The notes under the pieces were generated by a model, which saw only the letters and a program-made list of their open reading frames with translations, was not told the origin of the DNA and searched no databases. From contig CM035362.1 of NCBI GenBank assembly GCA_020137815.1, positions 4,216,001 to 4,280,000 of the forward strand: a stretch of 64,000 bases of DNA, given 5' to 3'. Made by a program: the position numbers and the translations under genes. The stretch is from Hormiphora californensis (Eukaryota > Animalia > Ctenophora). Below are positions 1 to 64,000 of the stretch, piece by piece; within the stretch, counting starts at the first letter, position 1, and each line of letters begins with the position of its first letter.

Positions 1-320
1 GACAGTTCATGGTAGATGATGAGCACTTGTCAGCGCTTCACAATACATGGTCTGGAATTTCCAGTGGAAAAAGCCGTGCGCACGTGGGATTTGATGCTGA
101 CATACGACAGCGCTTGGATCCATTGCAACCTATTTTCGCTACGTATGTGAGATTGATCTCGGTCGCTGGGGGACCTCGATCTCACTCAGGTGTCAATGTC
201 ACCAGCCACCAGACAGCTGTTGCGGCTCGTTGAGTCAGGGAGTTAAAAACAAAAACAAAACAGCAGAGTTTGAGCTTATTTGAAATAGCATTGCGAACTT
301 TATTATTAATATATTGGTAG

Positions 321-429
321 TAGGAACCGACCGAAACAAGTAAACAACCAATCAGAACTCTTTATTTAGGTCACGTGACTGGTTATCAGCCAATCAGGGA
401 CCAGTATTTCCTGATTCGGTCGGTTCCTG
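321..429. mobile_element. 109-bp hAT-like MITE, copy 1
   Basis: TIR (C/T)AGGAACCGACCGAA...TTCGGTCGGTTCCTG; 8-bp TSD ATTGGTAG on both sides. Confidence 0.85.
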
Positions 430-944
430 ATTGGTAGTATAAAGTTGTCATGGTGACCAGACGCAGCCCAGTAAGCGGACAGGAAAAGAGCGACGCGTCT
501 GGTATGTATATTATAGGAGTTATATAATAAATTAGAATCATAAATCATATATGTATATATCTCTCTCAGTCTCTATTAATAGTAACCGTACAAAACGGTG
601 TTTAAAATTATGTATAAAAGCTTGGTATGTATAAAAGTATAAAATATATTAATAACATTTCTAGTGTATAAATAAAAACGGTTTGCTTCTTGAGAGAGAA
701 AAAATGTCTAGCTATTAGAAATGTACCTTAAAAATAACAAAACAGAAAGGAATGGATATACCCTAGGAGCTTAAAAATATCCGAATTATTTCAATTAGGT
801 ATATTTTCAGCTCCTGGATTTAAACTTTCCAAGCTCCTATCAATCTTAAGGCCATTTCTCTTTCTCCCTCTCTCTCTCGCGTCATGGATTCTTGAGCCGC
901 CGGGCTGCAATAATATTTACACGTTTTGGCGATACATATCACGG

Positions 945-1177
945 GGGATTACGGGGGCTCGAATAGATCGCCCGTATAGATCGCCCGTACCAGTCCCCCG
1001 TACATTTGCTTTGCGCATTACGTTTCATCGCACTTTCACCACAACAAAACACGTTGCGCGTTACGTGCATGTGTTTTTTTGTGGTGAAAGTGTGGTGAAA
1101 CGTAATGCGCAAAGCAAATGTACGGGGGACTGGTACGGGCGATCTATACGGGCGTCTCATCCGGGCCCCCGTAATCC
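945..1177. mobile_element. Palindromic MITE-like element with about 105-bp arms
   Basis: ggattacgggggc..cgcccgtaccagtcccccgtacatttgctttgcgcattacgtttca..ctttcaccaca is mirrored by its reverse complement ending gcccccgtaatcc. Confidence 0.8.
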
Positions 1178-1440
1178 GCTGCCTATCTCTCTCTCTTTCT
1201 CAAACATATTTTATTACTATCCAGTTCGATCCAGACAGGTTTTCTCTTCGTCTGCTTCTCTGGTCCACAATTTCCCTCATGTAGATTTTGGTCTAAAAAC
1301 AGAGCTGGCATATAAAAACTAAAAACATGGGTCTATCTTTATCGATTAAGATATTGTGTCCATATAAAGTATAAAACTTATATATAGTCAGTGTATGTAT
1401 AAATCCTTGATAAAAGGTAAAAAGAATACATATATGATGG

Positions 1441-1513
1441 CTGTCTGGCGGCGCCAGACCCCAATTTGAGTCTCAAACAATGCGCTCAGATGGGGCCGCG
1501 GCGCCGCCAGACA
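1441..1513. mobile_element. Small hairpin/MITE (CTGTCTGGCGGCGCC TIR); related copy at about 45165-45253
   Basis: ctgtctggcggcgcc...ggcgccgccagacag; tgcgctcagatggg core shared with the 45.2 kb copy. Confidence 0.6.
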
Positions 1514-1664
1514 GGTTGATGAAGCCTAATTAAAATCCTAGTAGGATTCCTACGGAATAGTTGATGATAAGATCTGAACTCTCTCTCTCCGTCTCAATGT
1601 CACTACCTATACATATCAATGTCTCTCTCTATCTCCCTCGACTCATGACCATATATGGTATTGT

Positions 1665-4600
1665 CTATGGTTTTTTATCTGATGAATCTTTAGGGTTGTA
1701 GATTTTCCGAACATCCTTTGCACACACGGCACACCTAGCAACACCCTCATCCAGGATCTGTGTGACACCATCGTATACACTTCCCATACCCCACATGCCG
1801 GGTTGGGTCGTCTCCTGGTTCTGGGCGAGCCAGTAGTCGATATTGTTGATGTAGAAGGCACAGGTTCCTCGGCCGAGACACTCAATAAAGGTTGGAATGT
1901 AGAAGTTTTCAAGACAGGAACCGGCACTGGAAAGATCTTGTCCAGAGCCACTGTCGCCAGATGATGTTCCCTGTGGAAAGGGAAAACATCAAAATATAGC
2001 ATTGCTATTTTTTTATTATTAAATAATATTCGGAATATATCTCGGTCCGGAAATAGTTGGTGAAGATCGAATACAATATGAATCATGGGCGACAAGTCCC
2101 AAATACTCACGAAACAGTGCATTCTTCAATGTACTCAGTGTACTCAATGTACTCAGTGTACACAATGCACTCAATGTACTCAATGCACCCAATGTACTCA
2201 ATGTACTCAATGTACTCAATGTACTCAATGTACTCAATGTACTCAATGTAATCAATGTACTCAGTGTACTCAATGTACTCAATGTACTCAATTTACTCAA
2301 TGTACTAACCATTAGGTAAGAGTATCCGTCCCAAATCTCGTGGAATCCGTCTGGACAGGCGGGTGTCTCAGCGGTAAAGGAGTGACGGGTGACAATCTTG
2401 GATGGTCCACCACACACATTACATCGTGAGATACGGCTGAAAGAGGGACATTTTAGAGAGATCAGGGAGAGGGAAATATAGTGTGTGAGAGAGAAAGAGA
2501 TCAAAAACAAACGTGAATATTACTCCTTCATCAAACTTTACACTCACGGGATCATATCATCAAGGTTGTTCATTGGTTTCTCCGTCATGTCGGGACTGCC
2601 CTCAGTAGCCAGCCAGAAAGCCTTATCTGTTCGGAGCCCATGTCGGCAAGCCTCGTCCCCGGAACACTGCATCATTGGTACAGTTTGGAACTCCTCGAGA
2701 CAAGATCCGGATGATCCGAGTTCTTGTTCAACGGAGTGTCCGTTACCTGGCAACAGGGATAACAAGTGTTAGGGGAGGGGTAAACGTTACCTGGTTACCG
2801 GGGTGACAAGTGTTAGGGTAGGGGTAACCGTTACCTGGTTACCGGGGTGACAAATGTTAGAGGAGGGGTAACCGGGGGAACAAGTGTAGAGCGGGGGTGG
2901 GGTGACAGCTGTGAGAAGGAATTGTTTATGAAGGAGCAGTCTCCATCCAATTTTACCTTCCAAGTATACGAGGGAGTATCCAGTCCATAGGGAGGCGAAT
3001 CCATCAGGGCATGTAGGGATAGAATCGGTCTGGGAGTGTCGGGTAAGAACATGCATGTCGCACATTTTGCAGGATTTTTCCATAAGAGGACAACCACAGG
3101 CACCGTCATCACCCTCTGGTCCCTTATCTCCATCGTCACCAGAGTCACCCTGCGGTAATCACTGTTAAAATATGCTCCCTGAAGGCGATAGTGATTGTCC
3201 AGGTGCTACCCATATAAAATTCTAAACGACTAGAACAATTATTATACATATGTTGTAGTGAACCATAACAAAGTTCAAGAGCGCACCCCGCTGTTAACAA
3301 CTGTTAAAAGTAGGTTTGTGGCGAGAGGTTTGGAGCTATAATTACAAAGGTAGCATTGTATGACTTACGTATTCCCCATCATCACCATCATCTCCATCTT
3401 CACCTACAGCACCACCTTCACCGGGTAATCCATCAAGTCCATCAGGGCCATCATCTCCAACGGCTCCTTGGTCTCCAGCCTCACCATCGAGTCCCGCGGC
3501 GCCCTTTGATCCGGAGGGTCCGGGTAGGCCAGGCTCTCCGTCAACTCCATCAGCTCCATCAGCTCCATCAGCTCCAGGCTCTCCCATTTCTCCATCGAAA
3601 CCGTCGAATCCATCATCTCCAAAGTCACCCGGATCTCCCACATTAGCGATTCCCATTTGATCTCTGTTGGACTCGATGAAGTTGAAGAATGTGTCAATGT
3701 CTCCCGTTTTGGGCTTGTAAGTGTTCATATCAAATTCGGTACCAGGAGCTCCAGGTGGGCCCTCTTCGCCGGGTTCTCCCTTAGCTCCAACATCGCCAAC
3801 TGGACCCTCCGCACCATCCGTAGCATCTTCTCCGGGGGGACCTTGGTTTCCGTCTACTCCAGCCTCTCCCTGTGAGTAGGAGTATCATGGGTTAGTTGGC
3901 GGGAAAGGGCAATAGTCAATCGCCAGTTAGTTTGGTGTTAGTTGTATTGTTAGTTGCATTGTTGTATATTGTTGTCAGTTAGTTTGGCTAATTTGGTGAT
4001 CATGCTGGACTTGGCCTCTATTATAATATCGACTCGGCAGAAACATTAGTGCTATGCCATAATACGAACCTTTGGTCCTTGTGGTCCCACGGCACCTTCA
4101 TCACCATCTACACCATCGTCTCCGGGAACTCCGACAGGTCCAACGACTCCAACCACACCGGGCAATCCGTCAAAACCATCATCACCAGGCTCTCCCTTCA
4201 TTGCATCCTCTCCATCGGCTCCATCAACACCAGCATCTCCAGTAACGGGTTCTCCCTTCGCGCCTGTAGGACCATCAGGACCATCAGCACCGGGGATACC
4301 ATCGTCACCAGGGAGACCATCAAAACCCTGTAAGATATGAAATTAATGAAATGAACCTTTGCGGTATTACAAAATTGTACAAAGTTTCATATATCGTTTA
4401 TTTGACTGTGAGAAGCTGCTGTAGTAACTGTACACTACAGGTCTTTCGCGCCAATTGGCGTGACAGTCCTGAAGTGTGTCTTGCAGGGAAATCACTTACA
4501 TCTTCTCCCATGTCTCCTGTTTCACCCTTGGGTCCAGTTGCTCCTGGGAGTCCGGTTTCACCTGCTTCTCCCGTAGGTCCCTGATCTCCTACAGGTCCCT

Positions 4601-7600
4601 GGGGTCCAATAGGACCTTGGTCACCCTCATCACCATCAGCACCATCCTCACCATCGGGAGGGGGTTCACGCGTGAGTCCATCCATATCCAGAATTCCAGG
4701 AAGTCCAGGAGCTCCATCAAGTCCATTGATACCAGGTGGGCCCATTTCTCCCTGGGCTCCCTTGGGGCCCATATCACCGACGGCTCCTTGGTCTCCGACA
4801 ATACCTTGATCTCCTTCGTCACCTACGTCACCTACGGGACCTTGGGGACCATTCATACCATTGATACCATCAAGACCGTCCACTCCTGGATCACCGACAG
4901 CTCCAGTTTCACCGACCTCGCCCTCAGGTCCGGCAGGTCCCTGAATGTGATGGATGGTGTGAGTAATAATTGTGTCATATTTCAACCCTAAACATCAATT
5001 TAATTGCCACATAGCTCTGTAACACCTACTTCAGCTCCATCAGCTCCATCAAGTCCAGGCAATCCATCATATCCATCGGCACCATCGGCACCAACGTCTC
5101 CGACGGGACCTTGGTTGCCATTGAGTCCATCAGCACCGGGCTCTCCGACGGGTCCTTGATCTCCAACTTCTCCCTAGATTAAGAAATGTCAATTCATGGA
5201 TGCACTGATAAATTAATGATTGGAGATTGCGGTGCAGCAATGTGTTGGTGACAATCAGGAACCGACCGAAACAAGCAAACAACCACCCATAACTCGTTAT
5301 TTAGGTCACGTGACTGGTTATCAGCCAATCAGGGACCAGTATTTCCTGATTCGGTCGGTTCCTGCGGTGCAGCAATGTGGTGGTGATAATTTAAAACTTT
5401 CTTACCTTCTGTCCTTCATCACCGACAACGACTTGTCCAATACTTCCGATGTCTCCAGAAAGTCCCTGGACTCCCTTGGGTCCTTGAGGTCCCTGTTCTC
5501 CCTTGGCTCCATCAAGTCCAGACGGTCCATCGGTTCCAGGTTCTCCCTCAGCTCCCTGAGCACCAATATCTCCAAGAGCTCCCTTGGCTCCTACGGGCCC
5601 TTGGTCTCCATCAACTCCATCAACTCCATCAAGACCAGGTGCGCCAGCTGCGCCTTCGTCACCGAGGGGTCCCTGATCTCCCTCAGGTCCTTCGTCTCCA
5701 ACCTCACCCTTAGCACCATCTATACCGTCATCTCCTGGGATTCCGACATCACCGACATCACCGACGGGACCCTGGTCACCGAGGGGACCTTGAATACCAT
5801 CAGCACCATCAAGACCATCAAGACCATCGTATCCATCAGCGCCAGGCTCACCAACAGGTCCGTCAGCTCCGACGGGTCCTTGGTCACCGACGGGTCCCTG
5901 GTCGCCAACTTCACCGACAGCTCCATCAGCGCCGGGTATCCCGTCAAATCCATCAGTACCGGGGATACCAGCTGCACCCTCGGCACCCATATCACCTTCA
6001 TCACCGGGAGGTCCTACAGTGTCATCACCGGTGGCTCCGATATCACCAACGGGTCCCACAGGTCCCTCGATACCAACCGGACCGACAACACCTTCAGGTC
6101 CTTCAGGTCCTTCGGGTCCTTGGGCTCCATCAAGGCCATCAGCTGCATCTTCTCCTGCATCTCCTGCATCTCCTGCAACCCCTTGGATTCCATCCACTCC
6201 ATCATCTCCCTGAGGGCCGGTAGCTCCTGTATCTCCAGTGGGACCATCAAGACCATCTTCTCCAACGTCTCCGACGGGACCTTCAGCTCCGATTTCACCC
6301 TTGGGTCCATCGGCTCCATCATCACCGGGAATTCCATCATAACCATCGTCACCGGGAATACCATCGAGTCCATCAGCACCATCCTCACCGGCTGGTCCCT
6401 GAGCACCCTCATCACCCATTGGTCCAACATCCCCAACTTCCCCAGTAGGACCCTGGTCACCCTCATCACCATCAATGCCATCAGCACCATCAATGCCAGG
6501 AATACCATCAAATCCTGCGTCTCCCTCTGCTCCCATAGGACCCATATCACCTTCTTCCCCAACGGCTCCGGTAGCACCATCGAAACCATCAGTACCAGGA
6601 GCTCCATCAAGACCATCAAGACCATCATCACCAAGTTCACCCTGGGGTCCTTCAGGTCCAACGTCACCGGGATCTCCCACGCCACCATCAGCTCCATCAG
6701 CTCCATCAGCTCCATCCGCACCATCGGCACCATCAGGTCCAACAGGACCGACTTCTCCTATGTCTCCAGTTGCACCATCAGGAGCATCGTCACCATGAGC
6801 ACCATCGAGGCCGGCTTCTCCCTTAGGTCCCTGAAGTCCCTCATCTCCCTCACCACCATCAACACCATCAACACCGTCAGCACCGTCAGCACCGTCAGCA
6901 CCATCAAGACCATCAAGACCATTAGAACCATCAGCACCAGGCTCTCCGGGGGCACCAACTTCACCAACTTCACCAACGAGTCCGTCAATTCCATTGATCC
7001 CGTCGACTCCGTCGATTCCAGCCTCTCCCTTCTCTCCGACTAGACCCTGGTCACCTGTCTCTCCATCAATACCATCAGCACCATCATCACCATCGAAACC
7101 GTTATAACCATCAGGTCCTGGTTCCCCTACTTCGCCGGTAGCTCCCTTGGCACCATCAAGACCCTGAAATGAAGTAACAAGTGAGTTAATTCAGTTGTTG
7201 TTAATTCAGTACTGTTAGCTGTTGGTATTTAACAACAATAAAATGACTAAACTTACATCGGCACCATCAGGACCGTCGGCACCATCAACACCGGGAATTC
7301 CGTCAGCACCGTCCATTCCAGCTTCTCCAACGGCTCCTTGGTCTCCAACGGGTCCCATTTCACCACCATCTCCTTCAGCACCGTCGACTCCCTGGACACC
7401 CTCAGCACCCTCATCTCCCTCGGGTCCGACAACATCGGCACCGTCAAGGCCATCAACACCATCAAGGCCATCAGCACCGGCGTCACCCTGGGGTCCCTGG
7501 AGTCCCTGGGGTCCAACAATATCATCTCCAGGCTCACCCTTAGATCCAGTAACTCCATCTAGTCCATCGAGACCATCATCACCTGAGAATAATAAATTAG

Positions 7601-10600
7601 TAATTAGTAAATTAGTAATTTAAAATGACTAGTCTTTGTCAGGTTTAGTAGTCCGTTCCAGCAGGAGAGTGCTCGATCTCGACAGGTGTCGGAGAGCTAG
7701 TTACACAAAGGAAAACTACTGTTTAGTTTGTCAGGTTTATACAAGAAACCGAGTTTTGGGTCCCAAAGTTAGTTTTGCATAAAAGCTAACAGAATGCATA
7801 TATTGTCTAGTTTTGAAACTCCAGCGCCTTTTCAGATACACCAGATGTCAGTTAAAAAAGGAAGTTATACCTACGGGTCCCTCAGGTCCCTCAGGTCCCA
7901 CAGGTCCTTCGTCTCCGGTAGGGCCATCTCCACCCTCAACTCCCATATCACCAAAATCACCCTCCTCTCCCTAGGCAGATAGATAAAGTTTAGATAGGAA
8001 GAAAGGACGGGAATTGAGAAAGTTGTGAGGAAACTATTATTGTTATTATAGTGTGCAATTATATCACTGTGGTTGATGATGGGGAATAGATCCTCCGGGA
8101 TAACTCGACAGAGAAATACACTAGTGTTTCAATTTGTAGTGTGCAATTATACCTTTTCTCCTTGGAATCCATCATCACCATCATCACCATCAAGACCATC
8201 GAAACCAGGTGCACCGGTATCGCCGGTTTCTCCCTGAGGCCCGACATCACCGACATCACCGACAGGACCCTCATCTCCAGGAACACCCTGGTCTCCTTTA
8301 ATAAAGTTTATGTAAGTTTTTCCCTTCTCTCCCTTCTGACCTTCACCACCTTCAAGACCATCAAGACCATCAGCTCCTGGAAAACCATCAAACCCAGCCA
8401 GTCCCTCCTCTCCAGGCGCTCCATCAAGTCCCTAAATATCGGGGGAAACGGATTAGTAATTTATAATTATAATTATAATTATAATTATTGTATTTACTAA
8501 TCGATTAGTTAGATAATTGATCATAGCACGGAGGCAGATTATAGTTGATACTGTAACTACTTACAAAGAACCGACCAACACAAGTAAACAATCAATCAGA
8601 ACTCATTATTTAGGTCACGTGAGTGGTTATCAGCCAATCAGGGACCAGTATTTCCTACTACTTACATCGATTCCAGGTACACCCTGGTATCCCTGAGGAC
8701 CCATTGGGCCCTCCTCTCCCTTGAGTCCTATAGGTCCCTCAGCTCCAATATCTCCATCTTCACCATCAATTCCGGGTATACCTTCGAATCCAACCGCTCC
8801 GGGCTCTCCTTGGTCTCCAGGGATTCCTGTGACACCGGTGTCTCCCTGCTCTCCCTCAGCACCGTCAGCACCATCTACACCGGGAACGCCATCAATGCCA
8901 ACACCGGCCTCACCAACGGGTCCAACATCACCCTCATCCCCAACGGGGCCATCAACACCATCATCGCCATTGATACCATCAATTCCGTCATCACCAGGAG
9001 CACCGACGTCGCCCTGGGGTCCCTCGGGTCCGATAGGTCCAACTTCGCCAGTCTCTCCCACGTCGCCATCAAGACCATCTTCACCATCGATACCATCAAA
9101 CCCGGGAACACCAGCCTCACCCTTGAGACCCTGAAGTCCGGGAGCACCATCTTGACCGTCGTAACCATCGAAACCAGGCTCTCCTTTTTGGCCGACAGAG
9201 GGGGGTCCTTCCTCCCCCTCTCCCCCGTCAATTCCGGGGAGTCCATCATCACCGGAAATACCCGGGGCTCCCTGAAAACAAAGATAAGTTACGCAGTTTT
9301 AATAATAATAATAATAATAATATCTAAACTTGCATCCTGCCCAGATCCCCCAGGGTTAGCATAGCATAGCTAGTGCTGCCACTGAGGGATAATCAGAGCA
9401 GTTTACTGACACACTGACACCAAAATTAGTCAAAACAGTTTTTATTAACCTGGGGTCCGACGTCTCCGAGGGGACCCTCAACACCTGTAAGACCGTCGGT
9501 TCCGTTACATCCGTCAACACCAGGAACTCCATCTAGTCCGTCCGCACCGTTAAGTCCGGGGGCACCCTTTTCTCCAGATTCACCCTCGACTCCCTTCTCT
9601 CCTCGGGGACCTCGGCTACCAGTGTTTCCGGGGGCTCCAGGATAACCGTAATCTCCCTCAAGACCAGTCTCACCCTTAACACCCTCCATTCCGTCGGGTC
9701 CTGGGAGCAGGGAAGGCTATAGTTATTTAGGAGAACAAACTCTCTAATTGGGACGATGGTATAAATGATTCGGGGGATAATAATGCATTTATAGGTATAA
9801 ATCAACTACCGTTGTTTTTAATTTGAATAACTCAACTATGATATTGATTATAACGGGACCAGAGTACAACGTTTAGAATCCTGAGAAGATCAAGAATAAA
9901 GATTCTGGTATTATTTGAAAGGGCTATAGTGAACAATACATACCTGGGTATCCCTCGGGACCAGTTGGTCCTTGAGACCCCTTGTCACCCGTCATTCCCT
10001 TTAAAAACTTGGCTTGCTGAAGGGAATATGGGGTGTGTGTTATTTGGAGGAAGAAGGAAGTATTAAACACACACGTCACACGCACATATTCCCAAAAACC
10101 CAAACAGCAAACAACGTACATCAAACGGGGCTAGAGAACTGTCAGAGCATTGGCCTGACCCTATTCTGTGGTCAGAGCAAATTGGCCTGACAGCTTGAGA
10201 AAGAGCCTTGAGTCACACCAGCTAGCAGGAACCGACCGAAACAAGTAAACAACCAATCAGAACTCATTATTTAGGTCACGTGACTGGTTATCAGCCAATC
10301 AGGGACCAGTATTTCCTGATTCGGTCGGTTCCTGCCAGCTAGTAAACACGTACAAGGGCTGTTGGCTACAAAAACAGCTATCTGTTTAAGCAACTAAAAA
10401 TTCCCTGTTAACAGCTCTGTTTTTGCAACTTTTCGTTTTCTGCAGATCTGCTCAGATCTGAGCTCAGAATTTTACCGGCTCTGAAAAGTTGCAAAAACTG
10501 AGCTGTTTTTTATGTGAGCAGTGGCTGTTAGTTGTACATCAACAGACCTCACGCGTTAACTAGGGCAGCATGTATATTCTTGAAAGGCTACACTGTCCCT

Positions 10601-11327
10601 GATCACAATCGCACTGCGGCAGCTGTGAAAACTCTGTCATGTATTGTCCATATATGGGCATATGACATCATAAAATAGCCATATATGGGCATATGACATC
10701 ATATGGTCTCGATTCATGCAGCCCCGTCACACACACCCTCACATGGTCACTATGGAGCTTCACAAAGACAAAATTGCGAGCTCACCTAGAACATGGCTTC
10801 TTTACTTGACCGCCTAGATTGGAAGTATATATCTTGTTTTGGCGCAAATAACCCTCTAGATACCATCAAATAACCATTAAATAACCCTCTAATAACCCGG
10901 CCCTCTAATAACCCGAATTATCGATTATTGTACGAACCAACGTGCCCACTTATCTGATAAATAGGTATTTTTTAATCTACCTAAATTACATAACCCCAAT
11001 ATCCTAACCCCAATGTATCCAACCGATATAGTGACCCAGTTATCCTTCACATATACACCCACTATATTAATATTAGTACTGCAAAATCGTTATTTCTCTT
11101 TAATTGAAACACCCACTGATTTGAAATTCATTTTATCTATAGAATATCCCGCCCACAAAGGTATAATTTGCTGATACCCAGCTACATCTCCTACAATCAC
11201 CCCTACATCCCGCACTTACCCTACGACAGCATGCCGCGGGGTCCGCCTCTGGATCTGCCTCGGGGTCCGCATCAGCCCTCACAGCGCATAGGATGGCCAG
11301 TCCACACAACACAATAGATAATCTCAT
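1665..11327 (-). CDS. COL4A-like: Type IV collagen alpha chain A (highly acidic), 16 coding exons, about 1889 aa
   Basis: Signal peptide [19 protein letters not shown]-terminal CC, 7S-like GCNGT motif, interrupted Gly-X-Y, two-C4 NC1 (RHSQT..CP..LWTGYS; QELG..GSCLE; SRC..C). Hand-read exons: 11327-11220, 10016-9944, 9700-9450, 9271-8666, 8431-8153, 7970-7871, 7582-7257, 7163-5406, 5173-5030, 4940-4500, 4327-4070, 3869-3369, 3149-2957, 2746-2548, 2436-2310, 1970-1665. All introns GT-AG and phase-consistent; total 5670 nt, stop TAG. Confidence 0.93.
2128..2306. repeat. 9-bp intronic minisatellite (GTACTCAAT) starting at a collagen A NC1 donor
   Basis: About 20 units. Confidence 0.9.
5256..5364. 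mobile_element. 109-bp hAT-like MITE, copy 2 (collagen A intron)
   Basis: Same TIRs and body; flanked by a 26-bp imperfect direct repeat. Confidence 0.85.
8564..8657. mobile_element. Degenerate/truncated copy of the 109-bp MITE next to a collagen A splice donor
   Basis: aaccgacc..caatcagaactcattatttaggtcacgtga..ccaatcagggaccagtatttcct. Confidence 0.75.
10226..10334. mobile_element. 109-bp hAT-like MITE, copy 4 (collagen A intron 1)
   Basis: Perfect TIRs; 8-bp TSD CCAGCTAG. Confidence 0.88.
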
Positions 11328-11367
11328 CTTCTCAGATGGTCCGAGATGTAATTTTGTGTTCCACGTT

Positions 11368-12420
11368 CAGGTTTCTTTTCACACCTAGCACATCATAGGG
11401 AAAGGGGAGGGTTGAGAGAGGGAGAGCAGGACTGTGAGAGGGAGAGCAGGGTTTCTTTTCACACCTAGCACATCATAGGGAAAGAGGAAGGTTTGAGAGC
11501 GAGAGCAGGGTTGAGAGGGAGGGAAAGGGGAGGGTTGAGAGATGGAGAGCAGGACTGTGAGAGCGAGAGCAGGGTTTCTTTTCACACCTAGCACATCATA
11601 CGGAAGGGGGAGGGTTGAGAGAGAGGGGGAGAGCAGGGCTGTGAGGGAGGGAAAGGGGAGGGTTGAGAGGGAGGGAGAGCAGGGCTGTGAGATAGGGAAA
11701 GGGGAGTGTTGAGAGATGGAGAGCGAGAACAGGGCTGTGAGAGAGGGAAAGGGGAGGGTTGAGAGAGCAGGATTGAGAGGGAGGGAGAGCAGGGTTGAGA
11801 GAGAGAGAGAGGGAGAGCAGGTTCGAGAGGGGGAGCAGGGCTGTGAGAGAGGGAGAGCAGGGCTGTGAGAAAGGGAAAGGGGAGGGTTGAGAGAGGGAGA
11901 GCAGGGGAGGATTGTGAGAGCAAGAAACATGGAGGTCGAGGCAAGTGTAAGAGCGGGGAGGGAGTGTTGAGAGGGAGCAAGGGCTTGGAAGGGCAAGTAA
12001 ATGTGGCCTGTAGCTTGTACGGAGGATTGAGGAATGAGGGCTAGTGAATGGTAGATCTGCAAGATCAAGGTTGGGGAGGGAGAGCAGAGTTTAGAGGGTG
12101 AGCAGGAAGACTAGGGGGAGAGCAAGGTTGGGAGGGAAAGCATGCAAGGGGGAAGAAGATGATATGAAGCTTGTGCAGGGATGGGGAAGAAGAGAAATCG
12201 GCTGGGAGGAAAAGCAGTGTTGACGAAGAATAGGTTGGGGAGGGAAAGCAAGGTTGGGGAGGGAAAGCAAGGCTGGGGATTGAAAGGGGAGGGAGAGCAA
12301 GGTTGGGGAGGGAGAACAGGATTGAGAGGGAGAGCAGGATTGATAGAGAGGGAGAGCAAGGTTGGGGAGGGAGAGCAAGGTTGGGGTGGGAAGCAAGGTT
12401 GGGGAGGGAGAGCATGTGGG
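11368..12420. repeat. Purine-rich degenerate minisatellite (gggagagcagg/ggttgagag) upstream of collagen A
   Basis: Repeated G/A-rich motifs, including three copies of caggtttcttttcacacctagcacatcata. Confidence 0.75.
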
Positions 12421-12700
12421 TAATGAAGGAGGGACAGTTTCATTGATGCAGTCCTTGTAGGAAACAGCCGCTGTAGGGAGAGCTCAATCTCTCGTTCTTT
12501 ATCTCTGAAACAATTTCTTGAGGTGGGTTACAATAATTAACGTTGATTAACGTTAATTAATTCATATATTTCGAGTTGTTTAGGGAACTCTGTGTGTGTT
12601 CGTTATCTCGCCATAAACTCTCGTCTTAGACATGAACTAGAAAGGGAGTGTCACCGGTTAGAGAGATAAAGATAGAGAGATAAAGATAGTCCGATATCTA

Positions 12701-12746
12701 TACAGGGTGTCCCACTTTCTTGTAGCTTTTAGCGGGACACCCTGTA
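12701..12746. mobile_element. Tiny TA-flanked Tc1/mariner-type hairpin remnant
   Basis: TA-CAGGGTGTCCC...GGGACACCCTG-TA; half copy at about 55255. Confidence 0.6.
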
Positions 12747-13217
12747 TTACAATGGGGGGCCATCTGTATATGGTGACACTCGAGGTGAGAAACAGAGAAA
12801 AAGAGCGAGAGTGTATTGGCCAAATATGGTCATGTGATGTAAATGCCCATATATGGGGTTCACGTGACCGCACGACCATATTTGGACAATATACTTGATC
12901 ACACATACACACAGAGCCCCCTATTGAGCATCGGACAAAGAACAAAATACGGGAATTAAACTGCTGCGGAAATATAAAAGTGGTTTACAAGATTTAAAAA
13001 TATGATATAAAAACTATATAAAACGTGGTGGGAGAAGAGAGAATGATCTCAGAGAGACTAAGAGTATCTCTCTATTCCCTCTTTTCCCTAAAAATGTCCT
13101 GGCTGAAAGTTACACCGCCCCACCGAGGGGAACAGTGATCACCTTCAAGTTCAACCTAAATAAAAATTGTTCATACACACGGATCACACTACAAAGTCTC
13201 ACACACCTTACAAAGAT

Positions 13218-16200
13218 TTAAAGGGAGTTACGGGCGCATACAATGCACCTACTGACTCCCTGGTCTAGGATGTCATTGAGGCCGCTGTACACATTTCCCA
13301 TTCCCCACATGCCCGGTTGGTTGGTCTCCTGGTTCTGGGCGAGCCAGTAATCCAGGTTGTTGATGTAGTAGGAACAGGTTCCTCGTCCCAGACACTCAAT
13401 GAAGGTGGGCAGGAAGAAGTTCTCCAGACAGGATCCGGCACTGCTCAGATCTTGGCCACCTCCAGATGTAGAGGATGATGTGACCTGTAGGAGAGAGGGT
13501 GGATTAGAATTTCAGGATAGTGCAAATCCTTTGAGGTTTTGATTTTTCATGGTTTTTCGATAATAATTAACGTACCATGACGTAAGAGTAACCAGTCCAG
13601 ATTTCGCTAAAGTCAGTGGGGCAATCAGGGGCGACGGCCTTGAAGGAATGTCGGGCAATGATGTACTTGGTTCCCATGCACACTCGGCACCTGTTTGAAA
13701 TTGGAATTGGTTGGCGGGATGGGAAGGTGGGATCAACGTTATAGCTTGAGATATGTGGTAGATCAATGTAAGGAGTGTGAACAAGTCCGATCTAAATGTA
13801 AGGAGTGTGAACTAGTCTTATCTAAATGTAAGGATTGTGAACTAGTTTGTTCTGAATGTAAGGAGTGTGAACTAGTCTGATCTAAATGTAAGGAGTGTGA
13901 ACTAGTCCGATCTAAATGTAAGGAGTCTGATCTAAATGTAAGGAGTGTGAACTAGTCCGATCTAAATGTAAGGAGTGTGAACTGTCTGATCTAAATGTAA
14001 GGATTGTGAATTAGTCCGTTCTAAATGTAAGGAGTGTGAACTGTCTGATCTAAATGTAAGGAGTGTGAACTAATTTCATCAATTACCTGGAGATATGTGG
14101 CAGAATTTCATCAATGTTGTTCATGGGCTTGCTGGAGAAGTCAGCCTCCTGGTTGGTTCCCAGCCAGAAGCTCTTATCAGTCCTCACACCGTGTCGGCAA
14201 ACATCAGATGCGGAACACTGCATGAAGGGTAGAAGCTGGAAGTCCTCGAGACAAGAACCAGCATCACCAAGATCTTGAGAGAGTCCGTAGCCGTTACCCT
14301 CGAAGAATACCAAAGAGTAACCAGACCAGAGAGAGGTGAATTCAGCGGGGCAGTCGGGGGTACGGTCAGACTGGGAGTGTCGGGTGACAACATGAGTGTC
14401 ACAGTTACAGGGAGAGTAGTCATCAATGTTACATTTTCCATCGTTTCCTTTGTCTCCCTTCTCACCGCTAATTCCCTTGTCTCCCTTTTGGCCCTTGATC
14501 CCAGCGAGACCTTTCTGGCCGGAGGCTCCCTTAACTCCCTTGGCTCCATCGTTACCATCTCTACCAGGTGCACCTCGTTCTCCCTTGGGTCCCATCTCTC
14601 CCTTAGCTCCATCAATTCCGGGAAGGCCATCAGATCCAGGAGCACCATCATTTCCAGGAGCACCATCATTTCCAGGAGCACCATTTCGACCATCAGCACC
14701 ATCAGCACCCTTTTCACCGTCAAATCCAGGTAGACCGGCTTCTCCCTTCTCTCCCTTCTCTCCCCAGTTGTTTTCGGTGACAACTTCAGTGATGATTTCC
14801 GTCCAGATATCCCAAGCGGGGTCCTCAGGAGTGACGGGGGGATCAACCAATTTACCATCAACACCGGGGATTCCAACAAGACCTTCCTCTCCCTTTTGTC
14901 CCTGGGGACCTCGTTCTCCCTTGGCTCCATCGTTACCATTTCGACCGGGTTCTCCCTGAGGTCCATCATTTCCGGGGGCTCCGGGTTCTCCTTGAGGTCC
15001 AACGGGGCCAGTATCTCCCTTAGCTCCATCATTTCCGGGGGCTCCGGGGGCTCCAGGGGCCCCATCATCTCCTGGGTTTCCGTCCCTTCCATCGTTACCA
15101 GGTTCTCCCTTAGCTCCATCGAGTCCAGGAAGTCCGTTGGCTCCTGGAGCACCCTGAATACCAACACCAGGTTCTCCTTGAGCACCTTCAGCACCGGGGG
15201 AACCATCACGACCATCAGCACCGGGGGCACCATCAGCACCATCAGCACCGGGTTCTCCCTTGTTTCCAACTGCTCCAGTCATACCCCTAGGTCCAGTATC
15301 TCCAGCTTCTCCCTTGTCTCCCTGGGGTCCAGTATCTCCCTGGGGTCCAGGTTCTCCCTGGGGTCCAGTATCTCCCTTTTCTCCATCATAACCAGGTTGT
15401 CCCTGAAATAAAGCGGGGGGTTATTATCTACAATTCACCCAAGGTAATTTTACAAAATCTCAAATAAAAAGAAGACTTTAGAAGGCTTGTGGTATAATAC
15501 CGGTTCATAAGGACAGTCCACTTGAGTGACGATGTAATCTGCTCCTTTTTCTCCCTGTTCACCATCAAGTCCTCCAGGTCCAGCAAGGCCAGGTTCTCCC
15601 ACGGGTCCTATAATAATAATAATAATAATATTATTAACTATGTTTGTACTCCGCCCATGATATCCGACAGGGACAGAACAGTAGAACTGTTGCTGTCACT
15701 GAAGGATGATCTGAACGGTTAACGTACTTGAAAAAGACCTGCCGACTAATCCTATCTTATTGATTGGTCAATTGATTTAAATACTTTTGATTAATTTTTT
15801 GACAATGTGTTGAAGGAGTAGTAGAGATAAAGATTAAAAAAATCAAAACTTACCCTGAGGTCCAGTATCTCCCTGAGGTCCGGTGTCTCCCTGGGGTCCA
15901 GCATCTCCCTTGGGTCCCTGAGGTCCCTGAGCTCCTCGTTCTCCTACAGTTCCGGGAAGTCCATCACCACCAGGGGCTCCCATATCTCCCTTGGCACCAG
16001 TTGGGCCTTGGTCTCCTTGGGGTCCCATAGGACCATCAGCACCATCAGCACCGTCATCACCGGGAGCACCATCTCGACCGTCATTACCAGGTGCACCTGT
16101 ATCACCTTGGGGACCATCATCGCCATTAGCACCAGGAGAACCGGTAGCACCTCGAGGTCCAGTATCTCCCTTCTCTCCCTGGGGTCCAACTTGTCCTAGG

Positions 16201-16962
16201 CCAGGCTCTCCCTTAGGTCCAGCAGGACCTTCATCTCCAGGAACTCCTGCAATTCCTTCGTCTCCGGGAACTCCCTTGAGACCAGGTCCTCCGGGAATTC
16301 CGGGGGAACCAGTGTCTCCCTGGGGTCCAGCGGGGCCAGTATCTCCTGTTGGAAATTGGATTTCGTCGGTCAGTCATCATGGAAAATGGATGTATGATAT
16401 TTTGGGACGACATTGAGCTATGAAATGTGAGAGTTTGGAACTTACCCTTAGCACCAGTATCTCCAACGGGACCACGGGCACCGTCAGCACCGTCAGCACC
16501 AGGTTCTCCGTCAGCACCAGCAGGTCCAGTATCTCCCTGAGCGCCGGTTCTGCCCTGGGGTCCAGCATCTCCTTTCTCGCCATCCAAACCATCCATACCA
16601 GGTTCACCTAAAGTACAAAATATAGCAACCAAGATTTGATATCGGCGTTATACCTTTTTGTCAACTGCTGATTTTTCCTTCCAGTCGAAGAACTCGTCAT
16701 TTTACTCACCCTGAGGTCCTGCGGGTCCAGTATCTCCCTGAGGTCCTTGTTCTCCCTTAGGTCCTTCTTCTCCATCGTCTCCGTCGGCTCCAGGGTATCC
16801 GTCAGCACCAGCAGGTCCGGTGTCTCCCTTAGCTCCCTGAGGTCCGCTGGGTCCGGTATCTCCCTGAGGACCAGCGGCACCAGGTTCTCCATCAACGCCA
16901 TCGGCTCCATCGGCTCCATCAAGACCATCAGCACCGGGTGATCCGGGAGCTCCTCGAGATCC
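13218..16962 (-). CDS. COL4A-like: Collagen IV gene B 3' module B2 (helix plus NC1 split by two introns); isoform about 1886 aa
   Basis: Exons 16962-16710, 16607-16446, 16345-15854, 15607-15501, 15402-14087, 13690-13576, 13484-13218 (2712 nt). Starts ttccag|GGA TCT CGA in phase 0. NC1 ends ..[13 protein letters not shown]. No start or signal exon recognisable in the about 560 bp after the B1 stop. Confidence 0.88.
13765..14072. repeat. About 29-bp intronic minisatellite in the B2 NC1 intron
   Basis: tctaaatgtaaggagtgtgaactagtc repeated about 11 times. Confidence 0.9.
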
Positions 16963-17529
16963 CTGGAAACATCTTTAGTCAAAATCACAGAAGCACTTTC
17001 AGCTCTCACTTTATCTCACTTTTCACTCACCAATTAAATTTAGGATTTACTAATTTTAGAATTCATAATGATTTCAATTTTCCCAACCCCAACTGCCGAG
17101 ACACAGAGATTACGAAATGAGTTGTAAAACCGAATGGGGTGTTCATAATACATTATGATAAAAAAGAGAGAGGAAGTAAAAGTATAACTTCCAAAACGTA
17201 CTCAAATTCTCAATAACATTCCACAAATAAATAATCATCACTTTCTCTCGAGCTCTATCCAGAATTGACATCAACAATATAATTCAAATATACATTTTCC
17301 CAGTACCCAACTCCCCGCGGTACCAGCGACTATTTACATCATGAGTAAACTGTTAAATATCTACATGTCCCTTATTTACAGAGTCCTAAAACCTCTACAG
17401 TCCTCCTGTAAATTAGTGATGAAGTGTCCTAAGAGAACCTCTTTTTTGGCGGGGATGTTTCCCTAAAAGAACCTCTTTTTGGCGGGAATATTTCCCTAAA
17501 AGAACCTTCTCTTTGGCGGGAATATTTCC

Positions 17530-20304
17530 CTAAAAGAACCTCTTTTTGGCGGGAAGTTTCTTCCCGCACACCGAGCACCTCGAAAGACCCTCATTCTGGA
17601 TCTGGTCGAGGCCGTTGTAGATGTTGCCCATGCCGAACATTCCTGGAACGGGATCTTTCTTGGCTGCCAGCCAGTAATCCAGGTTGTTAACATAGTATGA
17701 GCACATACCCCGACCTACACACTCGATGAACGAGGGAAGGAAGAAGTTCTCCATGCAGGATCCGATTCCACCTAGGTCCTGGCCACCACCAACACCACCA
17801 CCACCACTCACCATGAGATACGAGTACCCCGCCCAGAGCCGCTCGAAGTTCTGGGGACAGTCGGGGATGTCATTGCTGTAGCTGTGTCTAGCCATCATGA
17901 ACTGGACACCACTACACACCACACACCGGGAGATGTAGGGGAGAATATCGTCCTCGGTTTTCAGGGGTGCCATGGCCTTGATATCATCTTGTCCATTGGT
18001 AGTCAACCAGAAGGATTTATCCGTCCGCTGTCCATGCTGACAGACGTTCCTAGATCCACACTGTAGGAATGGCATGACCTGGAATTCCTCCATACAGCTG
18101 CCACTGCCGCCCAAATCTTGAGCGAGTCCATACCCCTGGGACTCAAAGTAGACGAGGGAGTACCCGCTGTACAGCTCTACCCAGTGAGGGGGACAGCTGG
18201 GCACTCGGTCGGTCTGGGAGTGTCGGGCGATAACGTGGGTGTCACAACTGCACGGCCAATCAGCCGTGTTTCCACAGTCACCACACTTTCCGTCATCCCC
18301 GGGTTTTCCGTTTTGGCCGGAGTCTCCCTTTTGGCCCTTGATACCCTGATTTCCTGAGGTTCCAGGAACACCCTTCATGCCGGGAAGTCCAGTTAGACCG
18401 GGGTTACCCTTGGGTCCGATTGGTCCTGCGGGACCCCGTTCTCCCTTCTGTCCTCCTTCACCTGCTCCCCTTCCAATATCATCAGTGGGATCCTCGTCTC
18501 CTTCATTTCCAGCCTGAGAGAGTATTAATTAGTTAATTAGCATGCATGTAGTTAGTTAATTAGTTTTAATTAATCATTAGTCATGTTTGTTGAATATATT
18601 TCTCCTTACATTTCCATCACATGGACAGACACCAGGCTCTCCCTTCTCTCCTAGATCTCCTTTGGGACCATATTCGCCCTTGTACCCCATTGGACCTCGA
18701 TCACCAGTGTCGCCCTTCACACCCTGTTTGGTTATTGGGGTTTAAACATGGAGAAATACACATTATGGAAGGAGGATATGAGAAAACTGGAGAGAGGGGT
18801 AGTGAGAGAGAGAGAGAGAGAGTGTGAGAGAGAAAGAGAGTGAGGGAGAGATAGATAGAGATAGAGAAAACAGAGTTCTAAAATCACTTACCTTTCCTCC
18901 ACTAACACCGGGCATTCCAGCAGGTCCTTGAGATCCAGGGAGTCCAGGGTTTCCAGAGGGTCCGACCCGTCCATCCTGTCCGTTCCTACCAGCCTCACCC
19001 TTGGGTCCAGCCTCACCAGCACGGCCCTTGTTACCAGGGGTTCCAGGAAGACCTTGTCGTCCAACACCAGGCTCACCAGCTTCTCCCTTCTCTCCGTCCC
19101 GACCTGCCGTTCCTCTCTCTCCCTTGCCTCCAGCCAGTCCAGGAAGTCCTGCCTTTCCTTCGGGTCCTTCTGGTCCCATGTCACCCTGGGGTCCCTGGGG
19201 TCCCCGGGCACCATCTTGTCCGGCTTGTCCAGCTTCTCCAGTGGTACCTCGGATACCAGGTCGACCTGACTCACCGGGCTCACCCTTGATTCCCTGGGCT
19301 CCAGGGGGTCCAATGACACCAGCATCACTTGACCCACCGGGCGATCCTCTCTCTCCCTTGGTTCCCTTCAGTCCTTGGGTTCCGGGGAATCCCGGGACTC
19401 CAGCGTCTCCCTTAGGTCCCATTTTACCAGGCTGTCCTACTCCGGTTGCTCCTTCAGGTCCAGGGCTACCAGCAGCACCACTTGCTCCCCTAGGCCCGGG
19501 TTGTCCAGGTTGTCCATCTTTTCCGTCCTTTCCATCAGCTCCGGGATCACCAGTGTATCCTCGTGGTCCCTGACTTCCACTGACTCCCTTTGCTCCGGGG
19601 ACACCTGGGAAACCAGGATCACCTTTCATACCAAGATCACCAGGGTTGCCCTTGGCACCCGGGACTCCGGGGTTGCCATCGCGACCATTAGCACCAGCAG
19701 CTCCCTCTCCGCCAGGCACACCAGGTTGTCCTGGGGGTCCAGTAATACTTTGTCCGGGTTGTCCGGGATCTCCGTCATTTCCTCGTCCACCCTTCTGTCC
19801 TGGCATGCCCGACTGTCCAGGAACTCCCTTTTGTCCGGGGACACCGGGTATACCCTGAGATCCAACACTACCCGGTTCTCCGTCCGTACCGGGTTCACCG
19901 GGTGTTCCGTTTTGCCCGTTAAGCCCATTTGCGCCCCTTGGTCCAGATTCTCCCTTTTGTCCCTGGGGTCCAGTTCGTCCCGGCGTTCCTGTGTTTCCCT
20001 TAGCTCCGGCGGCTCCGTCTTGACCATCAAGTCCAGGTAGACCAGGCTTTCCGGGCTCACCACCATAACCCTTAGCTCCGGGAATTCCAGTCAAACCGGG
20101 TTCTCCCTTAGTTCCGGGAAGTCCATTTCGTCCGGGGACACCCTGGATACCTGGACCACCCTGAGATCCAGTATCACCTTTGACACCCGCCGCGCCATCT
20201 CTTCCATCCTTTCCGGGTTCTCCCTTGGTTCCTTGTTCGCCGGGGGGTCCGGCAATGAACACCTCATTGCCTTTGTAGCTACTTCCAGCAGTTCCTTTGG
20301 GGCC
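17530..20304 (-). CDS. COL4A-like: Collagen IV gene B 3' module B1 (Lys/Arg/Gln-rich helix plus intronless NC1); isoform about 1819 aa
   Basis: Exons 20304-18892, 18723-18610, 18513-17530 (2511 nt). Starts ccccag|GGC CCC AAA in phase 0. Full two-C4 NC1 ending ..SRCSVCGKKLPAKKRFF*. No signal peptide of its own. Confidence 0.88.
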
Positions 20305-20401
20305 CTGGGGCAGGAGAGGTGAGGGGGTGCAGCAGGAACACTCGGGGGCTGTCAATTTAAATCCCAACACTTCACAAACACAAAACGCAAAAACAAAACA
20401 T

Positions 20402-20405
<4 letters not shown>

Positions 20406-20491
<86 letters not shown>

Positions 20492-20536
20492 AAGAGAGAG
20501 AACGAGAGAGAAGAGAGAAGAGAGAGGAGAGAGAGA

Positions 20537-20628
<92 letters not shown>

Positions 20629-20634
20629 GAGAGA
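20406..20634. repeat. (GA)n microsatellite in the intron between the shared half and module B1
   Basis: Direct reading. Confidence 0.95.
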
Positions 20635-20969
20635 AAACAGCAAACCATTTCACATAATTTCAGCCGACGTCGGTGGTATCAATTGGCGTATCAGAGAGCA
20701 ACGGAAACAAAACTCTGCTACAATTCACAAGTGTGCTTATTCCAGACGTATCAGCTTGGTTCTATTCGGTCTGAGTAATAACATGAGGGTGAAGTTGAAC
20801 GGCAGCGAAACTTATCAACTAATTTCGGTTTCGTTACTACCAAATTTCAGTTTTAAGTTAAACCTATCATTTTGGTAATAGTTCAATTCTCTCACACACA
20901 AACACACACGCACACACTTTCTCACTCCCACAATTACACACTGATGAATTACAGCATCTTTCAACTTAC

Positions 20970-23900
20970 AATGTCTCCTTTTTCTCCCTGAATGCTAGCT
21001 CCAGGTTCTCCCTTGGCGCCGGTAGCACCCTGGGGTCCCTCAGGTCCAGTGGGTCCCTCAGGTCCCTGTTGTCCAGGAGGTCCCTGTTCTCCCTCAGCTC
21101 CATCAGCTCCATCGTTACCATCAGCACCAGGCTCTCCCTTGACACCTGAGAGAGAGAAGAAAAGCTATAATATATTGAAACTTAATTCAAGGTCTGGGAT
21201 TTTAACAATGTAGAATTTAATTATAATTAATTAATTTAATTATCAATTTAATGATAAAGTCAAGATATTTACCCTTGACTCCAGAAACTCCAGGTAGACC
21301 GGGGGCTCCAGGTCGGCCAGTAGCGCCACCATCTCCAGTATCTCCCTTAGCTCCATCAAATCCGGGTTCTCCCTTGGCTCCCTGAGGTCCTCGGTTTCCA
21401 GGCTCGCCAGGTTGGCCATCAACTCCGGGGGTTCCGTCGGTTCCGGGGGTTCCATTGGCTCCATCCTGTCCGGGTTGTCCATCATTTCCATTATCTCCAG
21501 CGGGTCCGGTGTTTCCGGTAGGTCCCATTGGGCCAGCGTCACCCTTCTCTCCCTCGGGTCCAGTGGCACCCTTTAGTCCGGGGTTTCCAGGAAGACCATC
21601 AGCTCCATTAGATCCGGGAGTTCCTGCGGGTCCAGTAGGTCCCTGAGGTCCAGTAGCTCCCTTATCTCCTTGCGCACCGGGACGACCGTCAGCACCATCA
21701 GCACCATCATTTCCAGGGGTACCATCAGCACCCATATCTCCCTTAGCTCCAGTAGGTCCCATAGGTCCAGTAGATCCCTTGGCTCCTTGATCTCCATCAG
21801 CACCATCAGCACCATCGACACCATCAGCACCATCATAACCAGGGGCTCCCATAGGTCCAGCTTCTCCCTTTCCTCCCTTTGCTCCAGGAACTCCAGGAAG
21901 TCCAGGGGCACCGTCATCTCCGGGTTCGCCTTGAGGTCCCATAGGACCAGTGGATCCCTTAGCTCCATCAGCACCATCAGCACCGGGAGCGCCGTCAGCA
22001 CCATCAAATCCATCGGCACCAGGGGCACCATCAGCGCCATCAGCACCCATATCTCCCTTGGGTCCAGCAGGACCTCGGGCGCCCTTAGCTCCAGAAGTTC
22101 CGGGAAGTCCATCAAGTCCAGGCTCTCCAGTAGCTCCGGTATCTCCCTGAGGTCCAGTATCTCCCTTGGCTCCATCAGCACCATCGGCACCGGGTAGTCC
22201 ATCAAGACCATCCTTTCCGTCGGCTCCTTGAGGACCCCTGTCGCCAGTAGCTCCATCAGCTCCGGGGTTTCCGTCACTTCCGGGGGCACCATCAGATCCA
22301 TCAGATCCATCACTTCCGGGGGTACCAGCGGCACCAGTGTCACCTTTGGGTCCAGTGGGTCCCTGGGGTCCAGCGTCTCCCTTAACTCCCTTGAATCCAG
22401 AGGGACCGGGAAGTCCAGGAATACCCTGATCTCCCTTGATGGAATCACCATCAGCACCGGGATATCCATCAGCACCGGGTTGTCCATCAGCACCAGCATC
22501 TCCCTTCTCTCCAGTGGCTCCAGTGATCGATCTTCCTGGTTCTCCCGTGGGTCCCTGGTCACCAGGGGCACCATCAGCACCATCATTACCGGGCTCTCCT
22601 GTAAGTAGTGAAATGGTTAATAAATCAAACAGTTTATGGGGTAAAATAGGGATTTATTCAAAAATATATAGAAAACAAACCTTGGGGTCCAGTAGGTCCC
22701 ATGGGTCCAGTGTCTCCCTGAGCTCCCTTAGCTCCGGTGATACCAGGTAGACCGGGGGCACCGCCATCTCCCTTCTCTCCCTGAGGTCCGTCAGCTCCGG
22801 GAACTCCATTAGCTCCGTCAGCTCCATCAGCTCCAACATCCCCAGTGTTTCCTTTGGGTCCAGTAGGTCCAGTGTCTCCCTTGGCACCTAAAATCATCGT
22901 TGTGTCATAATTTCAAAACAATTGTCATCTAGGGAGGTAGCCCGGTAATATCTATCAAAAAATAAATATGATAATTATGTTAATTATGTAATTTCTTACC
23001 GGTAGGTCCTTGTCGTCCGGGTTCTCCAGTCTCTCCCTTGACCTCAGCGGTTAAGTCATCACCGGGCTCTCCCTTCGGACCCGCCAACCCAGGCTCCCCG
23101 TTAACTCCATCATTACCATTCCTTCCATCTCGTCCAGGTGCACCCATATCTCCAGTGGCGCCCTTAGCTCCGGGGGTTCCAGGCAGACCAACATCTCCCT
23201 GAGGTCCGGTAGGTCCACGTTCTCCTTCGGGTCCCTCAGGTCCGACAGGTCCGGCATCTCCAGGAACACCATCAGCTCCATCAGCTCCGGGAGAACCCAT
23301 ATCTCCAGTAACTCCCTTCAGTCCAGCGGTTCCAGGCATACCCATTTCTCCCTTAGCTCCCTTGGCACCATCAGCACCATCAACACCATCATCTCCGGGG
23401 ATTCCAATACCGGGGGCACCCTGATCTCCTCGCTCTCCCTTGGCTCCCTGATCTCCATCGAGTCCGGGGAATCCATCGGTTCCGGGTACACCTGGTGCTC
23501 CATCGGGTCCGGGTTCTCCAGTTCGTCCAGTGGGTCCCTGGGGTCCGACGTCACCGGTGGCTCCCTTAGCTCCGGGGATTCCGGGAAGACCGTTAGCTCC
23601 GTCAGCACCATCAGCACCATCATCACCTTGGGCACCCTGGGAAAATGTTCAACTTTAGACACACGCGGAACACAAAGTTGGTAATTACAAAATGTCAGTT
23701 ACAATAACTGAAATTTTGCAATAACTGACCGTTATATTGTCAATTATAGGTGGACTTGGAACACACATACCTTAGCGCCAGCAGGTCCAGGTAGACCATC
23801 AGCACCGGGAATACCAGGCTCTCCCTTGGATCCATCATCAACAATTCCGGGGGGACCTTGGTCTCCCTTGGCTCCGGGACCTCCGGGGACTCCATCTTGT

Positions 23901-24719
23901 CCGGGTTCTCCCTGGGGTCCAGTTCGACCGGGCTCTCCCTTCATTCCATCAACACCATCGGTACCGTTGCAACCATCAATACCGGGTAGACCGTCAGCGC
24001 CATGTCGGCCGTCTACTCCGTTAATTCCGGGAGGTCCAGGGGGTCCGGTGGAACCGGGCTCTCCTCGATATCCCTTCACTCCAGCAAGACCGGGCATACC
24101 AATGTCTCCCTTGGCTCCGGGCGGGCCGGGGTCTCCTTGGATACCGGGGGAACCAGATTCTCCCTGAGGTCCTTGGGGTCCCTGAGGTCCCTGGACTCCA
24201 GGAGGTCCTTGTCGTCCTGAAATTTGGGAATAATTTAGAAATTTCCGTAAACAACAGAAAGCCTGACACGGAATAACTAAGGGTACCAAATCAATAGCCA
24301 TAGTTACCAATTCAGTTACCATGGTTACCAATTCAGTTACCATGGTTACCATGGTTACCAATAACATACCTTTCACGAAGTTGGTAGGTCGTGAGCAACA
24401 TCCAGCGGGATCAGCCTCGGGATCAGCTTCGGCATCAGCATCAGCCTCGGCGTCGGCCCTGGAAACGGTGTAAATTTTTAATTGGGGATATTTTAAGAAA
24501 ACAACGATTTAATTTTTTAGTAGCAGTGCTAGTTTAGAACTGCTACTAAATTTTAGTACTATTAAAATTCAATCAAGCTTAATTTGGATTAATCCTGTTG
24601 AAATTTAAGCTCGATCCTAACATTTAATTACCTAATTAATTAATTAATTACCTAATTACGGTGGCACAGAAAGTCAGGTAAAGGAGCACAACCCCTAAAA
24701 ATGTTCTGGAACGAGTCAT
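20970..24719 (-). CDS. COL4A-like: Type IV collagen gene B, shared 5' half (signal peptide, propeptide, 7S, first part of helix; 983 aa)
   Basis: [51 protein letters not shown] motif, Gly-X-Y. Exons 24719-24652, 24458-24370, 24216-23771, 23636-23000, 22887-22681, 22598-21273, 21145-20970 (2949 nt; ends GGA GAC ATT|gtaagt, phase 0). Confidence 0.9.
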
Positions 24720-25605
24720 GTTTCCACACGCGTGTTGTTTCGTTCAAACTATCTCAGCTCTTTTTCATTCAGCACTATAAAAAAGGGAAGAGTGGGGGGT
24801 TAGTACAACAATTACACTGTGCGTTAGCTACTACTATAAAACTTGGAGGTAAAATCCTCTAGGGCAAAATGGAAAGGCGAGAATGAGGAATTTAAAGCAC
24901 AAATCCTGCAACAAAGGCCGCCTATAGTTGTTATAAATGCAATAGTAATATCCTTTATCCCTCCGTCTCCAAGCCGGTATCCATGCCCTCTAATAATAAT
25001 ACAGGAGATGATTTGCAGCAGACTTTGCATATCACTAAAAATTAATAAACGATCCCACCCTAGTCACAACTCCAGGGAGACTGGTACGAATGGGGGGGGG
25101 GGGGGGGGGGAAGGGGGAAGGGCTCCGTGTGATCCTCCATAAAACTCACACTTGCTGCTCCCCTACGAGGATTCTGATCGAATTATTATCCGTGATTTAT
25201 GCAAACAGAGCTGCTGCATCTCTCCGGGGGAGGGAGAGAGAGAGAGAAGAAGGGAGAGGGAGTGTGACTTGGAGAGAGAAAATGTGATGGGCTCAGTGAT
25301 ACATCTAAATTGTACTGAAATCCAGTTACGACAGGGAGAGTGCAATTCTAGCTCCCTTTCTCTCTCTTATTCTCTTTCTATTTCTCTCTCTCCCTCCCTC
25401 TCTCACTCCCTCCCTCCCTCTCTCTCTCCCTCTCCCTCCCTCTCTCTCCCCCTCTCTCTCTCTCTCTTGGTTGGACCTAAAGCTCAATAGAAAGATAATA
25501 TAGAAATAGAAAGAGAGAAAAAAAGGGTCCATAGCTCCTGCACAAACTGCAATGATCATATTAATATGATCATCATTAATCCAGTCACCTATCGTTCTCT
25601 CTCTC

Positions 25606-25685
<80 letters not shown>

Positions 25686-25814
25686 TGCAGGCTTACAACA
25701 ACACTTTGCCCCATTGGGCGAGCAGTAAAAGCCACGTGACTAAAATCCGGAGGACTTGTTGCAGTAGCTGCCCCTTGGAGCGCTGTGCAGAACCTCAATG
25801 GAAGAAGCCTCACC

Positions 25815-25889
<75 letters not shown>

Positions 25890-25959
25890 TCTCTTCTCTC
25901 CTTCTCTCCCTCTTCTTCTCTTCTCTCTCTCTCCTCCTCCTGCAGGTTTTGACTCCACA

Positions 25960-26089
25960 ATCCTCCTTTTTTAAAAAAAAATTTTTTTTTTTCCCCCCCC
26001 CCGGGGGGGGGGGGGGAAAGGGGGGGGGGGGGGCCCCCCCCCTTTTTTCCCCCCCGGGGGGGTTTTTTTTTTTGGGGGGCCGGGGAAAT

Positions 26090-26126
<37 letters not shown>

Positions 26127-26762
26127 TTTGGGGCCGAAAACCCTTTTTTTTTGGGGCCGGGGGGGGTTTTTTTCCCCCCCTTCCCCTTTCTTTTTTTCCT
26201 TTTCTTTTCCCCCCCCCTTTCCCCCTTTTTTTCCCTTTTTTCCCCCTTTTTTTTTTTCCCAAAATTTTAAAAAAAAAAAAAAAAGGGAAAAAAAAAACCC
26301 CCAAAAAAAAGGGGGTTTTTTAAAAAAAAATTTTTTCCCCCCTTTTTTTTTTTTCCCCCCAAAACCCCCCCTTTTTTTTTTTTTTTTCCTCTTTTTTTTT
26401 CTCTTTTCCCCCCCCCCCCTTTTTTTTCCCTTTTTTTTTCCCCCCCCCCCGGGGAGGGGGGGGGGGGGCCCCCCGGGGGGGGGGGGCCCCCCCTTTTTTT
26501 CCCCCCTTTTTTTTCCCCCTTTTCCCTTTCCCCCCTTTTTTTTTTTTCCCCTTTCCCTTTCCTCCCCCTTTTTTTTCCTTTTTTTTTTTTTTTTTTTTCC
26601 CCCCCTTTTTTTTTTTTGGGGGGAAAAAAAGGGGGGGGGCCTTTTTTTTTTTTTGGGGGGGGTTTTTTAAAAAAAAAAGGGGGGGGGGGGGCCCCCCCCT
26701 TTTTTTTTCCCCCCTTTGGGGGGTTTTTTTTTTTTGTTTTTTTTTAAAAAAAAAAAATTTAA

Positions 26763-26793
<31 letters not shown>

Positions 26794-27072
26794 CCCAACC
26801 CCTTAAAAAAGGGGGGGGGGGCCCCCCCCCCCCGGGGGGGGGGGAAAAAAATTTTTCCCCTTTTTTTTTAAAGGGAGGGGGTTTTTAATAAAAAAGAGGG
26901 AGAATAGAGAGGGGGGGGAAAAAAAAAGAGGGAAAAAAAAAAAGGGGGGGGAAAAAAAAAAACCCCCCTTTTTTGGGGGAAAAAGGGGGGGGGGAAAAAA
27001 AGGGGGGAAAAAAAATTTTTTTTTTTGGGGGGGGGGAAAAAAAAGGGGGGAAAAAATTTTAAAAAGGGGGGT

Positions 27073-27104
<32 letters not shown>

Positions 27105-27283
27105 AAGGGAAAAAAACCCCTTAAAGGGGTTTCCCCCCCCCCGGGGGGGGCCCCCCCCCGGGGTTTCCCCCCCGGGGTTTTTTTTCCCCCCCGGGTTCCC
27201 CCCTTTTCCCAAATCCATCAAACGAGGGGAGTGTCGCACGAGGCCCCAAAAAAATTTTAAAGGGGGGAAAAAAAAGGGGGGTT

Positions 27284-27316
<33 letters not shown>

Positions 27317-30300
27317 AAGGGAAAAAAGGGAAAAAAAAAGGGGAGAAAAGGGGGGGGGAAAAAGCCCAAAAAAAAAAAAAAAAAAAAAAAGAAAAAAAGA
27401 AAGGAGAGAGAGAAGAGAGAGAAGAGGGGGGAAAGAAAAAAAAAAAAAAAAGGGGGAAAAAAGGGAAAGAAAGAGAAAGAAAAAAATTTTTTTTTTAAAA
27501 AAAAAAAAAAAATTTTTTCCCCCCGAGAAAAACCCGAAATTTGGGGAAATTTGGGGGGAAAAAAGAGAAAAAGTGACTGAAAAGGCAGCTTATAGTTACC
27601 CGGGGGGGGGAAAAAGGGAGAAAGGGAGAAAAAAAGGGGGGAAAAAGGGGGAAAAAAAGGGGGAAGCCGGGGAATTCAAATTTAAAAAAAAAAAAAAATT
27701 TTTTTAAAAAAGGGGGGGTTTTTGGGGGGGGGAAAAATTTTAAATCATTGGGAAATTTTTGAAAATTCCCAAAAAAGAAGAAAGGGTCCAGGTCGTATGC
27801 GGTGTAATAAAGCGGGGAAAAAGGTTGACAGCGAGAGGCGATAAACTGTGCAGCAAGGGGCTTTTTTCTGGGGGAAAAGATAGAAAAAGGGAGAGAGAAG
27901 GAAAAAGAGGGAGAGAGAGAGAGGGGAGAGGGGAGAGGGTAAGAGGGAGGAAGAAAAAGGGGGGGACAATTGGGTTTTTTCAAAAGGTTTTGGGACCCTA
28001 CACACACGGGATTTTTAAATTTTGGGGAAAAAAGGTTTAAAAAACATTTGATTCCCAAACATCGCCCGGGCGAAGTCCCTACATCCCGGTTTTAAAGGGG
28101 CCTAATCCCCGGGATCGACCTCTCTCTCTCCCCTTTTCTCTCTCTCTCTCTCTTCCCCTTCCTTTTCTCCCCCCTCCCTCTCTCTCTCTCTCTAATTTTT
28201 CCCCTCTCTCTTTCCCCTCTCTCTCTCTCTCTCTCTGTGTGTCTCTCTCCCCTCTCTCTCCCCCCCCCTCTCCCCCTCTTTTTTCTTCCCCTATCTCTTC
28301 CCCCCCCTCTCTCTCCTCTCTCAAAAACAAGACCACAAACCATAAAACCGACGCAAAAGGAGGGGAAAAAAAAGAAAAGTTCAGGGGGCAAATTTTTTCC
28401 CTTATTCAATTTTTTTTGCATTTGACTCCTTCTTCTCTTTTCCTTCTCTAAACTTTTAAAACGTTTTTTCCCCTCTATTCCCCTATTCCCCTCTTTTTTG
28501 GACAAAACTCCAAAAACAGCTCTGCACGCGTTTGTGAAATGAACTCCAGTGTGAAAATGCGACAAAAATTAAAGAGAACGAGACAGAAAGATAGCGGGGC
28601 CGGATCTAGGTTTGGGCAAACCTGTAAAAATCCGGGGCCCCGGTTTACCGGGCCCCGGCCCGGGGCATCCCCGGGAAATCGGGAAACCCCACTGGGGTAA
28701 AAAAATTGAAAGAGGACACCATAAAACAGCTCACATACAAGATCAATCAAGGGGATCTTCTTGGCCGTACAAGAATAACAAATCAGGGATGATTTTTCTA
28801 TTCTTTGTCTGAATTACCTTTTTTCCTAAAACAAACCCCCAAGGGCCCTAAATGAATTTTGGGCACGACCCAAAAAAGGGTATTAGATTAGAAAACCGCG
28901 GAATTTTTAACAGGCGGGTTACATCATGTTTCTGACTTGATAGACGGAAGCTACAAAGTTTTCATATATTAGTCGGGGCGAATCTTAATTTTTTGACAAA
29001 ACTATTGGGGGAAAAGCAAAATTTTTGGGGTTTTAACCCCCTATTTTGAAACCCCTAAAAACATCCCCCTCCTGGGAAGCTTGCAAAAGTGAAGAAAAAG
29101 CCCAAATCGGCCAAGCCCTTTTACCCGTATTTTTTAGCCTGTAGCCAAAAAAATTAAAAACCTCTTAGAATAGGAGTAGAGACAAAATTGGGGGGCACTA
29201 AATTTTCAGCGCCCCGTTAGTGGGGGGAGGTGCTGAAAATTTAATCTATCTCAAACTGGTTAATTTGATAATTGGGGTAATTAGGTTTGCGCAAAAACCC
29301 TTTTTTGGGTTATGGCTTAAACCCCTTAGGAAAGGGTTTTGAGAAATTTTTTTTCGGGCGGCATTTTTTTTTGGGGAATGCCCGTTAGGGGGTCGCTCGG
29401 ACTTTTAAAGCTCTATCTCCAACCGTTTTAAAGGGGTTATGGCTTAAACGGAAAAATCGGGTTTTTTCCTTTTTTTTCCCGCTCATTTTGAGCATCGATT
29501 AAGCCCAATCGGGCTAACTTTTTGGAGATGAGTTTAAATTCCGACGCGCCCCCCCTATTTTGGCTATTGCCTAAAAAATGGCGCCCTTAAAAAGTCTTAA
29601 ACCATTCCTTGGCTATAGCCATATAGCCAAAAAACGGTTAGCCAAACCTAATTTTCAATTATCTAATTAACCAGATAATAAGCTTAATTCCAGCACCCCC
29701 CCATAATCGAGGGCGCTGATCACTTTGGGCCCTCAGATTTGTCTCTAATCCATTCTAAAGCTTTATTTTTTTGGCTACAGGCTAAAATAAGGAAAAAAGG
29801 GCGTGGCCGATTTGGACATTTTTTTCCCTTTTTGCGAGTTTTCCCTAGGGCGGGATCGTGTTCAGCGGGAAAAATAGGGGGGTTAAAACCAATTTGCCTT
29901 TTCCCCCAAATATTTGGGTCAACCCCCTTTTTTTAAGAGATCGCCCCGACTATATATTCAATATGACACTTGCAGGGTGATAAATTTAGGGGAATTAGGG
30001 GGGCAGCGGACAAAAAGGGGGGGGGGGGGTAAAAAGCCAACAGTTAAAAAGCGGGGGATTTTGCTAAAGGGGAAAAAGCCCCGGTTCTCATTCGGGGGCC
30101 TCTATCCCCCCCCCCCTATAAAACCCCTCTCTGAACCTCTATCCCCTCTCTCCCTATTTAAAGATCAAAACCTCCCTTCCCCCCGGGTTATTTTTCCCTT
30201 TGCTTTAGAAGGGGGAACAAATTCTTTTCGTTTTTTGCAGGTTTGAAAAAGGGAAAAAAACAAGGGGGGGAGTAAAAGGGAGAGAAAAAAAAAGAAGAAT

Positions 30301-31050
30301 AGTTTAAGGGGGAGAAAGGGGTAACTTTTACCCACGTGTCATTTCCAACAAGGAGGAAATATTGCAGGGACCAAGGAGCGAGGCACATGAGTAGGGAAAT
30401 TTTGAATTTAGAGGGAGGGGCGGGCTGTGGGGAGATTGAGAGTATCATCATGAGAGGAGGTGTGAGAATGGAATGTGTCAGTCCCATGGGATCACGAGCC
30501 TAATTGAGGGGGGATCCCGGGATCATATATTGCGCCTAATTTGAGGGAGGGATTCTGGTATCATTAAACCGATAGGGGTGTAGGAATGGGGACCTAATTT
30601 GAGGGGAGGGGGATGAGGGTTACGTAAAAAAAGTTTGCGATGATCATATTTTTTCAGTATAATGATTCCAAATATATTGATTCAGACAGAACCCCACCCG
30701 GCATATTTCCTGATTTTAGATCATCCTGCTAAATAAGTCCATACCTAGATCCTGGGGGTCTCAAGCAATACTAATCAGGAGAAGGGATTGAAATTTGACC
30801 AGCAAATAAAGCAAAATGTGAAAAAAAAGGGAACTAGGGTCATTAAGGAAAATCTCAAGTAAAGATGCGACCATGGTAGCGCTGATGTTATTAGTGATTG
30901 GTTTATTGGAATTGAAAGTAAGCACGAGGGGGGAGAGGGGGGAGAGAGGGAGAGGGAGAGAGAGGGGGGGGGGAGAGGGAAAGTTGAGAAAAAAAAAGGA
31001 TGAGGGGGGATAACGATTGATAGTGAAAATGGGCAGATTCTACTTCGACA
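25960..31050. other. Low-quality, homopolymer-inflated assembly segment (similar at about 33680-34900 and 46380-50200)
   Basis: Runs of A/C/G/T of 8-30 nt dominate; recognisable Dlg exons in the 46-50 kb block carry indels. Confidence 0.85.
29003..29912. mobile_element. Degraded or poorly sequenced long inverted-repeat element
   Basis: tattgggggaaaagcaaa..ttttaaccccctattt is mirrored by aaatagggggttaaaacc..ttttcccccaaata; internal mirrored motifs (gcctgtagccaaaaaa / ttttttggctacaggc). Confidence 0.5.
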
Positions 31051-32833
31051 GTTCAACAAATTTTACCACTACTGCAGGGTTCGGGAACGGGCCACGAGAA
31101 AGTATCATTCCCAACTTTTTTTGCGGAATTTGGACTAGACCTACCACTAAAGACAGATCATGGAAATGTTGGAGAACGGTCACGTAGACAATATATTTTT
31201 TAGATCATCACATTCACTGGAAGAACTTTTGCAGAGATGATCCCTGTACGGGATGGGGCCTTCCACGCAAGAGCTCCGGCCGTGCAAAGGGGATAGGGTA
31301 GACACCAAGCACTTGCAGTATAGATCACCGACTAGCACAATATCAGAGAGAGAGGGGGAAGGAGATGGAGAGCAAATAGTTTGTTAATTAGAGAATGATA
31401 CTAGACGAGGATAAAATGGCTTAAAGAGAGTTAGTTAGAGGTATAGTTGCACAGTACAGACAGCTGTTTTAGTGGAGCTACAGACCTAACTAGCACTGTT
31501 TTTGATGTCTGTGCAACTTTTTAATTTCTACAACCCCCGGCCTAGCTTGTTTTGCACAACCCCGGGGCGCTGAGGGTCGAGCAATGCTGCAATGTCTGGC
31601 TGCGCCGACCCGATCTGAGCGCTTTGTCAAAACGTCTGGCAGCACCAGATAGGTCAAGCGGGGCCCTTTTGATTGAGTCTTACTATAACAGTTGCCATGC
31701 TACGCAGTCTGTCTGTTCGGCACTTACTTCGGCACTTACTTCGGCCCGGTGTGAGAGCTGACAGGCAAGGAACATGTCAACGCAAAACAGCTACAGCTGC
31801 TGCTGCTCCAGGACGTTGTTGAATGCCGCTGCACCTAGAAGCTGCTGCATGCATGCAGACTATTATATTACTTCCAACCATTATAATCCCAATTTACTCC
31901 CTCACTTTTAAGTTACCCCTTTGAGTCAAAGGGAGTATTACCTCGTCTCTGGGATTCAATATTCCCTTCTTTTTTCTCATACAAGCGTGCGAGATGTTAC
32001 AGTAAGTGACAATCCAGCTTCTGGCCTTTTTTTTCTTTCTTTTTGTTCGTCACTTCCCCGCATCAGCTGAGTCCCGTGGCCTTCAACGAAGGTTAATTTT
32101 CTTCTCTGCTACGTTCTGCGTAAAATGCAGCGAGGTTGCAAAGCTAGTTGTTTATCTAGGGTGATTGCAGTAGCAACTAAAGATTTGACCCCCACCCCCC
32201 TCTGCAGCAGAGAGAGAGAAAGAGATCTTACTAAGCCAGATCCACAACCCGAGCAAACATTATTAGGATTAATTTTAGTCTCCGGGACAGTTTTAGTCTG
32301 ATCCTAGTTTTCTACCCAAGATTTATCTATCTCTCTCTCTCTCTTTCCCTTTCTCTCTATTTCTCTCTTTCTCTCACTGCCCTGCAAAATGGTCTTACTA
32401 TGACCCCTCCCTCTCTTACAATCATGTTATAGTCTCCTTCGCACCTATGACTCCCTTGCCTTTTCTCTCTCTCTCTCTCTCTCTCCATTCTCCTCTCTCT
32501 CTTCTCCTCAGTCTCTCTCTGAATCGTCAAGATCTCTCTCTGCATTCTCTCTCTCCTCTCCATCACACCACATCTTCCTTTCGTCCCGCCCAAGTAGTCA
32601 TCTCATCTAAAATAATCTCTCGTCTCTCGTATCCTCTCTTCTCTTTCTCTCTCTCTCTTTCTCTCCCTTGCTTACGAGCCTTTTTGGCGGGTATAATAAT
32701 ACAGCTAAAGGTCCCTCTACCGATATTCATAAACGTGGGATGAAATATTAATCAGTGCAGGATAAACTGCAGGTTACTGATTATCCGTTTTTAGAATTTT
32801 TGGGACTGGATAGAGAGAGAGAGAGAGAGAGAG

Positions 32834-32879
<46 letters not shown>

Positions 32880-32886
32880 GAGAGAG

Positions 32887-32928
<42 letters not shown>

Positions 32929-33261
32929 GAATAGAATTAGAGGGAGAGATAGAGAGATAGGAAATCTAATTTAGTACTGTCCTATATTTTAAGGATCAGC
33001 GATGATTGCCACCGGAACGCGAGAGAAAAAAGAGGGGCCAGGGAGAGAGAAATGAGAGTGGGGAGAGAGAGGGGGCCAGGGGAGAGAATGGAGCCAGGGG
33101 GAGAGTTTGTTACTTTAACTAAGGGAGAGAGAATGGAGCCCGAAAGGAGTGGATGAAAGGAATACTTGTTTAGCAAACTCTGGAGCTTTGCATATAATTC
33201 ACATAATTCGATCACCATCTCTCTCCATCATTCCTCTCTCCTTCACTCTCTCTCTCTCTCA

Positions 33262-33315
<54 letters not shown>

Positions 33316-36300
33316 ACTCTCTCTCACTCCCTCTCACTCCCTCTCCCTCCCTCACGGTTGAAAGGTGGTCCCTACTGCGTGTGGGGTATAAAGGACCACC
33401 AACTCGAAGAATCCACTGTTAATTCTCTATCCCAGCTCGAGTAGTCAGATCTTGTCCAAACTTCGCGGTCCGCTCTGTCACGGTTATTAATGGAAACGTA
33501 TTATCTGTCCAGAGTAATGACTATTTTCCGGGGTTGGGAATATATCACCCCATTCTCAGCCGCTATTATATCATATTTTCGATCATCATTCTCCAAATGC
33601 AGCAGTGATTTTCAGCCCTGCATCTCTAAAAGTTGATACTATATTTATATCATAGGTAGTTCTCTATATTTTTCTCTCCATCTCAAGGGGGGGGGCCAGG
33701 AAAAAGGGAAAAGTTCGGGAAAGGGGAAGAACCCCGGGGGCCCCCCCCCTTTTTCGCTAACCCGGGAGAAAGCCCCCACTTTTTTTTGGGGGCCGGGGGG
33801 ATGGGTTTTGGGTTTTGGGTTTTTCCATCCTTTTTAAATTTAAAACTTTTTTCCCCTTTTTTCTTTTGTTCCCCAAGGGGGGGTTATTTTTTAAAAAACC
33901 CTGCATTTTTTAAAAAGGAATGCGTGTCCCCCCCCGGGGAAACCATTAAATTTTTATGGTTAAAAGAAAAAAGAATGGATTTTTTAAAAAAATTGTAAAA
34001 AAGGGGTTTTAAGTTTAAAAAAAAAGGGATTTTAAAAATGTTTTGATGGGGGCCCCGAAGAGTTTATAATTGAGGGGAAATTTTGGGGTTTGGCCCCGGG
34101 TTTTTTTTAATTGGCCCTTTGGTTGCCCCCCCCCAAAGGGCCCCCCCCGGGGAGGGGCCAAGGGGGAAGGGGGTTTTGGGAATAATCTTTTATGATTTAG
34201 CACGGGGTTTTAAAAATCATTTTTTGGAATATATCGCCCAGACCGCAAAAATCGAAGAGAATAAGACCCCACCTTCTACAGTATAATATCATGAACAAAC
34301 ATCGCAAATAAAAAAATTTTAAAAGGAAAACCTCCCGGGTTTGCTATTTTTTACCCCGCACGCTGGTGCAGGAAGAGGGGGTTTGAAAAAATTACAGCCC
34401 GAATACAACAAGAGGAAAGAGCAAATTTTTTAGCCCCAAAAAAACAGTGGGGGTTCGGCTTTGGATGGTTGTCACAAGTCCCCCGTTTTTATTTTTGGAT
34501 TTCCCTTGGCTGGAGGGGGGAGGAATTTGGTAAAAAAAAAATCGAACCTGCATGGAAAATTTGCCCAAAGGTTCTTCTAAACCATAAAGATGTATAATTT
34601 GCAGTTTTTTTCAAAAAAACAGAAATTTTTTGAGAGGCAGGATTTTTTTTTCCCCCCCAAGCACTTTTTTGAACCCCAATGTGCCTTTCCCCAACCTCCC
34701 TTTTCCTTTTAAGGCTTTTTAAAGGCAAATTTTAAAAAAAAAACCCTTTCCCCCCCCCCCTTTTCCCCCTCCCCCCCTCCCTTCCCCCCCCCTCCCTCTT
34801 TTTCCTTTTCCCCCCTCTCGCCCCCCTCCCCCTTCTCTTCTCCCCTCTCTCTTTTCTCTCTCTTTCCTCCTCTCTCTTCCCAAAAACACCCTTCGTAAAA
34901 CAAAAATAACCCGAAGAGAGGGTTTTTTTTTCTGCTGTTATAAATGATTTTGGAAAAATTTAGAAACGCTAACACGTGCTACAGTACCGCCAGGTTTCCC
35001 CCCGTCGTCTGAATTGAGAGAGGAGAGAGAAAAAAGATAGAGAGAAAGAGATAGATAGAGATTGGGTGAAGGGTGGATAGGAATTCGAATTTGACCCATT
35101 GCCCACGCCATTGGTTTGGGCCCTCCGAAGTCTGTCACCCCTGTTATTATATTGCATATAGGTATCCATAAGCTATTATAACGGAGGGGTAATTTCATTA
35201 CCAAGTCCAAAGTGCAATGACTGGTATCGAGATTTATAGGAATAGCCGTCACTGAAACCTGAGATCTCAGGTCTCAGTGGAAAATAGCCGTGCACTGGAC
35301 CTGAGGTTCAGGCACGACTGGTTTCCACCATAATACATAGTGGTAGCGATAGTGGTCCACTTAATAAGTAACGGCATCTCTCTCTCCCCCTACAACCAAC
35401 CGTCTAACCCATCTTTCTCTCGCCCTTCAGGTTCCACGTGATAAAGAAATCGGCGATTGATGGCGAACAATTGTAATCAGCAATACTCCACTTGAACGAT
35501 CCACTATAATGCATATAGTACCAGAATGAGAACTGAACTACCTACTTCAGTTTTCATTCTGGTGGTGATAAAAGACAGGCTCTATGACTGATGCCATAGG
35601 TACCCCCCACTTCTGGTGGTGATAAATCCAACTCCGATTTTCCTGCAGTTACTTGGAAGCAGCACGTGCATTGACCCAGCACGTACAACTAGTGCTACAC
35701 GTGTGTATATTGACACTCATGTTTAATCAGATAACGATAATAATGTAAGCCTGTCAATTATAATCCCACGCCCACCAACTAAAAGATACCATGTTCGGCT
35801 CATCTAAAAAACTATTCCCAGTACCCATTCGATATGATGAGGACACGAAGTTGTGCGTGTTTTCTGGATTCTAGATATTCATACACATGCTGCATGTGCC
35901 TACTGCACGCAGCTTTGTAAAGGTGTGCGTAGACGGATACGGATCTGCAAGCCAAAAAAGAGAGAGAAGGAGAGAGAAAGGTGGAGAGAGAGAGAGAGAG
36001 AGAGAGAGAGGGATGCGTAAGCTTTTACAGGATATAACCGACATGGATACACCTAGATATTCACTTTTGTGAAACCCACACACGCACACAATATGGTTTA
36101 CACACATCCCGCGGAGATGCTATGTATGCTATGCTTATATAATAGACAAATCCGTCTGTTTTTTCTTGCAAAATATTTCAGATGTTTGTCGAAAATAGTC
36201 CTTTTTTTGTACCTTTTGATGTCTGACCGTTGGTTGTTATGTTATTTCAATGTTATTTCTGAATATTTCCATCAATTTACTTTACTCTTCTTTACAGCTA

Positions 36301-37810
36301 AACATTGTAACAACGCCACGCTGGTCGTGGTGTTTCCAATTATAAATTTCTAAGAGGAGAAGAATCTAGAAAGAGTTGTTAAGTAACTCAGCAAAGAAAG
36401 AGAAGGGGACTAGTTGAGGGCATGGCGGGACCATGGCTACTCATTATAGCCCTTTCTTTAATTAATTTGTAAGTTGGTTATGTTAGCTTGTTAGTTAGTT
36501 TATTAGTTTGTTAGTTGGCTTGTTGAGATTTGAGGCCTGAATGATATAAAGAACCGCGACTAAAAACTGCATGGTCCCCCACCCCTTAATTTCTACCGCT
36601 GCTGCCCTCCCCTTTACAACCCGGGCTGCTCTTGCTGTCAGCCTGAATGTACTCTTATCGCTCTGCTCAAAGAGCGCGATCCAGAACAGATCAGCGCCAC
36701 AGGCGACAGCACTCTCATCGCTCAAAGAATGAGAATGGATCAGTGCAATGCCTGACAACTGGCTCTTGTAGGATTCAAACAGCCCCCCGGCCCCATTATC
36801 GAGGGGCGTCTTGCAGGGTTCAAACAGCCCTGGGCCCCATTATCGAGGGGCGAGGTGCAATTGCATTGTAAAGCTTCACATTCAATATATCGATTATTAT
36901 CGCCTTGGAAGTCAAAGTGATAATGATAACTGCAGGATCTGCTGCAGGCAATCTTTCCCTACTTTTCTTTCCTGCAGTGCAGCAGTAGGGATCAAGATTG
37001 CCCCCTCCTCCCCTCCTAGTCGCCTGGGTCTTATGTAGGGGTTCACGACCTATCTGGGGGTTTCGGAAGTAGCTTTGAAAGACAGATTAGATAATCGTAA
37101 ATAAATACGACGATCTATTAATAGAATTCACCCCTTTAGAGACTCAAACTTGATTACTATATCATACTCAAAGCACCCTATAATGGTCTACTTTTTCCAA
37201 TTTATCCAATATTCGTGACTTGAACCCTCCATCTTCAAAGGCCTGTGCAGCGGTAAGGGCGTGGTCATAGATATTTCACGAAATTATCCCCGGATAATTC
37301 TAGTAATACCGGAGATTATTATATTACAGGGCCGCGGGGCTGCAAGAAAAAAAATCGCATATTTAATCCGTTCACTATTTCCACGAACTTCCCATGATAT
37401 CCCAGTTTCTCCCAGTTTCTCCTAGGGTCGGGGTTTATTCATGTTTCACACATATAATCCAATTCCAAATGCTGATGAAAAAATAAATCGAATTCTTTGG
37501 CTTTGTAAGCAAAGTCCCTGTAAATTTGTAAAATACTACATGCCATCTTCACTTATCCATACGATAAAACTTCCACGGTCTCGGAAGAACATCTTCTGAA
37601 GAAAAAGGAGAAGAAAAATATCTCAACTCCAGATATTATATATAAACTGTCTTCAGATATTTCCTGGCAAGTGGGGAGTGTCCTTCAACCGCCTCCAATT
37701 TCACCTTCAGATCCTCCATCTCCAATTCCTTCTCCAAACCCCAATTCCCTCTCCAGATCACGTGATGCCCATATATGGGTGTTCCCTGATCCCCAATTCC
37801 CCCTCTCCAG

Positions 37811-40800
37811 ATATAAAGTAGTAAGTGGAGAGTGTCCCCCTAAATTCGATAACAACGAGTGATGGGTGTTCCTGTCTCGAGAAGGGAATGTGGTACGATG
37901 GTTCTGGATGTGTGGACGTTAATGAGTGTGACATGTACCACCCCTGTGGAACAGGTAATTAATTAATTAATTGAATCTCCAAAATTAGTTAATTCTCGAA
38001 ATTAGTTAACTATATTTAGTTAACTCGCCAATTTAATTAATTATTTGGATAATCATATCTGATGAGTTGTCGCATCCAATTAACTATCCAATCAACAAAC
38101 TGCATACTGCTGCAGCAGGTTACTGCGTGACAGGTTACTGACTACTGCGTGACAGCCGTAACATGTCACGTGATGACGTAACACGGCACGTGATGACGTA
38201 ACATGTCACGTGATGACGTCACATGTCACGTGATGACGTCACATGTCACGTGATGACGTCACATGACATGTGATGACGTCACAAGTCACGTGATGACGTT
38301 ACATGTCACGTGATGACGTCACAGGTTATCAACTTTCAAACTACCCTCTACTATTCAGGATACTGTGTGAATCTGGTTGGCAGTTATTTCTGTCTGTGTG
38401 AAGGTGGTTTTGAGTTTGACGGATCTACCTGCCAAGATATTAATGAATGTGAAGTAAACCCTGACATATGCCGCACTGGTGAGTTAGTGATAGATCATAG
38501 TTACCATAGTAACCACTCTGTAACCACTCTGTAACCAGGTAACCACTGTGTAACCACAATTTTTTTAACACTCTGTAACCATAGTAACCACTAAAAACCA
38601 TTCCTCACAGGGAAATGCGTGAATACAGAAGGATCATTCACATGTAAATGTACGGATCCCGGTACAACCAACTGTCTGAACACATGTCTTCCAGCGACAG
38701 AGTGTAAACTGTATAACAGCATAAGGAGGATAGCGGGTGTTGTGAGTCGAACTAGACGAGATGCAGGGAATATGGACTATGGAAGCGTTCAAAACTCTGA
38801 ATTGAATAGTGAGGACAGTGAAAATTTAAATTTAGATAGTGAACAAGGGATGGGAGATAGTAAACAAGGGATGGGAGATAGTGAAAACAGTGGGGGATCA
38901 GGGATGGGTGGGAATGATGGGAATGAAAATGGGGGACTGGGAGGAAGCAGCGGTAGCAGTGGTCTTGATGGAAGCAGCGGTAGCAGTGGTCTTGATGGAA
39001 GCAGCGGTAGCAGTGGTCTTGATGGAAGCAGCGGTAGCAGTCGTCTTGATGGAAGCAGCGGTAGCAGTGGTCTTGATGGAAGCAGCGGTAGCAGTGGTCT
39101 TGATGGAAGCAGCGGTAGCAGTGGTCTTGATGGAAGCAGCGGTAGCAGTGGTCTTGATGGAAGCAGCGGTAGCAGTGGTCTTGATGGAAGCAGCGGTAGC
39201 AGTGGTCTTGATGGAAGCAGCGGTAGCAGTGGTCTTGATGGAAGCAGCGGTAGCAGTGGTCTTGATGGAAGCAGCGGTAGCAGTGGTCTTGATGGAAGCA
39301 GCGGTAGCAGTGGTCTTGATGGAAGCAGCGGTAGCAGTGGTCTTGATGGAAGCAGCGGTAGCAGTGGTCTTGATGGAAGGCAGCGGTAGCAGTGGTCTTG
39401 ATGGAAGCAGCGGTAGCAGTGGTCTTGATGGAAGCAGCGGTAGCAGTGGTCTTGATGGAAGCAGCGGTAGCAGTGGTCTTGATGGAAGCAGCGGTAGCAG
39501 TGGTCTTGATGGAAGCAGCGGTAGCAGTGGTCTTGATGAAAGCAGCGGTAGCAGTGGTCTTGATGGAAGCAGCGGTAGCGGTGGTCTTGATGGAAGCAGC
39601 GGTAGCAGTGGTCTTGATGGAAGCAGCGGTAGTGGTGGTCTTGATGGTAGCAGTGGTCTTGATGGAAGCAGCGGTAGCAGTGGTCTTGATGGAAGCAGCG
39701 GTAGTGGTGGTCTTGATGGAAGCAGTGGTAGCAGTGGTCTTGATGGAAGCAGCGGTAGTGGTGGTCTTGATGGTAGCAGCGGTAGCAGTGGTCTTGATGG
39801 AAGCAGCGGTAGCAGTGGTCTTGATGGAAGCAGCGGTAGCAGTGGTCTTGATGGAAGCAGCGGTAGCAGTGGTCTTGATGGAAGCAGCGGTAGCAGTGGT
39901 CTTGATGGAAGCAGCGGTAGCAGTGGTCTTGATGGAAGCAGCGGTAGCAGTGGTCTTGATGGAAGCAGTGGTAGCAGTGGTCTTGATGGAAGCAGCGGTA
40001 GCAGCGGTCTTGATGGAAGCAGCGGTAGCAGTGGTCTTGATGGAAGCCGTGGTAGCAGTGGTCTTGATAGAAGCAGCGGAAGCAGTGGTTCTAGAGCCGG
40101 CGGCCTTGGTGGACTTGGTGGTTCAGGCGGAGTAGGCGGTACCGGAGCCTCAGGTCTTAGCGGACTTGGAGGAAGCGGTGGTACCGGAGCCGGCGGCCTT
40201 GGTGGACTTGGTGGTTCAGGCGGAGTAGGCGGTACCGGAGCCTCAGGTCTTAGCGGACTTGGAGGAAGCGGTGGTACCGGAGCCGGCGGCCTTGGTGGAC
40301 TTGGTGGTTCAGGCGGAGTAGGCGGTACCGGAGCCTCAGGTCTTAGCGGACTTGGAGGAAGCGGTGGTACCGGAGCCGGCGGCCTTGGTGGACTTGGTGG
40401 TTCAGGCGGAGTAGGCGGTACCGGAGCCTCAGGTCTTAGCGGACTTGGAGGAAGCGGTGGTACCGGAGCCGGCGGCCTTGGTGGACTTGGTGGTTCAGGC
40501 GGAGTAGGCGGTACCGGAGCCTCAGGTCTTAGCGGACTTGGAGGAAGCGGTGGTACCGGAGCCGGCGGCCTTGGTGGTTCAGGCGGAGTAGGCGGTACCG
40601 GAGCCTCAGGTCTTAGCGGACTTGGAGGAAGCGGTGGTACCGGAGCCGGCGGCCTTGGTGGACTTGGTGGTTCAGGCGGAGTAGGCGGTACCGGAGCCTC
40701 AGGTCTTAGCGGACTTGGAGGAAGCGGTGGTACCGGAGCCGGCGGCCTTGGTGGACTTGGTGGTTCAGGCGGAGTAGGCGGTACCGGAGCCTCAGGTCTT

Positions 40801-43800
40801 AGCGGACTTGGAGGAAGCGGTGGTGCCGGAGCCGGCGGCCTTGGTGGTTCAGGCGGAGTAGGCGGTACCGGAGCCTCAGGTCTTAGCGGACTTGGAGGAA
40901 GCGGTGGTACCGGAGCCGGCGGCCTTGGTGGACTTGGTGGTTCAGGCGGAGTAGGCGGTACCGGAGCCTCAGGTCTTAGCGGACTTGGAGGAAGCGGTGG
41001 TACCGGAGCCGGCGGCCTTGGTGGACTTGGTGGTTCAGGCGGAGTAGGCGGTACCGGAGCCTCAGGTCTTAGCGGACTTGGAGGAAGCGGTGGTACCGGA
41101 GCCGGCGGCCTTGGTGGACTTGGTGGTTCAGGCGGAGTAGGCGGTACCGGAGCCTCAGGTCTTAGCGGACTTGGAGGAAGCGGTGGTACCGGAGCCGGCG
41201 GCCTTGGTGGACTTGGTGGTTCAGGCGGAGTAGGCGGTACCGGAGCCTCAGGTCTTAGCGGACTTGGAGGAAGCGGTGGTACCGGAGCCGGCGGCCTTGG
41301 TGGACTTGGTGGTTCAGGCGGAGTAGGCGGTACCGGAGCCTCAGGTCTTAGCGGACTTGGAGGAAGCGGTGGTACCGGAGCCGGCGGCCTTGGTGGACTT
41401 GGTGGTTCAGGCGGAGTAGGCGGTACCGGAGCCTCAGGTCTTAGCGGACTTGGAGGAAGCGGTGGTACCGGAGCCGGCGGCCTTGGTGGACTTGGTGGTT
41501 CAGGCGGAGTAGGCGGTACCGGAGCCTCAGGTCTTAGCGGACTTGGAGGAAGCGGTGGTACCGGAGCCGGCGGCCTTGGTGGACTTGGTGGTTCAGGCGG
41601 AGTAGGCGGTACCGGAGCCTCAGGTCTTAGCGGACTTGGAGGAAGCGGTGGTACCGGAGCCGGCGGCCTTGGTGGACTTGGTGGTTCAGGCGGAGTAGGC
41701 GGTACCGGAGCCTCAGGTCTTAGCGGACTTGGAGGAAGCGGTGGTACCGGAGCCGGCGGCCTTGGTGGACTTGGTGGTTCAGGCGGAGTAGGCGGTACCG
41801 GAGCCTCAGGTCTTAGCGGACTTGGAGGAAGCGGTGGTACCGGAGCCGGCGGCCTTGGTGGACTTGGTGGTTCAGGCGGAGTAGGCGGTACCGGAGCCTC
41901 AGGTCTTAGCGGACTTGGAGGAAGCGGTGGTACCGGAGCCGGCGGCCTTGGTGGACTTGGTGGTTCAGGCGGAGTAGGCGGTACCGGAGCCTCAGGTCTT
42001 AGCGGACTTGGAGGAAGCGGTGGTACCGGAGCCGGCGGCCTTGGTGGACTTGGTGGTTCAGGCGGAGTAGGCGGTACCGGAGCCTCAGGTCTTAGCGGAC
42101 TTGGAGGAAGCGGTGGTACCGGAGCCGGCGGCCTTGGTGGACTTGGTGGTTCAGGCGGAGTAGGCGGTACCGGAGCCTCAGGTCTTAGCGGACTTGGAGG
42201 AAGCGGTGGTACCGGAGCCGGCGGCCTTGGTGGACTTGGTGGTTCAGGCGGAGTAGGCGGTACCGGAGCCTCAGGTCTTAGCGGACTTGGAGGAAGCGGT
42301 GGTACCGGAGCCGGCGGCCTTGGTGGACTTGGTGGTTCAGGCGGAGTAGGCGGTACCGGAGCCTCAGGTCTTAGCGGACTTGGAGGAAGCGGTGGTACCG
42401 GAGCCGGCGGCCTTGGTGGACTTGGTGGTTCAGGCGGAGTAGGCGGTACCGGAGCCTCAGGTCTTAGCGGACTTGGAGGAAGCGGTGGTACCGGAGCCGG
42501 CGGCCTTGGTGGACTTGGTGGTTCAGGCGGAGTAGGCGGTACCGGAGCCTCAGGTCTTAGCGGACTTGGAGGAAGCGGTGGTACCGGAGCCGGCGGCCTT
42601 GGTGGACTTGGTGGTTCAGGCGGAGTAGGCGGTACCGGAGCCTCAGGTCTTAGCGGACTTGGAGGAAGCGGTGGTACCGGAGCCGGCGGCCTTGGTGGAC
42701 TTGGTGGTTCAGGCGGAGTAGGCGGTACCGGAGCCTCAGGTCTTAGCGGACTTGGAGGAAGCGGTGGTACCGGAGCCGGCGGCCTTGGTGGACTTGGTGG
42801 TTCAGGCGGAGTAGGCGGTACCGGAGCCTCAGGTCTTAGCGGACTTGGAGGAAGCGGTGGTACCGGAGCCGGCGGCCTTGGTGGACTTGGTGGTTCAGGC
42901 GGAGTAGGCGGTACCGGAGCCTCAGGTCTTAGCGGACTTGGAGGAAGCGGTGGTACCGGAGCCGGCGGCCTTGGTGGACTTGGTGGTTCAGGCGGAGTAG
43001 GCGGTACCGGAGCCTCAGGTCTTAGCGGACTTGGAGGAAGCGGTGGTACCGGAGCCGGCGGCCTTGGTGGACTTGGTGGTTCAGGCGGAGTAGGCGGTAC
43101 CGGAGCCTCAGGTCTTAGCGGACTTGGAGGAAGCGGTGGTACCGGAGCCGGCGGCCTTGGTGGACTTGGTGGTTCAGGCGGAGTAGGCGGTACCGGAGCC
43201 TCAGGTCTTAGCGGACTTGGAGGAAGCGGTGGTACCGGAGCCGGCGGCCTTGGTGGACTTGGTGGTTCAGGCGGAGTAGGCGGTACCGGAGCCTCAGGTC
43301 TTAGCGGACTTGGAGGAAGCGGTGGTACCGGAGCCGGCGGCCTTGGTGGACTTGGTGGTTCAGGCGGAGTAGGCGGTACCGGAGCCTCAGGTCTTAGCGG
43401 ACTTGGAGGAAGCGGTGGTACCGGAGCCGGCGGCCTTGGTGGACTTGGTGGTTCAGGCGGAGTAGGCGGTACCGGAGCCTCAGGTCTTAGCGGACTTGGA
43501 GGAAGCGGTGGTACCGGAGCCGGCGGCCTTGGTGGACTTGGTGGTTCAGGCGGAGTAGGCGGTACCGGAGCCTCAGGTCTTAGCGGACTTGGAGGAAGCG
43601 GTGGTACCGGAGCCGGCGGCCTTGGTGGACTTGGTGGTTCAGGCGGAGTAGGCGGTACCGGAGCCTCAGGTCTTAGCGGACTTGGAGGAAGCGGTGGTAC
43701 CGGAGCCGGCGGCCTTGGTGGACTTGGTGGTTCAGGCGGAGTAGGCGGTACCGGAGCCTCAGGTCTTAGCGGACTTGGAGGAAGCGGTGGTACCGGAGCC

Positions 43801-44349
43801 GGCGGCCTTGGTGGACTTGGTGGTTCAGGCGGAGTAGGCGGTACCGGAGCCTCAGGTCTTAGCGGACTTGGAGGAAGCGGTGGTACCGGAGCCGGCGGCC
43901 TTGGTGGACTTGGTGGTTCAGGCGGAGTAGGCGGTACCGGAGCCTCAGGTCTTAGCGGACTTGGAGGAAGCGGTGGTACCGGAGCCGGCGGCCTTGGTGG
44001 ACTTGGTGGTTCAGGCGGAGTAGGCGGTACCGGAGCCTCAGGTCTTAGCGGACTTGGAGGAAGCGGTGGTACCGGAGCCGGCGGCCTTGGTGGACTTGGT
44101 GGTTCAGGCGGAGTAGGCGGTACCGGAGCCTCAGGTCTTAGCGGACTTGGAGGAAGCGGTGGTACCGGAGCCGGCGGCCTTGGTGGACTTGGTGGTTCAG
44201 GCGGAGTAGGCGGTACCGGAGCCTCAGGTCTTAGCGGACTTGGAGGAAGCGGTGGTACCGGTACCAGCGATTATGGCGATAGTTTTGGGGGTCAAGAGAG
44301 TTGCCAAGTTATGCGTCAGAAATATGTAAATCAATGCGGTATTTTTTAG
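37811..44349 (+). CDS. Calcium-binding EGF-domain protein with furin site and very long Gly/Ser-rich repeat region (5' end not resolved)
   Basis: Exons 37811-37954, 38359-38478, 38611-44349 encode ..[69 protein letters not shown] (cbEGF consensus), then [13 protein letters not shown] repeats and 31-aa Gly-rich repeats. The model needs two single-base corrections (C-run at 37836-37840; extra G at about 39380). Confidence 0.8.
38158..38323. repeat. 20-bp intronic tandem repeat (acatgtcacgtgatgacgtc), about 8 units
   Basis: Direct reading; units contain CACGTG and TGACGT(C/A)A. Confidence 0.9.
38941..40090 (+). repeat. Coding 27-bp tandem array (GSSGSSGLD), about 42 units
   Basis: Unit ggaagcagcggtagcagtggtcttgat. 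Confidence 0.95.
40096..44262 (+). repeat. Coding 93-bp tandem array ([31 protein letters not shown]), about 45 near-identical units
   Basis: Direct reading; two units (about 40561 and 40831) lack one GGL triplet. Confidence 0.95.
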
Positions 44350-44728
44350 TTGATTGTTTGAGGATTTGTATAGTAGTGATTTGATTATTCGTGGATTATC
44401 TGAATTGAGTTAACTTGTGTTGAAATTCAGTTGATTTGTTTTTATCTTATTTCTTTCATGCCTGTATTATTTGATTTTGTAAGATATGGGCTCTGTTATT
44501 TTGCCGGGTTTTTTTTCAAATTGCTTTTGTTGTTTATTTGAATTTCCACTGAAAACAGTATAGCTTTATTTCGTGGTAAGAATTTCTTTTTATTTCATGA
44601 ATTTAATTTTATTTTGAGTTAGATTACGTCTTTGTACGTAAATACCGTTTTGGTGACATTCACACCTACAGTCATCTCCCATGAGTGAGATCGATCACGA
44701 CCGACAATTGGTTCCAATGGATCCAAAA

Positions 44729-44923
44729 TATTCTGAAGAATGAGTTCAGAGCAAGAATTAAATAGGGAAGAAAATCGAAAAATACCTATGGGTTTGGTGG
44801 CTTAGTGGTTTATAGCTCCGAGCATGTCTCTCTGGAGGTCCCTGGTTCAATTCCCGGTCAAACCCAGTATTTTTCGATTTTCTTCCCTATTTAATTCTTG
44901 CTCTGAACTCATTATTCAGAATA
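44729..44923 (+). mobile_element. tRNA-derived sequence (44790-44866) enclosed by about 57-bp inverted repeats
   Basis: A-box TGGCTTAGTGG, B-box GGTTCAATTCC, acceptor stem GGGTTTG/CAAACCC, non-canonical anticodon arm. IR arms 44729-44785 and 44867-44923. Partial related copy at about 57674-57745 (minus). Confidence 0.7.
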
Positions 44924-46691
44924 CTAATCAATCGAGTTCTGCCCGTGTATGTGTGAGATTCCCCATTAAACTGTTGTACAGAGGGCGTGTGTGTGTGTTG
45001 ATCACCAGAAGGAGATATCAAAATTACTTCCCTGGATCCAAAATATATCTATTTGCAGTGTCTAAAATATATCTATTTGCAGTGTTTTGGTTGGAAACTG
45101 ATAAAGCTTATCAACCCAAGAACGTCTTTCTCAAATTTAGGTAAGCGGTAAAGGTTGCAAATTGGCTGTCTGGCGCCGTTACCCATCTGAGCGCACTGTC
45201 GCAATTTGAGAATCAAATGGGGTATGGCGGCGCCATTGGCGCCGCCATACAGCAAATTGGTCAAGAAATGGCCGCTGAGTTATGTCCAAAACCGTTTAAA
45301 ATTCTCAGGAAACGGGTCAACCTTTACCGCTTACCACACATATATGGGCCTCTTTATACTGATGCCATGCCATCCCCTCTTTATATGTTTCACGGGTGAC
45401 GGGCCTCTTACTCTCTGTCACTTCTCCACTACTAGTTAGTAAAGGGTGACAACTAAAAATTGTCCCTAATTCAAAACGGCTGTATAAATTTGTTTCTTTT
45501 GAGATACAGCTTCGGGCTAGTGATAGAACGATTTTTCAGACAATTTTGAATCTAACTGCTGCGTCACTAAGGCCTCTATGAAGCTTTGGATTCTGGGTAT
45601 CTCTTGTCATTGCATGTCTGGCGGCGACTGTCAGAGCATTGGCCTGACCAGTGACCCTATTCGAGAGCTGTATTCAGAGCATTGGCCCGACAGGGCGGAC
45701 AGGGCGGCAACAATCTAATTGGAGCGCAATATCGCGTTTTGAGAATAAAAACGTGGTCTGGCGTTGCCAGACAGATATTTGGGCCTCTCTGGAGTTTGGT
45801 AGATATCTCGATAGCTATGTGGGCCTCAATTAGTCAATTACGGGCATTTGCTCATGAGCTTGAGACCTTGCAAAAGAAGAGTAACCGTTGCTGAATCATT
45901 GCGGAAAAGGAAAACCCCACTATTACCGTAATACTATAGTTTGATTTTTTGAAGTTGTAGCCCTTTCATAGGCACGGATTTGTTAATTTGAGCGCCTATA
46001 CACACGTTAACGTGTGGTGCACGGATCAAAAAGTAAGAAATATCGCAGTCGAACGTTAAGTTGAGTAGCTCCACAAGTCGAACTCGAGGTTTGGGTGACA
46101 ACTTCAAAAATCCGACTTTAGCGATGTTTACAAATTGAAACTCATAAACTTTAACTGTATCGAAATTTCAAACAGCATATGTAAACATAAAATAGGAGTA
46201 AATATTTTCTCTCTCTGATATTTTATATAGCGGGAAACACATTCACAGTGAGCCATTTCGCTACAAATTCACATAACCAGCTGTGTTGAAGCAATAATCA
46301 ACCCAATCCTTCGCCCCACCCCCAATAACATGAACAGTCTTTTGCTTAAATACACACATCTCCCATATATATTCATCTCAAATTTAAAAACCAAAAAAAA
46401 AAAAAAGGGGGGGGGCCGGAATGAAAGGGGGGGGGGGGGGGAAAAAAACCCAAAACCCCGGGGGGGAGGGGGCACCCAAAGCGAACAAACCGGAAGAAAC
46501 GGAAGGAAAAATAAAAAGGAAAAACGCAACAAAAAAGAAAAGAAGAAAAAAAAAAAAGGGGGGGCCCCCCCCCCCCCCCTTTTTTTTTTTCCCCCCCTTT
46601 TTTTTTTTTCCCCCCCCCCCCCATTTTTCCCCCTTTTCCCTTTTCCCCCCCTTTTCTCTCCTCCCCTCTCTCTCTCTCCTCCTCCCCTTTC

Positions 46692-46751
<60 letters not shown>

Positions 46752-47489
46752 CTTTTTTTTTTTTTTTCCCCCCCCTTTTTTTCCCCCCCCCCTTTTTTTC
46801 CCCTCTCTCTCTCCCCTTTTCCCTCCCCCTCTCTCTTCCCCCCTTCTCTAAACAAAAAACACCATAAAAAACCCCCCAAAAATTTTTAAATTTTTCTCCT
46901 GTAAAGACCAAAAGGCCCCGGGTGAATGAGATTTTATTATTTCCTTGACCTCCGCGTAGATTTGCGTAGGGTCCCCCCCCCGCTTTTTACCCCGTTCAAA
47001 AGTGCAAGGATGGGGGTTAATGGATGTTAAGGGGGGGGGGGGGGTTTATGGTAAGTTTGAACCCTCCATAACATTTGGAGCGCAGAGAGAGAGAGGATTA
47101 AAAAAGAAAAAAACGAATTTTTCAGTACTAAAATTCAATTTTAAAAAAGGAGCTTTTGACTATCTATTAGACCTTTCAGCTATCTGAGAGAGAGAGGGTC
47201 GAACGAGGAAAGTTGAGTCAGTGGTATGCGGGGTTAATTTATAATTAAACTAATCAACTAATCAACTAATTAAATTAATTAACAACCTACCGGAAAAGTA
47301 ATGTTTTTAATTGTTTCCAAAGGAGAGCCGCTCAAAATTTTTTCGGCCGTTTAGCGTTTATTTGCGTTCCCGCAGTGAAAGGAGATAGAGGGAGATAAAA
47401 AAGAGAAGATTAGGAGAAGAGAGAGAGGGAGCGGGAAAGAGAGAGAGAGGAGAGAGGAGAGAGAAGAGAGGGGGAAGAGAATGAGCTCG

Positions 47490-49494
47490 TTTTAATACCT
47501 TATTGATCCTGATAAGGGGCGTAAAAAACAAAGATTTATACAATTGTCTTGTCCAAAACCCTTTAATGGGGATACCCCCTCACAATCTAGCACACACATT
47601 TTACCCTGAGAGAGGGAGGGATTGAGGTTGGGGTTCTCATTTGTAGTGGTTGGGACTTGAGGGTATTAGATAAGCGATAACTGATCGAAACTGCCAGACC
47701 GATTACTAATGATAATTGCCAGACCAGCTGTACAACTACAGAGGGGGTATTATTCCACATACCGATTCGGCGACATCACGAACACTGGCCACACTCGTTC
47801 CATAAAGATTGTTATTAAACTGCCCCGCCTCTATAAACAAATGATTCTGAATGTCCCTCTCCATCTCAGATCGGCAACTAACAAAATAGTAATCTCTTCC
47901 GTGAACTTCGTGTTCTCTTTTCTCACGGGTTGTGTCTGGTCAGAGAGAGTTAGAATTAGGGAAGAGGAATAGAGATATACAATACAGCGTGATCCGAAAC
48001 GTATACATTGCCATGTATACATTTGTTTGTTGTGCGCGAGTCTGTGTGTACACAGTTCTGAGTACATGCGCGCCAAGAACCCTCCCCAAAAACCACCGCG
48101 CGCTACTGTCAGTGCTAGTCGAATAAGTAACATTGCAAAATTGTCCCAATACACAGAGATCGAGAGATTGACTCACGAGGAACACAGCTTCCAAATTTGT
48201 CTGGGAATTCTTGCATTAAATCGTCGTTAACTCGATCTTTTAGAGGTCCCAGAATTATCACAGGTCTCATGTACTTAACTGAAAAGGGAAAAGTAAACCC
48301 AAAATAAGAATAAAGGGTGAAAGTTATTAGTTAGAGCGACAATTTTAATTTTCTAACTTCCCTCAGAAGGCTTTGAGAGACACTTGGCTTTTGACGTACC
48401 AAAATCCGGACGCATTTATTAAGCTAATTCGAGAAATAATATCCAGAAATAATATGGAGAAAGAAAGGGATAAAGAGAAAGAAAGAGAAAGAAAGATAGA
48501 AAGAGATAAAAAGAAAGAGAAGAAAGAAAGAAAGAAGAAAGATAGAAAGCTCCACTTACTCCAAGTCTGTATAACAGGTTCGTTTTCACACTCCCCACTG
48601 ACCTTAAATACTGCTCATCTCATTCCCCTCTTCGAGCTAAGTAGGAAGTTCCCGCCCGGGTTTCCCTTTGATTTCTCCTTCTTTTCCACTCTGGAATGAT
48701 TGGGCGGGTTAATTAGGGGGCTACTCAGGGTAATTGGGGGTACTTCAGGAAAGGGGGAAATTTCTAGATCCAACTTTCAATAAACAATTGCACTCCGCGA
48801 TACAAAACCCCACAATAATGGGATAAAGTTTTTTAAAGATCTTCTATAAGATTTTGAGACTTCTTTGAAGATAAAAAACTTTTTCATGGATCGAGGGCTT
48901 TTTTTTGGTTTTAATTTACCTTTTTTTGCTGGTATTACCCCCGTCCTTTCCCCATTCCTCATTCAAAACTCGTCTACCTCCACCCCCCTCTCTCACTTTC
49001 ATTTTTCTGAAAATTTTGGGGGAATTTAAAATGTTTAGTACTAAGTGTCTAAAATTTATTTTATTAGGCCGATGTTTGGGAAAAAAAAAGTTTATTAAGA
49101 AATAATTTAGGGTTGACAGTTTATCTAATGAGGGGGGGGGGTTGTCAGGGGATATTTAAACATGTACAATGTATTTTTTAGACGAACATACCACGGTGAC
49201 GTCAATAAAAAATGAAAACCCTAAAAACCAATACCCCGTGAAGATAAACCCGTGCCCGGGAAAATCAGCCTGGGCCCGGGAATCTGGGTCTTTATTCGGT
49301 CCCTAGTCAAAAAAGGGCCCGGAATAGAGGCTCTTTTTTTAGGTGGTCGGGGGTGTTCCCGTGTGAAGATTTGTTGTTTTTAACCCTATATTTTGAGAGG
49401 TTTTGAGCAAGGGATATCAGATCTTGAGGAGATGAAAAATATGTAATATGAGATTTTAAATGGGATTTAGGATGGAAAAAAATATTGAAGTGCG

Positions 49495-49531
<37 letters not shown>

Positions 49532-52500
49532 CGCTCGCTCTCTCTCTCTCTCTCTCCCTCTACCTCTCTCTCTCTCTCATCTCTCTCTCTCTCTATCCTC
49601 TCGCTCGCTCTCTCTCTCTCTCTTTTGTCTTTCTTCTGTTCTCTCTCTTCTTTGCGCGAGCGCGCCCAGTTCTTCTCTGTCCGCCTGTCCGGCGCTGTGT
49701 TTCCCCCCCCGCCCGCTCCCCCTCTGTCTGGTGTGGCGGCTTGTTTCCTCCTCTCCTTTGTGGGTTTTCCCTCCTACCCTGTGTGTGTTGTGTCCCCTGC
49801 TTTGTTTTTCCCCTCTTTCGCTTCCTCTTTTTCTCCCTCTCTCCACACTCTTCTCTTCCTCTTCTCTCATCTCTCTCTCTCTCTCCCGCTGTTCTCCCTC
49901 CATCTCCTCTTTCTTCTCTCTTTCTCTCTTTTTCTCTCTCTCTCTTTTTCCTCTCCCTCTCCCTGCTCCCCCCTGCTCATCCTTCTTCTGTGTTCTGTCT
50001 TTCTAATATGGATCTATTCTAATGGGGGCATTCTCTAACTCTTCTCTAGCGTCTCCTCTCCTTCTTCTCCTCCCCTCCCCCTCCGAGTCTCCTCCTCATT
50101 CCATCTCTCTACTCTTTGTTTTTTTTTTCCTTTCCTCTTCTCTCTCCTTTCTCCCTCTATCTCTTGGTGGGGTTTCTCGCTATTTTCGTCGGTTTTCTCG
50201 GACAGTGAAGAAGCTAACAAAAAGAAAAGTTGTAGTGTGAATATTTCATACATGCAATAATGCTTTTTGGAGACATGAAAAAGTGCTCTAAAGCAGCGCT
50301 CTGTATCGGTTTATCAAGGATTTGATTCATGCTACAAAAAAACCACTGTAACTATCAAACCACAAGAGAATCACCCCCCGAATTCCTACCCTGAGGCTCA
50401 CTAAAAAAGGGAGAAAAACTTTTTAGTAATTGAAGTCATATTATATATCAATCAGTGCTTGCTAACTACAACTACAACTAACTAAATTACCCTAATTAAC
50501 TAATTAACTAGTTACCTGAACCAACGCTGGCAGGTGATGAAACTGAGTTGTTTTGAAGAGTCCCAAGTTGTTTTTCAAACCTCGAGAAATCTGAAATAGA
50601 GATGGTGTTTTAAACATTCCAATCTCATTGCAGTGAGGAGATTCATGAGATGAGTCATGACATTTTGTTTTCTTGGCTAACGGAAATGAAGATCATATTA
50701 CAAGACAGTAATATCACCATCATTGTTCACTTACACGACCGTCAGATACAACACATTCCATAGCGACATCTCGGTGTATATTCCAAACACTTCTACACTA
50801 CTCCCTATCCTCAAAAACAAAAATTCAGTCCTGCATTATTGGATTCGTCCCATCCCAATCCCTCCTTCCACAACACTTCAAACACGTGTGTTCGCGGAGA
50901 GGACGGAGAGAGACGAGCTCGCGTCAGGCGACGTCCGCAGAGAGTCTCAGATCGAGTCTGCACTACGTCAGAGCGATACGAGTGACTCTCGAGAGAGAGA
51001 GAGCAGTTCAGAGATCGAGAGAGAGAGACGAGAGTCAGAAGGAGAGATGCTACGTCTCTGCAGAGTCAGAGATGAGAGAGCGAGTTCGACTCGCTCTCCT
51101 CTCGAGAGAGACTCAGCGACTCGATGACTAGAGAGAGAGACGAAGAGAAGGAAGAGAGAGAGGATGACTAGAGAGAGAGAGAGACGGGATAGCAAGTCGG
51201 AGAAAAAGAAACGGGATATCATCGTGAGAGAGAAAACACACCTTTATTACTAGCGGCCCTCTCCAAACTTTGGTTTGACAACCATCTCCAAAGGTTCAAC
51301 CTATTCCTTTTCTTCATCAAACACTCATTATATATCACAGTGAATCTAGACCAATCAGAACTAGTTGTTTAGGTCACGTGACCCTATCGTACTTCTCTCT
51401 CGCTCTCTGCTTTCAGCCACTTCGTCATCGGTAGCATGAATCGACAGCGGAACCCACTGCATATAGACCGGGACAGGAAACTGCCAAGGGGCGTGGCCGG
51501 ACTTGCGGACTTCGTTTCTTGACAACTAGAAGAAACAAAGGTACTGGGAAGGGAATAGCTGATGAGACAAGAACACAAGAAGTAGAACACGCGACGAAAG
51601 CTTGCTGCATTCCCTGTGAAATTTGAGAGGGGATGTTGTACAATAGAGATAGCATTCGTGGAAGTAGGGAAGAGAGAAACAGGGGAAAAGAAGGGAATTG
51701 AAATAAGGGTTTGTTATGTACTATAGAGATAGAGATAGCAGTCGTGGAAGTAGGGAAGAGAGAAACGGGGAAACAGAAGGGCATCTGTTATAAATGAGCG
51801 TCTTCGATGTCATGTCTCACCCGCCAACACCATTGGTGTGAATAATGAAACCAAACAGATATACTACCCCACCAGTCGCCTCCACAACCTCATCCAAGAA
51901 ACCCGAAGGGATTAAATAGGGTTTGTTATGTTCTACGAGCAGACACAGAGTCTAGAAGGGTTCAACAACTGAGAAACGAATGTCAAGTGGGTAAAACGAC
52001 AGGATATACATAATACGCAGAGTAAGAGAAACTAACCATCTCTCTCTCTCCTCTCTCTCTTCTCCCCTCTCCATCTATTCTCTCTCCTCTCTCTTTCTCT
52101 CTCTCCTCTCTCTCTCTCTCTCTTTCACTAAGGGTCTCTTCCCTCTCTCTCTCTCTCTCTCTCCTCTTTTTTCCTCATCTCCCCTCTTTCTATATCAAAC
52201 CCCTTTCTCATATGACCGTTCCCTGGTTCACTCATCATCCATCGGAAAAGGCGGGACCTAACTCGTGGTTATGTGAATCGAGATGCGAAATAATTGGATA
52301 AGCATTGAAAAACTCCCTAGTCTCATCTCGTATGCACCTCTCTCTCATTACTCTCATCTTCTCTCTCGTCACAACGAAACCCTTCGAATCTCTCTCTTCT
52401 CTCCTCTCTCTCCTCCTCTCCTCTCGCTCTGTGCTCTCTCTCTCTCTCCTCTCTCGTCTCTCTCTCTCTCTCTCGCTCTCTCTCTCTTCTCTCTCTCTCT

Positions 52501-55500
52501 CTCGCGTCTCTTCGCTCCTCTCCCTCTCTCTGTCTCCTCTTCTCTCTCTCCTCTTCTCTCTCTTCCTCTCTTTTTCCTTTTTCCTTTTTCTCCCCTCTCT
52601 CCTTATCTCTCCACCCTTCCCCATGTTCAGAAATCGTTTTTTAGGCTGCACATCCCTATTCATTGTACGACAATCGTATGCTATCTAGCCCTCGGTCGGG
52701 ATAACTACTATCCATCCTGAAACTACGCTGAAAGCACTTCAGTCAACCAATACTTTCGCAGTAGTCTACTCACATGGACAATCCTCCAATATTCATAATA
52801 TGATCTACTATTATATCATCAGCCTACATACTGGTACAGGCAAGAGATATGGGTTCCAAAAGACGAAGGCTACAATGAAACATCTTTATTGTTGCGTGAT
52901 AGTCTAAGGGGGGCCTATGTTATCGTCGGTGCTACTCCTTTTTATCCTTTCTCTCTTACTCACTCGTTTCCTCCCGCTTACACACTTCCTCTCACAACCA
53001 CGACCCTCTCCTCTACTCTTGTCTTGGTCTACTACCACAAGCATCGCCCTTAAACCTACGCCTTGGTCTTCGTTCTTAGACAGGGCTCGGGGGCTTTGTG
53101 ATAAAACCAATGTCTGCTCGTACATCATTCTTTTAATACAGGTCAATCTGTCTATTGCTCCTCTACGACACAAACCAACTATCACAGCGGAAAGGATACG
53201 GAGCAGTGCAAAATAGGCCAATTTCCTCTAACATTGATGCGAGCCACTCGAGGAAACAACAAAAACAAACAAACACAAAACAAACAATTAATCCACTCAA
53301 TCCCTATACAACCGGACAACAGTCTCGGTTCCCTACCAACATCTGCGGTATTCTTTCCTGTCGTGACCCTATCAAAACTGAAAATCTGGCCTCCCTCTCT
53401 CCGTAGAAATCATATTGTTTGGGCCAATGACCTCTCCCTAGACTAAAACCGTGCCTAGAAAGCGATTTAGACACTTTTCAGAGTGCTTAGATGCCACCTT
53501 TTGACAATATTTGAGAAATTAATTAGCTAATAATAACTTGATTAAGTAAAACGTAATTGCTCAGGGAGAACCATTAGAGATCCAGATTTTGATGGCAAAT
53601 GTCCGGAAATGGCATGGTTAGGGGCGGGGAATAAACATAGGCCAAATCAGAAGTTTTTGAGTGCATATCATTTAGTAGCTATACAATCTGCAAAACATAA
53701 CAAAGACAAACCAAATTTCGCACTTAGTACTAACAATGATAAATCCCATAAATATGATCATATGATAATCATACATATGTTCCAAGTGCATAGAGCGATA
53801 GTGTCAAAAGAGAAGGTAGAGATGTTTGTCGTAGAGGGCGGGAGTACGTGCTATCATATCCTAAAAATAGCCAGATTTTGACACGCGCACCCAGAAAACA
53901 GTGTTTTTAGAAGGACGGGTTGACTAAAAAAAAGCAGAACAATGCGTATTTTAGGAATCGGTATTTTACGAACAAACCAACTAACAAGGGCAGGATAGGC
54001 CAATGTTGAGGAGAGAACAAACAAACAAACAAACAAACAAACAAACAAACTAACTAACAAACAAACTAACTTACGAACTAATAAACTAACTAACAAACAA
54101 ACAAACAATGGTAACCATTGGTAACCAATGGTAACCAATGGTTACCAATGGTAACCATAGTAACATACCTTCTGGGTTGTATTTCACAAGAATCCTAACA
54201 GTTTTATCGGAGAACTTCAGTTTGCTGGCAGCAACTTCATGAGTTGCATTGGACATATCTTCCCCATTCACCTGATTAGTATCGTTAATTAATTATCAAT
54301 TAATAATCATTAATTAAGTGTGGCAAGTAGCAATTCCAATTATATATCTGGTCTTCCCTTGCTCGACCATGTTTCACCACGCCCCGCACCGGTTAGAACA
54401 ACATCCTATACCTGTAATATTTGATCACCAGGTCGAAGGCTTCCTGAAACGTCTGCCACTCCGTTGGGTAGGACATATGAAACAAAGATCCCATCACTAC
54501 ACTCTCCACCAACAATATTGAATCCCAGACCCTGGAGAAAGGGATTAGCAGTAATTAGTAGTATTTAGTTGTGATTAGTTGTAATTAGTAGTAATTAAGA
54601 GTAATTAGGAGTAGTAAGGAGTAATTAGGAGTAATTAAATGTCATAACATTTCCAAATGTGGCCATCATAGACCCCTCATAGACACACGGTAAGAAATAA
54701 TAAGTAGTAATTACTTCCTATAATTAGTAACAATTAGTAATAATTAGTAATGACCCTTTAATTACCTCAGGTCCTTTGTCAAGTGTTACAAGTCGTGGTT
54801 CTCGTGAGGGGTGCACCATGGGTGGGGCTATATCACCCGTACTGACCTGACACAGATAACAGTTCATATGTTAATTGGACAACAGAGATAATTGGGTTAA
54901 AAGTTTTCCTGATGACTGATTTAAAACCATTTACAGGCTCTACAACTTGATTTACTGGACTCTTCGGGGGCTAGGGTTTTGTTTGATCATCCAACCAGAT
55001 TGTTACATACCTCAGGCATGTTTTGTGCAATCACCAAGGTGACATTGTCTCCGGCAGATTTCAAGGCAGCAACAGCCTCATCGTGTGTCACGCTCTCAAT
55101 CGCAATACCATTCACCTGTGTATAGAAAAGGGGGTGTTACCATGGTTACCACCTGTGTTACCATGGTTACCATCTGTGTTACCATGGTTACCATGACACT
55201 GTGGGTTATCTGCAGGTTTCACTAATTCACTACAGATAATATTCTATCTAGAACTACAGGGTGTCCCACTGTCTTTGCATCACCTGTGATTTTGGGTCAT
55301 GACCGGGCTCCATTAAACTAACCAAAACTCATCGAAAAAATACTTACAAACATCATTCTATCTAGAAAGTTACTTACAGATAATATTCTATCTAGAAAGT
55401 TACTTACAGATAATATTCTATCTAGAAAGTTACTTACAGATAATATTCTATCTAGAAAGTTACTTACAGATAATATTCTATGTAGAAAGTTACTTACAGA

Positions 55501-57952
55501 TAATATTCTATCTAGAAAGTTACTTACAGATAATATTCTATGTAGAAAGTTACTTACAGATAATATTCTATCTAGAATGTTACTTACAGATAATATTCTA
55601 TCCAGAACTTGGAGGGTCCCGTCTTTATCAGCTGCCCCGTCAGGTATAATCTTTGTTATGTAAATACCTGGAAATGGGGCCAGTTAGAATACAGCCGGAC
55701 CTCGATTTACCGGGATTTACCGGGGGTATCAGAATATTATTTCACAATTAAATTGCCCTTTCGTCCATGGCATTATCCTGGAAACCTCAAGAAGAAACTT
55801 TCTACTAGACCTACCGTCATTATCAGGGATATGCCTGTTTCCCTTTCCCCCTGCAATCGAAATCCCCAGTCCCTTGTCTCCTTTGTTTAGTATAACCTCC
55901 ACTACTCTAGGGACGGGCAACTCAGCGGGCTTCTGACGTTCTATTGTTAGCAACACCTGTAATATATTGGTGTTAGTTTGCAACCAGCAACACTTATATT
56001 ATAATGTGGGCGTTAGTTTGCAACCAGCAACACCTGTAATATATGGGTGTTAGTTTGCAACACCTATATAATGTGGGCGTTAGTTTGCAACCAGCAACAC
56101 TTATATAATGTTGGTGTTAGTTAATTGGAGTGATTTAGTTGGTTTCTATATTTGTTAGTAAGTACAATATTGACTAATAGATTAATTAGTTTACCCGTTC
56201 AATTACAAAGTATGTAAATTAATTAGTTAATTAATTAGTTAATTAATTAGTTAATTAATTAGTTAATTACATACCCGTTGTGGGGATTTCTTCAACGTAT
56301 CTACTGCCTCCTCGTGTGATACATTTGACAAGTCCTTGTCCATTACTTTCACCAGGCAATCGTTTACCCTGGGATTTGTAGTTTTAATTAGTAGTTTTAA
56401 TTAGTAGTTTTAATTAGTATTATTAGTAGTATTATTAGTAGTCTTGATCATACTGTCACATATATGAATACAATCATTTACCCTACACACACAGACATTA
56501 AAAATCTTCAATTCTCATCAATCATACCAAATATGGGCATCATCTCACCCATCATACCAAATATGGGCATCAGCTCACCCATCATACCAAATATGGGCAT
56601 CATCTCACCCATCATACCAAATATGGGCATCATCTCACCCATCATACCAAATATGGGCATCATCTCACCCATCATACCAAATATGGGCATCAGCTCACCC
56701 ATCATACCAAATATGGGCATCAGCTCACCCATCATACCAAATATGGGCATCATCTCACCCATCATACCAAATATGGGCATCATCTCACGCCTCATACCAA
56801 ATATGGGCATCATCTCACCCATCATACCAAATATGGGCATCATCTCACCCATCATACCAAATATGGGCATCAGCTCACCCATCATACCAAATATGGGCAT
56901 CATCTCACCCATCATACCAAATATGGGCATCAGCTCACCCATCATACCAAATATGGGCATCAGCTCACCTTAGTCGACCGTCCACGGCGCTAACGCTGTT
57001 TGCAATGATCTTGGTAATGTATATTCTCGGGTCTCCAGGAATGTGGGGCGTATCGTAACCACCGCTGATACTGAATCCTAGTCCTGGAGTGGACGAAGTG
57101 TTAGGGGTTGTCTGTGTTAGGGGTTGTCTGGGTGTTGTTGGGGGCAACAACGGACAACCTGTTTGGGGGTTGGGACTCTAATTGTTTGGGACTCTTCACT
57201 CTAACTGACACCGGGGTTTCAGATATCAAAAAGCACACCACCACGCGACGATTGGTCACAGAGTAACACAGTAACTAACCAGTTTCCCCCTTTTCCAGTA
57301 GAATTGTTTCCGATATCATTTCCTCTATTGGGGGCGGCGGTCTGTTTTGTAGAAACTCCGCCCTGTTGAAAAAATTGATTAACTAAAATAACCAAAATAA
57401 AGAACGACTAACAATAAAAATTGCTAACATCAGTTTAAAATGCTAACACTATTTACCCGTAATTTTGTTCAGCGGGCGAGGACTGGTAGTTAAGATAACT
57501 GTTGTTATTGTTATTGGTATAGGTATTGTTGTTGTTGTTATTATTTGTGCTGTTAGTAGTGTTCAACCCAAACGACGGCTGATGGATTAGCAGGTCTTTC
57601 TGATACTCGTGAATATCTGGGAGAAATGAAATGAAACATTTCACAAGGGAAAGAGTTATTCATTAATCATGTTAATGAGATCAGGGCAAGAATTAAATAA
57701 GTAAGAAAAATACTGAGTTTGACCGGGAATTGAACCAGGGACCTTTGAAGATCGAGGGCACATTGGAAAGAACCATCATGCAGTAGCCAGCTATAACTCA
57801 CCAAGTAGAGCCCCGAATAAGTCACTCTGACACATTTCAATGACCCGCTTCAAGGAGTCCTGCAACTTTACATCACTGGAGTATGTTAGATTCTCTTTGT
57901 AACTCTGTAGGAGATCAACCATCCTGTCCACATCTTCCTTGGCAAACGACAT
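47490..57952 (-). CDS. dlg1: Discs large (Dlg1/SAP97-type) MAGUK: L27, three PDZ, SH3-HOOK, guanylate kinase; 3' end lies in poor-quality sequence
   Basis: L27 [29 protein letters not shown] (57952). PDZ1 [27 protein letters not shown]; PDZ2 [27 protein letters not shown]; PDZ3 ..[29 protein letters not shown] (about 50590); SH3 GVIPAKK (about 48930). [64 protein letters not shown] (48270-47763). Confidence 0.92.
55341..55607. repeat. 30-bp tandem repeat copying the Dlg PDZ2 exon end and donor
   Basis: Eight copies of (minus) AGAATATTATCT|gtaagta plus one degenerate copy. Confidence 0.92.
56515..56968. repeat. 30-bp tandem repeat (15 units) starting at the Dlg PDZ1 donor
   Basis: atcataccaaatatgggcatca(t/g)ctcaccc. 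Confidence 0.95.
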
Positions 57953-58862
57953 GGCTACGGGAGAAAAAATGAAAATGAACTTCAACATTTATATTAGAGT
58001 CATATAAGTGACTCTTCCCGCTCTCACACTATAGACATATACAGACATGTATTGGTTAGGGGTTGGGGCTTGGGCGAGGCAATGATGTATGGATCATGTA
58101 GCCTCAGTCCCAAATGTGATTGGAGTTGTTAATTTGGATTAACTGGTTTTGTCCATTCGTGTGAGGCTGTGATACACTCGACCCCGAGCCCGAAGGGCAA
58201 CGAGCGATCGTAGCTTTGTCGCCTTTTACAAACGCATGTGCTTTCTGATCCGCTTAGACTCTAAGCTGCAGGCTCCCCATTGCATGTACGCAATTAGTCT
58301 CTAGCCCATTCCAATTTAGAAAGTATTTTGATTTTTGCCATAAATTTTGTCCCCAAAATTCAAAAAAGGTTCTCAAAAATTTGAAAATCTCAACGATGCG
58401 AGTGAGCTTTTTTAATCGGAACGCGCGACGCGAACCAGTGCAGGTGTTAAATGCGCGGCGCAAAGTGCATCGTATTTAAATTAAAACTGCCCCGTGCGTT
58501 GGCACTCAACATTTCCGTCTACTCGCTGGAATGACAATTTAACAAATTAAAGGCACGTCTTTGTTTTGGTAATAGGGTCAAAACATCCACTTAACATCCT
58601 AAGTGGCTACTGATAGAAAACAAAATAAACACTTAAAATCAAATTTAAATACTTTCTTTTACTTTAAGTTTAAATTAAAGAAAACATCAGTTTTTATAAC
58701 GGTGGCAGGATTTTTATAAATCTTCGATTTCCAGCACTGCTGATTTCATTTTGGCAGTTACTTGTTATGTACAAACTGCTGCTGTAGGGGGTCCTAATAA
58801 CATGTTTCTCTTATATAAGCTGTGTTAAATCGGGTATTACAGACCTAATTACGTTAAATTAA

Positions 58863-61800
58863 TCACAATAAATTGTTCACTGCGTTTTCTAGTAAGAAAG
58901 TGTCTGACATTAACCGATTGCACTCCATCTGATCACACCCTGATCCCCATATAGCCACTGATTGTGTTGTCGGGTCGCACTGGCAGTAGATCCCAACTAA
59001 AGTTATCACATCCTCTTTCTCATCCGACCCGAAATAGTACCCACCAAACCTGATATAAAGGGTGTTGGAAATACACTACTTGACTAGGGGGAAGGTAGAA
59101 AATCCGTGGATGAGTGGAAACAGTACAGTTCTACTCATATGGATGAGAAGGAAACATTTATATTATAGGCTGAAAAGCTGTCAGGCCAATGCTCTGACCA
59201 CAGTTCTCGCGTATTTGAGAGAAACGAGAATGGGTCAGGCCAATGCTCTGACAGCTGAAAAGGGGGAACATTACTGACCTTGATCTTGCTTGAAGGAGCG
59301 TCTCAAATGCCGCGGTGTCTGCAACAGCCTTTATATGATCACTAATAAACACAAGACATTGCATTGCCGTTAGACTGGACATAATTCCAGTATATTGTGC
59401 GGGGGAACCAGCCGATTGTTGTGTTACTGTTGTGTTCAAACTGTTATCAAGATCCAATCCACTGACACCCGGCTGAAAGGAAGTTTTATGAAGGAGTAAT
59501 GTGTGTGTTTATGAAGGAGTACCATATGTGTTTATGAAGGAGCAATTATATAATTACCTGTTCTTGTTCAGATCCGGAACTAGTTCGTGGATTCTTCCCG
59601 CTAGCACTACTGTCCCTAGAATGGGCTGAAGCCACAAGCTGGAACCTGTAGATATCAACATTCAACAAATTATAGAGTTGTTATTGAGTGCATGGTTGAA
59701 GTGCATGGTTGGAGTGTTTATACTGAGAAAGCCGGGCCGGGTAATGGGTCTCCCCATTTCATTATGTTTATATGACACAACTAAAGTACCTTTTCTCGAC
59801 CGTTTCTCTGTGTCGTCTATCGCCTGAAGTTCAGAGAGAAGCCGCAGTTGTCCGTTTTCAGTGTACAGCGACTCCTCAAGTTCCGGTATACTGTCAGTAC
59901 TGAGAAGAGTAGGGTTAGCTGGGAGTGGCAGATTTATTCCCAGTGGGGGGGGGGACTGACTGGGTTAACAAATTAACAGAATTAAACATTTTACCTGAAT
60001 GATAGGGGATCTCTGCTGCTTCCCATTTCTCTCCTTGCAATTTGGGGTGAGGTATAATACGCTTCGTGAGGGGGTGGGGGCAGTGGGACATCGTCTATAT
60101 CCGGACCTTCTGATCCTGAGGGAGATGGGCCATCAGCATGACCCATTAGACCCCCATAATATTGGAACTTATTTTAAGTGGATTTTGTAATACAAAATCC
60201 ATTATAAAGATTTTTATCAATACCTACAACTTTTTTTGGGGTTGCTGGCTGTTAATGACACTAACATGCTATTTTAAATTTGATATAGAAACTTTCCTTG
60301 TGTTCTAATAATTAGCAGGTTTTGTTAAATTAAGGTTTGATTGCAAGAAAAGACACTGAAAAACGGAAGTAACAACAGAAAGAGTTTGTTACTTAAACAG
60401 CGACTAGCACCTCTTAAATTACCTGGAGTTGGGGGAGGTGGGACTTCAGAAATAACAGAAGAAGTATCGTCTTCTGATCTCCCATCATTCCCAAGATTTT
60501 CAACTCTAATGTCAACTTGTGAGAGGTGAATTCCATCTAAACTTTCACTCTAAAAAAGGGGGGTTGTGAGAGGTGAATTCCATCTAAACTTTCACTCTAA
60601 AAAAGGGGGGTTGTGAGAGGTAAATTCCATCCAAAATTTCACTCTACAAAAATAGAGAGGGAGGTTGTGATTGGTTGTGAATGGTTGCTAGGGGGAAAGG
60701 GTTTCTCCCGGTAAATCGGGGTTCCGGTAAATCGGGGTTTTGACTGTATCACACCATTACCTGAGTACTACTCGGTTGGGGTGACACTGAGAGGTTGTGT
60801 TGGGATGCTGAAGCCTTTGTTCCCAGTTCCGATATAATGTTATCTACATTGATACACGCCTCACTGAATACTCTTCGGTGTGTCTTTTTCTTGCCTGAAC
60901 GAGAGGAAGGCTTGTTATGGCCGGGAATCGTAGGGGGGGGGGGAAGACTTATTATTTGCCTAGCTCGACCCCCCCCCCTTTTCGCGAGCTCCGCCCTTTA
61001 CAAATGTAAAGGAGGGTTAGAACATAATACGTGCTAACCCACGGGGTGAGAGCGGGTCGAGGGCAAGTAAATGCAGCGTATTTATCAGGGAATAAAAGGC
61101 CCGGTAAGATGGCCCGATGGCTATTACAACGGGGTTACTAAAATACAAAGATAACATCATCAGCTTAACTATCATACTACCCAAATATAATATAGCCACA
61201 ACGGGGTTACTGAAATACAAAGATAATATCAGCTCACCTCGCACTATTCTAGCAGTTTGTGCCCCGCTGTGTACCAATGGATCGGATGATACAGTTGGTT
61301 TCGCTGTTTCAGGGGTCGAATCGGGAACTGCCGTACTGGGACCTGCAAAAGAGGGGATTTTATTGTCTTCTACCCTCCTTTACCATTTGTGCAGGGCACC
61401 GTGAAACAGTGTCCACCAAGGCAGTGCAGAGGAGGAATGTAATTGTCATCAACCAAATCCTCACAGGAACTAATTATAGGAACTATTCTAACTAATTATT
61501 TAATTACCTGAGTCAGATGATGACGACACCTCCACTGATCGGGACAAGGACAGCTTGGTATGCTTTATCTCCGGGAGAGGGGGTGGTGGGGAATCCGTTA
61601 CGGCCTGTGTCGAGGAACTCTCGCTCCCCGTCCTGCTTCGAGTTGAGGATCCTTTTATCTGAGAGAAGTAAGATATTAAGGCCCCATTAAGGGTACGCTA
61701 ACCAAAAATTTTTTTCGAGTGCAGGGAAATCTCTCACCGTAGGGTTGTAGGCCATGCCAAGGAGACCTCAAATATGCAATTTGAGCTCTCAAGTCGAATT

Positions 61801-63356
61801 CATATTTTTGCTACAGCTGCTTGAAAAATGAACTGAAAATAAGTTTTTGGCATCTTAAAAATACATTTGTAAAGATAGGATCATAAAAATTTGTGGATTT
61901 GAAGAGGACAAAGAGGTGAGTAGCCACAAAATTTTTTTTTGAAATCCGAGGTGATTTCCGGTCCTGAGATGGATTTCTTTTTTTCCACTTTAACGCCCTA
62001 TTTGGCAAAGTTCCGAAAACATGTGAAAGCTGTAAATTGGTGAAAAGTTGCGTCTAACGATTATCTAAGTGGCCATAAATTTTGGGCGTGTCCTTATTTG
62101 AGATAAGCTGTACAGAGTTTTTTTTGTGAAAGCCGTCATTTCAGAAATAAATAAATTCCCTGTATCTCAAAAACGACTGATCGTAGAGACCTGAGACTAT
62201 GCTTAAACGATTCAGAAGGTCCGATTTTGGGGGGGTCTTCTGAGAGACATTTTGCTCCTACTTCAACCGTTTTTGCTGTAATTGCGAAAAACAAATTCTA
62301 TGAAAAGGGCAAAAGCTAAACTCCAATATCCTGTAATTAGGGAATTTTAGCTAAGAAAGGACCGAAACTATGGAAAAGTGTGTAACAAGCTAATTCCTTC
62401 ACTATTTGGTCCATATGGGTCCCTATAATCACCAAAAACAAAATCACAAAAAATCCACGATGGCGAAGATGGGTTTTTGTTTTTCGCAATTACAGCAAAA
62501 ACGGTTGAAGTAGGAGCAAAATGTCTCTCAGAAGACCCCCCCAAAATCGGACCTTCTGAATCGTTTAAGCATAGTCTCAGGTCTCTACGATCAGTCGTTT
62601 TTGAGATACAGGGAATTAATTTATTTCTGAAATGACGGCTTTCACAAAAAAAACTCTGTACAGATTATCTCAAATAAGGACACGCCCAAAATTTATGGCC
62701 ACTTAGATAATCGTTAGACGCAACTTTTCACCAATTTACAGCTTTCACATGTTTTCGGAACTTTGCCAAATAGGGCGTTAAAGTGGAAAAAAAGAAATCC
62801 ATCTCAGGACCGGAAATCAGCTCGGATTGCGAAAAAAATTTTTGTGGTTATTCACCTTCATGTCCTCTTCAAATCCCCAAATTTTCATGCTCCTATCTTT
62901 AGAAAAAAATTTTTGAGATGCCAAAAACGTATTTACAGGACATTTTTTAAACAGCTGTAGCAAAAATATGAATTCGACTTAAGGGCTAAAATTGCATATT
63001 TGAGGTCTCCTTGGTATGGCCTACAACCCTACGGTGAGAGATTTCCCTGCACTCGAAAAAAATTTTTGGTTAGCGTACCCTTAATTCTAATTATTAATTA
63101 CAATTAGCTAATTTATTAATTTTACAAAACGGGAGAGATCGGCGTGCTATAGAATAAGAAAACCGTAATTGTTCTTTGCACTTTTACAACTACGACCAGC
63201 TCTCTTACCCCGGTAATATTGAGTGAATCCCCATCATCTCCACTTTCTCGTGGAGTCCGTGGATCACTACCCAAGTCGAGGGAGAACAAATCTCGGGAGA
63301 GAGAGTTTTCAGAGTGTCCAGATGATAGGGACGCTATCTCAGGATTCATCTGGGCC
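58863..63356 (-). CDS. Unidentified multi-exon gene, 3' part (Ser/Pro-rich exons, then a globular-looking C-terminus); 5' end not resolved
   Basis: Series of GT-AG-flanked open segments (about 63356-63210, 61660-61508, 61400-61238, 60900-60760, 60550-60423, 60115-59995, 59900-59790, 59645-59558, 59472-59279, 59049-58863), ending ..FGGYYFGSDEKEDVITLVGIYCQC..LENAVNNLL*. Confidence 0.55.
61691..63080. mobile_element. 1.39-kb non-autonomous foldback DNA transposon with TTAA TSD (Kolobok-like termini)
   Basis: TTAA|GGGTACGCTAACC...GGTTAGCGTACCC|TTAA; about 600-bp near-perfect inverted arms (61691-62295 and about 62476-63080), about 180-bp spacer, no transposase ORF. Confidence 0.88.
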
Positions 63357-64000
63357 TGGAGGGGAGGAATATGGGTAAGTTGGCCCTGGGAAAGGAAGGA
63401 TGGGTTAGATATGTGGTGGAGATGGGTTAGTTAGGTGAGAGAGATGGGATAGCTGGGAATAGGTCTTGGGATGGAGAGAGTTGGGTGAGCTGAAAAGGTT
63501 TCAACTGGCTCTCATCTCTCTCACCCTCTTAATAAAGTTTAACTCCCATTGGATCATTTCCCATCCTTACCCAACCGGTAAGTCATAGATCACACCTCTC
63601 CAGATTTATTGGGGCGAGATAGATGAGAGAGTAGGAGGCCCGGCTATCTAGATGGGGAACCAAAAAGGAAATCGAGTCCCCCAGAGATTACGTAACACCC
63701 CACAATAGACAGAATTTAGTGAAGGGGGGCATGTCTCTTTCTCATCAGTGGGGGTATCAAATCCCCTTTGTTTTAAAAAATATATTGAGCTGGCAGCTTT
63801 ACCAATAATACTCCCCCTCTCTCATATTAGTTAATGTAACAATCTCTCTTTTTCTCTCATTAGTTATTGTAACAATCTCTCCCCCTCATCACCACGTCTC
63901 TTTGTGTTGTGATTGACAGATGCTCTAAATCACCGCTCTTGTTCGTCTCGTGTAGACAATACTATACTCCGCTCCTGTCGCCGCCCCTTTGACCATTTGG

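Follow-up and report, generated by a model that had tools for sequence, protein, structure and literature searches.

Diversity among collagen IV chains is usually ascribed to gene duplication, and to our knowledge every studied animal makes each collagen IV chain, with its partner-selecting NC1 domain, from a gene of its own. Ctenophores, which stand near the base of the animals, have an unusually large and variable collagen IV repertoire. In the calcitonin/CGRP gene, common 5′ exons are joined either to a proximal terminal set with its own 3′ end or, by skipping, to a distal set, depending on competition between splicing and polyadenylation. The locus described here differs in that its tails are homologous multi-exon modules (836 and 903 aa) encoding the chain-selection domain of a trimeric matrix protein, and in that use of the distal one is predicted. 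In the protocadherin and UGT1A loci, variable 5′ first exons with their own promoters are combined with a constant 3′ block; here a shared block is likewise joined to one of several tandem homologous blocks, but the constant block lies 5′ and the variable ones 3′.

In C. elegans let-2 (alpha2(IV)), mutually exclusive exons 9 and 10 likewise yield two chains from alternative homologous coding segments (PMC2119826). However, let-2 swaps one short internal helix exon and keeps NC1 and the 3′ end constant, whereas about half of the protein is affected here, including NC1, stop codon and 3′ end. Ctenophore-type collagen IV is marked by an NC2 domain (~38-44 residues) that lies in the helix and by a Cys loop, 11-13 residues in length, ahead of NC1 (Fidler et al. 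2017, PMC5395295). Four Mnemiopsis genes (ML034334a, ML034336a, ML18197a and ML18198a; PMC5395295) and a paralog on C9 of the Hormiphora californensis assembly belong to the same family as our locus, with exons of 637, 207, ..., 176 nt followed by 253, 162, ... nt and a last exon of 267 nt with stop, and likewise have an NC2 domain and a Cys loop before NC1. In these genes the 253-nt exon comes straight after the 176-nt exon and there is one NC1 per gene, while the locus studied here carries an extra helix and NC1 module in that intron. Alternative 3′ terminal modules are a known mechanism that is undescribed for collagen IV in the literature searched; within that scope, the statement of an earlier sequence-only reading that no case had been described was borne out.

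One front half and two 3′ modules

The window is a stretch of 64,000 nt from Hormiphora californensis (contig CM035362.1, positions 4,216,001 to 4,280,000), and coordinates are counted from its first letter. Its minus strand carries a collagen IV gene (gene B) with one 5′ half and two complete 3′ modules of helix and NC1, B1 followed by B2. In the exon model, seven shared exons (24719-20970, minus strand) amount to 2949 nt and form an open frame of 983 aa.

24652 to 24719, minus strand: shared exon 1; ATG and signal peptide, phase-2 donor (sequence and translation)
24370 to 24458, minus strand: shared exon 2, 89 nt; Asp/Ala/Pro dipeptide stretch, then CC motif; identical peptide in the C9 paralog
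23771 to 24216, minus strand: shared exon 3, 446 nt; Gly-X-Y helix begins; 7S-type region with Cys
23000 to 23636, minus strand: shared exon 4, 637 nt; equal in size in C9 and in Mnemiopsis ML034336a (exon 5)
22681 to 22887, minus strand: shared exon 5, 207 nt; equal in size in C9 and in Mnemiopsis ML034334a and ML034336a
21273 to 22598, minus strand: shared exon 6, 1326 nt; found spliced to exon 7 in contig L004 (see below)
20970 to 21145, minus strand: shared exon 7, 176 nt; its phase-0 donor, gtaagt, is where the gene branches
20305 to 20969, minus strand: intron from the shared donor to the B1 acceptor, 665 nt; removed in contig L004

The front half has the make-up of a collagen IV alpha chain: a signal peptide and CC motif (exons 1-2), a Cys-containing 7S-type N-terminus (Cys in exon 3) and a long, interrupted Gly-X-Y helix, which is acidic in this half. 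It ends after the residues GDI at a phase-0 donor. The B1 acceptor at 20304 (ccccag before GGC CCC AAA) is phase 0 and opens with Gly; a long (CT)n polypyrimidine tract lies immediately upstream of it, with a CT repeat at 20486-20645. Module B1 (20304-17533, stop 17532-17530) comprises three exons and 836 aa, with no stops inside its frame.

18892 to 20304, minus strand: B1 exon 1, 1413 nt, 471 aa; starts GPKGTAGSSYKGNEVFIAGPPG; its first 60 codons directly follow shared exon 7 in L004
18610 to 18723, minus strand: B1 exon 2, 114 nt; ends GVCPCDGN
17530 to 18513, minus strand: B1 exon 3; acidic non-collagenous stretch, short helix, Cys loop, complete NC1, tail PAKKRFF, stop

The NC1 of B1 matched the Pfam C4 domain (PF01413) with two repeats (221.9 bits). 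Ahead of it lie an acidic Cys-containing stretch (GVCPCDGNAGNEGDEDPTDDIGRGA), shorter than the NC2-type stretch of B2, and the Cys loop (GKCGDCGNTADWPCSC). This NC1 is single-copy in the genome, its closest paralogs being 56-62% identical, and it shares 81% identity with P0001/P0391 of another species, encoded on genomic contigs of 17-36 kb; the tail of the ortholog P0001 reads PAKKRFL.

A short spacer separates B1 from B2.

16963 to 17529, minus strand: spacer from the B1 stop to the B2 acceptor, 567 nt; presumed to hold the B1 3′UTR and poly(A) region; on the B2 route it would form the last part of the long intron

A 34-nt tandem repeat (17428-17555) runs across the B1 stop. As the sequence-only reading had noted for a spacer of about 560 bp, we found in these 567 nt neither a convincing start exon (ATG and signal peptide) nor a canonical AATAAA, but only variants such as AATAAG at 17376 and AGTAAA at 17051. 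Since AATAAA is missing after the B2 stop too, its absence from the spacer is uninformative either way.

The B2 acceptor at 16962 (ttccag before GGA TCT CGA) is also phase 0 and opens with Gly. It leads into seven exons encoding 903 aa (16962-13221).

16710 to 16962, minus strand: B2 exon 1, 253 nt; phase-0 acceptor; a 253-nt exon also follows a 176-nt exon in C9, ML034334a and ML034336a
16446 to 16607, minus strand: B2 exon 2, 162 nt; equal in size in C9 and Mnemiopsis
15854 to 16345, minus strand: B2 exon 3, 492 nt; equal in size in C9
15501 to 15607, minus strand: B2 exon 4, 107 nt; donor picked by homology with the 110-nt C9 exon, the least certain boundary of the model
14087 to 15402, minus strand: B2 exon 5, 1316 nt; helix, NC2 domain, Cys loop and first C4 repeat; equal in size in C9
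13576 to 13690, minus strand: B2 exon 6, 115 nt; second C4 repeat begins
13218 to 13484, minus strand: B2 exon 7, 267 nt, of which 264 precede the stop (13220-13218); completes NC1

PF01413 matched the first repeat of B2 (99.6 bits) and its second-repeat exons, and gene A was likewise matched. B2 carries an NC2-type non-collagenous stretch (GKLVDPP...TENNW) and a Cys loop, and with the NC2 domain and Cys loop ahead of NC1 the locus is of the ctenophore type. The homology between B1 and B2 runs from one end to the other at 49% identity, and the two have interruption landmarks, NC2 position and Cys loop in common. The net charge of the C-terminal helix is about -4 in B1 and -72 in B2, and their NC1 domains represent two old ctenophore NC1 lineages that are 56-59% identical.

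This layout agrees with the sequence-only reading, which had counted three complete NC1 domains (now matched by PF01413 on B1, B2 and gene A) and only two signal-peptide/7S starts in the cluster (B at 24719, A near 11.33 kb). The 983-aa shared half with its phase-0 donor at 20970, the two phase-0 Gly acceptors, the intact NC1 and stop of each module and the chain lengths of 1819 aa (shared half with B1) and 1886 aa (with B2) were all recovered in our exon model, in which every intron is canonical GT-AG and the frames of 983, 836 and 903 aa are open. One 5′ exon set and two downstream sets, each in frame with its own stop, constitute an alternative 3′ terminal module architecture. At the cluster C13:3.12-3.18 Mb, Gly-X-Y runs and C4 matches revealed no second double-module gene; the four genes there look ordinary, each NC1 being preceded by several kb that encode helix.

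Evidence for joins from the front half to B1 and to B2

The join from the shared half to B1 is present in spliced RNA of a related lineage. A JGI environmental contig (L004, 1117 nt) contains exon 6, exon 7 and B1 exon 1 in succession, with the introns of 127 and 665 nt removed. Over 372 codons it is collinear with the locus at 90.9% nucleotide identity (dN 0.041, dS 0.274), and it is a spliced transcript of a related lineage, not derived from the Hormiphora californensis genome studied. Read in sequence, B1 has no in-frame start of its own: it opens with Gly codons at the acceptor, and its first ATG is out of frame. With this lack of a start, no 5′ half of its own and a single-copy, conserved NC1, B1 is a maintained module that relies on the shared half.

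The nested genes described from introns of Hormiphora californensis (PMC8527503) resemble B1 in that a large coding unit lies inside a same-strand intron of another gene, but B1 lacks a start codon and signal peptide of its own and is cis-spliced to a host exon in the related-lineage contig. We rejected the reading of B1 as a nested gene on these grounds, and that of B1 as a partial-duplicate pseudogene on the absence of stops and the 81% identity of its NC1 to the ortholog of another species.

For B2, the C9 paralog matches the front half plus B2 exon for exon, with 637, 207, 1326 and 176 nt before the branch point and 253, 162, 492, 110 (107 in B2), 1316, 115 and 264 nt after it; at the branch point it has just a 133-bp intron where B1 sits in gene B. 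The last exons of B2 and C9 are near-identical (dS 0.15), and a last exon of 267 nt also occurs in Mnemiopsis ML034334a and ML18198a. According to published exon tables for Mnemiopsis, an exon of 176 nt precedes exons of 253 and 162 nt in ML034334a and ML034336a, and exons of 256 or 259 and then 165 nt in ML18197a and ML18198a (PMC5395295, supplementary file 1). By these exon structures, the join from the shared half to B2 is a conserved ancestral exon join of the gene family, and we infer that it is used in this animal. A comparison of the 133-bp C9 intron with the flanks of the B1 insertion, with 20486-20645 masked, gave shuffle-level scores.

Database searches were run exon by exon, and joined coding sequences were used only for local alignment and dN/dS. 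Protein searches with B1 exon 1, the end of the shared half of L004 and B2 exon 1 returned only generic collagen-like proteins, full-length chains lying outside the length window. For B2 exon 1, no near-identical protein was found among 5.8 billion proteins, in a search swamped by generic collagen matches and with that same exclusion of full-length chains.

Maintenance of B2 and alternative readings

Between B2 and the 3′ half of C9, we calculated a dN of 0.202 and a dS of 1.07 (ratio 0.19, averaged over the whole time since the B/C9 duplication); the 5′ halves of B and C9 gave a dN/dS of 0.25 and the NC1 domains of B2 and C9 one of 0.03-0.15. Identities to the outgroups P0002/P0393 are 78.0/79.3% for the B2 NC1 and 78.0/78.4% for that of C9, and the B2 domain is thus no more diverged than that of its paralog. 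The NC1 domains of B1, B2 and C9 have 15 Cys each at corresponding positions, all 15 being kept in B2. From this substitution pattern, B2 is under purifying selection and selectively maintained. We rejected B2 as a partial-duplicate pseudogene on its absence of stops, its dN/dS of 0.19 and an NC1 divergence not above that of the paralog.

For B2 to be used, both the acceptor and the 3′-end signals of B1 must be actively bypassed. B1 comes first, the polypyrimidine tract of its acceptor is far stronger than that of B2, and the intron of the B2 route, at 4007 nt, is much longer than the introns of 80-250 nt elsewhere in the gene. Only the join to B1 might be in use, with B2 a stranded former 3′ half that was silenced once B1 lay in the intron; B1's position and acceptor speak for this, as do L004, in which its join is the only one seen in RNA, and the protein search, in which no B2-specific fragment was found. 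We nevertheless consider it unlikely. B2 retains seven exons and 903 codons with canonical splice sites and no stop or frameshift, and its dN/dS and outgroup divergence are as given above. Moreover, the B1 join already existed in a lineage at a dS of 0.27, and a B2 drifting since the split from the L004 lineage would be expected to show ~16 stop codons, of which there are 0. Very recent silencing may be compatible with the selection data. It is also improbable that B2 is a separate transcription unit, with its own start in the spacer or a spliced leader at 16962, making a short collagen IV-like chain that lacks the 7S half. In Hormiphora californensis, trans-splicing of spliced leaders is common, as are nested and adjacent genes (PMC8527503), and the spacer does contain one ATG-initiated, partly hydrophobic frame of 40 codons (17271-17152) that ends at a weak phase-0 GT. 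However, its donor (gtatta) is poor, and it has neither a typical signal-peptide layout nor a 7S region; a leader at 16962 would leave no in-frame ATG before exon 2 and several out-of-frame ATGs earlier. The conserved join of 176-nt and 253-nt exons in C9 and four Mnemiopsis genes also argues against a separate unit, and an independent start for B2, which the sequence-only reading had named as a possible refutation, found no credible candidate in the spacer.

That reading had also asked whether a third 5′ half was missing through misassembly. Two tandem full genes could have lost or collapsed the second 5′ half between B1 and B2, the two halves being similar repeats, but we regard this as very unlikely indeed. 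In the 45 contigs of the assembly, searches with exon 3 and exon 7 revealed no third 5′ half: exon 3 has one other close copy, on C9 (87%), and exon 7 is single-copy apart from the diverged C9 gene. Such a collapse would not normally delete the second 5′ half cleanly and keep a phase-0 acceptor context, and the B1 side is confirmed by L004. The published assembly, if identical to the one used, rests on deep long-read and Hi-C data, and full-length cDNA and RNA-seq exist for the species (PMC8527503). Quite improbable, too, is a more complex pattern in which the helical exons of B1 also serve as cassettes ahead of B2, giving longer chains besides the simple B2 form or in its place. Both internal B1 donors (18892 and 18610) are phase 0 and in frame with GSRGAPG at 16962, and the former preserves the Gly-X-Y register; yet we found no evidence for joins from either donor to 16962. 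The homology of B1 and B2 extends along their entire length; such a chain would duplicate half a helix, and it would be ~470 aa longer than any paralog.

Alternative 3′ terminal modules of one collagen IV gene are the best explanation of the locus, and we hold it with moderate confidence. Comparative evidence strongly favours use of both modules, and two different chains are probably made from the one gene. The two-tail gene proposed by the sequence-only reading stands in its architecture, in the B1 join of L004 and in the ancestral B2 join; that the two routes exclude each other, which poly(A) sites serve them and that network composition is set post-transcriptionally are predictions.

Predicted chains and their meaning

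In the proposed mechanism, the donor at 20970 would either be spliced to the nearby strong acceptor at 20304, with the transcript ending after B1, or transcription would run past the B1 end and all of B1 would be removed within the 4007-nt intron by splicing to 16962. The chain from the first route, of 1819 aa, would have a B1-type NC1 behind a C-terminal helix that is near-neutral; that from the second, of 1886 aa, would combine a B2-type NC1 with an acidic helix. The two routes would be mutually exclusive and set by competition between splicing and polyadenylation, and the chains would differ in partner selection through their NC1 domains. That both routes are used and regulated, so that one locus makes two alpha chains with an identical 7S region and N-terminal helix and different C-terminal helices and NC1 domains, is a tentative proposal to which we give slightly less than an even chance.

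If true, chains would be diversified here not by gene duplication but by exchanging half a helix along with NC1. If both routes are used, the composition of trimers and networks, even of a heterotrimer, could be adjusted from one gene by the choice of splicing and polyadenylation sites. The locus would then offer a natural experiment in which one 7S end and N-terminal helix occur with either of two NC1 types and with helices of two charge classes.

Exon organization of gene B and its genomic setting

Exon models for gene B, a minus-strand collagen IV gene, were built from open frames, Gly-X-Y runs and frame-keeping GT-AG sites. They comprise one shared front half and two alternative helix+NC1 modules, B1 and B2.

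Exon models of gene B (window coordinates)
24719-24652, 24458-24370, 24216-23771, 23636-23000, 22887-22681, 22598-21273, 21145-20970; minus strand; shared half, 7 exons, 983 aa
20304-18892, 18723-18610, 18513-17533, stop 17532-17530; minus strand; B1 module, 3 exons, 836 aa
16962-16710, 16607-16446, 16345-15854, 15607-15501, 15402-14087, 13690-13576, 13484-13221, stop 13220-13218; minus strand; B2 module, 7 exons, 903 aa

The shared half opens with a signal peptide, continues through an Asp/Ala/Pro dipeptide stretch bearing a CC motif into a long acidic helix, and closes at a phase-0 donor (ATT/gtaagt). Both modules open with a complete Gly codon right after the AG, and B1 sits within the 4007-nt intron between the 176-nt last shared exon and the 253-nt first B2 exon. 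Pfam C4 matches the NC1 domains of both modules and of gene A, which lies downstream; the cluster contains only two starts (B at 24719, A near 11.33 kb). The sequence-only reading of one front half facing two complete C-terminal halves was thus reproduced, including the lengths of 983, 1819 and 1886 aa. A tandem repeat (17428-17555; 34-nt unit, 3.8 copies) lies across the B1 stop codon. Every copy restates the final coding bases plus TAG (…AAGAGGTTCTTTTAGGG…), so that after the PAKKRFF* tail the 3'UTR repeats it as two to three near-copies.

Searching the genome for C4 (110.7 Mb, 45 contigs) revealed domains at at least 10 loci, which matches published accounts of large collagen IV repertoires in ctenophores (PMC5395295). 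A second cluster (C13:3120001-3180000, loci L005-L010) holds four collagen IV-like genes, two minus and two plus, of which the middle two are arranged head to head. Helix-coding sequence extends for several kb upstream of every NC1, and no double module is seen. In gene A (3087-11330), intron positions are unlike those of gene B and its paralog on contig C9, and mostly phase 0. Elsewhere in the window, very low-complexity sequence with G, A, C and T runs occupies 25800-28100, just upstream of gene B, and 46330-46880; both strands there read as poly-Gly, poly-Lys, poly-Pro or poly-Phe frames. A giant open frame (38619-44349, 1836 aa) carries Gly/Ser-rich tandem repeats, including GSSGSSGLD units, after an EGF-like start.

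The two joins at the branch point

JGI metagenome contigs were scanned with a wobble-degenerate, exon-only pattern built on the ten codons that end exon 7. One contig matched, the 1117-nt Ga0247589_1016205 (L004), whose minus strand runs without introns from the end of exon 6 across the complete exon 7 into B1, of which it covers the first 60 codons (/VKGEPG...GASIQGDKGDI/GPKGTSGSSYKGNEVFIAGPPG...). It is collinear with the gene B model over 372 codons (90.9% nucleotide identity, dN 0.041, dS 0.274) and far nearer to gene B than to C9 (70%). As heterozygosity in Hormiphora californensis is reported at 2-3% (PMC8527503), far below this divergence, we take L004 as the ortholog from a related lineage. 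L004, being spliced, demonstrates cis-splicing of B1 to the shared exon in that lineage and places the shared-B1 arrangement before the split of the two lineages.

The join to B2 was approached by comparison. In the C9 paralog (loci L001-L003), Gly-X-Y runs follow one another as they do in shared+B2, and the modelled exon sizes of 637, 207, 1326 and 176, then 253, 162, 492, 110 (107 in B2), 1316, 115 and 264 are essentially those of gene B. At its branch point, ...GASVKGEKGES/gtgagt is followed by a 133-bp intron and tttag/GPRGSQGEPGADG. Published Mnemiopsis exon tables list the series 176, 253, 162 for ML034334a and ML034336a and 176, 256 or 259, 165 for ML18198a and ML18197a, and they also include exons of 637 and 207 nt and a final exon of 267 nt (Fidler et al. 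2017, PMC5395295). Because the same series recurs in C9 and Mnemiopsis, the join of the 176-nt to the 253-nt exon is old and conserved across distant ctenophores, and shared half plus B2 represents the ancestral gene. At the 5' end, intron 24459-24651 of gene B splits the signal peptide from the dipeptide/CC stretch, whereas C9 encodes both in one exon (exon 1, C9:6217612-6217756).

Maintenance and divergence of the modules

The B1 NC1 is single-copy in the genome, its next relatives being C9 and B2 (56-62%). It is 81% identical to the NC1 of database proteins from another species (P0001/P0391, encoded on 17-36 kb contigs), with the tail PAKKRFF versus PAKKRFL. At 41-44% difference from each other, and with each conserved between species, the B1-type and B2-type NC1 are two old lineages. 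The last NC1 exon of gene A is nearer the B2 type (72% to P0002, an outgroup protein) than the B1 type. Globally, B1 and B2 align at 49% identity, sharing interruption landmarks at about residues 187-191, 326-339 and 416-421 (GVG(R/I)QG), and also align in the non-collagenous stretch, Cys loop and NC1. They are thus homologous end to end, and the beginning of B1 corresponds by homology to that of the 253-nt exon. In net charge the modules are strongly unlike (B1 helix about -4, B2 helix -72, shared half -84); the gene A helix is more acidic still.

Against the 3' half of C9, B2 shows dN 0.202 and dS 1.07 (ratio 0.19), compared with 0.190 and 0.755 (0.25) for the 5' halves and a ratio of 0.03-0.15 for the NC1. 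The B2 and C9 NC1 are equally close to the outgroups P0002/P0393 (78.0/79.3% and 78.0/78.4%, respectively). As 4.3% of B2 point changes create a stop codon, a neutral B2 would be expected to have accumulated ~16 of them across half of dS 0.27, assuming that B2 was already downstream of B1 at the L004-lineage split; it carries none. Parsimony favours this placement, given the greater age of the B/C9 duplication (dS about 0.75-1.07). Both modules are therefore maintained.

The last exon of B2 (13221-13484) differs from C9:6225379-6225642 by one amino acid in the final 87 codons, with dS 0.15 versus about 0.4-1.8 in the remainder of the genes. This looks like inter-chromosomal gene conversion restricted to the NC1 end.

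Alternative explanations and module choice

Our choice of rival explanations was shaped by two features reported for Hormiphora californensis: hundreds of nested intronic genes, and spliced leaders carried by at least 56% of mRNAs (PMC8527503). B2 might accordingly have an independent start, but the 567-nt spacer between the B1 stop and the B2 acceptor holds only a single 40-codon ATG frame, whose donor is weak and which lacks a signal-peptide layout, and a leader joined at 16962 would provide no usable start. B1 as a nested gene is contradicted by its missing start and by L004. Loss of a third 5' half through misassembly is not supported, since the 45 contigs together contain exons 3 and 7 only once each, the diverged C9 copy aside. 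Longer chains, with helical B1 exons placed before B2, would be possible in frame but are improbable: the internal B1 donors 18892 and 18610 are phase 0 and could join 16962, yet nothing in the data points to such joins. Sequencing runs matching the sampled words were marine metatranscriptomes only (7-16% of words), and protein database searches with B1 exon 1, the end of the shared half and B2 exon 1 returned generic collagens or nothing.

The earlier proposal of alternative terminal modules yielding two chains was upheld in part: spliced L004 supports the shared-to-B1 join, and comparative evidence argues for the shared-to-B2 join. On this basis, we consider in vivo use of both routes fairly probable. 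Module choice would then be a competition, with B1 the likely default because its acceptor comes first and follows a very long CT tract; the B2 route would require bypass of the B1 acceptor and 3'-end signals. This CT-dinucleotide tract (~250 nt, about 20400-20650) immediately precedes the B1 acceptor and is the longest in the window, where CT microsatellites are common (25 tracts reach 16 nt or more). Speculatively, it could be a platform binding a polypyrimidine-tract repressor. AATAAA is absent after the B1 stop and likewise after the B2 stop, which makes its absence uninformative.

Alternative terminal modules are a well-known general mechanism. The nearest described collagen IV case is C. 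elegans let-2, where a single short exon of the helix is swapped (PMC2119826). No word starting with 'splic' occurs in the ctenophore collagen IV paper (PMC5395295), and alternative splicing goes unmentioned in a later survey of how COL4 genes are arranged. Alternative terminal modules would thus be new for collagen IV, none being described within the literature searched, and the case is a surprising one for the field.
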